Positions 1 to 64,000 of a stretch of 64,000 bases of DNA are shown here, piece by piece; within the stretch, counting starts at the first letter, position 1, and the number at the start of each line of letters is the position of its first letter. The stretch is from Botryllus schlosseri (lineage: Eukaryota): positions 29,948,001 to 30,012,000 of the forward strand of contig CM119372.1 of the NCBI GenBank assembly GCA_051294905.1, given 5' to 3'. Under the pieces are notes generated by a model. That model was not told the DNA's origin and ran no database searches. It worked only from the letters and a program-made list of their open reading frames with translations. The position numbers were made by a program, and so were the translations under genes.

Positions 1-393
1 TACTCTTTTCAAAATTGTTACCCAATTTATGCAGATTTCTGCACAAGCCATTTGTATAGGTTTTTCAGGGTAAATGCTTCCTGTATAAATTTCTTCCCAC
101 TCATTTTCCACCAGATGTTTCCCAGGCCAATTATTGTTGAATGTAGTTACACCGTACTTTTGTTTCCAATATCGTAATCGTGGATTTAATTCATCGTACA
201 TTATATCACGTAAGTGATCCGTTAATGTATATGTCATTAACAGAAACTTCAGCGACTTTAATCCTTTATCTATAAGTGTTTCTTTCTGGGGTATCCATGT
301 CGAATGTTGTATCTCCGGATCATCACAACGCAATCCCAAACACATTTTGATACTTTTAGTAATATTTTTACCGTATTCTAATATATTAAACAT
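1..393 (-). CDS. Orphan intronless ORF, open at the window edge; paralog of 9474..10337 (PWWP3A/MUM1 C-terminal-like)
   Basis: Manual translation: ATG at 393, 131 open codons to base 1 (MFNILEYG...MCLGLRCDD...DHLRDIMYDELNPRLRYWKQ...). Not in the ORF track because its stop lies outside the window. Shares MCxGLxC and NPRxxYWxQ with 9474..10337. Confidence 0.7.
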   Translation of the reverse strand, partial: MFNILEYGKNITKSIKMCLGLRCDDPEIQHSTWIPQKETLIDKGLKSLKFLLMTYTLTDHLRDIMYDELNPRLRYWKQKYGVTTFNNNWPGKHLVENEWEEIYTGSIYPEKPIQMACAEICINWVTILKRV

Positions 394-602
394 ATCTTAT
401 TAGTTGAAAAGAACAATACTGAATCAAAACCTCGAGATTCCATATTTTCTTCAAATTACATCAGTTCAATAGTGACTAGCCAAACAATAACGGCAAATGT
501 ACCTGTTAAATGTATAGTTACACAATGGGATAGATTTTTCATCTTATCATAATATAATCTTGATTGTTTACGCACAAAGGGTCTTTTGGTAGATGTTTCA
601 TT

Positions 603-857
603 TGTTATGTTCTTGATCTTGTTTGAACAATAACTCAATGCGACGAGGTTGCAATACAGAATCAGTATATTATCAACAGAATAACTTTAAGGCAGCGACA
701 CGATCCAGAGTGCAGTTAAATGAAAAGACGTAGAGAACAGAACACAAAGGGTATAAATACAAGCACGACACACGAGGAAATAATGATTGGAGGTAATTAC
801 TAGTCCTATAGAAATTAGGAGTGAAACAACACTGAACGTAAATGCACGAACATAACA
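603..857 (-). repeat. 3' LTR of the Gypsy element
   Basis: Direct repeat of 5192..5446 with no mismatch noticed; TG...CA ends with 10-bp terminal inverted repeats; polypurine tract (ACAGGGGAGGAC on minus) adjacent at 858..869. Confidence 0.97.
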
Positions 858-890
858 GTCCTCCCCTGTAAGTTAGAGGGTTGCCCACAT

Positions 891-3800
891 TTACGTAGCT
901 CTATAGAAATCGGTGGGTTTCCTATTCCTAAGAGGATAACGTCTACCCGACGTACGGGCAGGACTAGCTGCAGGATCTTGTGCCCTGTTCCTAACCAATG
1001 GTTGCTCAGCTTGTGACTGTTGCGGCTGAGCAACTTCCTGTGTAGCTTTATCATGACCAGTGGAAATCAAGCGTGGTTGGAGTTGGTTCTTGTGCCTTCT
1101 CCAATACCCATGATCTGTTTTTATAATGTACACAACACGCCCCAGTATTTCCGTCACCACGCCAGCAACCCACTTTGGTCCGCTTCGGTAACTGCGGGCG
1201 TAAACCGTGGAACCAATCTCGAAATGAGTGACTGATTGTCCAGGCGTAACGGATTTCGATTTGTCGAAGGGCGAGCACAGACTCAACAAATTGCGCGGCT
1301 GTCGACCATGTAAAATCTCGGCAGGCGTTTTCCAGTCTATGCCCGGGTGCGGTGCACATCGGTACGTAGCGAGAACTGTTTGGAGCGCGAAGCTGAGATC
1401 TTTTCCCCCGTCGCAATTTTTTATAATTCCAGCTTTTAAAGACTGGACGAATCGCTCCGCTTCCCCGTTCGAGGCAGGGTGAAAAGACGGTGATACGATA
1501 TGGCTGATTGCCAAATTAGAGCAAAACGTATCGAATTCATTCGATGTGAATTGCGGCCCGCCATCCGTGACAATTGTTATGGGCAAGCCTTCGATAGAGA
1601 AGACTTCCCTCAAAGCGTTGACCACACACAAGGTTGTGGTAGAACCGACATTCATTACTTTAACGAAAGGATATTTCGAATGCGCATCGACGATGACAAG
1701 AAACATTTTATTGTTTATTGGACCTGCTAAATCCAAGTGAATTCGTTCAAAGCTTTCAGAAGTTTTTGGCCATTCGCGATACTGACGATCAGGCGCTTTC
1801 ATTACCTTACGGCAAGCGTCGCAACTCTTCAAGAGATTTTCAATGTCGCGATTAATGGAAGGCCATGCGATGTAACGTCGAGCCATCTGCTTCATTTTCG
1901 CGATACCCCAATGTCCTTCGTGCAACAATGATAAGACTCGCGAGCGAAGTGACTGCGGAATTACTACGCGCTGAAAACCATCAATATTGAGCATGACTAT
2001 GTCTTCGTGCAGAGAAAGCGAATGTTTGCGAGTCGAAAACCAAGAAAAATCATCAATGTGCACCTTTGGATTCCAATTACCATGAGTGACTGATAATTTT
2101 ACTAGTTTCATGGTTTTGTCCTTCAGCGTCGCGTCGCGAATTTCATTGCGAGTTAACGGTAAGCAATCGAATGCCATATTAATAGCGTGAACGATCTCCG
2201 CGTTTTCACGAATTTCCAGTTCGTCAAACTCAGGGTCTGGACCCTTTGGTAGGCGAGATAAACCGTCGGCGTTTCCGTGCTGATTAGTCGGTTTATAGCG
2301 AATATCGTATTGGTAAGCCATGAGCGTTAGTGCCCATCGCTGTAAGCGTTGCGCTGTAATCACGGGAATTTTCTTGTCCGGCGAGAAAATAGCTAAAAGC
2401 GGTTTGTGGTCCGTTACCAGCGTAAATTTTCTACCATACAAGAATTGACGAAATTTAGTGACTCCGTAAATGATTGACAGAGCTTCCTTCTCGATTTGAG
2501 AGTAGGATTTTTGCGAATCTGAAAGCGTTTTCGATGCGTGCGCGATCGGTCTCTCTTCGCCATTGTGCTCGATTGAGAGGACAGCGCCGATTCCGAATTG
2601 AGAAGCATCCGTTGACAAAATGAGCTGCTTGTTTACATCATAATGAGCTAACTGCGTAGCGTCGATTACGTCGTTTTTGAGAATGCGAAATGCTGCGTCA
2701 CAGTCCGTATTCCAAATGAATTTTGCGTCTTTTTGAACAAGGCGATACAACGAAGCGGCTTTATTCGTAAAATTAGGAATAAACGCGCGATAATAATTGA
2801 CTTTGCCCAGGAATGCCTGTAGCTGGCGAACATCCTGAGGTTTAGGCAACTGTTTGATTGCTTCAACGGATTTGTTAGACGGGCGTTTGCCGTTCTTGTC
2901 GATTATATGACCAAGGTACTCGATACTACTTTTGAAAAATTCACATTTAGCGAAGTTGACGGTGAAACCGTATTCGGTGAGGCGCTCAAAGAGTAGCGAT
3001 AAGTTGCGAAAATGATCGCGTTCATCAATGCCAGTAACGATTATGTCATCGATAAAACTAGCAACACCGGGTAAGCCGGCGATCATGGCATCAATACAGC
3101 GTTGAAAATTTGCGGGACTAGATGCGACTCCGAAACACATGCGTCGATAACGGAATAGACCGAATTGCGTATTGATGACACACAAATTCTTCGCATCATC
3201 ATCTAATTCTAGCTGAAAATAAGCATCGGCAAGATCAATTTTCGTGAAAATACAACCACCCTGTAACTTGAGAAGAATTTCATCCAAGGAGGGCAGGGGA
3301 TGTTGATCTATCTGAATTTGTTGATTCAATGCTTTGAAGTCACCACAAATGCGTACTGATCCATTAGACTTGGTGACGGCAACAATTGGTGCTGCCCAAT
3401 CACTGTAATTGATTGGTTCGAGAATACCTTGATTGACTAATCTATTCAATTCGGTTTGAACAGCGATTTGCCTTGCAAACGGCAAAGATCGTGGCTTGTT
3501 AAATACGGGCTTGGCATTAGGTTTCAAGTGAATAGTCACCTTTGTCTTGGTGCATCGTCCTAATACATTAGACAAAACAGAGGGAAATTTGGACTGAAAA
3601 GATACCAATTTGTCGTTCGAATCAGAAATGTCAATAGTATTACATTGCGATTTGACCATCTGCGAGGAAATTGCATCCAAAGCAGACGTTCCCTTAGCGG
3701 TCATGGAGAAAGCATCGCTCCAATCAAGACCAAAAATGTTTTGCCCACGGTGTTCGTCGAGAACCACCAATTTTAAGCCAACTCGAACTTCGGAACCCAC

Positions 3801-5141
3801 CTGCACGCTTACAGTGCAAATACCTTTCACTTTCAGTGGCTTGTCGCCGTACGCTACGAAAGAGCAAGGGTATGCTGAGAGTTTCGGAGAGCCCAAAGTT
3901 TTGTACCCAGTCAATCCCACCATGGCGGAGGGTGCACCAGTGTCCCACTGTGTCGGCAACGGAATGCCGTTGATGCTGGAGTTGATCCAGAGCTGGTTTC
4001 CTACACGTCGATATAGTTGATCGATGTCGAAGGAGAGGAGTGGCACTGAGCAGAAATTGACGGATGTGACCTGTTGCGTGATACTAGGTTTGGACATGCA
4101 CACAGGTTTGATATGACCTTTACGGCCACATTTCTGACATACTGCATGTCGATATTGACAGTCTTTTCTCTGGTGATCGATGAAACAACGGCTGCAGGAT
4201 TTCAGTCTTTCCGGGAAGTTGCCTTGGTTGGATTTGGAAGGTTTGGGAGGTTTTTTCCCCTTCTGATAACTTCCCGTCATCTTGTTGACGATAGAGGTGT
4301 CTTTACCGCTACTCTCGCCCTGGATAACCCTATCAGTTTCCAGCGTTCTCACGTATGTTGCGGCTACTTTGAGAACGTAGTCGAGGGATGGATTGGTTTG
4401 CGTTAGACAATGCCGTCTCACATCCGCGTGCGGCGTTTCTTTAATGATGAGATCACGCATTAGCTCATCAACGTAGCTCTGATCACAGCCATCTCTTGAG
4501 CATGTGAAGTTGCAATCCTTGGAGATTCCGCGTAGAGTTGCAATCCAATCAGCGTATGACTGTCCCGGCTGCATTTTGCAATTGTAAAATTCGTACCTGG
4601 CAGCTTGCACATGAATGGAGTCTTTGAAGTGTGTAGACAACTTCTCAGTCAACGCGTCGAAAGTTTGCGCACTGACATCAGCAGCACCAAACAAATTACG
4701 TAGGAGCGAGTACGTTTCCGGTCCAACCCATGAGAGTAGACACGCTCTCTTCTTCTCCATGTTGGAAATGCCGTAAATTGCAAGGTGATGGTTGAATCGT
4801 TGCAGATATTGGTCCCACTTCTCCTTTGATTTGATGAACGAATCAAACTTGGGAGCGGTAGCTTCAGATGTTGACGTACCGGGACTCAGCCTCTGCGCTA
4901 ACTGCGATATGGCTTCCTCATGTTGCAGCTTTTGCTGTGCCATATCTTCTTTGTGCTGTGCACGTTGTTGGTTCAAATCTTCTCTGTGCCGGGCATTTTG
5001 CTGCTCCAGCTGTGCCTGTTGTTGCTTGAGCTCTTCTTTACGCTGTGCTTTTTGATTTGCCATGGTTTCTTCATGCTGCTTTTGTTGCTTCGCCGTCATT
5101 TCCTGCTGCTTCTCTAGAAGCTTCAATATACTTGCTTCCAT
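891..5141 (-). CDS. Gag-Pol polyprotein (gag with zinc knuckles, aspartic protease, RT, RNase H, integrase)
   Basis: 1416 aa; CxxC knuckles (CSRC..H..C, CQKCGRKGHIKPVC), WDTGA protease motif, FIDD RT motif, STDAS RNase H, HHCC plus D-D-E integrase, in the Gypsy order PR-RT-RH-IN. Confidence 0.97.
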   Translation of the reverse strand: MEASILKLLEKQQEMTAKQQKQHEETMANQKAQRKEELKQQQAQLEQQNARHREDLNQQRAQHKEDMAQQKLQHEEAISQLAQRLSPGTSTSEATAPKFDSFIKSKEKWDQYLQRFNHHLAIYGISNMEKKRACLLSWVGPETYSLLRNLFGAADVSAQTFDALTEKLSTHFKDSIHVQAARYEFYNCKMQPGQSYADWIATLRGISKDCNFTCSRDGCDQSYVDELMRDLIIKETPHADVRRHCLTQTNPSLDYVLKVAATYVRTLETDRVIQGESSGKDTSIVNKMTGSYQKGKKPPKPSKSNQGNFPERLKSCSRCFIDHQRKDCQYRHAVCQKCGRKGHIKPVCMSKPSITQQVTSVNFCSVPLLSFDIDQLYRRVGNQLWINSSINGIPLPTQWDTGAPSAMVGLTGYKTLGSPKLSAYPCSFVAYGDKPLKVKGICTVSVQVGSEVRVGLKLVVLDEHRGQNIFGLDWSDAFSMTAKGTSALDAISSQMVKSQCNTIDISDSNDKLVSFQSKFPSVLSNVLGRCTKTKVTIHLKPNAKPVFNKPRSLPFARQIAVQTELNRLVNQGILEPINYSDWAAPIVAVTKSNGSVRICGDFKALNQQIQIDQHPLPSLDEILLKLQGGCIFTKIDLADAYFQLELDDDAKNLCVINTQFGLFRYRRMCFGVASSPANFQRCIDAMIAGLPGVASFIDDIIVTGIDERDHFRNLSLLFERLTEYGFTVNFAKCEFFKSSIEYLGHIIDKNGKRPSNKSVEAIKQLPKPQDVRQLQAFLGKVNYYRAFIPNFTNKAASLYRLVQKDAKFIWNTDCDAAFRILKNDVIDATQLAHYDVNKQLILSTDASQFGIGAVLSIEHNGEERPIAHASKTLSDSQKSYSQIEKEALSIIYGVTKFRQFLYGRKFTLVTDHKPLLAIFSPDKKIPVITAQRLQRWALTLMAYQYDIRYKPTNQHGNADGLSRLPKGPDPEFDELEIRENAEIVHAINMAFDCLPLTRNEIRDATLKDKTMKLVKLSVTHGNWNPKVHIDDFSWFSTRKHSLSLHEDIVMLNIDGFQRVVIPQSLRSRVLSLLHEGHWGIAKMKQMARRYIAWPSINRDIENLLKSCDACRKVMKAPDRQYREWPKTSESFERIHLDLAGPINNKMFLVIVDAHSKYPFVKVMNVGSTTTLCVVNALREVFSIEGLPITIVTDGGPQFTSNEFDTFCSNLAISHIVSPSFHPASNGEAERFVQSLKAGIIKNCDGGKDLSFALQTVLATYRCAPHPGIDWKTPAEILHGRQPRNLLSLCSPFDKSKSVTPGQSVTHFEIGSTVYARSYRSGPKWVAGVVTEILGRVVYIIKTDHGYWRRHKNQLQPRLISTGHDKATQEVAQPQQSQAEQPLVRNRAQDPAASPARTSGRRYPLRNRKPTDFYRAT

Positions 5142-5176
5142 GATTTATATTCGTCGCAGAAATAACTATGAATCCG

Positions 5177-5189
5177 ACTTCTGACACCA
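5177..5189 (-). promoter_or_regulatory. Primer-binding site TGGTGTCAGAAGT (tRNA-Leu type)
   Basis: Starts 2 nt inside the 5' LTR and begins with TGG. The tRNA assignment is from recall of this common PBS. Confidence 0.8.
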
Positions 5190-5191
5190 AT

Positions 5192-5446
5192 TGTTATGTT
5201 CTTGATCTTGTTTGAACAATAACTCAATGCGACGAGGTTGCAATACAGAATCAGTATATTATCAACAGAATAACTTTAAGGCAGCGACACGATCCAGAGT
5301 GCAGTTAAATGAAAAGACGTAGAGAACAGAACACAAAGGGTATAAATACAAGCACGACACACGAGGAAATAATGATTGGAGGTAATTACTAGTCCTATAG
5401 AAATTAGGAGTGAAACAACACTGAACGTAAATGCACGAACATAACA
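5192..5446 (-). repeat. 5' LTR of the Gypsy element
   Basis: Direct repeat of 603..857. Confidence 0.97.
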
Positions 5447-6446
5447 TCATTATTATTTCTTTTCAATTTTAAAACTTCCAATCTCGGTAATTTCTTTAGT
5501 AGATAATTACTAAGAAATTGGACGTGATTATAACTAAGGTCAATAGTGTGTAAATACTCGAATGATATATTGGAGGACAGAGAAAAAGACTGCAAGTTAT
5601 TGTGGTACAATGTTAATCTCTCTATATTACATAACGATTTGAGCACTGTCATATCGAACACAACCAGTCTATTTTCATCCAGGTTTAATGTTTCCAATTT
5701 CTTCAGTCCTTGGAAAGCCCCATTTTCTATAACTTCTATTGTGTTTCTTGATAAATCCAGTATTCTTAGACGGCGCAAATGAGCGAAGGTTCCATTCTTC
5801 AATCTTTTTATCTCATTATTGTCCAAATATAGCTTTTGTAAGTTCTTCAGACTTGCAAATATTGATCCTTCTACCTCTTCCAATAAGTTGCTGCTGAGAT
5901 ATAGACACTCCAGTCGGTGTAGATTTGAAAAGCTTTCCTTTTCAATTCGTGTTATGTAATTTCGTATCAAGTTTAGCTCCCTCAGCTTTTCATTTTTGCA
6001 GAAGGCACCTCCTTGTAGCGTTTGGATTTTATTCCAACCACAATGCAAAACCTCTATGTCTTTATATTTTTCTAATTGTTCTTTAGTTATTTCCCGTATG
6101 CAGCTGTCGTTAATGAATAATTTTACTGTATTCCGACAAGATTTTGCCAGGTATATCTGATCAGGATCTGGAATTCTTGTGTAACTCGAATGATCACACC
6201 AAAGTACCAAGTTGCTTCCTTGCATGCATTCCGGGTATAACGAGGTTCGTCTGTCATTGATTGTACACTTCTTTTGTTCTATTGTTTCCGGATAAATAGC
6301 ATTACACATGCCCAGCCATAATACTAATAGTTCCACTCGGTTCATTTTGCTCATGAATGGAACAACCCACAATGCTATGTTATACCTTCAGAAAAGGTTT
6401 CTTTGTAAATCAAAGTCTTATTTATTTTTGTTGACAATTCTCATAA

Positions 6447-8022
6447 TTATTCTGGTATTACAGAGTCAATGTCGACACTTTCCCCTTCATAGGAATGAGG
6501 ATGTATTTCTATACGCCTTATCCTTTTTGTTCGCCGATGGATTGAACTTGAGTAGCCTTTTATTCCCAAATTATTTTGACAAGTCCATTTTTCCGCATGT
6601 GGCGGATCTTTACAATATTCTCTCTCCTGATACACATCCTTTGGTATATTAGTGTTTGTAAGTTTCATTACAAGTCCTCTAATCAATTCATACAACATGA
6701 CTCTTCTTCCCAAAGAGATGTATTCCTTTACTCTTATTTCAAATATCTCTTCTACCACATGATTGAATATATCAAAAATTTCTTGGGTTATTTCTTCATC
6801 TAGGGCTGCTTCTTCTAGGCCAGTGGTTCCCAACCTGTGGTACGCGTACCACTAGTGGTACGCGAAGGTCTTCCAAGTGGTACGCGAGTAGATTCTGTTT
6901 TTTTCGACCAAAGGAAGTTATTAGTTCTGGTGGGATGGACTTTAGGTTTTTCGAAGCCGTCCTCGTCGTGGGTAGGGACAATCCCACCAATGAAGGCCTG
7001 CGGCAGGAGTGGCCAACCTGCGGCCGTAGAAGGGAATTTGTGTTGGCGGCCGTCAACATGCAATTTGAATTTACGAATTGACTCCCGATTTCTTGATAGA
7101 TTTTATTAACCTTGACATTTTCTTCGCGCTGGGTGCGATTCAATGCATCTTCATTTTTCAATTTTAAGCGGCGCCCTTTGCAATTAGAGCCCCACATTTC
7201 AGATTCGAAGAGTAGAGGGAAATGATGCACCCTATATGTAAATACCAACTCGGAATCGTGTACACCTCACTATACCGACAATCCTGATGCGAGGTCAAGA
7301 AATAACAGCATGCAACAAAGTGACTAATAACAATTGGCCCACCCGAAGATGCATCATCATTTATAACTTGCCCTAAATTTTCGAAATCACCCCCTTCATC
7401 AACCCTGCCGGGGAATATGACCACATCCATGGAGTGAGACAGGATAAATGTTTGATAGTACTATGTAAAACTACTAAAATTAATCACGGAATTCAATAGT
7501 GAATCTTTAAAAAAATTCGCGCTTCGCGCGGCAATGCCTGCACTCCATGACATCACCAGTGACCACTCGCGATTTGGGTGCGTATACTCTCAATATATAT
7601 AGCAAGCCTATATGATTAAATAGATTAGTCCGGAGTTCACCAGTTCACCTATACTTAATTACGACTATACCCGGGAATGCGGCCGTGGGCTACATGAATA
7701 GTTGAAATGCGGCCGTGAATGACAAAAAGGTTGGCCACCGGAAACATTTTTGACCGCCTTCGGCGCGTGTAACTTATGTAGGTGGTACGCGAGCACTACA
7801 TAAAACCTCGAAATGGTACGCGGGTGGAAAAAGGTTGGGAACCACTGGTTTAACCCAATCAACTCGGTCCGTAAGTAATTCCCATACTCTTTCTTTTAAC
7901 TGGAATCTATCATCCTCGCTGTCGTATTCTTTCAGATCTAATAGATCCAATTCATCATATACATCGTACTAAAGAAACCAATTCGATGGATTGTGACCTT
8001 CAATATAATCAAAATCTAACAT
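6447..8022 (-). pseudogene. Orphan ORF interrupted by MITE 6821..7847 (segments ~7848..8022 and 6447..6820), with one in-frame TAG in the 5' part
   Basis: The 5' part reads MLDFDYIEGHNPSNWFL*YDVYDELDLLDLKEYDSEDDRFQLKERVWELLTDRVDWVK and joins the 128-aa ORF (R-LEEAALDEE...) in frame if the MITE is removed. Confidence 0.5.
6821..7847. mobile_element. Composite hAT-type MITE (TIR CAGTGGTTCCCAAC) containing a second MITE at ~7004..7739
   Basis: Terminal inverted repeats; GGTACGCG subterminal motifs shared with 39620..39687; the internal part recurs near 38260..39230 and 54956..55420. No matching 8-bp TSD. Confidence 0.75.
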
Positions 8023-9473
8023 TCTCTTTTCCTCCCTGCATCGACATATTCACTTTTTTTCATTTTGAACTTATAAAGTATACTCATATTCATTAAAACA
8101 TTTATCAATTCATAAATCACCCAACACTCATTGGGCAATAAATCTCTCCCCCCCCCCACAAGGGATTTAATTCTTTTGTAATTTTATCTTCTGGTTTTCA
8201 TTTATATAATTTTTTTCCTATGAAGATTTTATTAGTATATGGCTTTTCTCTTTTGGTTTTGGCGATCATTTTTATCAATTTTTATAATTTATAAACATAT
8301 TCCGATATTTTATTATTTTGAAGATTTTTTTAGTGGGGAAAGTTATACAACATATCAATTGAAACATTATTAAAAAGGTAATATTACTCATCATCCCTGT
8401 CTTCCCTTCCATAAAGAATATTTAGACACGTGTTTCTCTGAATGACAAAACTACTCAATTCCAGGGTCATTTATACAGAGTTGTCCGTAACAAGTATTAC
8501 ACAACTACGTCTCATAGAGACCATCAGAGGAAGGGTGCCATGAGACAGGAATGTGAGTAATTTGCAAAATATTACTTTACAAAACTATTACATAATCAAG
8601 TATTGGATAAAAGACTAGAGGTTAAGTTAATTTTTACCCATGTTATGTACAGTGCACTGAAGAATTTACATGATTAGAAAAAATTGTAATAACAGCAATA
8701 AATCAAATAGCAGCAAATTGGTGTGAGGCTCATACATAGAGATCTTGGCAGAGCGAAAATTGTGGGCAAAACGGAAACAATTACGCTTACGTCAACATTT
8801 AGAAAGTATAATTCGATTAGCAAAACATTTAAAAATGAACACGAGGTGATTTGTGATAGGGTAGGTGGTCTGGGGCTGTTACAGACTAAAATCCAACACG
8901 AAAATTGCAGCCGAAGATACGAGCATAAAATCCAACATTACAAAGAAATAAATACCGTACAACTCTTCATAATCAACAATAACAAGTTCTTCTCGAATTT
9001 AAAAAACAAATGTCTTTGCAATAAAGAGTGGTCAGTCTTGCATTCAAGTACTCAAATTCACATTGTCCCCAGGTTGTTATTCTAGGGGAGGTGATAGTGG
9101 GAACAATCCCAGCGATTGATCAATGTATCGGAATCTTTTACTAAAAATAGAAACTGTATTATCGTCTGAGTATATATATAGATAGTAAAATACAGGTGTA
9201 TAGTCTCCACTTTTGCTAATCTCTAGCTTCGCCATACCCGGCTTCTATACTTTTTCCGTTTAGTTTGACCTTTGGTAATGGTGCCGAATTTGTAAATTTG
9301 TCCTAAACCATTACCAGTCACTCCTAGTAATTTAGTTATCGCAGCTTATCTTAAAGGCTATCCCTAAAAGTCTGATTCTACATATTATACAATCTTCATA
9401 TTATATCTACACCCTATTTTGAAGGACAATCCTTAGGTCAAATTATTAGTCGTCAAGTATTGGCTCTTTAGAG

Positions 9474-10337
9474 TCAGCTCATATTAACACCCGAAACAGC
9501 ATGGGTTCCATCAACACTGGGTTTTCGTAAAGCTATCATTCGGGTTGGAGCCTCTAGTCTCTTCGGAAGCCTACTATCTCGACTGGTTGAAGGCTCAATA
9601 TCGAACACCAATGTAGTTTCAAGATTGGTATTTTTGACTATTTGTTCGTTCCCCCCCTTATTTTTCAAGGAATTTTCAAGAGCTGATTCCGACAATTGGT
9701 CAATCGGTAGAATAAAAACGCCCCCCACATAACCAAACGTGCTTGTGGACCCGTATGTAAACCTCCATTGTTCGGGATTTCCTCCAAATAGGAACTCAAA
9801 TTCTGCGTCCATCCGACATCTCGTAAAACAAAATGTTTGCATGTTTTTTGCCCCCCGATATTGTTGCAACAGGAGAGCTATGGCGGTTATTATCGCTTCT
9901 GGATATAACACATAAAGTACTATATGTCCTTTATCTTTTTCGGTGTTTTTATCTAGTCCTTTGTGCATACTACAAGCTTCTAATAAATAGGTATGGCATA
10001 CTTTCATAACTTCCAAAACCTGCCAGGTGTTCTTGAAATATGGTTTTACGTGCCTCATAAGGTAACATTGTTTGCATTCCATGTTCCCAACCGGGTGAAA
10101 AGGCTTTCCTAATTTTGTCCAGTCCTCTTTGGTGTACATAGATTGTTGCCAATACTGCACCCTCGGATTGTCCTTTTCACAAGTGCCAAACAAAAGGCTC
10201 ATCAATCGGTCCCGAACCGGCGCAGTTTTAATGGTTTCCATTACCAACTGCTGCCTATGCGTCAGAGTGAACTGCATTGCCCACTCGTGGACAAACTTGT
10301 GATCCGTATTAGGATTGCACAATAGCCCGTAACACAT
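9474..10337 (-). CDS. Intronless 287-aa protein resembling the PWWP3A/MUM1 C-terminal domain
   Basis: Motif VKPYFKNTWQVLEVMK...DKGHIVLYVLYPEAIITAIA...AEFEFLFG recalls PWWP3A VETYLEDEGQLDLVVK...DRIRFILDVLLPEAIICAIS...AEEKYIKG (from memory, not searched). No PWWP domain. Confidence 0.6.
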   Translation of the reverse strand: MCYGLLCNPNTDHKFVHEWAMQFTLTHRQQLVMETIKTAPVRDRLMSLLFGTCEKDNPRVQYWQQSMYTKEDWTKLGKPFHPVGNMECKQCYLMRHVKPYFKNTWQVLEVMKVCHTYLLEACSMHKGLDKNTEKDKGHIVLYVLYPEAIITAIALLLQQYRGAKNMQTFCFTRCRMDAEFEFLFGGNPEQWRFTYGSTSTFGYVGGVFILPIDQLSESALENSLKNKGGNEQIVKNTNLETTLVFDIEPSTSRDSRLPKRLEAPTRMIALRKPSVDGTHAVSGVNMS

Positions 10338-10519
10338 TTCTTTCTTTAATTAGTTCAATATTTATAATTCTTAAATACAAAATGTTTCTTCTTTATTCAA
10401 ACAACACTTAGGATATTGGTTCATGTTGTACATTAATACGAAACGGATAAAATCTATTGGCTCAACTATATTCACATATTTTCGCTGAATATCTTAGTTG
10501 AACAATGTGCGAGAATTCA

Positions 10520-11038
10520 TTAATCATCAGAATGATGTGATGTTGTAGGTCTAAGTGGAGCGATAGGTGGTTGCTGACGAAACATGATACTGCCAAAAGA
10601 CGCATACGTCCCGTCTGACGTAACATTGCTATTATGCGGCAAGTTGCGGCTTGTTGAAGATGGCGTCAGTAAGGACGTCACAAGAGGACTACTTGTCGAT
10701 GTTGAGGAGCCAGCTTCTATTTCTTCACTTCTATTCTGTTCGTTTGAGGCAGATTTTCTTAGCAAATATGGTTTTACTTTTGCTAACTTTAGATTTTTTA
10801 ATTGTTTTCTACGATAGTCATTTCGCCATGGCCATTCTTTGACCTTTTCATTACTTGCTCCCATTCCTTCGAAGAAGGCTTCTGCATAATGTCTAGTTCC
10901 ATTCTTAATGTCATCGAAAAAATCATTCCATCGTTGTAATCTCTCTGTCTTTTCCACCCCTCGAAGTACTTCATACCATAGTTCGATATTTTCAATAGAT
11001 AACTCCCATAATTGTTCTTTAGTTATTGATGCAGACAT
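10520..11038 (-). CDS. Orphan 172-aa protein with a Ser/Thr-rich tail; possible diverged paralog of 9474..10337
   Basis: ATG-started ORF in the co-oriented array; EVLRGVEKTERLQRW and VKPYL echo LLFGTCEKDNPRVQYW and VKPYF. Confidence 0.55.
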   Translation of the reverse strand: MSASITKEQLWELSIENIELWYEVLRGVEKTERLQRWNDFFDDIKNGTRHYAEAFFEGMGASNEKVKEWPWRNDYRRKQLKNLKLAKVKPYLLRKSASNEQNRSEEIEAGSSTSTSSPLVTSLLTPSSTSRNLPHNSNVTSDGTYASFGSIMFRQQPPIAPLRPTTSHHSDD

Positions 11039-11496
11039 TCTTTCATTTATGACACCTTGTTATTTTTACACCTTAAAATAATAGTGTTTCTTTCAGCCGA
11101 GATTATTGAAAGATATCGTTAATAATATTCCTTTTTCGGTAAAGTTGATTTGGTTTCAAACTTTGAATTTTGCTAATTGTTTATTAAGCCTGTTTGGAGT
11201 TAATTATTCTTTGACCAAGTAGAGAAAGTGTCATTTCTGGTTTTATCAATCCCAACAGTTCTTAATTGCCATAACTAATCTTCTCTTTTATATCACATAC
11301 CAGACTAATTGTTCTCTCTCTCCTAAAATCCACTGAATAACCTATCATTATTCCATGGGTATACAAATCTTTTTCAAACGAAAACCCAGTCGTCCACAAT
11401 ATGCAATTATTTCATTATCAGTCACAGAAAATATAACATATCTGGTAACAGTTGCAACGTTGTTAATGTACAATTATATCGCAAAGCTTTCAAATA

Positions 11497-12000
11497 CTAT
11501 TCGTCCTCCCAGGGACGCCAAAATTTTTCGTAGCGCATGAGTGTTTCCTCGTCTAGAGGTCTTAACAGTTCATGATCCGAGGATAGATCAGATTCACTAC
11601 TATTAATTCCAGAATCAGTATCTGATAGGGTATTCAGACTTTCATCCGAGTCTGTTAAATCACCGGACTCGGAATCCAGATAAGGTCTTAACAATTCATG
11701 ATCTGAGTAAAGATAGGATTCTATACAATCATTTCCAGAGTCGGTATCTGATAAGATACTCAAACTTTCATCCGAGTCTGTCAGATCTGATTCCGAATCT
11801 GTACTGTCTCCCCAAATCGAAGGGTTCCTTTCAAAATAGCTTTTCAAGGTGGTTTCGTCAATTTCTTGTTCGCTTTCTTCACTTTCATCATTCTCACTAT
11901 CGGATGGTGCTTGACACGATTCGAGAATTGCATCTATATTTTTAAGAACCACAACCCAATTTCCGGACCATATCTGCTTATCGAGAATAGAGGGTTCCAT
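11497..12000 (-). CDS. Acidic Asp/Ser-rich 167-aa orphan protein with a 42-aa internal duplication
   Basis: ATG-started ORF; DLTDSDESL..LSDTDSG...SDHELLRP occurs twice (126-nt period, frame preserved); TATATA ~65 nt upstream. Confidence 0.6.
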   Translation of the reverse strand: MEPSILDKQIWSGNWVVVLKNIDAILESCQAPSDSENDESEESEQEIDETTLKSYFERNPSIWGDSTDSESDLTDSDESLSILSDTDSGNDCIESYLYSDHELLRPYLDSESGDLTDSDESLNTLSDTDSGINSSESDLSSDHELLRPLDEETLMRYEKFWRPWEDE

Positions 12001-13859
12001 TGCTTCAGCACTTGTTATGCCTACAGTTATACCAGCAAAGAGATGTATTGTGGTTTCTTTGCCCTATATATACCAGGCCTGTGGAAATGCATGAAGCCTA
12101 TGTGTCATTAATTTTCCAAGTAACCAACAGGAAGCTCCTGTCTCTTTGGGCGAGTTCGCAAAACAGTACGTGGCAATTTTGTTATTGGCCTTATACTACG
12201 TATGTACTCTATCTACAACAACTTCACCTCTCAGCGTAGGAGTTGTTATTTACACGCCTCATTGCGCAAATCAAGTCGTTAAATTTTATTGCACCACAAT
12301 TTGATCGGGAATTTGTTATGCCTCAATCAACTTTGTGCCTGGACATTTCTTATTGAACGAAACTCCACTGCGGGTCAAATATTAAACCATAGTGCTTCGT
12401 ATGTCAAATGATCAGATTTTAGCACATTCTTAGTACCGTCATTGCTATATAAATACTGTATCATTGAAGTCGTAATGTCTTACTACAGAATCTGCCCAGC
12501 CGACCCGGACTTGTGTGAATCATTGGCCGGATGTTATCTAGTGCATGATTTGTAGTAAAGCTCTAGTGCATACTAAAGACCCGTTTCCTTTACCGTCTCC
12601 TTCACCGTCCCCTCAAAACATCGAGTCACCAATTTTTACTGTAGATAAGTCCTCATATCAAATGAGCGAGGACTGCCAAAATACGAGATAGAACCTCAGT
12701 TTATGACGCGCGTCGCCATTTTGTAAGGCTAACGATGGAAAATTCGACAACTCTGAATCCGCGCAATGAACCGCGAATAGACTCGGATGGGCTTATTTGT
12801 TCAGTTGTTCACGTTAAAAATCAAAGGATCAGGCCGAATTTTTTAGACTCATAACCTCTTTGTGCTGCACACAAGTTGTGGAAGTAATGATTAGATGCGC
12901 ACTTTCGCGTTTGTTACAATAATTAAGCTAACAAATACTGTCCGCTGAACACCGCCATATACCTTCGGTAGTTTCGTGGATAATTGAAAGCACCTCAAGT
13001 TACTATCAAATTCGACTTGCTGATCAGGGCATACATGGACCAGGGACAGACATTAACCAGCACGTTTGTCTCCCATTTGTACTCGTAATGCTGCCTACTA
13101 CAAATTGTCGATGACCCATTTCGTATACAAATGATTTGCGCTACATTATGCGTATTATACGCATGTGGGTCGGTTACCGTCCATATAGAAAATTTTCGAA
13201 ATAGTTACACTCTCTGAGTGTACTTATTGTTGATGTTCATATATCTATTTCACTGTAACTCTAGCCCTAGTTCGACAACTTGTGCCCGTCGCCACCGCCA
13301 AATACGGGCAATCAGGTATGACCAGAGCACCCCGTAATTGTGACTACTGTATATTTGCGTTCTGCTCGTGATTCCGTTATCAGTCAAACCTTGCCAGCCG
13401 ATTGAACAGTCGTTACTATGTATTGTACACAACGTATTTGGTAGATTTTAGCAAATAAACAATCGCTATTGGATTTACCGATTCAATCTCGTCGTTAAAA
13501 CGTAATTAATAATGTGCATACCGAATAACACCATCTTCTATCATGACTTTATGATCAAATATAAGTTGAGTTTTTTACCTTCTATAAATTTTGGTGCACA
13601 TTATATAACGATGAGATCCGTCAGTCATGTTTGAAATACTACTCAATCATGTTTGTGATAACCATCCCAGCGCCAAGCTAACCAGCCAAAATAGACATTT
13701 TCAGCTATTAATCATCACAACATAAGCTACCCAATAATGGAAGCCCACTGTGTTGGCGGTATGATCATTTATCGACAAACCATGTTCATTCATTTATGCA
13801 CACCAATTTGTTCATACCAATAAACCGCGTCAATACACATAGAACTCATTGTACTTCTG

Positions 13860-15110
13860 TGACTATACTTTATCTACAGCAAAAGCCAAGAACAGCATTA
13901 GCTTGACAAAACGGTTGTTGTATTTTCTCAAGATCAATTTTACCATTAAATGGGCTCTCTTACTGTCCGAACCTTTTGATTTTAAAAGCTGAGGCCTTCA
14001 TGCGTCAAAATTTCATGCCCGGGTTTAATTATCAACGGTATTTATACGAGCCTTAGTCAAAGGTCGCATGTTGGGCGACTACTCATTTTATCATTACTAT
14101 TATAGTTTGAAAAAGGGCGTTACACTAGCGTTTATTCGATCACATGGCATTAAATTAAAAACATTAGAATTTGCGTCTAATCGATCGTGTACATTTATGT
14201 ACTAATCGCGTGGTGGTGCAGATAACCCACTACTCAAATTTAGTGCTTTCAAGAACTTTGAATTGGAATTTTAGTCTTCAACTCAATTAGATCAGCCACC
14301 TACTGCGACAACTATTTCATGCTTCTAATCACGACACATTGCGACCAATTTTTCAGTTGCCACCTCCCAAGTAATTTTGACTAGATTAATTAGGGTTTTA
14401 TTTCAACACATCTTACAACAACTCGTCCCATATAGCGGTCAAATATGAACATCGGCAACAACAAACCGTATTTTGGCCCAATCCCACGTATTCTCTGGAA
14501 ATCACGATAAATCATGGAAACTGCCAATAATCACACGCCTCATTGCTGTATCGCAATACATGTCTTAGTTTCTCATGCGGCCGATCCGTTATTCAACATT
14601 TTCACACAATCAATCTGCTTGTGTCACTACTTCCGCAAGTATAATTCAATGGCGTAGATCAGATCTAGACAAAATACGGTTTGCGGAGTAATTCCGAGCG
14701 GCTAGTGAAATGTTGCTTGTAATTCATAACACAAAACCTACCTTTTGACGTTGTGGCGAAAACTAAGGCCCAAATAGGCTGTATAAACCGAACCAAAAAT
14801 TCATTTATTTTCAAACCCATTCATTAGTACGATTATTCATATCGCATGCGTATTCCAGTTTCGAAAAAAAATCAATGTAGCTAATTAAAGTTACAAGAAT
14901 TTAGAAAAACATTAGTCGTTGCCATTATTACATCAGGGCTGGAGTCAGGTGTAAGATCATCTTTCTGGGTGTTATAGTCGATTAGTTTACCGCGATATGG
15001 TGATATCAACACAACTACGTGTATTCAGTCAAAGATACACGAATTCCAGAAGAACTACCAATCTCGTTGAACAACAAGGCCCCCTCATCAAACCGCACAG
15101 TACCCACTGC
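13860..15110 (-). pseudogene. Possible heavily decayed third copy of the glycoprotein family
   Basis: Short collinear motifs in shifting frames: GTVRFDEG (~15100), IILAEVVT (14646..14623), CTTTRLVHKCTRSI (14220..14179), VFNLMPCD, and R-FVKLMLFLAFAV (~13910). Confidence 0.3.
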
Positions 15111-16899
15111 TCGGAGCAGCCAACAATTCAGTTCAAGTTTTGTAGTATGCCAAATCCACTTATGTTTGCTGATAGAAAATTTGCGAATAGGGGTTCGAAA
15201 AGGATACACAATAAATCCTAATATTAACACGTCCTATGTGCAGTATTTGTTAGTTAACAGCGTAACTTTACTGCGTTTATAAAATTACCACACTCGAGAA
15301 TACAGTAAAATTGCCCATCCCCGATGTAGATGTTACTTATTCAAGAAAATGCAGACTATGGCGCAAAAAGTTCAACAGCTAAACTCTTAGTATTATGTCC
15401 TTTCTTTTAGATAAAACTTCAAAATGATCCAATGTTAGTGGGGCAATATTTAGCCTACTAAAACATATATGACTCATGTGATTCAAATTATTTCCAACGA
15501 CGTAATTTCTGCGCAACGTAGTTGTTTTACTATGTAGTAAAATTGCAATTGACATAGCTATTCTGCAATTCTTTGAAAAATACTATCTATCTAAACTGTC
15601 ACGAAGTGATTAATAAATTAACAGATATCCTCTTTGGGCAGTCGTCTAATCGCCAACTACTCCTCGCCTAACAGAATACTTCGAATCTCAATTCATGACC
15701 TACCATCCCCCAAAACACTTAAGTGTATTTAAATTTGTACTCAGGTTCCTAATCATAAATTGAAGATGGTTGCTCATGTTTGGTGAAGTAATTTGTCAAA
15801 CATTGTTATATCTAGGCATTGCAACTAGCTATAATATACTCGATTTTTTAGACCATACAACCTAATTTAAATAAATTATAATTTTTTAAAACGTGATGTG
15901 ATAGAATAACACCCACGTACTATCAACTCAGTGCCCATTTATTATTTATAAATAAACCCAACGATTTCTAGCGTAACAATAATGTGGGTCTTTATTTTTT
16001 ATATCAATGAATCCGCATAACTAGATTCACCCCAAGTATTGTTCCATCATGTCGGACATTCTAGAAGGACCAATTAATTGGGGCGGCTCCTGTCACACAG
16101 ATTTAGGTACCATGCCCATATTTTCTTTAAAATTAGCAATGCTTTACCTGAGGGAGCTTTGAGAACGGTACATATTTTACAGTCGAGAGTCATAGTAGCT
16201 TAAAAACATTGAAGCGGATCAATCACTCTGCGTCTTGAGCAGAATTGTTATTATTTAACTATTATCCGGTTCGCAGCGTAATATGAGTTTGACAGTACAG
16301 GAAACTATCTGTGCTACTCGTCCTCGTTGTGGCAAACGCTTGTTGTTGAATTACTTTGCCACAATGTTTAAGTTTGGACCGACGAGGCGAGTTGTGTGTA
16401 TGAGCATAGCTAATTTTTGGAACTTATAAGTTAGTGTTTCTCAACCGGAATAAACGTAATTCTTGGGATATACCAGAATTTGCAAAGAGTGTACCTTTCC
16501 AATGGGATATATATGGATGTACCAGACCCGGATTACCCTGAGCCTACGGTCAGCTATCACCAAGGTAGGTATATGTACAATGTTGTCTCAAATGTAATAC
16601 TGTATTCCGCTTAGTCGCAATATCACAAGTTATTTATTTTAGTCGTAAACCTAACTCAATGGTCTAGTTAGATGTTATAAAGTACCTACAGTTGGAAGAC
16701 ATGTTTTTAGCTAGTCATTTATGCTATAGGTCAGATTTCCTGAAGCGGTATTCCCTGCTTGACGTAAATAAATGCCATAATGTAGTGAATGCAGCAATTG
16801 AAGTGACGTAGCCAGTCAGGGTCGAAACACCTTCCATATTTGAAATTAAAAAACCCTTTTGATTTAAAATACCGATTGGTTGTGTCTTGATCCCAATAC

Positions 16900-17545
16900 T
16901 GTAACATTCGAGTCATAAGTCATTTCGAGTCACTGCACCTTTTGATCGAGTCAAGTCAAGTCAACTGTTTACTGAAGGTGACTCGAGTCAAGCTAAGGTT
17001 CAAATCGAATTGCCTTTATCAGTCATAAGACGTAATTACGTCATTGTGCTTTACTAGCTTTCTGCAATACATATCGAGTGGTCATTGGTATTTAACCGAT
17101 GAAGATATATTGAGTTAAATAAGCACACAAATAATGCGCTGTATTGTTCACATATAAGTAACTTAATAAACCACTTAAGTAAACGCACCGTTCTCAGTTT
17201 ATTATACTAGCCCAAAATAGGGAATTGAATAAAACACTATAGTTATGATAGCGTTGGCTGCAAGCTTCGACTTCTTAACCCGCGATCAATATGTTCGTGA
17301 CACTATGTCAGATGGATGCCCAATAAAACGCACTATCATTGAATGATTGGTCGCTCTTATGGATCACATAAATGTCGCATGAACAATCCGAACATATGCT
17401 AGATACAGCGATCTTTATCTACATTGATTTTTGATGACTTGAAATTGGCTCACTAATTTTGCTCCGAGTTAAAAATCAATTCGTATTTCTGATATACCGA
17501 GTCAAATCAGGTCAAATCAAGTCGCCTGAGACCAGTGACTCGAGA
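16900..17545. repeat. Degenerate element with CTCGAGTC/AAGTC subterminal repeats
   Basis: Clusters of cgagtcaagtc at both ends, similar to the element at 38442..38997. Confidence 0.4.
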
Positions 17546-20500
17546 GATCATGGACCTATGTATAGCGGCATACGATTTGAGATTATTGGCATTCTCTTGT
17601 AGCCTAGTTGCTATTGTCTACTTTGTGCAGTGTGCAGTACGCAATGTGAGGTAGCCCTGATACGCAATAGGTTGATGCTCATGCTATCGCCGATTGAAAT
17701 TCCCACTTTTGCCGCAGTTATTTATACTACCCAATACTGTTATTTTTAGGTTAGATTATCGTTTGTAATGTCATGCTGTTTTTGGGGCTGCCACAAAATA
17801 GACGCCGATTTTTATTGATGGCGTCTTATTCGGCCGCGAATAGACTTTGCGATCAAATTTTAGTTATTTTAAATTCAATTTTTTGGACATGGAACCTGTC
17901 CCATAGATTTATGAGACCAGTTTGTCAATTCAGTAATTCGCCATTAACTAACTCGAATCCCCCAATATGGCTATTTCAATCAATACGTTGAAATGCGTCA
18001 TATTATGCCATTGCAAGCAATGCCCAAGGGATATTGGAATCCGATGCCCAAATCATACGGCGAGGATACCATTTTTAGTTTATATGTAAGTAACAGCTTT
18101 AGTAGCAAAACGCGTCGACAGCAGACTGATACTATAAACCATAAAATTCCAGACCTACTGTCATTATGTGCAGCAAATGATTGTATTTACAAACGTCTTT
18201 AGCAGGGATCAGCAGTACCTTTTTTAGCACAGGCAAAATTATGAGTGAGCGAGTGTTTGGCGGGCCGTGATTTTATTTCGTGGTATATTTTTCGCTTATA
18301 TCAGTATATTATACTATCTGATGCAATATCAATCATTCTAACCGTAAAACACAAGCATTTATACTTCAGCAGCGCAGAATGAATGCAACAATTGATGCAG
18401 CTTGCTTTACGAAAAATCGTCAACTTCTGACAATAAGTCAGGTGAAGCAAGAGCCAGACCATATTCCATATAGGCTTCCAAACTTCGTGATATTAGCTTG
18501 TTCTTCTAGAATTTTATTGTTCAAAACTATTGCTCACATGCGTATACACACTACTAAAAATCAATGTAATGTCTTTTGCATTGTTGGTCACGTGATAAGG
18601 ATAGGTTTCAAGGACGTACTCTCTATAGTGATATGCTCCTTGTGTTATATTTGTCATTAAATTCTACTGCATCGCATTTCCGAAGGCTCATTTTAATTTT
18701 ACGGACCAGTTATTAGCGTCCATATTGAATTAGTACTGAGTATTTAGAATTTATTTTTGTATAGAAGAGGTGTCAGTGAAGCGGGTGAATATTCCATCAT
18801 TAAATTTCATGTTATAGTTATAAGTACATCGTTGATTTTCTCTCTCCCCTTCAGATGAAAATGAGCATCAGTTTCTTTGTACTGACGAAATTTTCCTAGA
18901 CGCCGATTTGATTAGAATGTGTCCCTATATCTCATATATCCAGTTGTTTTACCTTAAGTATTAAATTCTATTTGTTCCGATGTGATATTAAATGTATCAG
19001 GAGAGCAAGTTTATATACCAATTTAAAAAAAATAAGATTATGAGTTAGCGATATTTATAATTCAAGAAAAGTTGCCGTTTTATTTCACAGTTCATTGCCT
19101 CATGCAAGCATGGCTACTTTATTTAATACGCGAACGGGAAAGATACTCCTCTCTTTGTTCTATTGATTCAATGCTTCTGGTAATTTTAGCGTAACAACGC
19201 TGGCGATTCAGTTAGTGAGACAGGATGGTATTAACCTTTATCATCATCTCACTCGATTGGTTAGCAACAATATGTTATATTCTGCCCAGATAATCTTCAT
19301 CACCTATTTCAACCCCTTTTTGTTCTATGACGTCACATTAGAACGATACGATGTAGAGAACTTATATCATAGCAGTTCCGCATTCTTTCCAAACAGTCCG
19401 GCACTGAAAAGGGAAAAGTATTTTAAAATGGTGGTCAAAATCTTGTGACATCTAAATTATTGGACCGGGCGATTTCGCTTAGCGAGTCGGATCCAGCCCC
19501 TAGTCTATAGCTATGTTGCGTGGGATTATATAACTGATAACATCACGTATTAACAAGGGTTTCAATTACCAAGCTGACAATTAATTACTATAGTTGTTGT
19601 CCTAGCCTATTTACTTCCAATCCACTACTAGTTTTCATATGTTAAATTTTAAGTCAAACGACCATCATTATTGTCCACATTGTAAATTTTACTCAAAGTA
19701 ATTTAATTCATAGGCTCTTTGTGATCTTCTAATGTAGTTTCATCGATTTCTTCTATTCAACTGTGTTTTGATGTTATATAATCATAACTTCTTTCATTAT
19801 ATTTAATCGTATAAAGACAATTTTCTTTAACGTTCACATAATATTAAATGTCCTAATGCTATTGTTTATAGGATTTGACTAACTTGTCATCAATCTTAGT
19901 CAACTTCTTTTCAACCCTTGCTAACTTTCTAGACTCTTCATGCCTTTCAGCTCTGTGTAGAGTGAACTGAATTTTCTGTTCTTGCGCTTCGAGTTATATT
20001 CAGTTGTGAGCGGAAGATCGTTAACATGTATGCATCCACCCCTGTCACCACGAGCAATTTATTACTTTCTTAAAGTAGGGACTGACGCACATCCGAACAT
20101 TCATCAAGCAAATTTTTGTCGCTATCCTTCGTACTATAGCGTGATTAAACCACCAATTGCAGTCAAATTTCACCATTTTGCTGCAGTTAATTATTTCCTA
20201 TGAGTCAATCTACCACTGCAACGTTTCCTTTCCCACCGCCTTTTTATGGCCTTATTGCGCAAATGTTCCACAGTGGCGTGATCAAACCACCAATTGAGGT
20301 CAGATTTCGCCATTCTGCTAAAGTTAATATTTTCCTGTGCGTCAATATGCCATTGCAACATTTACATTCCCACAGTCATTTACGGTTGTATTCTGCAAAA
20401 ACAACGCAATTTGCTCTCAAACTTTGCAAACTGATGTATTACTCAATCCTAATTTGGTTTCTTAACACAATCCGACAATTTCGCAATTATATATTTCGCA

Positions 20501-21806
20501 ATGATGTTCGTTGCATAAGCAACAGTAATACCGTGAATTTGCCGCGTACAATATTCAATAATTAACATAACAACATAACACATAACAACCCTCATTTCTA
20601 CTTTACAATAATTCGGCATTTATTTTACAATATTTATCTTAGTTTGTCATGCAATGTCACTGCAGTAATATACGTCTTTCGGTTATTCCGCCGAATAACC
20701 TCCCTAAGATAATTTTTTGAAGTGACTCTCCGGCATTTCGCATAACCTAAATACATACATCCTACCATTGCCGTTACGCTAACCGCAAAAATCAAGGCAT
20801 AATTGTTAGTTGATTCTTCTAAACCCTTCTTATTATTAATATCAATAATAGTTCTTCCTACTGTATAAGCTTGTTCCATTTCCAGCAGTTTGTGTAATTC
20901 TCCGTAGAAATCAAATGTAATTCGGTCCGGTCTGTCATCTTTGGTAGTAGATAAGGTAAGCGGTATATCGAGTGTAGTTATTCCTTCTTCGACTGCGGGC
21001 GTAATTGATGAACGTGCACTATTGGAAGTCCTCTTCCAACTTTTGATCACATCATTTTTACTTACTGATGTTGGTTCGTTCTGGCCGTACCTTGATGAAA
21101 GCAATGATGTTGATTTAGTTCTTACCTTTAGGTCTTGTTCCCGAGTTTGGTCATATGCTTTGGTGGTAGAGTGAGCCTTGTTGGTGACGAAATTTCGGTG
21201 CATTCCAACTATCGTTGCTATTCGTGTTGTATCAAATAACATGTTGAGGTACGGTGTCGTCTCCACGAATTCCTTAGCGTAACGATTTGATTGCATTGAG
21301 GACTCAGATGTCCGCATAATCTGCGACGTTTCTATAGGCATTGAAATAGAGTTTGACATTTCACCGCTTTTTGTGGGTATTTGATAAGTCGTGGTATCCC
21401 ATTGTAACGGTGTATTTGCAGTTTTCTCTATGGGTGTAGGTATTGTTAACTCATTTTCAGAAAAGGTGGTTCCTGTCGTTGTGACACCAATACTTTTCTG
21501 AGCGTCCATCTCTGTTAATACAGCCAAATCTTCCGTCGTCGGATCCCCAGTCGTAAAAAACTCTGTGGAACTCACTCTGCGTCTTTCTCGTACACTCGCA
21601 GTTTTCACTGTAGTTAAGAATGTAGTTATAGATACAGTCGGTCTTGAGCTAGCGTTATCCTCGCGTGAGGAATGCGTTGTCGTCGATATGGCAGGAAGTG
21701 GTGTCGATGAAGCCGTTCCGGAAGTAATAATAGCCGATGTCAACCTTCTGGTGTATGGCGTGATTCCAGTAGTTGTTAATTAAATAGTATATTCATATTG
21801 AAATGA

Positions 21807-21840
21807 ACCCGAATATTTTCGGCTGACACTCGTCAGGGGT
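21807..21840 (-). ncRNA. Minimal hammerhead ribozyme (mirror copy)
   Basis: Exact reverse complement of 23582..23615. Confidence 0.78.
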
Positions 21841-21941
21841 AATCGTCAGCAACTAGTAGAGAATTGGAAAGAACATTGTATATCAACAATCGTATCACAA
21901 AATATGACGTCACCAGCATGAAATTTCGAATGAGAGAGCGT

Positions 21942-22677
21942 TCAATGTACTATTTTTAGGTGATACACGAACTCCTTTTGTTGACAGAGTTTTGGTTGGT
22001 GTATTTTGATAAAAGTTGATTCCAAGGCACACAAATGGAATTGTGAACGGCCTCGACCTACGATTCGAAATCGGTCGTCTCGATAATTATTCGCACAAAT
22101 CGGATTATCCAACAAATGTTTGCCGATGGCAGAATTAATTGCCTTTGATCGATCAGCATCAATCTTAAGTGGATGAGTTAAGGGTGAGCTTTTCACATCG
22201 CGTGACGCACGTGTTCTGATAAATCTGGGGACATGTTGGTTTATGCGGTCCTGCAGACGTCTTGACGTTCTTCCCACGTAGCCACAATCACAGTGGCACC
22301 TATATTCGTACACTACATTACTTTGTTGAAGTGCAGGAAGCACGTCTTTGCGTGTTGAAGGGAGCAGTTGTGTTGTTGTAAAAATCACATTGGTTTTGAC
22401 TGTATCGTAACATTTACCGACAGCAGAAATCAATTGTTTTTCAAAGCGGGTGGAAATGGGGCCAATCCAAGGTAGATGGATATAAACATCTTTTATTGTT
22501 CGTGCGGTGGGCTCTGTTCGTTTTTCTGCGTTGAATTGCGTTAATTTCCTCTCCATGCCGCGGCTGATGACGTGTTCAGGGTAACCATTATCAAGTAAGA
22601 TTTTTCGGATGTAGTCAAGTTCTAAACTCAGTTTGTTACCCGAACATATCATCAACGCTCTATGCACGAGTGTGCCT
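21942..22677 (-). pseudogene. Penelope ORF 3' fragment (RT thumb/linker and GIY-YIG), inverted copy
   Basis: NVVYEYRCHCDCGYVGRTSRRLQDRINQH motif; translation identical to the plus-strand copy. Confidence 0.9.
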
Positions 22678-22699
22678 GGAAGGCCGGAAGGCCTGGATT

Positions 22700-23480
22700 C
22701 CGCTGGAATTCATTTAGTCCTCGGCGCAGAAAAATTAACCTCATAGGCACACTCGTGCATAGAGCGTTGATGATATGTTCGGGTAACAAACTGAGTTTAG
22801 AACTTGACTACATCCGAAAAATCTTACTTGATAATGGTTACCCTGAACACGTCATCAGCCGCGGCATGGAGAGGAAATTAACGCAATTCAACGCAGAAAA
22901 ACGAACAGAGCCCACCGCACGAACAATAAAAGATGTTTATATCCATCTACCTTGGATTGGCCCCATTTCCACCCGCTTTGAAAAACAATTGATTTCTGCT
23001 GTCGGTAAATGTTACGATACAGTCAAAACCAATGTGATTTTTACAACAACACAACTGCTCCCTTCAACACGCAAAGACGTGCTTCCTGCACTTCAACAAA
23101 GTAATGTAGTGTACGAATATAGGTGCCACTGTGATTGTGGCTACGTGGGAAGAACGTCAAGACGTCTGCAGGACCGCATAAACCAACATGTCCCCAGATT
23201 TATCAGAACACGTGCGTCACGCGATGTGAAAAGCTCACCCTTAACTCATCCACTTAAGATTGATGCTGATCGATCAAAGGCAATTAATTCTGCCATCGGC
23301 AAACATTTGTTGGATAATCCGATTTGTGCGAATAATTATCGAGACGACCGATTTCGAATCGTAGGTCGAGGCCGTTCACAATTCCATTTGTGTGCCTTGG
23401 AATCAACTTTTATCAAAATACACCAACCAAAACTCTGTCAACAAAAGGAGTTCGTGTATCACCTAAAAATAGTACATTGA
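22700..23480 (+). pseudogene. Penelope ORF 3' fragment (RT thumb/linker and GIY-YIG)
   Basis: VVY...YVG GIY-YIG motif with Cys insert, SAIGKHL, ALESTFI; the RT core is missing (5'-truncated). Confidence 0.9.
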
Positions 23481-23581
23481 ACGCTCTCTCATTCGAAATT
23501 TCATGCTGGTGACGTCATATTTTGTGATACGATTGTTGATATACAATGTTCTTTCCAATTCTCTACTAGTTGCTGACGATT

Positions 23582-23615
23582 ACCCCTGACGAGTGTCAGC
23601 CGAAAATATTCGGGT
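23582..23615 (+). ncRNA. Minimal type I hammerhead ribozyme in the Penelope pLTR
   Basis: ACCC-CTGACGA-GTGTCAGCC-GAAA-ATAT-TC-GGGT: conserved CUGANGA and GAAA cores, UH site (C23611), stem I ACCC/GGGT, palindromic ATAT in place of stem III. Confidence 0.8.
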
Positions 23616-23776
23616 TCATTTCAATATGAATATACTATTTAATTGTATATTGAAGTTCTGTACCTCCAAGAAGCTCTTCAAGTAGTTGTTAATGTAGACG
23701 CAATACTCTCCGATGTATATGCAGACGTTCGTGGCGTAGGAGTTGTTGTATCAGTTGTTAACTTGATTGTGTATCG

Positions 23777-25271
23777 CAGCGGTTCTCAACCGGGGGTCCG
23801 CGGACCCCTAGGGGTCCGCGAAGCAATTTCAGGGGGTCCGCGAGACCTCTAAATTTTTAAAATGGCTGATCACGCATAATCTTCGTTTTATTTTTTAATT
23901 TGAGAAAGCAGTAGGCAGTTTCGCACCACAACTGCTAAAACCTCATGACTCATATCATCATCATAATCGTCTGACATGAACTATCGTAGTGCGGAAATTC
24001 ATTTTTATTGCCAATTTTCCAATAACCTGCTGATACATACGTATTGCTGTTTAGAGACGTTCTGTTGGGGTTTGTGAAAAAAAATAAAAATATGGAGATA
24101 GTAACGTCCATCAGGGTGACTTCTTAGTGTCTGCGAAACCTTCTCGATTTGAAGTTGTCAGTCTCATCAAATTAGTGAACAGTGGTTTGAAATAAAAATT
24201 TCCGAAGTATTTCCCTAATTGGTCCCAATGTAGGGATTGAAACCTCGCCACGAAATCCATTTTATCCTGTGATATACCTAACCACTATTTGAACAGCTTC
24301 TTGGAGGTACAGGACTTCAATATAGAATTGTATAGTATAGTCATATTGAAATGAATCCGATTATTTTCAGCTGACACTCGTCATTAATCGGACAATGATA
24401 TACTTGTTCTTAAAGCTCGGCTATCAGATTTGGCGCATTCTTCTTGCGGATGCCCTATCTTCAAGGCAAATTTTTCGATGCGCAAGGAGTGTTTCGTTGC
24501 TATCAAAGCATTACGCCCCAACCCTGAAATTCATATCACCAGTTATATTGGTACGCAGCCTTGTCTTGTTAATGTTCAATTGTTCATGGTCGAAAATGTT
24601 TGCTCGTAAATATATAAGTAAACCCGAACAGAACAAGTCGTTTCATGACAGTCCTTCTCAGGTTGGAAAACTTGGATCCATTCTTTGGCGCATAAAATTT
24701 GTAGATTAGATTAGATTAGGATTTCACTTTGACGGTAGAAACTCTCTGCAAATCGATCAAAATGCCATCGCGGACCGAATCCGGCCTGTGGTCCGAATGT
24801 TGCCCGTCCCTGCGCTAGATGCTGGACGTGATATGTTCATAAAATATATGTTTCTTCATTTTGTTGCCATAAATGTTGCGATCCCACCAAAAGTATCGTC
24901 GGAAGCGTCATGCGTTAATATTGCATTAGCCTCCATCTACCTTTGCGGAAATGGTTTTTGGCACTCCTCGTTTCATATCAAAACAAAGACGCGGATTTTC
25001 AAGACACGACCACGTACTTCAAGAAACACAGCAGCAAAATTAGATTTGAAATAATAAAAGTCTACCAATTTCTACATAAATAGTATGATGTTATTTTCAA
25101 GAAAAATCAATATTTTGCTGTTTATCACAAGCCTATAAAGTTCATAATTGCACAAAACAAATGAAGGTCGCACCATAATAGAGCTAAAATTGAACTAAAT
25201 CTTGAGGGGGTCCGCGAGGGTCCGTGACGGTCAAAAGGGGTCCGCGAAGCCAAAAAGGTTGAGAACCACTG
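23777..25271. mobile_element. Non-autonomous hAT-type element (TIR CAGYGGTTCTCAACC)
   Basis: TIRs, GGGGTCCGCG subterminal repeats, perfect 8-bp TSD GTGTATCG (23769..23776, 25272..25279); related copy at 43264..45434. Confidence 0.92.
24290..24383 (-). repeat. Diverged solo Penelope pLTR/tail fragment nested in the MITE
   Basis: Reverse-complement match to 23587..23680 with several mismatches; absent from the related MITE at 43264. Confidence 0.75.
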
Positions 25272-27532
25272 GTGTATCGACTCCCTGTAGTCAAGGTTGG
25301 AGTTTCAGTCGTTGATAACGCAATTGTAGTTCCAATAATATTTGTGGAAGTCGTAGTATCAGCAACGGGTACAGGCTTTCTTCTTAGAGAACTGTCATAC
25401 TCGCCGTCTGCGTCATAATAGTCATAGTAGTAATTTCCAGGTTCTCGATAATTAGTATAGTTGTCATATCCATCATAGCTAAATCCCTCGTAATCTTCAA
25501 TACTATCATAATTATAACGTTTAACATCGTATTGATCCGTCCTTCTTACACCTCCCTCAGTGTTTGTGATGGTTTCCACCGTTCTCATTGTTGGTTCTTG
25601 ACTCATTCCGATAGGAGTGAAATTATACAATGTACCAGACTCGCTATTGGGAGCCGCCCTTCGAGTGGTCCCTTCATGACTGACGGGCCTTGTTGTTATT
25701 ACTTTTGCAGTACTTAATGGCCTTGCGGAGTTTGTTTTTATTTTGGTATTTTCCTTATAGGCATAAGGTGTATATAGCAATATTCCCGCACATATTATAG
25801 CTTTGTAGGCAACACTAGGTCGGAATAGCCGTATATCACGAAGCTGTGCCCCTCTCAATTTGCGCGTTGACATGTAGCTCAATAACCCATTATTTATCCT
25901 ACTCAGTTTCCGTTGCGTCAATGCTGACCCCAGTTCCTGACTTAAAGATTCCATTTCAGCGATTGTTGTAGATCTTTCCAGTCTCTCTAGATTTTTTCGC
26001 TTTTTATATATGGGAAGAGACAACTGGCGTAAACGCCTTTTCGTTACTTCTACATAAAACATTCCTAGGCGGGCTAGATAATATTCAATATTTCTTGTGT
26101 TTTGTCCATTGTTTTCAAATGATGCAGTCAGAACGAAGTTGCCTAATCTCCCGGGTTGTTTACAATAGGGTAGATTCTTGGGCCATGCTTTAAGCGAAGA
26201 TTCTTGACCTGAAGGTCTCGGGGATGCAATTTGTAATCGACCATTGTTATGATCTGCATACACGGGTTGATTTGTGTATGGATCATATAACACGTCCTTG
26301 AAGACCAAGGCCGTTTTCAGATTTCCTATTGTATTTCGACAGACTTTTCTATTCTTTTTGCGTTCACATTCCAGGCTACCTTGTAACAATGTCGGAAAAT
26401 TATTCGTCCCCATTATCCGTAGAGTTTCGTTATTTAGATGTTCACGAAGGGCATAAACCCTTAACCTGAACCATGTGTGACCGTCAAAGTTCGCTGGTCT
26501 TTCTCTGGGGCCTGTCTCATTGCGAGCTTTCAGCCATACTATATCGTGTTGTAGCCTGGGTAACTTGACTCCCGCTGGCCATTGGCTGTAAGAATAGGTA
26601 TCTTGCATTCTTGTCCCAAGTCCTCTTATGCTATTATCTATCTCCCTGATTACAAAGTCTCTGGACAGTGTATTTACTGTAAGATTGTCTGCATAAAATA
26701 CGCATCCTGAACATTGCATTCGGCCAGTTTCTTCGTGAACACATACACTAAATTCGCCTTTGTTGATTTTCCACCCCACGATTCCTTCCGAACGCTGTTG
26801 ACACTTCGCTGTCACTGTTGCATATTGTGACAATAGATTCATTACTGATAACTTGTAAACTGTCAACAGCTGGTGTATAGTAACTTGTGGGGTCGTATTA
26901 GGAGAGATTATCCTATGAATAGCTCTCGGCACGGCCATAGGAACACGTGCTTCTCGTCCTACAACATACTTCCATGTATGTATTGATCCAAAGTCACTTT
27001 TCCGACGATATGTTGTGGTTCTGGTCAGGGCTAATAACGTAATATCGGGAGATATTCGTGATAGTTTCCGATTGCATCCACATTCTCTTTCGTATTGCCT
27101 AACATTGCTCCAAAACCGCCTCTCAGACCCTGAGGGTGCAAATAACTTATACAATTGACCATGACCCGCTCGTGTTGGACCGAATTCGGGCGTTTCTTCA
27201 TATATTGATAAATTATTTTCCGTTTCACCTATTGGCCAACTCTCATTTAATCTAAATAGTCGATTAAGGCGGATATATTTGAGACCTTGATATCGGAACG
27301 TTGTCCATCCTGTGAGGTTAAATTTGATCCTGGGCACCGCACTCATAGCGGATAGGGGCAATAATTCGCCATGAGCTTGCAGATATCTTCGGTGCAGTAT
27401 TAAGGCCACTGCCAGCACACTCCATACTTTCAGGTAACAGTTCATAGTATTATAATTAGTTAGTATATCTGTAGACTATATGATACAGTTAGATTTTATA
27501 AAAGCAAATGTTTTTGAGTACATATGTATGCA

Positions 27533-29979
27533 CTACATCCTTGTCGATTTGGCTGTTTTCAAGTAGGTAGGAGTCGATGATATGTACATTGTCAATTGGG
27601 AGTTAGTGTTCCGCCTTTGTACCTTAGATTTTAACTTGGGACAGCAGAGACTGCTATAACGAAAGCAGCAAAACAAGATGATCCCAGCCCCCAATATCAA
27701 AATCAATGGAATTAACACGGACCCCAGGCCGGAGAAAATACCACTCAATCCTTTACTGAATATTCCACCGGCCGCGCCAAGTCCATCTTGTAGTAAATCA
27801 CCCGCGCTATTTCTACCGATTTTATCAAACTGCCGGCACCGTGCGTCATTTCTTCTATAGTTTGGCCCAAGTTCTTCATAAATTCTTCACCTCCAACAAA
27901 TTCGAAGGGCTTCACTGTAATGTTCTCATATCGCCAGTGAGAAATATTCATGTACACACTCTTATTCAGATCTTCTCTCCAAACTTGTAATCCCAGATCC
28001 ACCCTCTGTTGGGCTTGATCTAGACTGATACGATTTGCACGTAGCTCCAAACCAATGTCATTCGTCTCATTGATAAAAGCGTCTCTATAGGCTGTTAATC
28101 GCTGAGCATGTTCTTTTATCCGCAATGTCCCTCGCCGAATTTTCGTGAGATATATCTTGCTGGAATCAAATATTAGTTTGCCAGTTAAGTTTGCCAATTC
28201 GTCTAAAACCAACCGATCGATGGCCAGTTCAGCTTCATTCAGTTCCTTATAGTTTTGAAAAGAGGTCAGAGAGGCTGTGGCTTGTCTTACTATCATCTGT
28301 CGGTTTCTCTCTATATACTTTTCCATTAGTACAAGACGTTTATTTACTAATGATGCCCTTACCTCCAAGGTGGCGACCGTCTGATCCAGTTTCTGTTGTT
28401 GAGCCCTTTGTAGTCGAGAAAGTTCGTTAATCTTTCTCCCTAGTGCAGTGGACCTCTGCGTGGCTTGTATCATTCTGTCATTAATCTGTCTGCTAAGATC
28501 CACTGTCTCTTCATGTAACTGGGATGAAACTGTCGCCACGACGGCTATTGCAGACACCAAGCCAAATACAAGGCATAGTAGTCCAGACAGGAACCTTTTA
28601 CGCCTTTGACGCGTGCCCCGATTGGCAATATCTCTCGATACCATGTCACCTTTAATTTCTATTGGGCCCCCTGGGAAACGTAGTCGGTTTCGTTCCGGAT
28701 CAAAGTGAATATGGTCCCAAAATGCTGCCTTCAATTCGGGTCCGCCTACCGGGTCACGGCACACCTCCTGGTTTCTTGAAATTCTATTTTTACATGCCAT
28801 GTTCGACTCAGTAAGAGAGGGAAATTTTAACCATATAGGCATGGTATCGGACTTTGATGGTACACCATCATAATGATTATCCCACCGTCCGAATCGTTCA
28901 AGTCTACGATACGAACCCCCCAAGTTCGGAAAAGACGGAAATATCCATTTAACTCTGTGAGGGAAATTTGTCATTGGTAGATCACCCCATAAAGTGACAT
29001 TTGTTCCTGGCCAGAAGTTACACGAGTGGGCTATTCTGGCATATTCATGCCACCAAGGGTCCTGGGGCCATCGGTTCTCGTAATACTCTTGGTTGACCCA
29101 TCCTCCGTGGACCCTGCATGGTATCAACGGCCGAACCTGTGACTCCCAGTCACTTACTTTAGTCATTACTACTTCTCGGATGATTATATCTGCCTTATTT
29201 GGTTCAAGGGCCGAGATTACTCCCTTAATGTCGCATCTCGTACAGATTCCTATCCTGACCCCCTTCTTTACTAGATGCCAGCATTGTGTAAAACTATTGC
29301 TACTGGCATTGTACTTGTTCAATTCTCCCATTTTTTCCATATCCCGATCTCTCATTCGCTCTTGGCGGCACAAGGCTTCAACAGCTGAATACCTTTCGAA
29401 GACTCGAAGCTTAATTAATTTAAATTTAGTCATGGCAAACATGGAGTAATTCCTTCCAAGTTCCTTGAACAAGTAAGTGTTTCCAGACCAAAACCAGCGG
29501 ATCCTATAAGGTCCTATCGGACGAATGAACGTATTTGTTTGATTAAGGACATCATAGGAAATATTAGGCGAAATTTGGCCCAGGCGCCGCTGACAGAGGC
29601 AGGTGCGTTCAAATTCTTGTACGCTTGTCCAATACCGCCCATGTGGGAACGCCATTTGTTGTAATGAAAATCGCTCAGCCACTACGTAACCAAATGACTT
29701 GCTATAAAACAACTCCGGTCGTCTATATACATGTCGCTCAGCCGTCTTATTGAAGATGCTCATCACGTGATAGTCCTCCCACTGTGTCTCATTCAAAGTC
29801 ACCCATTCCTCGGGTAGGGGTCCTCGTAGTTCACCTAGCGTCCCCTGAGTGAAAGACCGTGCTCTACTTGTTACAGAATCTGTGAGTCCGTGCATGCCTT
29901 TCGCCTCCGTATGCTGCAAGCAATCAAATGTACTATTGATACCAAAAGAGACAAGAATAAGATAAACGAAGCAGTCCAT
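27533..29979 (-). CDS. Class I viral fusion-protein-like envelope glycoprotein (~815 aa if a single 1-nt frameshift is corrected)
   Basis: Signal peptide MDCFVYLILVSFG, many N-x-S/T sites, RQRRKR furin site followed by hydrophobic FLSGLLCLVFGLVSAIAVVATV (from 28593), long heptad-like helix. The -1 frame carries DGLGAAGGIFSKGLSGIFSGLG, TM VLIPLILILGAGIILF and CC-containing tail (27533..27748). Confidence 0.85.
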
Positions 29980-30112
29980 TCTTGTGGAATTATTGGTTGT
30001 GGCCACCTCATAAGTTGGATATAATAGCGCACTAATCCTAGACTACCGTCTGTAAAAACACATGAAAAATATTTTGTCATATCCGGCCTATAACCTATAG
30101 CGGAGTTCACAG

Positions 30113-31181
30113 TTATAAACCTACAGGAGACCCGTCAAATTTGTCAAAATTATACTGTGGGTCATTGTGTATGGTGCGCAGGAGTGCCAGAAATCGGTCA
30201 ATTTTCTGATGTTGACGTTTCCACAAAAACTCCCCCACGTAATCGGCCAAAAGATGACGTGCTAAACCACGAGACCTATGTAAATGATACTTGAGCTGGC
30301 TCCAGCAACATTCCACGTCATTGGTATGGCGAGATGTCCGAGGGTCTTTAAACCAAGAAGAATGATCCACTACACCGTGTATATAACCCTTCCCCCAGCT
30401 CTCTATGCCCTTATAGGAAGGGTAGGCATCGGTCAAAATCGTGGACCCCTCTGCTACATTCTCTACTATGAGTTTTCGAAATACTTCAGCAGTCCTGTCG
30501 GCAGTTATCTCAATGAACATTTCTCCGGTAGCTTTATCTATGCCCCCGAACCCCCAAATGGCTTTAACAGCTGGTCCTTTACCCGAGGCAGCCCGGCGCT
30601 TAGCTAAGTGCGTCTCATCAATGATAACACAGCCTTCTTTACCTCCCAAACGTCGTTTATTCCTGCGAAATTCGGCAGTACAAATTTTTCGCAGTCGTCC
30701 ACACCAAGCGACAACTGAACGCTGGCTAATCTCGGCTTCATGTGCAATTTGGGTTTGCAACGCGTCATGGGCCCAAAAGTAGAATAGTATTAGCAATTTG
30801 GGAAGTTCTACCTTGCTTCTTGCGAATAGCGAGTATTTCCGTATAGTCGCCGTAGTATCGCACGGGTTGCATCGCCACCTAAATCCATCGTCACACGTCG
30901 ACGTACTCTCTTCCTTCATTATTTTTTTACATCGTTGGCATTTCATCCTTCGCACCAGCAGCCCGTGATCTCTCAGAAATAGCACACAATCTCGTGTGTT
31001 GAGTAGCGCACCCGATTCGATCAAACTCAACACATTGTATGTTCTTCCCCGCGTATCTGCGCAAGTAAGCAATACAGTATGTGTCGTCCATCAACTCTCT
31101 ACCGTCCTTTGCGGATCGGACCCCTTTTTCTCGACCTATTATATATCCTATTTCTCTCTTAGTTAGTCCCGTATTAATCAT
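30113..31181 (-). CDS. Merlin / IS1595 (ISXO2-like) DDE transposase, probably with a short 5' intron
   Basis: Zn ribbon CQRC...WRCNPC, HTH region, IIDET, WGFGGID, ILTDAYPSY, VDHS..F.DP...HTNDVECCW motifs. The long ORF lacks an ATG; ATG 31181 joins it in frame via GT (31135 or 31102) ... AG (31057). Confidence 0.9.
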
Positions 31182-31296
31182 ATGGCAGGGTTATTTTTTC
31201 ACTTGTTCCTTATAACATCTAGTGATTATTTTACCCTTATTTCAATGTACATGGACAACACTTACAATCCTACCACACACCCACTTTATGATGCAA

Positions 31297-31310
31297 CAAC
31301 TATTGCCGCC
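31297..31310 (-). other. Candidate terminus (TIR) of the Merlin-type element: GGCGGCAATAGTTG
   Basis: GG-starting motif ~130 nt upstream of the transposase ATG, at the switch from the ORF array to host-like DNA. No partner TIR found in the window. Confidence 0.4.
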
Positions 31311-31360
31311 TAGACCTCCGGGTACTTATTTCACTAGTACCAAGATTTTGAATCCAGGAT

Positions 31361-31688
31361 AGGAAAGGAAAGGACGTAGTTTATTTTTGTCCTTGATGTT
31401 TTTGCGGCATATACACCGACTCATGATATACATACACACGATCTGCGCATATGCATACCATGATTGCATGATGTGCATATGCCGCTGGACAAGGAAATGC
31501 AGATATAGCCTTTACGACTTTCTAAGTCATGCACCACCCCTCCACGCTATCCCAGTAATGCATGAGCGCCAAGCAGGGAAGCCATGGATACCAGTGTTAC
31601 TAATCAGGTCTTTGGTCTGACCCGGCCGGGAATCGAACCCACGACCTACCGATCAAGAAGCCGGGCGCTTAACCATTACGCTATCTTG
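31361..31688 (-). mobile_element. tRNA-derived SINE
   Basis: Pol III A box TAGCGTAATGG, B box GGTTCGATTCCC, body sequence, CCTTT-repeat tail. Confidence 0.8.
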
Positions 31689-32263
31689 ATCGGATAGGTA
31701 ATTCCGAGGCACTCTCCGGTAATAACTTCAGACTGGCAATCGTAGATGCTCTTAGTTACTTCCTATAGATACATATATCTGAAAGATAACTGAACTGGCA
31801 TAATACATCTTTTGACAGCTTGGTTATTTCTGTACACGTAAAATATGCCAGTTTGTTGCTATCCAACAGCAGTAATAAAAGCAAACTGCAATGTGTATTT
31901 GTATCATTGCATATACGGTGACCTGAAACTGAAGGTAAGGAGTAGGAAGTTCATGCCATGGCAATAGCCTTATCCTAGTAATTGTGATAAAGGCACTCAG
32001 CGACCATAGAAATTTCTGAACATAAGTACGTTTATTTAGCTGGATACAACGAGTAAAGCAATCTACATCAGGAATATAACCACAATTAAATACATACGAT
32101 GACACATAGACAACCTTATTTTACCACGAACAATCGAAACCATATATCTTCGACATGTCGAACTACACAGATAACACCGATATAAACACGAGATGTTGGG
32201 CTGAAACAAATCCTGAATGCTACGATGATTATTCATTCAAAGCTCCATTCGTATAAAATACTA

Positions 32264-34611
32264 CGGAGTTGGATCAATTACATTATTTCAGTTCAATTAC
32301 AATTACAATTACAATTACTTTCATGAATGTTTCCATTACATTACAATTACAATTACTCCATGCTGAAAATATCAAATTACAATTACAATTACAATTACTC
32401 CTTGTATGCTTCAATTACATTACAATTACAATTACAATTGCTGCTGTTGAACATGTAATTTAATAATCATAAATTCAACCGGGCTCCTTGACAACCGTAG
32501 CGTCGTATTTAACAACAATTCAAGTCTAGTTCAGATTGTGTAGTAATAAATGCGTTTATGTGCGTACATAGTATGCTATGTGAGATGTCATTGTGGCGTA
32601 ATATAAGCGTTTTTTGAATGCTCGGTAATTATGGCTCACGTCTTTGGAAATGTAAAATGTTATTTACCTAATTTCCTATGGGTTAGGATTAAGGATAGGG
32701 TGCAGTATGTCGTTGAAAAAGTATTATAATATATGCACGTGTTGGATTCGCGTCTATAGCAGGGGTCACCAACCTGGTGCCCGCGGGCACCAGGTAGCCC
32801 GCGAGGACCAGATGAGTGGCCCGCGAGCATGTTCTAAAAATAGATCGAATAGCAGCATTGCCAATATTCGTCAGATTATCACACTATAACATGCTGCGAC
32901 TTAGAAATGACAATACATATATATAAACACTTAAAATGATGATATCAAATATCCCCAATTACAATTAGTAATATAACAACATAGTAGAATAACAAGATAT
33001 CGAAGACGTAGAATAGGTGATATGACGGCATGCCATCCACGGTATTCTTGAAAGGGTGGGGGGTTCCGTTATGGTAGCTCGACGTCATGGACAATGCCAA
33101 AGCAGTAAACAACATTAGTATCCGGTAGCAAATGGTGGTGACGTACTAGCAGATGCAGTATGCGCAATGTGCATTGCATCTTTTGACACAGCTTGTCTCT
33201 CTTACACTCAACGCAATTTATAGTACCATGTTCCTAACTTTCTGTAATCGATGCTGTTGTCAGGTATATTGAAATCTGTCATGTCTGGATGCTGAACGGT
33301 TAGAGATTGAAATTGTACCACTGCAAAATCACCTCCACCTCAAAGCCCACAAGGCTGCAGCAAACTTTCTCTTGAAGTTTTACCGCTAGGCGATAACTGC
33401 CCAATGCTATGAATATCCAAGCGGAAATTGTGTCTGAAACGGGTAAACGGCGGGAGTAAATGGTAGCCCGTCGCTTCAATCAGTAACCAAAAGTAGCCCT
33501 TGGTTGCAAAAAGGTTGGTGACCCCTGGTCTATAGTATATAATTAAAGTAATAATATTATTTTTATCGAGGGACGTAGGAATTAGGATGAGGAGTGAAAA
33601 CAAAACCGTGCTTTGTCAGATAAGACGGTATATAATATCCAGTGGTCTGGTTAGTTAGCCAGACAGACAGACGAAATAACGATGCAACATCGTGATCTGA
33701 AATCGTAATGTAGATTGCCAACCCACTGATAGATGCGCAAGATGTGAGTCACGGATGAATGCACCGACAAACGTACTGCAGAGCCGGCTAAAAGCAGCAA
33801 ACTTTGTAGTCCTAGAGCTGGCGATCCATGCGTCCAAATTTGATGCATCTGGTCTTTATCGTAAGCTATTGATGTACTAATTCCGAAAATACAAAATAAA
33901 ATCTCGTCAGGGTAATGTAACTGCTCCAAATTAGCCGTTTAAGGCCGACTGTTCTGAAAAGTGAGAGCGCTGCAGCAGCATGACCACAACAATTACCAAT
34001 TACGCCCAGCGATTGTTCAGAACAATGCCGATTCCCAGACTTTCACGACTATTTTGGGATGGTACCATTGCCTGGAAATATACTTTTATTGCGGAATCAG
34101 TGCGACACTAGCCTTCGATTAGGACCATAAATATCAAATTTCGACGCTTGGATCGCCAGCTAGGGGAATATCAATTCTGCTGCTTTTAGCCGGCTCAGCA
34201 GTTTGCTTCTCGGCGTATTCAATCGTGAGTCACGTGTTGCGAATCCATCCGTTGGTTAGTAATCTAAAAATTGTATACAATGGCAGCCGAGGCCAGCATA
34301 GCGGTGAAAATAAAAAAAAACTTCGCCCGCAAGGGCTCAGTCAAGGGCTTCCGCGAATGGATCCACCAAATTCCTTGTCGACATTTAAAGAGAATGCATT
34401 ATATGTCAATTGTTTTTGTTGTGCTTGTCAGGTCTCAATAGCAATTTAATGTAATTGAAATTGTAATTGAGCAAAATTTTTGTCAAATTACAATTACAAT
34501 TACAATTACACAAAATAAAAATGCTTCAATTACAATTACATTACAATTACATTGAAAAATGTATTTAAATACATTAAATTACGATTACAAATTACAATTG
34601 ATCCAACTCTG
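32264..34611. mobile_element. Non-autonomous DNA element with (AATTAC)n subterminal arrays
   Basis: TIR C(G/A)GAGTTGGATCAATT at both ends; AATTAC arrays at 32275..32440 and 34485..34600. Confidence 0.7.
32760..33527. mobile_element. hAT-type MITE nested in the AATTAC element
   Basis: TIR CAGGGGTCACCAACC; perfect 8-bp TSD GTCTATAG. Confidence 0.9.
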
Positions 34612-34665
34612 CTACAGACCCATTACGAATTAAATATATTTAAACACTGGATGCTTTTCCATATG

Positions 34666-35746
34666 TGTATTTTGGTCTAGATTTTGTTTACTGATTATTA
34701 CCTCGGACGCTGATCATAGCGCGTGCGACTGATTGATTGCTCGTTAATTAGTTCGAATGGTGTTGTTTGATATTCGTGAATATTGGCACACGGAGCTCGT
34801 GTGACCAGTGGAGAGAGAGGTCGTTTTGTTGTTGTTGCGTTGCCGTTATGGCATTTAATGTTTTCATCTTTCAAATATATTTCGCACAAGCTATCGCGGC
34901 CCATCGACGATAATGGCCAGTTTCAAAGTGACGGATGTGTTGGCGCGGAATGATGGAGCGGGTGATATAGAAAAAAACAACAATCGTAACCCAGGTGTTT
35001 CTCGACGGTGATGCATTTGCCGTGTACGACCAGTTACCGGAGACTGAAAATGGTGACGAACATCGCATCGAAGAGGCTCTGTTGCGCGCCTTCGCCTGTG
35101 ATCAGCTTTTGGCGTATGGAAAATTCAAGACGAGGGTGTTGAGTGAAGGAGAATCGGTCGACGTTTTCCTTGCCGACTTGAAACGATTCGCAAAGTTGGC
35201 GGGTATCGCTCAAAACGATGACGAACAGCTGTTGAATTTATCTATCGTCTTGGGATGCCGAAACGTGTGGCTGCTCAGATAAGGGCGACAATAAAGGTGG
35301 AGCAGTTGAAATTGACTGAGGTGCCATCGATAGCACGTGTCCTCGTTACCTATCATGGGTTGGATGGTGCCGAGGTGAGCGCTGTTGCCAATTCATAAGA
35401 TGGAGAGAAGAGATGAGAGGCGGAGAGAGATGGAGAGAAGAGATGAGAAGCGGAGAGAGATGGAGAGAAGAGATGAGAGACGATGATGAATGGTGATGAA
35501 AAGTGATATTCATCACGGGGGAATGTATTTTGGTCTAGATTTTGTTTACTGATTGTTACCTCGGACGCTGATCATAGCGCGTGCGACTGATTGATTGCTC
35601 GTTAATTAGTTCGAATGGTGTTGTTTGATAGTCGTGAATATTGGCACACAGAGCTCGTGTGACCAGTGGAGAGAGAGGTCGTTTTGTTGTTGTTGCGTTG
35701 CCGTTATGGCATTTAACGTTTTCATATTTCAAATATATTTCGCACC
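34666..35746 (+). mobile_element. Internally deleted LTR retrotransposon (TRIM-like) with a gag remnant
   Basis: 223-bp LTRs (34666..34888, 35524..35746) with a few mismatches, TSD ATATG, purine tract before the 3' LTR, gag-like FLDGDAFAVYDQL...GESVDVFLADLKRFA (34995..35282), GA-rich tandem repeat 35397..35480. Confidence 0.85.
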
Positions 35747-36504
35747 ATATGTTCCTGTACTAAATCGTCCAGCCTACTACCCACAATGCAATTGTTTCTA
35801 GTGACCACGTAAATATCGCGAGTAGCACACTCCAGTGTTGATATAGCTCAGTGGATATGACAGAACAAAGTATAACACGCTGTTTCATGCCATTAACTGG
35901 GCGGTAGGGGTCCGATTCGGCATTGATCTTGAACTTGACCATTATGACAACTCACTGACCACGCCCATATGTAAATTGTTCATGTATTTTTGATTTTTCG
36001 ATATCTGACGAGCCGCGTGGCTTACGGTCATGGTTGACGGCTTGTTTGAAACCAGGCAACGGTGGCTACGCCCTGAGGCATCATTTTTGACTCTCTGACG
36101 CTACCCTGGGGGTCAGTCTGGAAATATGAGAGAGAGAAAGATTTTTTAGAAAAAAAATTTGTTTATTTAGTCTTATAAAAAACCCTAGACATGGCACGGG
36201 GTGTCGATCGAGGGCGGAAACGGTAGAAGGCTATACTCCGGCCACTTTTAAACTGGAACGACTCAGATTGAAGTCTTGGTGAGGTCACGGCATGAATTTG
36301 AAAAGTGATGGTCAGTTCTGCAAAAACTGACCCCCCCATTAAAAGGGTTAAGAAATCGATTTGTGACAAAAAATAAAATTTATATTTATAAAATACTCTT
36401 GCTTGGCTTGGCCTCTTTAGTTTTTAATTATAGAATTGCAGGGAAATTGTGAGTATAGATTGCTAACGGTACGTCACTGCCGATTCAATGCAATGTGCGC
36501 TAGT

Positions 36505-36930
36505 TAGGGTTACCTTTAGTTAACTTTCCAGTTGAACGAGCAGTAGCTATAGATATAAATAGCTCTCGATAACTTTCAAAACCAGAGGAAAATGCTGAAA
36601 AATAGTAAATTTTTCCCACTTCGCGGTCGCTTGACTAAAAAAGAAAAAGAGGCTCAACTCCCAGAAAATACAGTTTTTCTTTCAAATTAACAGGTGGTTG
36701 ACTGAAAAAAAGGTGAACTTTCCGGTCCAGCTCCCGAAATAGCCGCCGTAGCGTTCCTACAGTGCTGACTTAATGTATATCAGTCGAATTTGGCCCTATA
36801 TGTAACCACAATCCTCAAAATAGAAGACAAAATCTCAAAAAAGAAGATATTTGGGCGACCTCAGAGGACACTTTTTAAAAAATCTAAAAAGAGGACAAAT
36901 CATCTTAAAACAGGACGCATGGTAACCCTA
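36505..36930. mobile_element. MITE with TAGGGTTACC termini
   Basis: Inverted TAGGGTTACC / GGTAACCCTA ends and GAGGACA subterminal motifs; no clear TSD. Confidence 0.5.
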
Positions 36931-37438
36931 TGATAACTAGATGTGCAACGTGAATACGCTATTGGGTACTCTTCCGCAAGAAAAAAATACGCAAGATTTA
37001 TAGAAATGGGGATATCAACGTTGGCCATGACCGCACCAAAACGCACCAAGACATATGAAGTCTTAGGCCATGTAACATGTGACTCCAAGAAGTGTGTCAA
37101 AACGATCGGTAGCGAGAAAGCCTTGGCCGTAAAGGAATGCTTTTATGCTGGCCAAAAACTTCGAAATACCAAAAACTTCGTTATATAAACGAAATACAGA
37201 TAGGTTAATTTGTCCATAATATAGGCGCCTAAACGACTGACGCCGAATGTTCTTGTCTTGGCAATCCGAACCTCACAAGACGAGTACCATCCCGCAGGAA
37301 AGAAAATTATATGCCAGTGAAGAAATACCAATCTGAAATCGTGTGATCTTTCAGTTTAGTAGGTTCGGGAAATTCTACATTTTTTGATATAGCAGACATC
37401 ATGTAAAGAAGTCATACCTAGGGTTCCGCCCGCCTGAA

Positions 37439-37715
37439 GATGTTTAATTTTACGGGGTCTGCACTTTCAAAGACTCCTCTCACTCAGCTCTACCGGTAAA
37501 TCTGATTACGTGGGCAAAGAGGACAACCATGCAATTCCCGATCTTATTCACCGATTCATGATATACCCCCGGAGATGTTTAATTACTATTGAGGGGGCCT
37601 ATACCTTTTCAAACACTTTTCACTCAGCTCTACCGGTAATTCAGATTACGTGAACAGAGACAGGATGTAAGTTGATAGCAATACATGCAATTCCCGATCA
37701 TATTGACCGATTCAG
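37439..37715. repeat. Diverged tandem duplication (~135-150 bp unit)
   Basis: AGATGTTTAATT...CACTCAGCTCTACCGGTAA...CATGCAATTCCCGATC occurs twice. Confidence 0.7.
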
Positions 37716-38441
37716 TGATGAAAATATAGAAATTACTCGCGCTTCGCACGTTTATGCGAGAAAAACTGATTTACTCAACGGACACCCAATGCAACAGATA
37801 AGTAGCGGTAAACAGTGTACAGTTTTGAAATCTCGCCAGGGCAATAAAACTACTCCGAAATAGCCGATGACTGTTTGGGTCCGTTTCATAGCCCGACCGT
37901 ACTCTGAAATTCTAAATTTGGCCCTAACACCGGAAAAGTTTGGGAACCACTGACTTAAAAAGTTACGCGCGTTCCCACCATTTATGACGTCATTATCACG
38001 TATTTGACCTATGCGAGGTGTATTAACAAATTCTAGTGAACTAAGCCAGGGATGTCAAATATACGGCCCGTGGGCCGGATCCGGCCCGCCAGACGATTTT
38101 ATCCGGCCCGCATAGCAATTCTGAGTACATTGAAAAAAGATTATATTAGCCATCACATCCACAGTAATAAACCACATTACAACGTCCGCGTTGACTGTTA
38201 AATATCTTGTATTCATTGCAACGCATACGCAGGGCTAACGCCAGATTATGACTAAAGCAGGGATGGCCAACCTTTTTTGCATTCACGGCCGCATTTCGGC
38301 CACTCTTGTAGCCTGCTGCCGCATTCTAGGGCAAAGTCGTAATGAACGAGCTGCTGGACGCCAAATACCCAGGTTAAAGTGTCTATGTCCATTTCTGGTG
38401 AACTCCGGACTAATTTATTTAATGATAGACTTACTATGCGC

Positions 38442-38997
38442 CAGGGTTGTAATGACTCGAGTCACCCTTTTTAGATGACTCGACTCGACTCGAGTCATTT
38501 TCTCAAAATACGAAAATGACTCGACTCGACTCGAGTCAATCTGTGTATTGACTCGACTTGGACTCAAGTCATTGTGCATGACTCGAAGCAAGTCATTGAC
38601 TCGAGATTCAGCCGGCCAAGACCGACATTTCATTGTAATTTCGAAAGCAACACGCTATTGAGATTTCGTTTGTTGGTACTGGTGCTTGAAAATGCGACCA
38701 GAAACTGCTATAAGTGAGGAAAATTGATATATTATAAATTCAAACCATTCAATATCTCCAAACAGAGTTAAAAAAGTGGGTTTAGGAAGACTTTAACTGG
38801 AAACTGAGCAGTCAACACAATGACTTGGACTCGGACTCGAGTCATAATACCATGACTCGGACTCGATCGTCTGTTCGCTGACTTGGACTCGGACTTGACT
38901 CGGTGGGAATTGATAATGACTCGACTTGACTCGAGTCAAAAATATAAAAGTGAGATTGACTTGTGACTCGGAGCCTTGTGACTAGGTTACAACCCTG
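38442..38997. mobile_element. hAT-type MITE with (GACTC)n arrays
   Basis: TIR CAGGGTTGTAA; perfect 8-bp TSD CTATGCGC; inserted into an older MITE. Confidence 0.9.
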
Positions 38998-41184
38998 CTA
39001 TGCGCACCAAAATCGCGAGTGGTCACTGGTAATGTTAAGGAAGCAAGTTCTCATAGTCGTGCGAAGCGCGAAAAAAATTCAGATTCACCAATGAATTTCG
39101 TCATTGATATTAGTAGTTTTACATATTACCATCAAACATTTATCCTTTTTCATCCCGTGTGATCATATTAGCTGGTATAGAGTTGATGTAGGGAGTGTAT
39201 TCGAAAATTTAAAGCAAGTTATAAAGTATGATGCATGAGGCATTATCAGCCAGGGTTGATTGGATGTATGGATTTTTTTTTTCACCACCAGTCACAGGGA
39301 AAACAGCGTAATGAAATAACAATAACACACAACAAAAGTCAATTTATTTAATGCGATGGCTGCATTTGTTTATTTACCACTAGCTTGTCGATGCGTGGCA
39401 TACGTTTTCTTACAGCGCATCGAAAGTCATGTATGGGTGCAACAAGTCGGTTTCGTTTCTTAGACTAGTCATTAAGATTCACTTGTCGACTAGTCATTAG
39501 GGATGAAAATCCTTGCTCGCATTCCCACGTATAAGGGAAAATTAGCAGCTGGGGAATAGTGCGAGACCACGGCTTCAAAAAATTCAAAATCAACCTCTCC
39601 TGAACTAATAACACAGAATCTACTCGCGTACCACCTGGAAGACCTTCGCGTACCAGTGTCACGCGTACCACAGGTTGGGAACCACTGCTCTGCACAAAAA
39701 ACTGATCTCATTATCCGGCGCCTCTGTTCTCTATTAATTAATAAAATCATGTCTTGGTACTTATATCAACGAAGGTTTTTCCTACCACAAGCTGATTAAT
39801 TTCATCAACAACACAAGCTAAATGATCAATTTTGTAACGGACTATAATATATTCTCAATAATAAGGAGATAGTCATAGGGCAAGTTTTTGCAATTTTTGC
39901 AACTTTTTTTTACAGCTTCCGGCAGCTTCCCAAATACTCGTAAGATATGTAGAATGCCGTTTTAAGCTGTTAAAAGGAATCTTATAGTGCAACTTTTTGC
40001 AACTTTTGTCCTTTTTTTCATGAAAGTATTTTCGGTTTTGGTGAAATACACGGCCAAAGTCGACTGAAACACCGTAAATCAGCACCGAAGTACTGATATT
40101 TCGGGAGATGAGCCGCTAAATTGACCTTTTTTTAGTCAACCGAGCAAAATGTGGCCTTTTAGTGCAACTTTTGCAACTTTTGTCAAAAATAAATAAATAA
40201 ATGCTACTTTCCGCGGATTTAACTGCAACAAAAATTGCCCTAGTAATTATAACGTCCTCTTGATGAGACTACAATATCGATTACATGCTCTAAAACGGGG
40301 ACGGGGGCAATACGGCCCGCGGGCAGAATTTCGACCGGCCGGTATTTTGACCTGCCCTCAAAGAGTTTGTACTATGAAAATGAAATTATGTTCTGAAAGT
40401 ATTGACAAATTTTATCCGTCACAGAATGAATCTAAGTTTGCCAATGTGAGAAAGATGGACATGAAACTACTTGCTCTGTTAAGGTGCGTACATACATACC
40501 ATGAACATTACAGATACAAGGCTGCGTTTCAATATAACAGATGTTCACGAGCAGTCTTTACTACGGGGTTTGTACATACGACATGCAGCCATAGAGTTCA
40601 AAGAATGTGTGGACAACTCTGACCAACCACAGATGTCTGAATGACTTCAGCAGCTACTGTAAATATATTCAATAAATATTGTTTTTGGTCTCGATGCTGT
40701 AAACTTAAAGTTTACGGTTTATTCCTTGTATAGGTGGGTAAATACGCGAATAATGTATATGTTCTGTAATCCGGCCCGTCAAGTGCATAATTTTCCCATG
40801 TCCGGCCTGCTGACCGGAGAAGTGGCCCGCCCCTGCTCTAAAATATTGGTTGTATAAGTTGTCCGCGTTAAATGTCTCATAAATGATGTTACGCCTTGCA
40901 CAGAGCATCGATAAGGAAAGAAATCGATTTCAGCGTATGTAATGCATTCGCTTTCGTAAATTTGCTATGGAATTCACAATTATTCATATGAGTAAATTCA
41001 GGCTCTTGAAGATGGCTAGAAGTAGCGATACTAGAACTTGACCAGAATGGTACGTCTACGATATATCCCTGTACACCATTTTCCACTATCCCGATGGGGA
41101 ATTAAACGCGAATATTCAAGTGCAAATGAATTTATTCTGATTCTGATTCACGATCGATGTCAGTGATAGATGACCGTGGCTTAA

Positions 41185-44100
41185 TCAGAACGGCTTGATG
41201 CTAAAGCAGTGACCGTGGACGAATTCTAATCTCATGGAGATGTGATTGTGCAATCCCTGAGGATAAATACGGATATATCGGCAGGAGAGTACCGTCGGGA
41301 ATCGATTGTAGACCTTGGTCTCATTGTCAGAGTTCCCCGTGTAGATCTGCGGACCAAGTACAGAGGTTAGCAATTATATCAGGTCATCTAGACCAGTAAT
41401 TCTTAACCTTCTTGCGTGTTTCAGTGGACTATCATTTTCATGCTGCGACTATAATAACTTTTAAAGCCTGGAAATTGATTCGAAATCGCAAAAAATGAGA
41501 TGATTTAATTTGGTCTAGTCGAGGAAAAATATTAATAACTAAAAACTAAAATGTTGACGATGACTCAAAAAATTCTACTTTGCACCCCATTCACCCCCCA
41601 AAAAATTACATTGGTCTACAAATTTCGAAAAAAATTGTGCGCCAAAAATTTTAATGGTTGATCTAGGGCTAGGCTGATTCAAAGTTGCTGAATCCGATTA
41701 TGTGCTCAGAATTTCTCTATCACGTCAGACTTTTCCGGCATAAATTTTTCTCATTTTCACAAATTAATCAAATTTCAGTTTTCGTTAGTGACATCACGGT
41801 AAGCATACAACAGCAACAGAGCATATATTGTTATAGAAATCATCTATCATGAAACCTGGGTTGTTGTAGTACAGAATGAGTGAGTTTCCCATGAACTTGA
41901 ACCTAGTGATTCTCTGTCTTCGTTCAATAAGAAGCCGTTTTCGACCCATAAAATTACACTGGTCTACAAATTTCAAACATAATTTTGCCCAAAAGTTTTT
42001 AATGATTGATTCAAGCTAATATTACGTTGCTGAAAGCGATTTTATGCTCAGAATTTTTCTAATACGTGAGATTTTTTCGGTATGTATTTTTCTCATTTTT
42101 TAAAATTAATCAAATTTCGGCTTTCGTTAGTGATATTACGGTGAGGATACAACAGCAACAGATCAAATATTGTTATTGAAGTTATCTACAATGATGAAAC
42201 CTGGGCTGTTGTAGAACAGCATAACTGAGTTTACCGTGAACTTGAATCCAGTGTTTCTCTATCTTCTTTCGATCAGGACCTCTTTTTACCCATAAATTTA
42301 TATGTGGATGCAACTTTATTTAGTCGGTAGCAGTTATCATCTTTATACACCACTCTTCGTTTAAAGATTGTGATTAGTAGCTCCGTACTTAACTTAGTTC
42401 CCTACGTTATCTATTTTTATACATCTGTCCTGCAGACTTAATCGGCCAATGCATTTAATGACAGCACACTGCTCTTTCGTAAAACGAAAAGCTTGCAAAC
42501 AATAAACATTGTATTGTTGGTATATTATGTAGAAAAAAATTGTTCACTCCGGTGCAGGACCCAAATATGTGGCCCTTTAAGCTTGTTTTGAAACAGTGAA
42601 ATAAAACAGGATGTCTGCTTTTTCAAAGAAAAAAGTGCTTATCATGATAACTTGAAAGAATTTATCATCAGTAATCTCCGCCTGTACTTATCATGTTAAT
42701 TTTTCTTCTCCAGTTTCCATATGCCGTCGCATTTTATCGGAATCGAGGAAAGAAGTTGCTGAACTGTTTTTTTTAGTTTATTGCCATGATATAAAGGGAT
42801 TCGTTTGCATGGTCTATTATAGAGAACCAAATAAATGGAGACTGCTTACTAATAGCTCAACACGAAACCTGAAGTGAGAGTTACTTCACAATATAAATAA
42901 ATATGCATCGATTCTAGCACAGTCGATCAGTCTCGACACACTGGCGTAGCAGCATGTGCTGCCGCCCCTGGCTCTCGCTTAAAATGCCGCCCCCCTAAGT
43001 AGACCCAGCTAATATCAATATAGATTCATGTTCAAACAATCTTGTCAATAAAAATAATTACAAGTAATATGCCGCGTCTCAGCCTCACGGTCTCAACGTT
43101 AATAAGGCCAAAAATATTAAGGACAAGAAATAGCTAACGGGTGTATTGTGGAAATAGAAAATCAATAGCCGTCTCAAAACTTAACTTTTCGGGCTTTGCC
43201 GATGAAAAATCAGCGATAATATCCTCAAATTCAAGATTTTGAACGTAGTCTCTTTCTATAGACCAGTGGTTCTCAACCGGGGGTCCGCGGACCCCTGGTG
43301 GTCCACGAAGCATTTTCAGGGGATCTCCGAAGCCTCTGGTCATTATAAAGTCATTGGTAACCTAATTTACATTTTTCTAATTAGGAAAAGCATGGGACAG
43401 TTCTCGCTTCGCTTCATAATTACTGAAACTTTAGGACTCACGTCATTAAAATGGTCGTCTGAGATGAAGTATCCGACTGTGCAAACTCATTTTATTGTCA
43501 ACTTACCAATGGCATGCCGATGCAAACATATATTGCTGTTTATAAATGTTTTGTTAAGGTTTCTGAAAAATTAAATGTTGGAGATAGCATTTTGGATTTG
43601 CAGTTGTCAGTCGCAGCAAATTTGTAAACATTCGTTTGAAATAAAAGTTCCTGAACTTTTTTCCTGATCTGTCACAATGAAGGAATTGAAACCGCGCCAT
43701 TTTCTTCTGTGATATAACCACTACATACCTTAAAGATGAGATGCTAGATAGAAATGACTACATAGGCTGCGTGGACATGATATGTTCATTACAAACACAC
43801 ACAAAAACCTATCGTCGGAAGCGTTACGCGTTAATATTAGGCTACATTCACCACCAATATATCTTTGTGGAAATGGACTTTCGGCACTCGTTCATATCCA
43901 ACCAAAGATGAGAATTTTCAAAACAATAAATACAGGTGGAAAATTCGTTTCGAAATATTAAAAGTCTACCTAATTTCGACATATAGGGTGATGTTATTTT
44001 CAGAGGTGGTCAAAGTAGTCAAGAAATCTACTCAAGTAGAAGTAGAAGTAGCGACGAAAAAATCTGCTCAAGTACGAGTAGAAGTACTTCTTCTTTAAAC

Positions 44101-47100
44101 AACCTAAAACTACTTGAAGTAGAAGTAGAATTGACTGACTTTAAATGTACTCAAATGGATTGTAAAAAGGTGCAAATTGAGCTATGCGATAGGTTACAAG
44201 CTTGAATTATATTGATGCATACCAGCAGGTATCCAATTTTCGATAGCATAAGCATTCGTCCACATCATGGGATGACAATGATAGTATTGATAAGGAAATG
44301 CGATACTAATCCTCTGTTTTCTCGTGCAGCACGTTTTAAAAAAAAGCATCGTATAGCGCCATTCCCCATATTATAAGGCCCGAAGTTCAGTCGAAGAGCA
44401 ATACGGAGAAATTGTATAGGATACGGTGTAAACACTTTGCGCGATTAGTAAACGTTAATAAAAATTATGGTGGACCGTAAAAAGGCCATATTGTGTAGCA
44501 TTATTTCCAGAAATTAAAGGCATTATTACACTTGCTTTTATACTTCAACATGTATGTTTTCCAGACAAAAGAACTGATATTAATTATAACTCAAAGTATA
44601 TGATACTGGTAATTGAAAGTGAAATATCAATACTACTTCTAAAAGCCGAACATGCATTTCATATTTTTAGTCCAGAAAGTTTCAAAGGTGGTATGCTAAA
44701 ACAGCTCTAAAACTAAAAAAAAAGGTCAGAGTCCACTTTTCCAGATTAGGACACGCCATGGACATGCTAAATTACGATATGACAAGTAAATGCTAGATTA
44801 CGAAACATCAGTTTCAAACGTTATGATGAGCCATGTATACTGTGATGAAATATTTGATATGGGCGAAGGGCGACAATGTGGTGTGAACGGAACCACGCCA
44901 ACCCTCTACATAAATTATATTCACCGATACTTTCGTGAAATCATACTGGTCACTCCGTATCCACTGCGCGCGAAGCGCGACGAAAATTCTGGGCTTTAAT
45001 CAACTTTTATGAAAATTAAATGTTGATACTCCGTGAAAACAGCCCCGAACTTCCTCAGGCTATCTTCCTGATTGGAAGATTGAACTACTTCTACTTGACA
45101 AACTGAAAAGAGTGAAAAGTAAGTAAGTAGATCACAAAATATTACAAAGTAGAAGTAGCTAAAATCAGATCTACTTGAGTAAGTACCAGAAGTAGAGGAT
45201 AACTACTTGAGTACTTCGAAAAAGTAGAAGTACTTCGTTACTGACCACCTCTGGTTATTTTGAGTAAAATTCATTTTCTGGCTGTTTATTACTAACCTAA
45301 AATCAATGTTTGCACAAGACAGTTGGCGGTTGCACGATAATTGAGCTAATTTTGAACGAAAACTTGAGGGGGTCCACGGGGGTCTGTGGCGGTTCAAAAG
45401 TGGTCCGCGAAGACAAAAATGTTGAGAACCACTGCTATCGATAGAGCTGATAGCCGATCATCATTCATGGGAGATTGTAAATAAGACTTAATCAGTTTGT
45501 ACTTTGAGAAGCTCCTTGCACAGCCCTCAATTGAAAGACCAATGGTCAGATTAAGTTCCGCACACGAGTATAAATATGGTGTCGAATGAGGTAGCTTTGT
45601 ATTAACTAACCAACCATTGTTAGGAACACGCGGTCTTGACGGCTATTTCGGAATGGTTCCATTGTCATGTTAACATTGTTTGTTTGTTTTGCGTATTCAT
45701 GGTGTTTGTTGACTACTATGGTCATTTACACCAGACCGGTATTCTTCTTATTTTCCATAACTGCCGACTTATAGCACGGCTCACCTCTAGGCTTTTGTAT
45801 GACACCGCTGTCGCGGATGGGGTGACGAGGAGGAGCCTAGGTAAACCTCCAACACTTAGGTATCGGGATTCTGAAGTCGACCTCGGTCGGACTCGAACCC
45901 GCTCCCATTGGTGTTGCAGCCACGGATTATGCCACTGCGCTACCTCGCAACCTTGTCATGTTAACATAATAATGCGTGTTTTACGAATTAGCGTGACACT
46001 AGTTTTCGTGACCAGTTTTATTAAATTTTAGCTCACGGGACGCCAGCTATAGCACTACCAATTACGCTGCTTTAGCCAGCTGTGTACTGTACACTGTGTT
46101 AGCCTCATTTTGCCGCCCCCTTGGAGCCTGCCGCCCCTGGCGCAGAGCCAGAACCGCCAAGTGGCTGCTACGCCACTGTCTCGACATAGGACATTCTGTG
46201 GCCTAAACCAAATAACATGTTTTCTATGATGGAACAGAGCCAGATATGAGAATTGGCTAACTTCTAGTGATGTGTTTAAATAGTTTCCAGGCTTTTTGTC
46301 AGTGTTTTGCATGATTAAACGCCAGTTCTAATTACAAAAAGCTTTACATTTTTGGTGGTTTCTGATTTGCCGTAACATTTTACTATGGACTAGAGTTGGT
46401 CGAAGTGATCGGCGTTGCTACTCAAGAAGCACAGCTAACGCCTTACATTTCTACTCAATTACAAGTAGAAGTAGAAGTAGTAATTTATAAGACATGTGAA
46501 AACTATTTTAAGTGGAAGACGAAATGGAAGGTATGAGAGTTACTAAAAGCCAGTAAATATCCAAGTATACTTGATCGGCAGGGGGAGGAAGAGAGTGGTC
46601 GCATGCTTTCAACAGTTAGTTGGAGGTGGCTACATATGAAATCGCAAGATGTATCGTCGCAGCTAACGCAAAACTACTATAATGACACCACCCATGGGTT
46701 GAATCTATGAAAAAAAATTCAGTTGTCTTGATTTTGAGGCTATTTCCCGCGTTTCTCATGACAATTTAACTCATGATAGTGGTGCAATATTATCCCTGAA
46801 CTACTTTCTACTTTACAAAAAACAAATTAGTCATGCAGAATACTGTTCAGGTAGATGTTGAAGTAGTTGTAAAACATTACTACTTCAGTAAGTACTGCAA
46901 GTAGCTAAAATCTACTTGAGTACCGCGAAAAAGTAGAAATGTTGAACATATATATTATCTCAAAAACGTGATGTGATGGAGCAAAATTAGTGTCAGATTC
47001 GTATTCAGCGCCCCCACATTAGATATTATTGACAAAAAAAAGTCCTGGCGCAAAACTCGTGCTGACCAATGTTATCAGTCATACACCCCTATATCTGACG

Positions 47101-48276
47101 CAAGTTGAAGTAATTTCGTTTAAAGAAAGGTTCTGCCCGCCCGCCCGCACTGGGTCATCGGAACCACATCCCCTCTACAAATCAATTTTAAATGTCAACA
47201 CTAATGCCGGCCGCTTTACGGGCAGCCATTTGCCGACAATGTAAAATACATTGGATTCACCTTGTCTGAACCACCTTCTTTTACCATCTGATACTTTGCT
47301 CGGTCAGTACCGCACGCCACTTTGTATTTGGTCACCCACTGGTCGTAATATTGCGGCCTTCCTTGGGTGATCACCCCAGCCACTCTTTTCACCGTTTCGA
47401 AGTCTACTTCGATCCACGCACCGACAGAATCTTCAAGTTGATAATAAGTACCCAATCAATAATTATTTTTATAATACTTTCGCCGGAATATCGTCTCTGG
47501 CATCATGTAGACGTTCACCTTTTCATATATTGTCATAACTCACTATCCTGCAGCTTCTAGTGTTTTAATATTACCTTAAATGTACAAAAAATATTGTCGC
47601 TATTTAACTCATGTACATCCAACAATATTTCATTGAAGCTATTGTCAATAGGCGAATTGAAATGGACAATTATTACTTTTTTTCGAAGACCATGAACCAG
47701 TGCTTTGATGAGAGATTCTGTTATCGAGACGCGCGCGGTAGGGCTCGTAGGTTTCTCTCCAGTACCCAGAAGCAGTAACTGCGTGATTGGGAATCAGTCC
47801 CGATTTCATTCCCATGTAACAAACTGCAATATTGATCAATTTTTATGCTGACGAACAACATGAGAATAGTATTCCATACTTACGTTCAAACTTTCTGATA
47901 AAGTTTCTTAAGCCTTTGAAAAAGAGATGGATGGATTAAACGGGGCCTACGTGTCGTAGGCCCCGGATGTGATGATTAGAGTAGTTTTTGCTGTTTATTC
48001 AACAAAATACCGAATATTTTCGTTGCCTATCGCCTGTTAGCCTCTATGATTAGGGTAATACTCATAAAATTGATCTGATGCCAAAGTCTCCGACATGTCT
48101 GTCAAGTTCGTACAAGAACGAACACCGCGTATTAGCCTGCTGATAATTTTCTCCGAATACCTACTGTTGTCAACAATCGATTGCGTCATTTCCTCCATTG
48201 CGTCTTCCACTCCGTAATCAGCCGTTCTTCCACAAGCGCATATCGAAGCCAAACAAATTAGAACTTTCAGATTCAT
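41185..48276 (-). CDS. Host secreted F5/8 type C (discoidin) domain gene; exons ~48041..48276, 47677..47823, 47261..47430, 41185..41346
   Basis: Signal peptide; CYMGMKSGLIP..ARLD..SW; WIEVDF..VAGVITQGR..QWVTKY; YTGNSD..RYIRIYP..SMRLE. The last two introns are GT-AG and phase-compatible. The exon 1 donor is unresolved. Confidence 0.85.
41603..42298. repeat. Tandem duplication, ~350-bp unit
   Basis: AAATTACA(T/C)TGGTCTACAAATTTC...TACAACAGCAACAGA...ACCCATAAA repeated twice. Confidence 0.75.
43264..45434. mobile_element. hAT-type MITE (same family as 23777..25271)
   Basis: TIR CAGTGGTTCTCAAC; degenerate TSD CTATAGAC/CTATCGAT; lies inside an older element (~42939..46178). Confidence 0.8.
44001..45253. 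mobile_element. MITE with AGTAGA subterminal repeats nested in 43264..45434
   Basis: TIR CAGAGGTGGTCA; perfect TSD GTTATTTT; the internal region recurs at ~52150..52925. Confidence 0.88.
45690..45944 (-). mobile_element. tRNA-derived SINE
   Basis: A box TAGCGCAGTGG and B box GGTTCGAGTCC; body recurs near 50530..50640 and 51620..51730. Confidence 0.65.
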
Positions 48277-49840
48277 CTTGTCAGCTCGTGTTGCAGTCTA
48301 ATAGCAATGTGCTTGGAGTGGTTTGGAACCTTGTTATATAGAAATAACACGAACGGCTGGATGAGAATAATATTGCCTAATATAGTAACATAATATGCTA
48401 ATACATTGTACACAACGGAGAGAAATCCTACAGGTGAAAGTATTCCCTTCTTGGAGTGGACGCATATCTATATACTCTTCATGGAATCTTCAATTAGGCA
48501 TGTTTACTCAAGTTTGTTTGGTCTACCTACTTGCCTCAGTTAATCTATTGATTTTGGTGCCTCCTTGATGAATTTCCCTCATCCAAGTATTTAAATTCGT
48601 GTCGTTGACGCTTCGAGGTGGTCGAAATTGTCTCGTCCCTGCGATTCGCTTTTATCAGACCTAATTACTTTGAGACTTTCTTTCGATTTCAAATTCCGAG
48701 AAATCCCCAAACAGATATTTTGATCAAACGATAGAGTGAAATAGATATACCGCAGTTGAAAAATTTGTTTCTGCTCTCATTATCATATATATACAAGGAA
48801 GTTAAGTGAGAATACGGAAGTTTTCTGTGCGCGCGAACGCATTTCAACCTTTCTCGCAAATACTTGAGATAATATCAGATTTATGATGAGTCAGGTAGGA
48901 ATGTCATCCAGGGTTATTTGGGAGTTTTCAAAATGGAATAAGCTCGCAGACGATCCAAAGTTATTTCGTAAATTAACATAACATGGTATATTTTGAGACA
49001 GATTTTTTTATCTTGAAACTTTCTTCGCTCTTCTCGCGATTCACCGCGACTCATTTGTTGAATATAATGTGGGAAATCCCCAAAAATATATATACGGCAA
49101 CCTAATATCGTATGAATCCGTTCGGATGCAGGGGTGGGCACATTTTGATAGTCACGCCATATCATCGTAACAACTTTGATGAGCATGTCACTCATTCGCT
49201 AAGGTACCAAACTGTTGACTTAATAACGACCAGAGCAACCACAGAATATCGATCATTACGCGTCTAATATTAAATGATGCAAATGTTACGTACGTTAGGC
49301 CATAGGTCTAGTGCGGTAGCGTCCAAAATGTTTACCCGTCGCGACTAATACACTAACTAAGAATCACTGGCATAACCGATTCTTATGCCAGCTGCAGATA
49401 CGCGGTTTGTGGAATTCCTTACTTGAAATGCTAAATATGACAAAATTAAAAACGTTTGACACGCAAGTTGGTAATATTTTGACATTTTGGACATTTTGGC
49501 ACGCTTTCTACGAAAGGTTACCTTCACTTGTCTTACATCATGTTATCAAACAGAGTATTTGGCGATATGATTTGCGGTAAGAACATTTTCAGACAGGCAT
49601 TTGAAAAGAAAGAGATCAACTCAGTTGTCGAAGCGAGACGGATACTGTGAACAAAGAATTTATTTTTCCCTGCGGCAGACGTTGATGCTTTCACAACGAA
49701 TTGCGCTTATTTGTTTTATATTTCATCTCTTCAAAACGCTACAAGACTGAGATACAAACACGTAGTTTTGAAGTAGTAGTTGTGAAAACGGTCGTAATTC
49801 GTTCGCATGGACTAAAGCTGCGAATCTAGCAATGCGGAAG

Positions 49841-52076
49841 CAGTGACGTGTGGTCAGGGGAAGCTAGTGAGGCAGTGCCTCACCTGTCGACAGGATGGGT
49901 GTAAAGGACAATTGTGAAAACCTTCAATGACTATTATTGATATTTACCGCTGATGTTTATGAATAACTAAATTTGAACACTTTTTCAGCCATTATCACCA
50001 AATTTCATATTTATTTTTCAAAAATATAGCGTGAAGGGAGAGGTGATGCACAGGTGCGGCAGGGGTGAATCGTGCCTCACCTGCGACAATGCAATTTATC
50101 ATAAACAGCTCAGAATTAGTAATAACTAGTATCAATCGAATGCTATTGTCGCACCGATTCGGAAAATCCGAATATTACCAATCATAGAGTACTGGAACTC
50201 CCTCAAAATCGTCAAGGAATGTGAAATTTGGCTTTAATTCACGTACAATAGCAGCTCGTGGAAAACAAAAGCAAGGTGAGGCACAATTGAAGCTGCCTCA
50301 CTGACTATTCACTAACAATCGGATAATCGCAGCAGAGTGGAACGCGCTATCGATTTCGAAAACCGACAGTACAGTGCTGTATGAATTGTATTGTAGCGAC
50401 GGCCAATACGTGATGCGGAGCAAATACATTACCTTACTGATGTAGCTGGTATGTGTTTTCCATCCATACCTGCCTTAAATTGTGGTAGCCACTTACATAG
50501 CCTGCGTTGTCGTTCTTTGTGGCCGTTACGGTGTTTTCGACTGCATAGTCATTTACATCAGGTCGATATTTCCCGCTATCATTCCATATCTGCCCACTTG
50601 TAGGTAGCACGGCCCACTTCTAGGCTTTTGCAAGGCACCGCTTATACATGGGTCAGATGGCGAGAAGGGGCCAAGATAGCCTGATTGTGAAGATGGCTAA
50701 TGTGATAAGCCAACTCAATTAGCTAACCTTTCAGGTTTTGTATATTTGCGATTCTTATTAAAAGGAAATCAAAGGAAACCCGATTATGAATATAACACTG
50801 ATTTTCCACAGTCTGCATGTTTTCAACCGTTTTAGTTTGATGTTAGTGAGTGACATATTTAAATTTGCTGATACAGTGAATCGGACGAGCAAAGGGCAAT
50901 AGAACACCGAAATTAGGACCATAAATAAACTATTTTTTGGTTTTGCTTTCATACTTTTCGTTGGGCAATCTGTAACGAAATATTTCACCGAAGGAAAAAA
51001 TGAAATGTGTATTGTGGAATGTAGAAATGTAACGGCTAACAAGGTGCTGATAAAATGTTGTCGTCGACCCGCTTTCTCTTTCTGATGTTGTTATTCACAT
51101 CCTTGAGTATCTCTATGACAGGGGCGGGCAACTTCTCGAGTCGGCGGGCCGGATACAGGAAAATTAAGTACTTGGCGGGCCGGATTGCTGAATCGATACA
51201 ATATTCGCCCATTTATCCACATTCCACATATACAAGGAATAAATCGCATTTAATGAATACATTTTAACGGCAGTAATGTCACTTCAAAGCCATTTCTCGC
51301 CGATAATGACGAAGACAATGTGGATTTGAGAATAGCATTGTCATACAGGCGCCGCCATGTCTGCTTCTATCTGATCAATCAACACACGGTGCAATCCTCA
51401 ATTAAGATTTCAAGGCGTTCGATAACCCCGGTACCCCTAATTTACCAACACATATATTCGTTAGGGTTGAGTAGGTGACGAGATAGCATCGTTGTTCAAC
51501 TGTGTGGCCTGAGAAATCTCGATAATGAATTCATGCGGTCCGCGACCTCTACGAAATTTGAAAATTGGCCGCGACCCGTTTTGAGTTGGCTACCCCTGGT
51601 ATAAGCAGTGTTTTCGTCTTACAAAAGCCTAGAAGTGTGCCGTGCTACAAGTCGGCGGTTACAGAATGAAAAATAAGAAATATCAGCCTGGTGTAATTGA
51701 CCATTGTAGTCGACAAACACCATGATTACCACAAACGACATTAGGGTTGAGTACATCGCAAATGCCGATAATGCAAGTCTTCTCGCTTCGACGAAATTAC
51801 GCGTAAGATCCACTCTAGCACGCTGCGCATATACGTATATAATAACATGCACTATGCAGTCACTAAAATTTGACGTTATAAGCAAGTAGTGGGAAATCTC
51901 GGCAGACTAGGGCCGCGGGCCACATTATCATGTAAAACGGAAAACTGTCCGCGGGCCGGACAAAATCCCTTCGCGGGCCGTATGTTGCCCACCCCTGCTC
52001 TATGAGGTACCTAACGCGCGCGCGTGTGTGTGGGGGTCAGTGCCTCACCAGCCATGAACCTCACCACACGTCACTG
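49841..52076. mobile_element. Non-autonomous DNA element (TIR CAGTGACGTGTGGT) with nested MITEs
   Basis: TIRs, GCCTCACC subterminal motifs, near-perfect TSD TGCGGAAG/TGCGGAAA. Confidence 0.8.
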
Positions 52077-53156
52077 TGCGGAAAGTGGAGAGATCTTGAT
52101 TCATATCAATGCATCCCAGGAAGTATCAATTCCTGATATAATATAATTGTTCGTCCGCAACATGGGATGCAAATGATAGTATTGATATGGAAATGCGATG
52201 CTAATCCTTTGTTTACTCGAACACCCCGTTTTAGAAAATATCACTGTCATGGAGCCCTCCCCCATATTAAGAGGCCGGTAGTTTAGTCTAAGAGCAATAG
52301 GGAGAAGTTGTATCAGATACGGTGCCAACACTTTGCGCGATAAGTACACGATGATAAAAAAATATGGCGGATGGTAAAATGCTGTATAGTGTGGCTTTCT
52401 TTTCGAAAATGTATGTATGTATGTTCTCCAGACAAAAGAACTGAAATAAATTGGAACTAAAAGTATGATACTGTGAGTTGCAAGAGAAGTACTAATACTA
52501 CTTCTAAAAAGCGGAAAATTTATTTCATGTCTTTTGTCAAGAAATTTCAACGGTGGTTTGCTAAAACAGGTCTAACGCTCAAAAAAGTCAAAGTCCACTT
52601 TTCCAGATTATGGCGCACGACATCATTTCGAAACAGAAGCATTAAACGTTATGATGTGCCATGTTTACTATGATGTAATACTTCATAAGGGCGAAAATGC
52701 AGTGTGAACGGAACCACACAACCCGCTACCTAAATTATATTCACCGATACTTTTGTGAAAGTATATTCGCCAATCCACAGCTACTGCGCGCGCAGCGCGA
52801 CGAATTTTCTGGACTTACTTATATGAAAATTAAATGTTTGTACTCCGTGAAAACAGCCCCAAAATTTCTGAGGCTATCTGTCAGATTAGTTAAAGGATTA
52901 AACTACTTCTACTTGACAAACTAGAAAGGTCGAAAATTTATTCTAATTACCGAGATTTTTACGAATTCCGTAATTCTAATTGTTATCCAACTTGGACAAA
53001 GCTGTATAGCTATCCGCAGTCTAATTCCAATCTAATTCTGATACGAGTGCATTGCTATAATACTAATTGTAATCGAATTCTGAAAAAACATTCTAGCTAT
53101 ACTTTTCAATTTATAATCGAATTCTGAAATAAAAACCGGCGTAGCTATCATTCTAA

Positions 53157-53372
53157 TTGTACGACCGTCTCGTCCTTGCTCCTTGCCCTAATACGGGCAC
53201 GAAATTTGTGAAAGCTTCACTCAAGAGACTGGGTTTCGACGTGTTCGACTTTGTGGAGCGTCGCTACTGTCTGGAGCAGGAACGGGTGGCCGTGTTCAGC
53301 CAGAGATGGGGCGAAGATACATTTGGAAAAACGTACAAAGATGTTGACGCCGCCGTGAACCTGCAGGCCTAA
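53157..53372 (+). pseudogene. Fragment of a P-loop sulfotransferase-like (Sulfotransfer_4-type) gene
   Basis: PNTGTKFVKASLKRLGFDVFD...YKDVDAAVNL resembles the family's N-terminal xxTGTxSxxxALxxLGxxVxD and DVDAxxD motifs; truncated between repeats. Confidence 0.6.
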
Positions 53373-56300
53373 TTCAGTGAATTATGTATGGGGTTCTCAA
53401 TATATGGGCCGGGACCCAAACATGGATCGCGAAGGGTATAATTGTGGGTCGGGACGTCACCAGAGCGATCTTTTATTGTTTGTTGATTTTTTTTTGCTAC
53501 AAAAAAGTTCTATTCGTCACTCGCGATTACCAGTGGATAGTGTGTAGGCTACGTATCTGAGCTCATTGTGTTGCGTACTATAGCCAATAAGTGAGAAACG
53601 TAGAAAAGTCGTTACTACAATATGGCTTGATCATGAAAACATGCCGACATTTGTATTACACACGAACGGATTCGAATTAAGGATAATATCTGTCTGACAC
53701 TGGTTACTCTGGAAAACACCGTCGGCGACCGTTGGGATGTTTTTGTGTAGGGGTATGCAACGAGTGGATGCGGGATTTTGAGACACCGGTTTTTCGAGGC
53801 CAGCCACTTCCGCGCCGGGACATATGAAGACATGACGTTTTTTGGCCAACATACGGTTAAAAAGATCGGCAGCAATAAAACCGTGGCTAAAATGAGGGTC
53901 GCTGGTTGGCCAAATCCTTAGATGATGATATGTCAGGTCGTGGAAATGGTTAGCACCGAATAGCCCCGTCCTGGCAATCTGAGTAGACATTAGTACACTT
54001 GCTGTACAAATGCTACCCGTGGAGCCGGGGTCACCCACACGCGGCCCACGAGGTCACATTTTGCGGCCCACGAGCTGATTTGAAATTTTGGAAGAACGCT
54101 TAGTAAAGCATTTTGAATTGCTGAAATTGGTTTCATTTTAAACATATTGTTGTTGTTGTTCTAGGTTAACTATTCTCCTGTGCCCAATATCACCATCCCT
54201 CACTATAGCTGATACGAATTCGGCGATGATAATATCATTTCATGGAGGAAGAATTTGCTGATATGAATGGGTATTAGGGCTGTTCAAAAATAACTTATTT
54301 TTCGGATTCCCGCCTTTCTTTGATTAAATTGTCAGGTTATCCTAAAAAACTCTGCACACCAAATTTAGTTCAATTCTACAAGTATTAGCCGCCGCGGAGC
54401 CAATTAAAAAAAATTTATTAGGGAAAATTTAAAAAAAAGGAATCCGAAAAAAAATAATTTCTGAACAGCCCTAAACACTTGATAACCCGGTTTGTTCCCA
54501 AAACTAGTCCTACGATATGTTTTCTGTTCTGTCCAAGGACAGAACGGATTTCCACTTGAAAGCATTGGAATCGACTTTCATTAAACTGAACAATCCGGTC
54601 ATGTGCCGACAGAAAGAATATTGGTATAACCCTAAGATTTCCCACTAGTTGCTGTTGTGTAGTTGTTGTGTGTTTTGCTATTAAACACCGTTTCTTGTTC
54701 CTGTGTATATTACATTTGCTACGTTAATTGTATCGTTTGTGTCTCACGCTCGCATTACTGTTTTACGCTACCGTTGCTATACGCTGCATTGTTGCCATAA
54801 TGGGCATATGGCCTTGACGTGCAATGGCCCACCACTGCCAGGGCCAAGACGCTTAGAAAACGACTTCTGGCTCTCCAAAATACCACGCTTTACGAGGAGA
54901 TAGTTTGCCAGCAAGTATACCGTGTCTATCTAACCCCATTATCGATTCTTTAATCCAGGTGTGGCAAATCTGCGGCAATAGAATGGAAATTATGCGGCCG
55001 TCGACACTTAATTCGATTAGGATGTGTTGGCGGCCGTCAATATGCAAATTGGATTTAATAATTACCTCTCTAATTAATGAGAGGTTTGAATTATTCTTGA
55101 AATATTCTTTGCGCTACATGCGGTTCAATGCGAGTTGATTTCCGATTTTAATATAGTACTGTCCTTTGTAATCTGAGCTCCATAATACATATGCAAACAG
55201 CAGAGGAAAATGATGCGCCCCATAAATACCAAATTTCATCACAAGGGAAATTTGTTTGTGGTTGACCTACGTTTGGGCGAATCCAATATGTCTCCACTAT
55301 ACCGACAATCCTGACGGGAGGTAAAGAAATAACAGCATGCAACAAAAGGGACTAATAACAATTGGTGCATACAAAGATGCAGTACAGAATTAATAACTTC
55401 CCTAAATATTCGAAAACACCCCCCGCGTAGACTAATATTTTTGAGGAAATTCACTCATAAACTAGAAAACGAATACCTGAGGCCATTTAACATGCCTGGT
55501 TTGCGTAATGCCTACTCGCGATTTCCGTGCGCATAGTAAGCCGATATGAGTAAATAGATTATATATATCGACTTTTCAATTAAATATAAAGGACAAAAGA
55601 AAACAGGAAAAAGAGAACATCAAGAGAATCAGTTTTGGCCTCGTGTTAAGCGCCTCCAGCGTAGTCGGTCGTGGGCGTCTTCAAGCGACAGTCCGCGTTG
55701 CGCTAAATTGATCTCCATTGTCGAGCGCCATTTTGTTCTATTCCAGCCGCCTCTGCGCCATGGACTTCAAAGGCAATGTGCAATTGGACATGGACAGATT
55801 ACCGTGGGTATTCGGCCTCCAGTTAGTTCATTACGGCCGCCCCTGCTTTAGTTGTTGAAGAGTGTTGTCGGGTATCGTGCGCAGCTCATAGTTCAAAATA
55901 GAATGAAAGTGATGATCATGATATTTTTGTTGTATTTATATTTCTTCAATAAAATATTATTTCCTTCGTGTTAACTATGCCCTTCGCCCATGTTAGAGAG
56001 CACAACGTTGCACCGAAGTTAAATTATCAAACTGTGGTTGTTAATTAAACTGCGTTGCCTATTTATATCTCGATATTGAAGTCATGTGGTCCGCGGGCGC
56101 TATGAATTTCGAAAAGTGGCCCGCGACCCGTTTTGAGTTGGCGACCCCTGGTTTAAAATATGTAGTATACACAAAGTGTTTTTGAACACCGTTTGTTTTA
56201 AATGCAACCCTGGGTGAAGCACAGGCGGGCCGAGCGTTATTGTCTTGCCCCTCAAAGACATCTTTGTGCTGCCACGAGAGCAATTATGTTGCTCCTTACG

Positions 56301-58612
56301 AAAATTAACTTACAAGTATAGCAACAGTGTTGATAAATTAATTACAAAATTGAAATTTTGTCTCCAAGAGCCATACGCTATATCTCAAAGAGCCATATGT
56401 TATACCCCAAAGAGCCATATATGGGTCACGAGCCATAGGTTCTCGCTCCCTGGTGTTGGCCATGTTGGTGGACATACGACCGTCAAACAATATTTATTCG
56501 GATGTCTACAATTAAATAAATTGGTGTGTGTCTGCGGACGTCAACATGTAATTTGAATTTGCGAATTGACTCTCAGACTTTCAAAAATTTTCTTAGCGCC
56601 CCGCGAGCCTCTCGATGATTGTATTATTCCATCAGCACCGCCACACCGTAGAAATGCGAATCACGGAGGTAAATGATGACCCCATAAAGCAGGGGAGGGC
56701 GACATACTGCCCGCGGGCCGGATCCGCCCGCGACGGGATTTTGAGCGGCTCGCAGATAGATTCTATCCTGTAAGTCAGGGGTGGCCAACCTTTTCGGCCA
56801 AAGGGCCACATGGAAGTGGCGAGCCAGTGCGCGGGCCACTAGCCGAGGGAGGCGCGATTTTTTTTAAAGTTTATAGGTCAATAATATTGTTACTTGAGTA
56901 TATTGTAGGTTTGATTTATATAGCTGGGCTCAGTTAGCAATGTCTCGACTATTCGGCGCCTGGAAAAATCGTTATCGAAAGCTTCAGCCAACATTCGTCA
57001 ATCATTTTGTGCCTAGGTTTCATCGTCGACGGTCTTTCTGCGAGCTGAAACTTATGTTGGACGGCACTTTCTCTCGTAATTGCGAATTTAGGCTCAATCT
57101 AGTACATTAGGCGTTCTTTCATTTTCAGGAGGGGTAACAATATTAAAAGCAAGAAATCGAGTAACAGCATATTGCGGGAAGCGTGAATAAAATTTTACTT
57201 TGTATAAGTCTACCGCAGAATATTCTGCTTTATTGTAATGTATGACTATCTACCAAAAATGTAACCGGCCCATGGATCTGCCAATGCGTCGGAACTGATA
57301 TTTTAGTCGTGGCATCCCAAGTTTTGCGGCCATACTGCTCAAATTTTTGGTTGGCCTTGCAAGTTCACAATCTGGGCAATCCATTTTTGATGATATTACT
57401 AATTTCGAAAATTACCTCGCGGGCCACTCAAAACCTTCTCGCGGGTCACGGGTCGGCCGCTCCTGCTGTAAGTGAAATTCGAATCTAAAAGTATTGACAA
57501 ATTTCATGCACTCAGAGTTCAAAGAACTTGTTGACAATTTTCATCGACCACAGATGTCTGATTGACTTCAACAGCTATTGAAGTACATTAGATTAATAAA
57601 TTCATTAAATACTGTTTATGGTCTCCATGCGCTGAACTTAAAGTTTACATTAAATGCGATTTATTCCTTGTAAAAGTGGATAAATACACAATTGATGTAT
57701 CAATTCTGTAATCAGGCACGCCAAGTAGGCCTACTTCATTTTCCCATATCAGGCCCGCCGACTGGAGAGGTTCCCCGCCCCTGCCATAAAGAAATACCAG
57801 CTTGTGATAGTGTGCGTCTCACAAATGAAGTATTTTTTGGAGCGTTTGGGTAATTCCAATCTATATTTTGACTATACCGACAATCCAGATAGAAGGTCAA
57901 AAAATAACAACATTTAAAAAATTTGATCATTAATAATCCGAAGATGTATCATAACAATGTCATCGTCAGATTATTATCAGATTCATCCTGTATTCAAGCA
58001 GTTTTAGAAATTTACAAACGGATATAGGATAGGTGTGGGAGCGATGCGGTAGAGGACCGAAATATTAGAAAAATTATCTGTGATAATTCCATGACTATAC
58101 ACTCCGTTTATTTGTTGATAATTGCAAGATCGCAGAATCTTTTCTCACATTCAATTAACTCCAACTTGCGCGGGTTTTGAGGTCTGTGACAGATATTGTC
58201 TCTTTTTGGGGGTGTAAATCACTTCCGATCGACGTAAACATGAACAAACCAGCAAGCATTTTTAATGTGAAGTGTAGGGATTGTGTCATGCTATATGATG
58301 GCACATATTTTTTTATTAAATACCGTCTTTGGCTGGACCTTTTTCAATTCGATTACAAAATTTATAGAGGTAGGACTAATGCCACCATAGGCAAATCAAG
58401 CAAAATTACAGAAGCACGCCTACGTACAGAGAGACGGTATGCCATAACTACTCTACCTGTGGTATCTTGTCGCTATTTGCAGGTGTGTTGTGCATAGAAA
58501 TGCCCATTTTGTGAATAATACGTCATACCTTTGAAAGCAACCACTGATATCAGTCATATGTCTATTTCGGAATAGAGGTGGAGTTCGTATCTGTTCTGCC
58601 TTGCTGACTAGG

Positions 58613-61600
58613 TTACTCTAGAGGGCCGTACGCTTGTAACTGACAAAGAGCTCCATAGTTGCGTTCTGATTTGGTTTGCGTTACGAAACCATCTTTTTCT
58701 CGCTGCGAAGCCTCGAACACACGAAGTACAATTTGACGTACTGATTTGCGACAGGAATAGCACAGCCTGGTAATGTTGGCTTGCGTTACATTTGACAAGT
58801 ACGTTTTTCTCTCCTGTGAATTAAAAGGACAGGGTTTAGTTATGTAAAAAGAATTGGGCGATAATCGCCACCACTGCAAACTCGGGTAGGTAAATTGGGG
58901 AATTTAATATCTTAAATCACCGTATGTAACTATATTGTAGGCTACACCGCAATCATTGAATCGGTGGTAGGATATATACGATGATACTGTATATTCAGCG
59001 CTGTAATCCACGGGGATTCAAAATGACCCAATTCTTGTACTTTAAGAAAGTAACGTGACTCTAGTCACCTATACATGCAAACCCCTTTGGATTATAGGTG
59101 AATGCATATTGTGCATTGCGCGAAACGAGACCGTAGCCCTTCCTGTTGTCACTTTTTAACTGCCATGGGTCGGCAACTTCTTCCTCGTAGTAATAATAAA
59201 TAAAGAGTTTGGTTATCCGAAGCGTAGGGAAAAGGATTTTCGACAGTATATAACGTCACAAAATCATCGTGGATGGATGGATGATTTGATTGAAAAGTTA
59301 CAAGCGATTTTCTTTTATTTTGGAATAAAATAAATTCTTGACGAAAGTGTCGGGGAATGTCTATTGTTCTATATATCCCTAATTGTGGTATCACTTGGAA
59401 CGAGGGGTCGCGTCACAAATATTACAGGGGGGTCATTGTTATTAATTAATCTTGCTATTTTGAGACCGCCCAGCTGCTATATGGTTAAAAGATATTGGAA
59501 TCGCACAAATGTACCAGACTGAACAAAAAGAAGAACCTCTTTCGTGAGACACACACGATTTCAAGTTTACATTTCATCGCGGGTGTGGTATTTTGTCAGG
59601 CTGCCAAGACAAGACTATTCGGTGTCGACCATTCAAGCTCGTATATGAACATCAACTCACAATTGGGCATATATACATCAACGGCGCAGAAATTCCTATT
59701 TCTATATATTAGACTAAATCAATTTTTTTCTGGGAGATGGGGTAATCATATTAAATCAAATCATGTGCGTAGCGCGACATTTCAAATTTAATGATTCTAA
59801 CAAAAAATACTCCCTCAATTCATGTTTATTTACAAAATAATGTTGGGCTCCCATTCGAACTCACTTTCAATAGGGGGTGCTGCTGGGAGGAATTAAAAGA
59901 CGGAGAAGGTACGCGATTAATCATCTTGAGCTATTATGTTCATACCACACGGCAAGACTATTCTTGAGTTTCAGGAGTGTGAGCGTAGGGCAGGCCACTT
60001 GTAATCACTTACTTGGTTGAAGCATGCTGTTTTTTCGAGACCTCCAGAGAAAGTCACTCCAAAGATCGCTCACACCTTCAACAATTAATTAAAAGGGAAA
60101 TTTGGTCTTTGGTGAGATGCTCACGATTCCAAATTTGTATTCATTCATGGGGCGCAATATTTATTGCCCCTGCTCGCTGCATTTGTATCGCAGGATGCAA
60201 GGACAGGGCCATCCCGGGCGATCTCCGGTACAAGGTTCTAACGCTGGCGCTCTTTCTGGGATGGGATTTAGTGTTGCCTAACACAAATATGCCTTGGTTC
60301 GTCTTTATGGCGCGGAAAAGCTGATGCCTAATTGTCCCGCAACCACTAGCACCATATACGAATACAGTTAGATTCAATTCTGTACATCATGCATATTTTC
60401 ATTTAGGCTTATTTATTGATTTTGATTTATCAAGAGGCAGGCACTCAAGCGCGACGAAAAATTTCAAGTAGTATACATAGGATCAAAAGCCCTAACCCTA
60501 ATATTAATTTACGTAATATTTCGAAACATGGGGAGGGGTGGCAGGGCCTCTGTCGGCCCTCCTGGCTACGCCAGTGAGTCCTTCGGTGCTAGAGTGCAGC
60601 CGCAACATGCGGCGAATCGAGGGTATCTGGTCCGTTAGGGCAATATCATACGCGAGTGAAGTCATTCGTCAAGTCACGAAACACACACACACACACACCC
60701 TCTCTCTCATTGGTGAAATAAAGTATTTTGATAACTTTAATAATTATGCAATATAAACCATGAACTTGTTATTCTTCAAATGTCAGTCTATGCCCACAGC
60801 ATACAGCCATTGTGTACTGTGCATGGATAAAAACTGTGTTTATGACCGACGATTCGATTATTGGATACAGGAGACCTATTGTAACTCAGTGACAAGTGAC
60901 AACACTAGCTCGATGATAGACAAAAATATTTAATCTTCAACAGCATCGCTTTTTTTGATGAATAAGATCACGAATAGAAAACGATTATACTTTTCTTCGC
61001 AAATGACTTCCAAATACCAATCAACGAAATGAACGAATACATACCATTTGAACTACCAAACAGTTTCATTAGTACGAACCTGAAGACCTTATTTACCCTC
61101 AATTTTATCAATATATTTCTCTATGCTGTTACCTGCGACTTGTAAGTCATCCCTGTCTTAAATCCGGCCATTTTTTGTTTGTTGAGATGACTGGACTTAA
61201 CTAACTTTCGAGCATAGTCTGCTAGAGCTTCGAAATGTTCCGACGAATAAATATTGGCAAGGGAAGCGCCGTTGTTCTCGCAATACTTCTTCGCATCAGT
61301 CTGATTTATCGCCCCATATCTTGTACCTTCACCGAAGAAACAATATTCGTGATACGTGACACCGCAAAAAACCTGAAAATTGCGATAGTTCATGTTATCT
61401 TTCTTCGTCGACATTAAGGTAAGTTATTCTAATTAAAGACTTAAACTTGGTCCTTGCCGTTATAGCCCATGCAGCCAACAAGGACTTGTCCTTGGTGTAC
61501 CGGGAAGCGGCGCGATTTTCAAAACATGCCAACATATTTCATGTAGAAGTAAAAAACTATCTTAAGAGTATTCCATTGGATAATTTGAAAGAGTAGATCG

Positions 61601-63518
61601 CGACGAGGAATCGCAGATTTATGTCTTCATGGGCCGGTGACAGTATCTCAGATGGTTTGGATTGCTGTGGTATGTTCGTATTCAAGGTAGAGCGAGCATA
61701 ATACCAACCAAAAAGTTTACATTACCAAAAATATAATATTTTACTTACATACAGGGTTTACATCGCTGTCAGGAAATACCAGGCATGGCAATTTCACTCA
61801 TAGGAGAGGTAAGAATCTACACAAACTCCATTTTATACCAAAAATTACCTGGCATTATCGAAAATCCCACAAGTAAGTGGTTTATGGCAACAACTGGTTC
61901 ACGCAACTTGGGTCCCACTCCGTGATATTTTTGGCAAAAATAGCTTATTTTTGGCATTTTTCCGATTTTAGTCTTGGCAATTTTGGCATCGCCATGATTT
62001 CATATTTATAGACTCGAATTAACCATTTAAAGCGCTTCAGTTTGGTGTTTCTTATGAAACGGAAGTCACAAAACATGCAATATCCACACTGTGCCATCGA
62101 ACAGTTATATTTAAATCCGAATTGAAAACGAAATATATGGAGACCAAATTTACCCGATACAAAACCGAGTGCTTCTGCTATATCTGTTCTCAATAGTCGC
62201 TTTACTATGTGCTCATAAATAGCGGTATCATACCGCTCACAATGCTTCTGACAACAATTCAAAAGGGTTTCTGACACGCTTGGATTGCAGCCTTGACTAC
62301 CCAACCAATGGTGAAAATCATGAGTGACTTGAATAATCAAAATGATATGAAAGTTATCCACACGGCAATGAAAAACTAGGCAAGGGCTGAATGTTTTCAA
62401 GTGTTCAGTTAATTGATGTAAGTATGTTCCTATTAGAAAACGTGACACAATCTATCAGGCATTGAACAAAGAACATGCTTGCAGACGGCAGTTTTCAATT
62501 GCAAGTTAAAGGAGAATGGAATCAGATATATGCACATTGAGCTAAATACAGCGTGGTCGCGCGTGGCGGCTACATGTGTAACAAAATTCATGAGCATTGG
62601 CAACAGGAAAATGCCTAGTAATTGCGTTAAATTTAAAAATTAAGGTCCTCTATCACAGATCACGAAATATGCTGATTATTACTTTCACGTGCAGAGATCA
62701 TCTACTTCCTAATCGCTGGATTCACCAATCCACAGATTGACCGTAAATCCAGATAAATCACTGAACTTTTTTTTGCCTTTTCATTTACCTTTCATGGACC
62801 CCCGAAGGATTACGGACCCTAATTTAAGAATTTTGATACACACACTTCATACAAACTGCTGTCAATTCTTGTTGGACATTTTTACCAAAAACTTTCATAA
62901 AAACCTAAATTTTCAAAAAGCCTTATTTTTGGCATTTTCAAAATTTTATTTTTGGCAGTTTTGGCATTTGACTCCAGAAATGCTAAAAATAACACGGCCT
63001 GGGTATGATCCTACTGCGCGAGTGCGCGTAAAATCAATCACTTGGATGTATCAGAAATACTTGACCTGCCACGCGTAGTCTCCTTAGTTCTTCTTCTTTA
63101 GCCAGTGCTTTCAAATTCTTCATTAGCTCTTCCAGCGCGATTTCCTATAGAATCGACAGCAGTCAGAGGACAAAAATTCCAGCATGGTCAACATGCGCAC
63201 TTGCGTTATCGAAATATTGCTGCCTTTGAGATTTGCTTATGCCTATACCACCTAGTGCAGTCTCATTCGATAATGACGCTCACTAATTCTGGGTTTCAAT
63301 AACTCGACAGGACCTCACAGCACCGCTGAATGATTTTCACTCTCGAATACTTGATGATTTTCACATTTCCCAACACAACACATTTGATGTATAGATAAAT
63401 TACTAACGTCACAATTTCCGTACGATGTCCATCGTCCGCCAGTCAAGCTCGAGCCACATCGCTGCCCTGCAATGATTTCTTTCATTACTGAGATCATAGT
63501 GAATGCATTGATCACCAT
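58613..63518 (-). CDS. Host C-type lectin-like gene; exons 63351..63518, 63066..63144, 61133..61372, 58613..58813
   Basis: Signal peptide and Cys-rich N-terminus, coiled-coil exon, CTLD (YCF...AKKYCENNGASLANIYS...TGMTY / LSN...GALCQ) with GT-AG sites. Junctions 1 and 3 are in phase; junction 2 needs an unresolved micro-exon. Confidence 0.7.
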
Positions 63519-64000
63519 AGCAAAGCACGGTTTTGTCGAGAAAAGTATTAAGAACATTATAGATCTTTCTACAATTAACCACAGATATGGAAGTCGGGCC
63601 ATGCACGTTTGGTGTTTACGTCGGGCTCGGGCCGGGCGGAAGTACGTTTGAGCTGAAATTTGAAAAATATTTTAGGTTTCAATCAGATCGATCGGTAAGA
63701 TAATCATATCAATTGTATAATGATACACGACGTCATCGATAATGCTCATTTGCTTAACGCAATGGAAAGTCTATTCTTTTTAGTCTCTTTTCATTGATCT
63801 ACAACTACAAAATCGTTTAGTAGATGATTGTATCTTATAACGAGTGTTGATGGTACGTATGACGGGCTTGTCAGGTAGCGCTGGCTACCAGTCAACACAG
63901 GAGTATCCTTACATTGAATTTTACCTTAACTTTATAACGGTAACTGGAAGCCATGCGCACAAAATTCATTTCATATCTAATGCTCAGTAATAATAAAATA

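Follow-up and report, generated by a model that had tools for sequence, protein, structure and literature searches.

A giant Merlin-type element family in Botryllus schlosseri that carries gag, pol and envelope-like genes

Mobile elements fall into two kinds, one copied by way of RNA and the other moved in the form of DNA, and retrovirus-like elements are defined by an integrase that acts on LTR ends. In the part of PMC8101967 drawn on here, a Merlin element is a transposase gene flanked by TIRs, and the definition requires TIRs of 24 bp or more, a terminal 5'-GG and a TSD of 8 or 9 bp. A described union of a transposon with a virus is Teratorn of teleost fish, presented in the relevant passages of PMC6431247 and PMC10175614 as piggyBac joined to an alloherpesvirus. 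For retroelements, an upper size limit of ~40 kb is reported in those of PMC10175614, where the giant ones (Burro, Ogre, Terminons) reach 25-40 kb and carry extra ORFs.

Here we describe a full retrovirus-like gene set inside Merlin transposon ends. For the window, by which we mean the whole stretch of 64,000 nucleotides that was analysed, the best explanation is a giant Merlin-type element family of which a decayed 81-kb copy has its 5' end there. Even on a cautious reading, this family is the first giant, cargo-carrying Merlin element.

The window copy and the ends of the family

In the window, Tnp1, env1 and env2 are all encoded on the minus strand and form part of the 5' end of a multi-copy element. 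The window copy is 81.4 kb long and decayed; it runs from 31341 leftwards past base 1, where it extends another 50 kb, to C2:29897933. Its features within the window are as follows.

31342-31349, no strand: perfect 8-bp TSD, AAAATCTT, on the 5' side of the window copy
31318-31341, minus: 5' TIR, GGTACTAGTGAAATAAGTACCCGG, 24 bp, imperfect, starting 5'-GG and holding the first base of the element
30113-31090, minus: Tnp1, Merlin/IS1595-type DDE transposase, open frame of 325 codons
27745-29979, minus: env1, class-I-like glycoprotein, main frame, frameshifted after about residue 731
28594-28611, minus: furin-like RQRRKR site of env1, followed by a 29-residue hydrophobic, fusion-peptide-like stretch
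27533-27886, minus: C-terminal part of env1 in another frame, carrying the membrane anchor
25184-27445, minus: N-terminal part of env2, paralogue of the env1 surface half, without the furin-like site
21780-25295, no strand: nested insertion of ~3.5 kb splitting env2, foreign to the element
20634-21779, minus: C-terminal part of env2, with an S/T-rich mucin-like region and a membrane anchor
15990-17710, minus: conserved non-coding block, ~81% identical to the C5 copy
11497-12063, minus: homologue of element ORF188, no known family
10520-11059, minus: homologue of element ORF173, no known family
9474-10349, minus: element ORF with a weak PWWP3A/B C-terminal-like match (E 3.2e-5, under the Pfam cut-off)
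6447-6851, minus: homologue of element ORF194, interrupted in the window copy
5404-6387, minus: LRR (leucine-rich-repeat) cargo gene, its 3' end cut by a nested retrotransposon
615-5447, minus: nested Ty3/gypsy-type LTR retrotransposon, gag-pol with integrase (ORF 891-5144), foreign to the element
1-396, minus: homologue of element ORF197, running off the window

The window Tnp1 matches the Pfam family DDE_Tnp_IS1595 (E 1.3e-9, 38.7 bits against a cut-off of 27). Complete copies also carry a second Merlin transposase, Tnp2, which matches the family at E 9.9e-19, and the domain is found twice in the 40,140-bp C5 copy. The candidate catalytic residues D158, D221 and E259 of Tnp1 are conserved in the second transposase, the two being 38% identical. 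The initial annotation had called the window transposase apparently intact. Its open frame and Pfam match agree with this, but the N-terminus, although conserved, lacks an in-frame ATG, the window sequence having none before codon 48 and an in-frame TGA directly upstream.

The TIR and the TSD both lie upstream of Tnp1, and neither a TIR nor a TSD separates Tnp1 from env1, as had been noted at the outset. The same TSD, AAAATCTT, recurs after the 3' end of the window copy at C2:29897933, which is window coordinate -50067. Perfect 8-bp TSDs flank all eight copies that were read at both ends, each with a different sequence. The termini of the family are GGTACTTGTG... at the 5' end, starting 5'-GG, and ...CACTAGTTCC at the 3' end, with 17 of 23 bases complementary when anchored at the ends. 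A genome-wide search finds the 5' TIR 49 times and a reversed control not once, and the 3'-terminal 500 bp yield 40 full-length matches at 83-100% identity, with four listed at 100%, counting the copy from which the query was taken. That some copies are nearly identical points to recent activity. Together, the 5'-GG TIRs and 8-bp TSDs show that a Merlin/IS1595 transposase inserts the element as double-stranded DNA, and the proposal that the window holds one end of a large element integrating by this enzyme is thereby borne out.

The family occupies well over a megabase of the genome. Complete copies are ~40 kb long and the commonest size is 38-40 kb, with shorter TIR-bounded, gene-bearing copies of 23, 14.7 and 8 kb. 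About 11 further end pairs lie only 10-14 kb apart and contain just a pol stub, with no scored Tnp1 or gag. The gene order in copies of the commonest size is Tnp1, env1, env2, conserved non-coding DNA, cargo genes, gag and pol. In a manual count, env1 lies directly downstream of every Tnp1 copy at 56% identity or above (51 of 51), well outside what chance would give, and the flanks differ from copy to copy. The initial annotation had anticipated such copies; small transposase-only elements without env, which it had set against its own reading, number zero among these 51.

Glycoproteins, gag-pol and cargo genes

The ATG of env1 stands at 29979 on the minus strand, 133 nt downstream of Tnp1, close to the ~130 nt at which a class I fusion-like glycoprotein had been placed from the sequence. 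The main frame of 744 codons encodes a signal-like peptide, 14 N-glycosylation sequons and long helices; in other copies env1 is an open frame of 859 codons. RxKR is a conserved motif of the family in a 39-sequence alignment. A signal peptide, a basic cleavage site with hydrophobic peptide, long helices and a C-terminal anchor are hallmarks of a class I fusogen, and env1 has them as sequence and model features. The AlphaFold2 model built on the same alignment (pLDDT 68) has helices at residues 498-584 and 637-680 and a well-modelled N-terminal domain at residues ~60-290. None of the 39 relatives has a relevant Pfam match, and the best PDB profile match is influenza HA2 at E 0.058. Foldseek searches of the model against PDB and BFVD returned nothing at E 1e-3 or better, while VIA-align against 48,161 chains returned coiled coils only, with Z of 6 or less. 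As a lead only, env1 has its protein-language-model neighbours among the clusters of hemagglutinin, paramyxovirus F, coronavirus S2 and baculovirus F (0.87-0.92). A complex prediction for three copies of residues 472-731 scored 0.17 against a mark of 0.32 and counts neither way.

The N-terminal part of env2 is 23% identical to the N-terminal half of env1 over 367 columns (E 8e-9), and by this measure env2 is a true paralogue of that half, in line with the initial annotation. The 87-nt gap that it gave between the two glycoprotein genes is obtained only if env1 is read through its frameshift into 27533-27886. Nor are the two genes whole in the window: the main frame of env1 breaks after residue ~731, and env2, in other copies a single 1165-codon gene for a mucin-like type I protein, is split by the 3.5-kb insertion, which contains inverted duplicate ORFs (21942-22709, minus; 22626-23480, plus).

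The same annotation found no gag, RT or LTR with the env genes. Locally this is correct, and LTRs are indeed absent, but gag and a pol with RT and RNase H lie in complete copies at the other end of the element, an end that for the window copy is to the left of base 1. The RT at 891-5144 of the window belongs to the unrelated nested Ty3/gypsy-type insertion, which matches both rve and Integrase_H2C2.

In the C5 copy, all 21 ORFs are on one strand, and RVT_1, RT_RNaseH and PTS_2-RNA (Tpt1) fall in one frame of 1160 codons with the order PR-RT-RNaseH-Tpt1. The scores are 64.7 bits for RVT_1 and 69.9 bits for RT_RNaseH_2, with the motifs DTGS, YIDD and DAS. RT and RNase H are of the Ty3/gypsy-retrovirus-caulimovirus type, and the best PDB matches of pol are RTs: the pararetrovirus-type 'Enzymatic polyprotein' (8r0s, E 2.4e-18), foamy virus and Ty3. 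In the RT tree, the element and two unnamed public relatives of RT-RNaseH-Tpt1 architecture make up a separate clade (support 99/99), outside the sampled Ty3/gypsy sequences and not grouped with plant caulimovirus-like ones. Neither rve nor Integrase_H2C2 matches pol or any of the 50 ORFs scanned in a complete copy (20 long ORFs and 30 of at least 60 codons in the middle 9 kb). There is no sign of LTRs either: aligned in direct orientation, the 300 bp at the start and the 300 bp at the finish of the element score 15 against a shuffle mean of 14.8.

The gag product has a knuckle of the form C-X2-C-X4-H-X4-C, for which zf-CCHC scores 20.5 bits, just under the cut-off of 20.8. Its structure model (pLDDT 35) was too poor for a structure search; its atlas neighbours, again a lead only, are zf-CCHC, Retrotrans_gag and PNMA clusters. 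The pol frame is -1 relative to gag and overlaps it by 66 nt. A slippery site, A_AAA_AAC, is in the zero frame of gag, 15 nt short of its stop codon; a hairpin of -18.3 kcal/mol follows the site after 4 nt, and both are identical in a second copy. Gag and pol are thus predicted to be coupled by a -1 frameshift.

Besides Tnp2, the cargo of the C5 copy includes an LRR protein, an IAP (3xBIR+RING) and an E2 enzyme (UQ_con), all three of a type associated with host manipulation. The non-coding block at 15990-17710 is conserved equally across all three frames. Rfam gave no match on 50 kb of a complete copy, and the tandem repeats of the middle region amount to a single 49-bp array. Internal poly(A) signals are only mildly depleted, with 30 sense-strand AATAAA observed against 42 expected. 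A comparison of intronless cargo with intron-bearing host paralogues was dropped, since the closest genomic E2 paralogues are also continuous.

How stable is this association of genes? In the main and 77% subfamilies, gag and pol follow downstream. At diverged Tnp1 loci, a long Tpt1-bearing ORF is nearby on the same strand in 13 of the 15 checked, and env1 is just downstream in 13 of 15; the linkage of Tnp1, env1 and pol persists down to 40% identity in Tnp1 and 30% in env1. Among gene-bearing copies that have a transposase as well as env, the smallest is 14.7 kb long, is flanked by a TSD of its own and contains exactly Tnp1, env1, env2, gag and pol. One subfamily has the order gag-pol-Tnp1-env1, with Tnp1 following pol within ~100 nt at six loci, and at four of these the two share a frame with a single TAG between them. 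The TIR of this subfamily does not match the main-family pattern. Comparison of copies gives dN/dS values of 0.08-0.49 across all 21 ORFs. Every subfamily examined keeps transposase, env and pol together, and by these sequence ratios the three evolve under purifying selection.

Routes of propagation

Why would an element that integrates with a Merlin transposase hold gag, pol and env? We think it probable that the family is a retrovirus-like agent, or was one until recently, with a Merlin transposase and TIRs in place of integrase and LTRs. To integration as DNA, this reading adds an RT phase and a particle phase, both of which we infer, and a possible spread by envelope. An RNA copy would be packaged by Gag and turned into DNA by RT; env1 and env2 would serve for leaving and entering cells, and insertion of the resulting DNA would fall to the transposase. 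Without a terminal direct repeat, no known scheme of reverse transcription rebuilds the ends from a transcript of the integrated copy. Because of this absence and the one permuted order gag-pol-Tnp1-env1, we speculate that, as in pararetroviruses, the source of the RNA template could be DNA that is circular or joined at its ends; an abutted junction of 3' end and 5' end has no match in the assembly. The size of 40 kb counts against an RT phase, being at the upper limit for retroelements as given in the source cited above. The fuller claim is of a new reverse-transcribing, enveloped virus-like agent of animals, with a genome of up to ~40 kb propagated via RNA from circular or end-joined DNA, anti-apoptosis and ubiquitin-pathway genes, and integrase and LTRs replaced. 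We advance it tentatively, at slightly less than an even chance.

The strongest competitor, which we consider unlikely, is a giant Merlin transposon that moves purely at the DNA level by cut-and-paste, with no RNA stage. Gag-pol, env and the host-like genes would then be long-held cargo that serves some other purpose, or the relic of a retroelement swallowed once. Merlin-type TIRs, the TSDs of all eight copies and the lack of LTRs or any terminal redundancy are what such a transposon would leave, and internal deletion variants such as those of 8, 14.7 and 23 kb are usual for class II elements. The short derivatives that have multiplied with both ends and without scored Tnp1 or gag favour it further, as the ends alone seem enough for DNA-level amplification. 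Transcription is also in its favour: over window 20000-31500 at 80% likeness or more, four RNA-seq runs gave a depth of 0-1.75 over env1 and env2 and of up to ~7 over Tnp1 in one run only, figures drawn from 6-13% of each run and from a window copy that the main family resembles at only ~82%. A search of sequencing runs listed no RNA run as carrying the element. It also gave a share of 0.05 in runs labelled as two other organisms, which carries no weight.

Against purely DNA-level movement stand the linkage of Tnp1, env1 and the RT-Tpt1 pol at so low an identity, purifying selection on all 21 ORFs between lineages, and the retention of the frameshift site with its hairpin. All genes lie on one strand, the smallest copy with transposase and env keeps precisely these two together with gag and pol, and in one subfamily pol and Tnp1 are contiguous and mostly in frame. 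Such behaviour is unexpected for cargo that has no role in propagation.

Could the partner instead be an endogenous large dsDNA virus, of herpes-, nudi- or Maverick-like kind, with a Merlin transposase that it acquired, by analogy with Teratorn? A 40-kb length with a transposase at one end would suit this, and large DNA viruses that infect invertebrates often have IAP, E2 and envelope-type genes. Pfam matches to DNA polymerase, major capsid, packaging ATPase, helicase or primase families are, however, found in none of the 50 ORFs of the complete copy, so the DNA-virus partner suggested initially did not materialize. The sole polymerase is an RT, the genes share one strand, and viral contigs scanned with pol held no relative. 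We regard this origin as very improbable and close to refuted. Chance juxtaposition of a small Merlin with the env of an endogenous retrovirus or a host glycoprotein locus, already doubted in the initial annotation, is refuted by the copy survey, as Tnp1 and env1 remain neighbours in all 51 copies although the chromosomal sites differ, and TIR and TSD enclose the whole unit with no TIR between Tnp1 and env1.

Comparison with known systems

We return to the proposed retrovirus-like agent with Merlin ends. If its RT phase is real, the retroviral integration module could be swapped for an unrelated DDE transposase, and the family would be a second, independent fusion of transposon and virus after Teratorn, with a different kind of virus. 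Class I and class II would then be combined in one mobile element, no larger genome replicated by RT would be known, and how large reverse-transcribed genomes can be would become directly testable. The fusion of Tpt1 to RT, the diverged transposase pair and the conserved 1.7-kb non-coding block are each a testable puzzle. In the openly searchable full-text literature, we found no Merlin/IS1595 transposase with RT, gag or env in one element, and no description of one joined to an integrase-less gag-pol-env set. The literature matches to Tpt1 concern other things (that in a Palythoa preprint is TPT1/TCTP), and PMC13524379 contains none of the words Merlin, transposase and Tpt1.

With Merlin elements, as far as the cited part of their definition goes, the family shares DDE_Tnp_IS1595, 5'-GG ends, ~24-bp TIRs and 8-bp TSDs. 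It differs in its length of 15-40 kb and its 5 to 21 genes, which include RT, gag and env and often two diverged transposases. In common with Teratorn, in the passages describing it, are a DDE transposase and TIRs that integrate a virus-like genome, giant size, many copies, and envelope and host-derived genes. Here, however, the transposase is of another superfamily, the genes occupy one strand and the partner is apparently reverse-transcribing, in contrast to the DNA polymerase, capsid and terminase of Teratorn. Burro, Ogre and Terminons use their own class I integration machinery (LTR and integrase, or Penelope-type), and none is known to be bounded by the TIRs and TSD of a DNA transposase, as this family is.

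Pararetroviruses (Caulimoviridae, Hepadnaviridae) likewise have RT and RNase H without integrase, a likeness reflected in the 8r0s match, and a circular DNA template might explain both the missing LTRs and the permuted order. With genomes of 3-8 kb, they are not known to carry a transposase, TIRs or regular TSDs. Envelope-carrying Ty3/gypsy elements (errantiviruses and their kin) and retroviruses share with the family a gag with a candidate zinc knuckle, a predicted -1 frameshift into PR-RT-RNaseH, and an env with a furin-type site and hydrophobic peptide. The family differs from them in having no rve integrase and no LTRs, a TSD of 8 bp versus 4-6 bp, Tpt1/KptA at the C-terminus of pol and up to 25 kb of extra genes. 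Yet one of its subfamilies has the retroviral order gag-pol-(integration enzyme)-env, with the transposase exactly at the position of the integrase.

A transposon family with Merlin-type ends

The transposase Tnp1 and its neighboring envelope-like genes belong to a giant transposon family of the surveyed genome, a 495.5-Mb eukaryotic assembly of 219 contigs (G000) in which the window is G000:C2:29948001-30012000. Comparison of four copies with one another and with the window showed that shared homology begins ~260 bp upstream of the transposase and extends ~40 kb. A complete reference copy on contig C5 (C5:27007773-27047912; 40,140 bp) starts GGTACTTGTGAAATAAGTGCCCGG and finishes ...GCACTAGTTCC, with 17/23 positions complementary when anchored at the termini. 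Both ends were read for eight copies, and all of them carry a perfect 8-bp TSD, with a different sequence each time.

Table. TSDs of the eight copies read at both ends, named by contig
C5 copy: ACGAATTT
C14 copy: GAAAAATT
Window copy: AAAATCTT
C4 short copy: GAAAGTGA
C3 copy: CAATGTTT
C10 copy: CACACATG
C10 second copy: AATTATAT
C2 copy: AATTTTTT

Merlin elements are defined by a terminal 5'-GG together with TIRs of 24 bp or more and TSDs of 8-9 bp (PMC8101967). The 5' TIR pattern occurs 49 times in the genome versus 0 for a reversed control, and Tnp1 has 124 genome matches, 31 of them at 86-100% identity (27/31 without an internal stop). The ~40-kb copies and their TSDs bear out the initial annotation, which saw here one end of a large element that integrates with a Merlin transposase. 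Pairing of 5' TIR and 3' end coordinates gave a commonest copy size of 38-40 kb; other copies measure ~8, 14.7, 22-23, 34-35, 47-52 and 81 kb. Some copies are near-identical, and the sequences therefore point to recent movement: copies of env2 on two chromosomes show 100% identity along all 1165 codons, and the last 500 bp of the element have 40 full-length matches at 83-100% identity, four of them listed at 100% with the query's own copy among these.

In about 11 units, only 10-14 kb separate a 5' TIR from a 3' end (for example, C2:15288067-15301718, C3:3986215-3998339, C4:19306003-19318450 and C1:19042164-19054584), with a pol stub of 108 or 162 codons and scored Tnp1 or gag absent. These are probably non-autonomous derivatives that multiplied after deletion. 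In an 8-kb TIR-to-end unit at C16:623892-631928, gag and pol come after a 61-codon fragment of the Tnp1 N-terminus; most of the transposase and both env genes are missing.

Gene content of the complete copy and the window copy

The C5 copy contains 21 ORFs kept between copies, every one on the same strand.

Table. Gene order of the C5 copy
1-3: Tnp1, env1, env2
4: ~9 kb without a Pfam-matching ORF (0/30 ORFs)
5: four small ORFs, one with a weak PWWP3-like match
6: LRR protein
7: Tnp2, a second IS1595-type transposase, 38% identical to Tnp1
8: IAP, with three BIR domains and a RING
9: E2 ubiquitin-conjugating enzyme
10: further small ORFs
11-12: gag-like gene, 954 codons; pol, 1160 codons

Within the ~9-kb stretch, a 1.7-kb block shows ~81% conservation relative to the window copy with no difference among the three frames, and is therefore non-coding. 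The initial annotation had proposed a search for DNA polymerase, capsid, packaging ATPase and helicase genes; none of these families was matched among the 50 ORFs scanned. Just after env2, a 49-bp tandem repeat (4.7 copies, 98% identity) occupies L012:5532-5763, in the sub-coordinates of the C5 copy. Elsewhere, continuous E2 (UQ_con-like) genes form a large tandem array at G000:C1:34.12-34.49 Mb and are 52-81% identical to the element E2; two more sets of near-identical E2 copies, dispersed and at 56% and 55% identity, resemble cargo carried by other repeat families.

The window copy is decayed and runs from window position 31341 to C2:29897933 (81,409 bp).

Table. Features of the window copy
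30113-31090, minus: Tnp1, 325-codon open frame; Pfam DDE_Tnp_IS1595 (E 1.3e-9, 38.7 bits versus a cut-off of 27)
29979, minus: ATG of env1, 133 nt 3' of the Tnp1 frame; signal-like peptide and 14 N-glycosylation sequons
28594-28611, minus: RQRRKR of env1, then a 29-residue hydrophobic stretch, then long helices
27533-27886, minus: membrane anchor of env1, in a frame separate from the main frame
27445, minus: start of env2, 87 nt past the env1 anchor frame
25184-27445 and 20634-21779, minus: two pieces of env2, cut apart by an insertion at ~21780-25295
615-5447: nested Ty3/gypsy-type retrotransposon

The first reading of the sequence, an envelope-like gene ~130 nt after an intact Merlin-type transposase on the same strand, thus holds, with the frame open and matched by Pfam. 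Since the anchor of env1 sits in another frame, the gene is frameshifted after ~residue 731 in this copy; in other copies it is a single open frame of 859 codons. The second glycoprotein is likewise a paralogue as claimed, its N-terminal half matching env1 (23% identity, E 8e-9), and the 87-nt spacing counts from the frameshifted anchor frame. In other copies, env2 is one 1165-codon gene with a mucin-like region and a single C-terminal anchor. The window copy has further lost Tnp2 and carries a stop codon in the E2 gene.

The insertion that splits env2 contains two near-identical inverted ORFs (21942-22709, minus; 22626-23480, plus), neither of which matches Pfam; by eye, their C-terminal motif may resemble a GIY-YIG endonuclease of Penelope-like elements. 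The nested retrotransposon is compact, lies inside the LRR gene and encodes RT, RNase H and integrase in a gag-pol of 1417 codons; in the RT tree, its RT groups with ordinary gypsy pols, far from the element RT.

Four RNA-seq runs were aligned to window 20000-31500 at a likeness of at least 80%, with 6-13% of each run read. Depth is 0-1.75 over env1 and env2 (the main family of copies being only ~82% like the window copy) and up to ~7, in one run only, over Tnp1; the nested insertion and flank are well covered in the same runs. Element expression is low in those four samples. The high depth over the insertion at 21780-25295 has a repeat family as its source. Just outside the 5' end, depth over window 31136-31500 climbs to 200-1400 in each of the four runs, and loose ends there are either poly-T (31363-31367) or adapter-like; a short, highly expressed or low-complexity repeat in the flank probably gives this signal.

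Retrovirus-like genes and the envelope pair

Contrary to the initial annotation, which saw neither gag nor RT with the env genes, complete copies carry gag, with a putative helical core at residues ~375-560, and an RT-bearing pol. The latter combines a DTGS protease-like motif, RVT_1 with YIDD, Ty3-type RNase H domains and a C-terminal Tpt1/KptA RNA 2'-phosphotransferase; no integrase was found in it. Relative to gag, pol occupies the -1 frame, and the two share an overlap of 66 nt. The canonical slippery heptamer A_AAA_AAC is in frame with gag, 15 nt ahead of its stop codon, and a hairpin of -18.3 kcal/mol follows after 4 nt; the C14 copy has an identical site and hairpin. Among solved structures, pol is matched best by RTs: 8r0s 'Enzymatic polyprotein' (E 2.4e-18), foamy virus Pol and Ty3. 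The reported lack of an LTR stands, as no terminal direct repeat was found between the element ends.

An unrooted tree of 31 RT-RNaseH rows, with five short rows dropped and no retrovirus or BEL outgroup, groups the element RT with two public proteins of the same RT-RNaseH-Tpt1 architecture (support 99/99). This clade is apart from that of Ty3/gypsy pols and plant caulimovirus-like polyproteins (95/86). Among pol rows, 11 are flagged with one TGA and two with two TGA, versus three with TAG (examples of flagged copies: C11:19534620, C3:29446590, C4:10622057, C2:32310577 and C1:24296827). A cluster of strong Tpt1/KptA matches with many partial copies, presumably a host gene family, lies at G000:C3:19.31-19.43 Mb; its matches reach 179.9 bits against the Pfam model, far above the 45-50 bits of the element domain.

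By sequence anatomy, env1 is class-I-like, and it is placed in no known family. It fits no Pfam family, and a search of 1.84 billion cluster representatives gave only 38 relatives, each from a sequencing-run or metagenome assembly; RxKR is the sole motif that stands out in the family alignment. The best PDB profile match, influenza HA2, is not significant (E 0.058). A predicted model (pLDDT 68) places helices at residues 498-584 and 637-680, and structural searches with it gave no match. Protein-language-model neighbors (hemagglutinin, paramyxovirus F, coronavirus S2 and baculovirus F clusters; scores 0.87-0.92) offer a lead only. Env2 lacks a basic cleavage site and resembles a partner of the attachment type.

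Linkage, selection and mode of movement

The transposase-env order recurs throughout the family, as the initial annotation had suggested checking: env1 lies directly downstream, on the same strand, of 51/51 Tnp1 copies at 56% identity or above (31, 9, 7 and 4 pairs per identity band). It also follows 7/9 Tnp1-type loci at ~40% identity; with C12:24397038 (38%) added, it is downstream at eight loci of 38-43%. Gag and pol lie ~33-36 kb downstream of Tnp1 in the main family and ~20-26 kb downstream in the 77% subfamily. The genome was further scanned with a Tpt1 family model, covering 15 diverged Tnp1 loci. Near 13 of these is a long Tpt1-bearing ORF on the same strand (12 at 13-36 kb downstream, one directly upstream), with none listed at the other two; env1 is listed just downstream at 13/15. 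One 14.7-kb copy with its own TSD (C4:10611087-10625819) contains only Tnp1, env1, env2, gag and pol.

Compared pairwise, the copies give an overall dN/dS of 0.08-0.49 across all 21 ORFs (individual ranges: Tnp1, 0.09-0.12; env1, 0.22-0.58; env2, 0.23-0.40; gag, 0.14; IAP, 0.15-0.26; E2, 0.08-0.27); the lineages therefore diverged with every gene in use. The linkage of a Merlin transposase with env and a gag/PR-RT-RNaseH module is long-standing and selected. Other IS1595-type families, 30-34% identical to Tnp1, have several near-identical copies and no env1 match nearby (for example, C7:23328002, C7:16494498, C3:37020953 and C6:711834), and are presumably ordinary small Merlin elements.

A permuted subfamily has the order gag-pol-Tnp1-env1 at six loci (C1:24.30, C7:28.29, C12:25.77, C3:30.33, C3:0.62 and C16:20.60 Mb), with Tnp1 within ~100 nt after pol and a Tnp2-like gene a few kb upstream of gag; C1:8.89 Mb is a seventh locus with pol-Tnp1 adjacency. 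Four of the permuted copies fall within C1:24.28-24.32, C12:25.75-25.79, C3:30.32-30.35 and C16:20.58-20.61 Mb. Pol and Tnp1 share one frame with a single TAG between them in 4/6 copies, the remaining two having an extra stop and a frame change, and the junction contains no pair of element ends. Judged from gene order, the transposase here occupies the position of a retroviral integrase, and the gene circle appears cut elsewhere than in the main family. The conserved N-terminal coding region of Tnp1 has no in-frame ATG before codon 48. Directly upstream is an in-frame TGA in 12/13 main-family copies (TGG in one), with an ATG three codons before that position in 7/13, and a pyrimidine tract followed by CAG precedes the region in 13/13 main-family and 6/6 permuted copies. 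Tnp1 may be made by splicing from an upstream exon or by stop-codon readthrough.

How does such an element move? It is inserted as double-stranded DNA by the Merlin transposase acting on TIRs. The main alternative is a giant transposon that is DNA only and has long kept its cargo. Short derivatives with both ends and without scored Tnp1 or gag have multiplied, an LTR is absent and almost no RNA is seen, all of which favor this view; the constancy of gag, pol and env across subfamilies, under selective constraint, speaks against it. We infer instead a retrovirus-like agent in which transposase and TIRs have replaced integrase and LTRs. This reading is weakest on how the ends are regenerated: because terminal redundancy is absent, a transcript of an integrated copy could not restore them. 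A hypothetical DNA template that is circular or joined at its ends, of the kind seen in pararetroviruses, would solve this and would also account for the permuted subfamily.

In openly searchable full texts, we found no published element joining a Merlin/IS1595 transposase with RT, gag or env. A 2023 review describes Teratorn as the first case in which a cut-and-paste transposon and a DNA virus had fused (PMC10175614).

Follow-up and report, generated by a model that had tools for sequence, protein, structure and literature searches.

The cassette and its surroundings

The 64-kb stretch of DNA analysed here (the window) contains a cassette of three minus-strand genes in the order Merlin transposase, F and G. 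The Merlin/IS1595-type DDE transposase (30113..30946) is an open frame that matches PF12762 (DDE_Tnp_IS1595) with an E value of 1e-9 and 39 bits against a cut-off of 27. It lies 133 nt upstream of F (27745..29979), a gene for a class I-type fusion protein with a furin-like site at aa 457-462, a hydrophobic peptide from aa 463 and long helices. The C-terminal part of F, comprising a membrane helix and a tail, is found in another frame (27533..27886) and stops 87 nt short of the start codon of G. In the window copy, F is broken by a change of frame near 27.8 kb; the anchor is in frame in the related protein P0001. G, the third gene, is split into a 5' piece (25272..27445), a middle island (23681..23776) and a 3' piece (20634..21780).

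A cluster of co-oriented intronless ORFs on the minus strand (1..12063) encodes an LRR protein, a weakly Bcl-2-like protein, a PWP3-like protein and orphans, several of them broken by nested elements; it is probably cargo of the same element as the cassette. The gag-pol genes at 891-5141 belong to a nested LTR element. No gag, protease, RT or capsid gene attributable to the cassette element was found in the window, in a search that took in 111 short frames (all 92 of at least 38 aa between 11.9 and 20.6 kb, and 19 of 63 between 31 and 36.5 kb). As for the ends of a Merlin-type element, which would be inverted repeats beginning with GG and enclosed by an 8-9-bp duplication, no inverted pair with at least 13 of 20 identical positions and a duplication occurs inside the window, and the far end may lie outside it.

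G is a single gene broken by two insertions

The initial annotation had proposed that two ORFs of 753 and 369 aa and a short island between them are the remains of one gene. This is borne out by the three stop-free pieces, by two target-site duplications that each occur exactly twice, and by the codon phase of each duplicated motif, which is identical on either side of its insertion. The 8-nt motif is present only at 23769 and 25272 of the window (per-site chance ~1.4e-5) and the 13-nt motif only at 21768 and 23681 (~4.4e-8). Read separately, each natural piece is free of stops in one of its minus-strand frames (counts of 0/48/55, 0/2/1 and 24/0/25 in the three frames). The 5' piece comprises 724 codons; the island has 32 codons, 41% of them for Thr, and carries one copy of each duplication at its borders; the 3' piece encodes an S/T-rich stalk, a single membrane helix, a basic tail and the stop codon, with an AATAAA overlapping its final codons. 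The 753-aa ORF (25184..27445, minus strand) has its last 29 codons inside the hAT-type element, and the 369-aa ORF (20634..21743, minus strand) starts with TTG and measures 381 aa from stop to stop. The proposed total of 1131 aa agrees with the codon phases and the open frames of the separately read pieces, and only these bear on it. Taken alone, the openness of the island is weak evidence, as 290 of 2000 shuffles were also open; the 270 nt upstream of the first ATG of the 3' piece were open in 11 of 2000.

The first insertion, at 23777..25271, is an element of 1495 nt flanked by the 8-nt duplication (23769-23776 and 25272-25279), with 15-nt inverted ends that are 93% complementary. We presume from the short inverted ends and the 8-bp duplication that it belongs to the hAT group, and it is non-autonomous, since it holds no transposase ORF. 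It had initially been called a hAT MITE; MITE is a loose term for a 1.5-kb element that holds a Penelope-like fragment of 105 nt (24279-24383). A second, related hAT-type copy is found at ~43264-45434. The Penelope-type insertion (21781..23680) is flanked by the 13-nt duplication (21768-21780 and 23681-23693) and consists of two inverted 900-nt arms that are 100% complementary, one with a short extra tail. The arms code for the GIY-YIG-like end of a retroelement ORF; the match to PF01541 (E 0.052, 14.3 bits) is under the cut-off of 22.6, and no PDB match for this segment was found. The insertion agrees with the Penelope-like layout of inverted arms, optional tail and target duplication given in the available text of PMC3846280.

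G was broken by two later insertions. The initial annotation had suggested looking for uninterrupted copies, and a joint that skips the hAT-type element was found in all three DNA runs (X1, X5 and X9, one contig each), where the short side of the X5 joint is 21 letters and X1 is possibly the source of the window itself. This comparison covered the hAT site, as the stretch compared ended short of the G 3' piece; loose contig ends at 23681 had an agreement of 0.4, which is uninformative. None of the contigs listed in the runs examined spans the whole G stretch. A natural relative, P0016, is unbroken and aligns to aa 31-563 of G (E 3e-24), and in the same frame it has a stretch rich in S and T, a C-terminal hydrophobic segment and a basic tail.

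Anatomy of G

The 5' piece encodes, in order, an N-terminal hydrophobic stretch, a surface domain homologous to that of F (~aa 31-400), what is left of the helical post-cleavage subunit (to ~aa 565), a Tyr/Asp-rich segment and the start of the stalk. The N-terminal stretch, initially read as a signal peptide, is present but modest, with a 19-residue mean of 1.17 on hydrophobicity alone. Similarly, the stalk of about 450 aa described as Thr-rich and mucin-like is indeed S/T-rich but strongly mucin-like only in a core of ~200 aa: S, T and P together make up 59% of the island, 34-54% of the first 150 aa of the 3' piece and 28-32% of the next 150. The membrane segment and basic tail were correctly recognised, with a helix score of 1.81 at aa 329 of the 3' piece (~20739-20795) followed by a tail with 29% K/R. 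A long S/T/P-rich region ahead of a single membrane helix is the layout of a mucin-like membrane glycoprotein, and O-glycosylation of G is predicted from its S/T-rich stalk. An R-E-R-R site is present at aa 64 of the 3' piece. No furin-type R-x-K/R-R site occurs in the 724-aa 5' piece or in the region aligned with F. The best internal 19-residue window of the 5' piece, a poor candidate for a fusion peptide, lies at aa 540 and reaches only 1.37; in F the corresponding value is 2.61, for a window directly preceded by the furin-type site.

G as a paralogue of F

Sequence comparison identifies G as a paralogue of the neighbouring fusion-type protein F from which the fusion motifs, the furin site and the fusion peptide, are gone. 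The two are 23% identical over 364 columns (E 2e-11), their profiles align over 443 columns with a probability of 99.95, and a post-cleavage motif is kept in G (G 522-565 versus F 588-628), with a score of 25.9 where the best of 40 column shuffles gave 17.2. When G arose is less clear. Two full G sequences join at 61/37 in the tree, on long branches; the trees neither support nor reject monophyly of G, nor do they reject a recent descent of G from the F lineage of the window (p-AU 0.053). The paralogy and the position of G two genes downstream of the Merlin transposase are the main point that the initial annotation overlooked.

F carries the class I hallmarks that were sought, namely a cleavage site, a fusion peptide, long helices and a C-terminal anchor. 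An earlier model from three sequences had a pLDDT of 36 and was unusable; the present one reaches 74, with helices at 424-477, 485-558 and 588-631 after the cleavage site. As there is no Pfam family for F or G, and Foldseek returned nothing at E<=0.001 for the F model in PDB or BFVD, the class I assignment is one of motifs and helices only. The best second-look structural matches to the F model were post-fusion coronavirus spikes (Z 4.8-5.3), values for which long helices alone suffice. A wide VIA structure search was filled by coiled coils, so that the surface domain was barely probed and no new fold is claimed. Profile searches of the PDB returned no more than weak matches to HA2 helices (E 0.04-1).

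Relatives, copy number and expression

HMMER found 41 relatives among 1.84 billion representatives. Two of them clearly match G better than F (P0016, 94.7 versus 85.1 bits; P0032, 155 bits versus no match), and P0027 scores equally with both. P0016 lacks the furin-like site and the segment that follows it, and no alignment was obtained between its stalk and that of the window G. P0016 and the F-type protein P0004 are each encoded on one Logan contig of 5305 nt, and we infer that they probably share it. F- and G-type proteins are recognisable at 22-33% identity on unrelated contigs and have preserved the cleavage site and the anchor, which requires selection. A word-index protein search with F found one relative; no G relative was present among 7998 scored candidates, and alignment A5 gave none among 8000, a null result that reflects a failure of sensitivity given the 41 HMMER relatives. 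Scans of IMG/VR with F, the F alignment, the PWP3-like ORF and the transposase, and one JGI scan, returned no locus. By ESM features, the neighbours of F and G are for the most part envelope glycoproteins of viruses, a lead of low recognition.

The cassette is multicopy: all 18 bins over 25561-31302 are covered by several contigs in X1, X5 and X9, with pieces 83-99% alike, and it occurs under two organism labels. In X23, the sole RNA run examined (~6% read), depth was zero over 25561-30345. A look-up among the indexed runs named no RNA run that contains the sequence, a result with no weight as evidence. The absence of stops in 3411 nt of G limits neutral divergence to about 1.7% at most (95%), and the window copy of the cassette is young and dead. 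The initial view that G was functional until recently is therefore right as to its youth. Host use of G is not indicated, because the cassette is multicopy, F is broken too and the X23 depth is zero.

Comparison with known systems

One close parallel to the F-G pair concerns the haemagglutinin-esterases. According to the available text of PMC3266934 and PMC7350309, nidovirus HE was derived from an HEF-like progenitor, and ISAV carries a pair of HE and F. As there, the surface subunit of a class I family would exist in the cassette as a separate, membrane-anchored, non-fusing partner. Unlike HE, which in those accounts was gained by transfer, the donor F and its derivative G adjoin in the cassette, and G has a long S/T stalk. 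No sequence or profile match to HE or HEF was found for the family. The model of whole F gave weak echoes of MHV HE (Z 3.1, rmsd 5.9, 174 aligned) and torovirus HE (Z 2.9, rmsd 6.6, 176 aligned). In HE and HEF esterases, the catalytic Ser lies in a Gly-Asp-Ser motif. None of the 21 aligned sequences shown has Asp-Ser after the conserved Phe-Gly, whose equivalence to the esterase site is a guess.

Mucin-like viral glycoproteins include EBV gp150, the Ebola GP mucin-like domain and pneumovirus G. HSV-2 mgG is another, according to the available text of PMC8150390. G resembles them as a type I or similar membrane protein whose S/T-rich stalk would modulate attachment, release or shielding while a separate machinery carries out fusion. 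No homology between G and these four proteins was found. To our knowledge, none of them is a duplicate of its own virus's fusion protein.

On the transposase side, the cassette shares with Merlin and IS1595-IS1016 transposons a DDE_Tnp_IS1595 domain above the cut-off. These have inverted repeats of 24-462 bp and duplications of 8-9 bp, with a single transposase gene in the IS1595 family, in the available text of PMC8101967; unlike the Merlin transposons presented there, the cassette has two envelope-type genes downstream of its transposase. The word 'virus' does not occur in that paper. Teratorn, a piggyBac element fused to an alloherpesvirus (PMC10175614, available text), likewise combines a DNA transposase with viral genes in a multicopy endogenous element. 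It differs from the cassette in its transposase superfamily; no herpesvirus gene is seen in the window, and the cassette glycoprotein is of class I type. Like the Env proteins of retroviruses and retroelements (foamy virus, Atlas virus), F has a signal, a surface subunit, a furin site, a fusion peptide, helices and an anchor. P0024, alone among 43 aligned members, matches Foamy_virus_ENV (E 1.2e-5), and the family profile meets foamy Env in the PDB at E 0.3. Unlike env-bearing retroelements, the cassette has no pol or LTR of its own in the window. Within titles and the beginnings of abstracts, in a corpus with few subscription papers and without Repbase, we found no description of a Merlin/IS1595 transposase accompanied by envelope genes or other viral genes, nor of a mucin-like paralogue of a fusion protein.

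Possible roles of G

We consider it likely that G is a second envelope-type glycoprotein, an attachment or shield partner of F in a virus-like mobile element that is endogenous and multicopy and would have Merlin transposase, F and G as its end module. An old duplication of the F gene may have given rise to G, which would have retained the surface domain and a portion of the helical post-cleavage subunit and lost the furin site and fusion peptide; in place of the C-terminal helices it would have acquired an S/T-rich stalk that carries O-glycans and a membrane anchor of its own. On particles or infected cells, this stalk most likely raises the surface domain towards host cell receptors. The glycans of G might also shield F, or balance sticking against release, fusion being left to F. 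Attachment or shielding by G, particles and mobilisation by the transposase are what we infer; the role of attachment, shielding or decoy glycoprotein suggested initially fits the anatomy of G and the layout of P0016. It is more tentative, and somewhat doubtful, that the cassette represents a lineage, so far undescribed, of virus-like animal elements that are enveloped and integrate by a transposase, and in which an entry system of two proteins, one for fusion and one for attachment, came about when the element's class I fusion gene was duplicated and one copy disarmed, with a surface-domain fold that escaped recognition and is possibly that of a distant, esterase-dead relative of HEF/HE.

Could G instead serve interference or act as a decoy, by blocking a receptor on the host cell against superinfection or by being shed at the basic stalk site to absorb defence lectins? 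Truncated env proteins can cause receptor interference, and G has kept its surface domain and lost its fusion ability; its R-E-R-R site would suit shedding. However, P0016 has neither the furin-like site nor the following segment, so shedding is not conserved, and no expression was seen in X23, which makes this role unlikely. The cassette might also be carried by a Merlin transposon that moves by cut-and-paste, has taken up envelope genes from a virus and does not form particles at all, F and G being mere passengers. In line with this, neither a polymerase nor a gag or capsid gene of the element was found in the window, and the transposase frame is open beside broken F and G genes, but the selection needed to keep such proteins recognisable across unrelated contigs makes it quite unlikely.

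That G was a host gene, either domesticated or a native mucin-like membrane protein, recently knocked out in one haplotype, was already disfavoured and seems to us very unlikely. Its type I membrane anatomy and stop-free pieces would suit such a gene; yet it is intronless, paralogous to a fusion-type protein and tightly spaced to F and the transposase, each run has several diverged copies, and RNA depth in X23 is zero. As for the possibility that the three pieces were never one gene, their continuity being due to chance or an assembly artefact, it draws on the shuffles that leave the island open, on the lack of a listed contig spanning the whole stretch and on empty-site evidence confined to the hAT site. 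Set against two exact duplications with matching phases, hAT-free contigs in all three DNA runs and the whole layout in one frame in P0016, it is barely credible.

The breakage of a gene by two transposons is ordinary, and the interest of the locus lies in the identity of G as a probable envelope-type partner of F. Where a virus divides attachment and fusion between two proteins, their genes are usually unrelated or transferred. Here, the donor F and its fusion-dead, mucin-stalked derivative adjoin, and a distant relative seems to have such a pair as well, which would open the step from one protein to two to direct study. The family has neither a Pfam model nor a fold match, and its link to a DNA transposase may be a sign that an element of the cut-and-paste type moves between cells. 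Such a gene family is liable to be missed by annotation where nested insertions fill its copies.

A glycoprotein gene split by two insertions

The initial annotation had proposed that removing two transposons would restore a gene for a 1131-aa membrane glycoprotein, and its observations on this gene, here called G, are confirmed. Both claimed ORFs exist, one of 753 aa at 25184..27445 (minus strand) and one of 369 aa at 20634..21743, whose start codon is TTG. The target-site duplications are also as described, the 8-nt and 13-nt motifs each occurring exactly twice in the 64 kb, at the expected borders. As for the single reading frame, each of the three natural pieces (25272..27445, 23681..23776 and 20634..21780, minus) can be read through without a stop in one frame, and the reading phase agrees between the two copies of either duplication. 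The predicted exact length of the spliced product rests on this phase evidence from separate pieces.

The element between the 8-nt motifs is of the hAT type, 1495 nt long with inverted ends of 15 nt, and a second, related copy lies near 43.3-45.4 kb of the window. The insertion between the 13-nt motifs consists of two perfectly complementary 900-nt arms, which encode an ORF end that is weakly GIY-YIG-like; PMC3846280 describes such a paired-arm layout for Penelope elements. Our run comparison covered four of 24 runs, three of them the contig sets X1, X5 and X9, and its empty-site result concerns the hAT site. Each set holds one contig whose joint lacks the hAT element, X1 being a possible source sample of the window and the X5 joint having a short side of 21. 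These joints provide independent support for the continuity of G across that site. The absence of stops in 3411 nt bounds neutral drift at about 1.7%, so the window's copy of G is young. The earlier statement that G was functional until recently holds as to this youth and gains nothing further from it.

The transposase-F-G cassette

Upstream of G on the same strand lie F, a 744-aa ORF for a putative class I-type fusion protein, and then a Merlin/IS1595-type transposase gene (PF12762, E 1e-9), with intergenic gaps of 133 nt between the transposase gene and F and 87 nt between F and G. F has a furin-like site (aa 457-462) followed by a hydrophobic peptide (2.61) and, in the predicted model (pLDDT 74, from 43 sequences), by long helices. 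Its membrane anchor is in a different frame in the window copy and in frame in P0001, a relative 63% identical, which indicates that F is broken too, barring an assembly error.

In all three contig sets, which represent three studies and two organism labels, 18 of 18 bins over 25561-31302 are covered, each set contributing several contigs whose pieces are 83-99% alike. This coverage shows that the cassette is multicopy. In RNA run X23, of which about 6% was read, depth is zero over both G and F and 0.3-0.4 in two transposase bins. Upstream of the transposase, a high-copy repeat (~31365-31693) reaches an RNA depth near 2000 in X23. At ~31300-32250, contig joints skip parts of the repeat and indels extend out to 32177, suggesting that the element continues rightward.

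G as a paralog of the fusion protein

Judging from sequence similarity, G is a paralog of F: the two are 23% identical over 364 columns (E 2e-11), and G matches the F family over 443 profile columns with a probability of 99.95. The match extends beyond F's cleavage point, the position at which both the basic site and the hydrophobic peptide are absent from G. The motif of the post-cleavage subunit is kept, with a score of 25.9, whereas none of 40 shuffles exceeded 17.2. Next comes a segment rich in Tyr and Asp, then the S/T-rich stalk, a single membrane helix and the basic tail. Just before the stalk, aa 650-700 (~25390-25540, minus) comprise 22% Tyr and 22% Asp/Glu, a composition resembling clustered tyrosine-sulfation sites. 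A tree built from 15 surface domains unites the window's F with three further F proteins (support 100/99) and places G outside this group, but the branch of G is long and the pairing of the two G rows is weak (61/37). A recent origin of G from its own F lineage is borderline (p-AU 0.053), and the low identity favours an old or fast-diverging duplication.

HMMER found 41 relatives among 1.84 billion representatives, and most of those spanning the region carry the cleavage site and peptide. Two are of the G type, including P0016, an unbroken 722-aa protein aligning to aa 31-563 of G (E 3e-24); its stalk is shorter and does not align with that of G. P0016 and the F-type P0004 are each on one contig of 5305 nt, which suggests a tandem F-G pair in a distant relative, whose F is 31% identical. 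Within the F family, P0024 is the sole member to match Foamy_virus_ENV (E 1.2e-5), possibly hinting at a link to retroviral env. P0006, P0009 and P0035 have long N-terminal extensions, with a weak EGF-like match in P0006 and a leader-protein-like upstream hydrophobic segment in the other two.

Possible roles of G

G most likely serves as the non-fusing partner of F. Its retained surface domain would bind host surfaces, held atop a glycosylated stalk that might shield F or set the balance between sticking and release; PMC8150390 reports a comparable role for HSV-2 mgG. The attachment, shielding or decoy function proposed initially is partly supported, as it is in keeping with the anatomy, stalk, anchor and tail of G; its glycosylation and binding are, like the existence of particles and movement by the transposase, what we infer. 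The R-E-R-R site within the stalk would also suit a shed decoy, and G might alternatively be a receptor interference protein. F and G might otherwise be passive cargo of a DNA transposon; that G is a host gene is the least likely explanation.

The layout of G as a partner of F may be likened functionally to HE and mucin-type viral attachment proteins, HE proteins descending from an HEF-like progenitor according to PMC3266934. Nevertheless, HE and HEF have no sequence match to the F/G family, the esterase motif was not found at the putatively equivalent site in 21 rows of the family, and two HE structures match the F model with a Z of only about 3, so that HE membership is not established. Neither F nor G received a Pfam, PDB or BFVD assignment. 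Teratorn, as described in PMC10175614, likewise combines a transposase with viral genes, but both its transposase and its cargo differ. In the literature searched, we found no published description of a transposase-F-G cassette or of a mucin-stalked paralog of a fusion protein. It is tempting, if still rather speculative, to regard the cassette as a new enveloped, transposase-integrating lineage in which a duplicated, disarmed fusogen serves as attachment protein.

The remainder of the window

The window is eukaryotic and rich in repeats; its set of transposons, a C-type lectin-like exon and the single-cell RNA runs that share its label make an animal the most likely source. Left of the cassette is a co-oriented cluster of intronless ORFs, broken by young insertions as well. 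A full Ty3/gypsy-type element (599-5446) is inserted in the 3' part of an intronless leucine-rich-repeat gene (5404-6354, minus). The LTRs of this element, 259 nt in length, are 99.6% identical, and its open gag-pol of 1416 aa includes protease, RT, RNase H and integrase. The LRR protein has an N-terminal hydrophobic stretch and could be immune-modulating cargo. A weak Bcl-2-like ORF (6447-6851, minus; E 0.009, below cut-off) is interrupted on its upstream side by a hAT-type element (~6821-7847). A PWP3A/B C-terminal-like ORF (9474-10337, minus; E 3e-5, below cut-off) is weakly similar (27% over 73 aa, E 5e-4) to ORF 1-396 (minus), which runs off the window's left end. Between this cluster and G, the 8.5 kb at 12100-20600 contain no long ORFs or useful Pfam matches, and harbour a repeat spaced 137 nt (20139-20381); they may be either decayed cargo or host patchwork. 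On the host side lies a C-type lectin-like exon (61121-61423, minus; E 0.0015).

Follow-up and report, generated by a model that had tools for sequence, protein, structure and literature searches.

The F gene lies on the minus strand of a 64,000-nucleotide stretch of the Botryllus schlosseri genome (contig CM119372.1, positions 29,948,001 to 30,012,000; hereafter the window), and it is one copy of the envelope-like gene of a repeated mobile element of 18-44 kb. The original prediction had treated F by itself, as an orphan fusion protein with a frameshift, and its place in a large mobile element goes beyond that description. It apparently represents a type of animal retrovirus-like element that has not been described before. 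According to the reading favored here, to which we assign a probability of about 0.7, it is reverse-transcribing and probably enveloped, passes through a circle in the manner of pararetroviruses, and owes its integration to a Merlin transposase. No element of such make-up was found in the literature; because Repbase, Dfam and subscription journals lay outside the search, an earlier entry is conceivable, if rather unlikely.

In the available text of a 2025 survey, reverse-transcribing groups integrate by means of a retroviral integrase or a tyrosine recombinase, or have no dedicated integration (PMC12440569). If the favored reading is true, the element represents a further solution to integration, in which a retro core is joined to the end system of a DNA transposon, a link between transposons of classes I and II. 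It would also bear on the origins of pararetroviruses and enveloped retroviruses, stretch the size limit of reverse transcription, and add a fusogen lineage without known match as well as a spliced leader apparently serving as a strand-transfer repeat. The frameshift in F is itself ordinary, and the element is the main finding.

A repeated element with Merlin-type ends

F does not stand alone, contrary to its earlier description as an orphan. In its own genome (495.5 Mb) the gene yields 42 matches at the DNA level, and a protein search gives 66 matches representing 63 loci (three second pieces having been dropped), down to 27% identity. In 58 of these loci the RT of the element is found on the same strand, at most 80 kb downstream (51 loci) or at most 10 kb upstream (7 loci), the probability of such linkage by chance being about 0.006 per locus. 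In all of the first 15 loci fetched, F is located between a transposase gene of the IS1595/Merlin type and the gene of a second glycoprotein, G. A clean sibling copy is 39.8 kb long, and some copies are 98-99.8% identical; together with the 58 linked loci, these near-identical copies make the circle model testable.

The element is bounded by imperfect inverted repeats of about 23 bp that start with GG. As the repeats are imperfect, no perfect inverted copy of the left-end 22-mer could be found, and the ends were found by comparing copies instead. The flanking 8-bp duplications are identical in 29 of 34 end pairs, corresponding to 28 of 33 left ends of family A (one left end was paired twice); the other five comprise one pair with a single-base difference, one shifted by one base, and three without a match. 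The duplications are also present in 4/4 copies of two distant families, and in three of five copies of a family with a permuted gene order, the other two left ends being outside the DNA fetched. GG-starting terminal inverted repeats, duplications of 8 bp (8-9 bp) and a DDE_Tnp_IS1595 domain are the marks of Merlin in the available part of the literature on this group (PMC8101967), and the element displays such ends and duplications along with a DDE_Tnp_IS1595 transposase that has the DDE triad. No terminal direct repeats (LTRs) were found in the three copies tested.

Two gene orders occur with intact ends, one with the transposase, F and G ahead of gag-pol, and the other with gag-pol ahead of the transposase, F and G; they are circular permutations of each other. 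In the permuted family, whose full order is cargo, gag, pol, transposase, F and G, three of the five copies traced have intact ends of their own. Compact families of 17.8 and 19.6 kb retain the transposase, F, G, gag, pol, the ends and the 8-bp duplications. Short copies of 8-14 kb exist, and the ends never pair at distances below 8 kb; some of these copies have neither F nor G and have spread with their own duplications, and several have a deleted pol.

All element genes tested are under purifying selection. In 12 pairwise comparisons, dN/dS ranged from 0.06 to 0.22 for F, the transposase, G, pol and the leucine-rich-repeat (LRR) gene, with individual values of 0.13 for the transposase, 0.16 each for G and the LRR gene, and 0.06-0.09 for pol; the gag pair was saturated. 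These values bear on the possibility that the element reverse-transcribes and integrates but is intracellular, F and G being kept for cell-cell fusion or for blocking the entry of related elements. The spread of short copies devoid of F and G agrees with such a life, as do the absence of particle evidence and of F reads at 97% likeness in one RNA run, of which 6% was read. In every family seen, however, F and G flank the transposase (at 28-30% identity) and are under purifying selection, as expected of virion proteins, which makes an exclusively intracellular element quite improbable next to the enveloped one favored here.

The F protein and the copy in the window

In the window the element is on the minus strand. 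Its left terminal inverted repeat (31320..31341), which starts with GG and imperfectly matches the right end over about 23 bp, is bordered by an 8-bp target-site duplication (31342..31349); the same 8-mer is found past the far end, 81.4 kb off, at G000:C2:29897933. The copy thus spans from its left end at 31341 to a right end 81.4 kb away, placed by comparing copies. From the left end, it comprises a Merlin/IS1595-type DDE transposase in a 325-aa frame (30113..31090; Pfam PF12762, E 1.3e-9), F, the N-terminal part of G interrupted by insertions (25184..27445), and the C-terminal part of G with a TM segment (20634..21779). Cargo follows, with three ORFs of 188 aa (acidic), 179 aa and 291 aa, the last with a weak PF20886 match (9474..12063), and a secreted-looking LRR protein with part of an orphan ORF (5404..6851). 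The element extends through positions 1..602 and beyond the window start, where the region G000:C2:29897933-29948000 harbors IAP, E2, orphan ORFs, a copy of the spliced leader, the primer site, gag and pol. This copy is decayed: insertions split its G gene, and stops and nested elements interrupt its gag and pol.

Several other repeats are found in and around this copy. A young Gypsy-type LTR retrotransposon with identical 259-nt LTRs and an intact 1417-aa gag-pol including an integrase is nested at 599-5446, and a related copy of it lies just past the window start. A perfect 900-nt inverted repeat with pieces of a GIY-YIG ORF (Penelope-like) is present inside the G gene at 21778-23644. The insertion site of the window copy (31350-31600) is a very high-copy, transcribed host repeat.

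The anatomy of F was described accurately beforehand. On the minus strand, a main frame of 744 aa ends at the stop at 27745 (27745..29979), and a second frame of 117 aa is open over 27533..27886. The polybasic furin-type site RQRRKR (aa 457-462; 28594..28611) directly precedes a hydrophobic segment, the predicted fusion peptide (aa 463-483; 28531..28593), with a 19-residue hydropathy of up to 2.6 and a helix at 464-479 in the structural model. The second frame codes for a Gly-rich stretch, a TM segment (about 27662-27730; hydropathy 2.9) and a Cys-rich cytoplasmic tail with Cys-Cys motifs. The N-terminal hydrophobic stretch, previously called a signal peptide, is modest (hydropathy 1.6).

The final 22 aa of the main frame are out of frame. 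Agreement of the main frame with a sibling copy ends at aa 722, and from about that point the second frame agrees instead, which places the break near 27811-27814. It is shared with none of 14 other copies. Eleven of these have a single open frame of 820-839 aa from the start to the anchor, and the other three are broken at other places, which argues that the break is damage private to the window copy. The frameshift is very probably an inactivating mutation, an instance of ordinary decay, and of the three explanations offered in the original prediction this is the one that fits. The other two, an assembly error and a programmed switch between soluble and anchored forms as in filovirus GP, are highly improbable. 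One contig of run X3 does depart from the window at the break, as another allele or a sibling copy would. In contrast, contigs (not raw reads) from each of three DNA runs, made from one sample that is possibly the source of the assembly, cover the break in the window's form at a depth of about 10-15, the contig piece listed reaching 30 letters past the break, one short of the bridging rule. Also against both are the confinement of the break to this copy and the fact that several further genes of the copy are broken. Programmed frameshifting was rejected, as no slippery heptamer, long base run or editing run is present at the break.

F is predicted to be a class I fusogen by its layout, outside any named fusogen family. 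In agreement with the earlier proposal of a class I layout in a new lineage, the furin site, the hydrophobic segment, the heptads, the Gly-rich region and the TM segment follow one another in the same order in each of the 11 genomic copies aligned, even at 29% identity, which indicates that this order does not result from chance. The polybasic site stands directly before the hydrophobic fusion-peptide segment (aa 457-483) in 12/12 aligned sequences, and the single C-terminal TM anchor that is out of frame in the window copy is in frame in 11 of the 14 siblings.

An AlphaFold2 model built from 46 sequences (mean pLDDT 69.6, pTM 0.54) places after a beta-rich head the helix 464-479, a 110-residue helix at 488-597, a beta-hairpin at 608-627 and another helix at 628-673. 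The helical segment of some 200 residues claimed earlier is thus predicted as two helices separated by a hairpin, not as one continuous helix. A central trimeric coiled coil, HR1-like, is predicted after the fusion peptide (aa 477-597; 28189..28551). In the model of three copies of aa 464-720, an interface with heptad-register contacts at 477-570 (pLDDT about 50) scored 0.34, compared with 0.00 for the best control. Of 30 solved pairs, 21 attained the mark used, against none of 23 single chains (17/29 and 0/30 for eukaryotes); it was calibrated on dimers, and the F model, whose runs share at least 35% of contacts with a pLDDT of at least 49, is uncertain and just above it. The interface speaks for a possible trimer, and the confident contacts do not include the predicted helix 628-673, which would pack back in a six-helix hairpin.

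Searches for known relatives of F were negative. F has no significant sequence match in Pfam or the PDB, the best PDB profile having an E of 0.092, and the Foldseek comparison suggested beforehand returned no match at E<=0.001 in the viral library. The nearest neighbors by language model are haemagglutinin, paramyxovirus F and coronavirus S2 (0.90-0.93, a weak likeness given a recognition of 1207), and the F homologue P0051 has a foamy Env match over the TM region that is below the cut-off. A profile search among 1.84 billion representatives retrieved 57 relatives at E<=0.001; none of the ten looked up carries a name. Viral contigs yielded no relatives of F. Class I fusion proteins such as paramyxovirus F, haemagglutinin, coronavirus S2 and retroviral Env have in common with F the cleavage site, the fusion peptide, a long trimeric helix (predicted in F), a second helix, the membrane-proximal region and the TM segment. 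F differs from these named proteins in having no significant sequence, profile or fold match, and its beta-rich head is shared only with the G protein of the element itself.

Gene content and signs of passage through RNA

The clean copy codes on one strand for the transposase, F, G, orphan ORFs, the LRR protein, a second transposase, IAP, E2, gag and pol, and the element has about 20 ORFs, gag-pol and host-like cargo included. The transposase has CxxC motifs near its N-terminus, and D, D and E are retained in 8/8 aligned sequences. G has a head distantly paralogous to that of F (22% identity, E about 1e-8), followed by a Ser/Thr-rich stalk; in sibling copies it is encoded by a single frame of about 1160 aa. 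Given its paralogous head, its stalk and its TM segment, G is likely to be an attachment protein. Cargo at L029:1458-6543 comprises an apoptosis inhibitor with three BIR domains and a RING, an E2 ubiquitin-conjugating enzyme and four related orphan proteins. The cargo region of some copies (L028:9412-10000 to L029:1-356; L142:2147-3163; L164) contains the second transposase, also of Merlin type, which shares about 39% identity with the first; no ends were seen flanking it.

Gag has a CCHC knuckle; its likeness to retrotransposon gag is 0.90, with nine of the ten best matches coming from one clan. The gag-pol overlap contains an A AAA AAC slippery site in 4/4 families. Pol consists of a protease motif, RT (YIDD) and RNase H, followed by a KptA/Tpt1 domain (PF01885) in the place of the integrase. 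No rve integrase was found by Pfam in 22 ORFs of the clean copy and 15 from other families (37 ORFs, three families). By analogy with the chemistry of Tpt1, the KptA domain may serve in the processing of tRNA primers or of RNA or DNA ends. A small hydrophobic ORF is situated between the primer site and gag (L029:7770-7990; L137:6128-6460).

The region upstream of gag bears several signs of passage through RNA. Eighteen nucleotides there are complementary to the CCA end of a tRNA of the host, which is Ile(AAT) or Thr(AGT) depending on the family. This primer site is present in 26 of 28 elements of one set and behind 15 of 19 leader matches of another, the four misses being three of the five copies of the permuted family and one match outside any element. 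About 190-270 nt upstream of the primer site, a 23-nt block found in 28/28 elements equals the 'Chordata 1' spliced-leader consensus, as listed in Table 1 of PMC3795323, the part of that article relied upon here. The short copies checked for both keep the leader and the primer site (7/7). In four RNA runs of the host species, thousands of reads end at the leader block, with varied sequence in front and, behind it, an adaptor that we take to be the template-switch oligo. Because so many reads carry the block at their 5' end, it is identified as the host's spliced leader. The leader sequence occurs 447 times in the genome, far more often than the element, and its presence alone is therefore weak evidence; many of these occurrences may be retrocopies or leader genes. 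No Rfam match was obtained for the leader region.

A further sign is the pattern of inheritance around the leader. When pairwise identities were correlated between adjacent 130-nt segments in 24 copies, the coefficients were 0.48, 0.66, 0.07, 0.86 and 0.80, the value of 0.07 being that across the leader; such pairwise values are non-independent. There is thus a sharp recombination break at the leader, as expected if the reverse transcriptase jumps templates there. When joint inheritance of the two ends was tested, their correlation of 0.27-0.43 did not exceed that of the left end with the region before the leader (0.48). Partial tandem relics of the leader are present in two element copies. 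A copy on C5 (L029:7439) does not have the spacer of 7-8 nt ending in AG that follows the leader in its near-identical siblings (L025 and L046), which looks as if it had been trans-spliced at the AG and then copied back into DNA. Against passage through RNA, no polypurine tract is shared within 2.5 kb upstream of the leader.

These features have to be weighed against the possibility of a giant Merlin transposon that moves by cut-and-paste only, having captured a gag-pol-env retroelement and host genes as useful cargo, with an RT that does not copy the element. The ends, the 8-bp duplications and the transposase are plainly Merlin by the available description of that group (PMC8101967), the size of the element speaks against RNA copying, and pol is deleted in several short dispersed copies. 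In addition, the four RNA runs, which barely covered the element, contain no reads that join the right end to the left end; RNA joints that bypass the element altogether come from the empty site, and no RNA dataset is listed as holding the F stretch. However, a mere cut-and-paste transposon leaves unexplained why a host leader is fixed before the primer site with a recombination break there, why gene orders are permuted with intact ends, why pol is under such strong selection, and why no ends pair within 8 kb. We consider it unlikely, and prefer a reverse-transcribing element that uses the transposase for its integration.

Proposed cycle and nearest known systems

Since the primer site is in the middle of the element and F is upstream of it, copying of F through RNA needs joined ends, and a DNA circle is inferred on this basis. 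In the proposed cycle, the transposase would excise the element, whose ends would join into a circle. RNA would then be made round the circle, with the host spliced leader at its start and its end just past the element's own copy of the leader. Gag would package this RNA, and Gag-Pol would be produced by a -1 shift at the conserved slippery site. Primed by tRNA-Ile or tRNA-Thr, the RT would copy back to the leader and jump to the 3' end, the leader serving as a short terminal repeat for this transfer. As integrase is absent, the product would close as a circle with one repeat, which the transposase would open at the joined ends and insert. Cleaved, trimeric F would fuse membranes and G would attach, so that particles could pass between cells, and the IAP, E2 and LRR cargo might blunt host defence. 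Against this cycle, a 40-kb RNA template is far longer than is usual for such an RT.

Taken to its full extent, this model describes a family of enveloped animal pararetrovirus-like viruses, hitherto undescribed, whose reverse-transcribing genome would be circular and as large as 40 kb. They would have lost integrase and acquired a Merlin transposase that integrates and excises them exactly, use the host's spliced leader as terminal repeat, carry KptA in pol, and enter cells by a new class I fusogen and a paralogous attachment protein. We place the odds of this complete scenario at about even.

In a tree of RT-RNase H with 23 rows, the element groups with its relatives in a clade of 100/100 support, whose stem measures 2.3 changes per site and which is separate from the gypsy-like rows and from the single caulimovirus-like row; the tree, which has no retrovirus, BEL, copia or DIRS rows, does not settle the sister group. 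The best match of the RT among solved structures is 8r0s, 'Enzymatic polyprotein' (E 9e-19), which we take to be a caulimovirus RT.

Env-carrying Ty3/gypsy elements (errantiviruses in the wide sense, Burro, Tor) also have gag, protease-RT-RNase H and a tRNA primer site, as well as a furin-cleaved F-like envelope gene, according to the available portions of two reports (PMC6431247, PMC13524379); the first also mentions BIR and BCL2-like cargo in Burro. In contrast to Ty3/gypsy, the present element has no integrase and no LTR pair, and it has TIR ends, a separate Merlin transposase and KptA. Its duplications are of 8 bp, compared with 4-6 bp in Metaviridae/LTR retrotransposons. Unlike env-carrying Ty3/gypsy elements, it has an RT on a long stem of its own and an F with no Pfam match to PF12259 or PF00523.

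Caulimoviridae, the plant pararetroviruses, resemble the element in having a Gag-like protein, protease, RT and RNase H and no integrase, as summarized in the available text of PMC12440569, and a circular intermediate with an internal primer site, which is inferred in the case of the element. The element differs by its animal host with a chordate spliced leader, its two envelope glycoproteins, and a transposase that gives exact ends and duplications; no match to a movement protein, a trait of Caulimoviridae, was found among the element ORFs scanned by Pfam.

In Teratorn, a piggyBac transposon fused to an alloherpesvirus, a DDE transposase and TIRs similarly integrate a virus-like gene set that has no integration machinery itself, as far as the available text describes it (PMC6431247), whereas here the transposase is Merlin/IS1595 and its partner is a reverse-transcribing gag-pol-env set. 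Merlin itself (IS1595/IS1016 group) is a simple one-gene DNA mover, unlike the present element, whose 18-44 kb include gag and pol, two glycoproteins and cargo. The transposase of the element has N-terminal CxxC motifs, while the Merlins described in the available part of PMC8101967 have no zinc-finger domain. DIRS-type elements likewise have an LTR-like RT and an integrase replaced by another recombinase, in the available account of that 2025 survey (PMC12440569). The element differs from them by a DDE transposase rather than a tyrosine recombinase, and by the presence of protease, primer site, duplications and envelope genes.

Distant RT copies with 47-50% identity are present in the same genome at G000:C1:967949, C1:23960259, C2:22048949, C3:28676885 and C12:19132293; they have no F match within 80 kb and possibly represent another family. 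Beyond this genome, ENA and Logan data contain pol relatives that have the same KptA-type tail, and so do two short marine contigs, where gag precedes pol. For the F homologue P0030 and the pol relative P0003, both from an ENA assembly, the same contig of 1,287,913 bases is listed, which suggests that the F-pol pairing exists in another organism.
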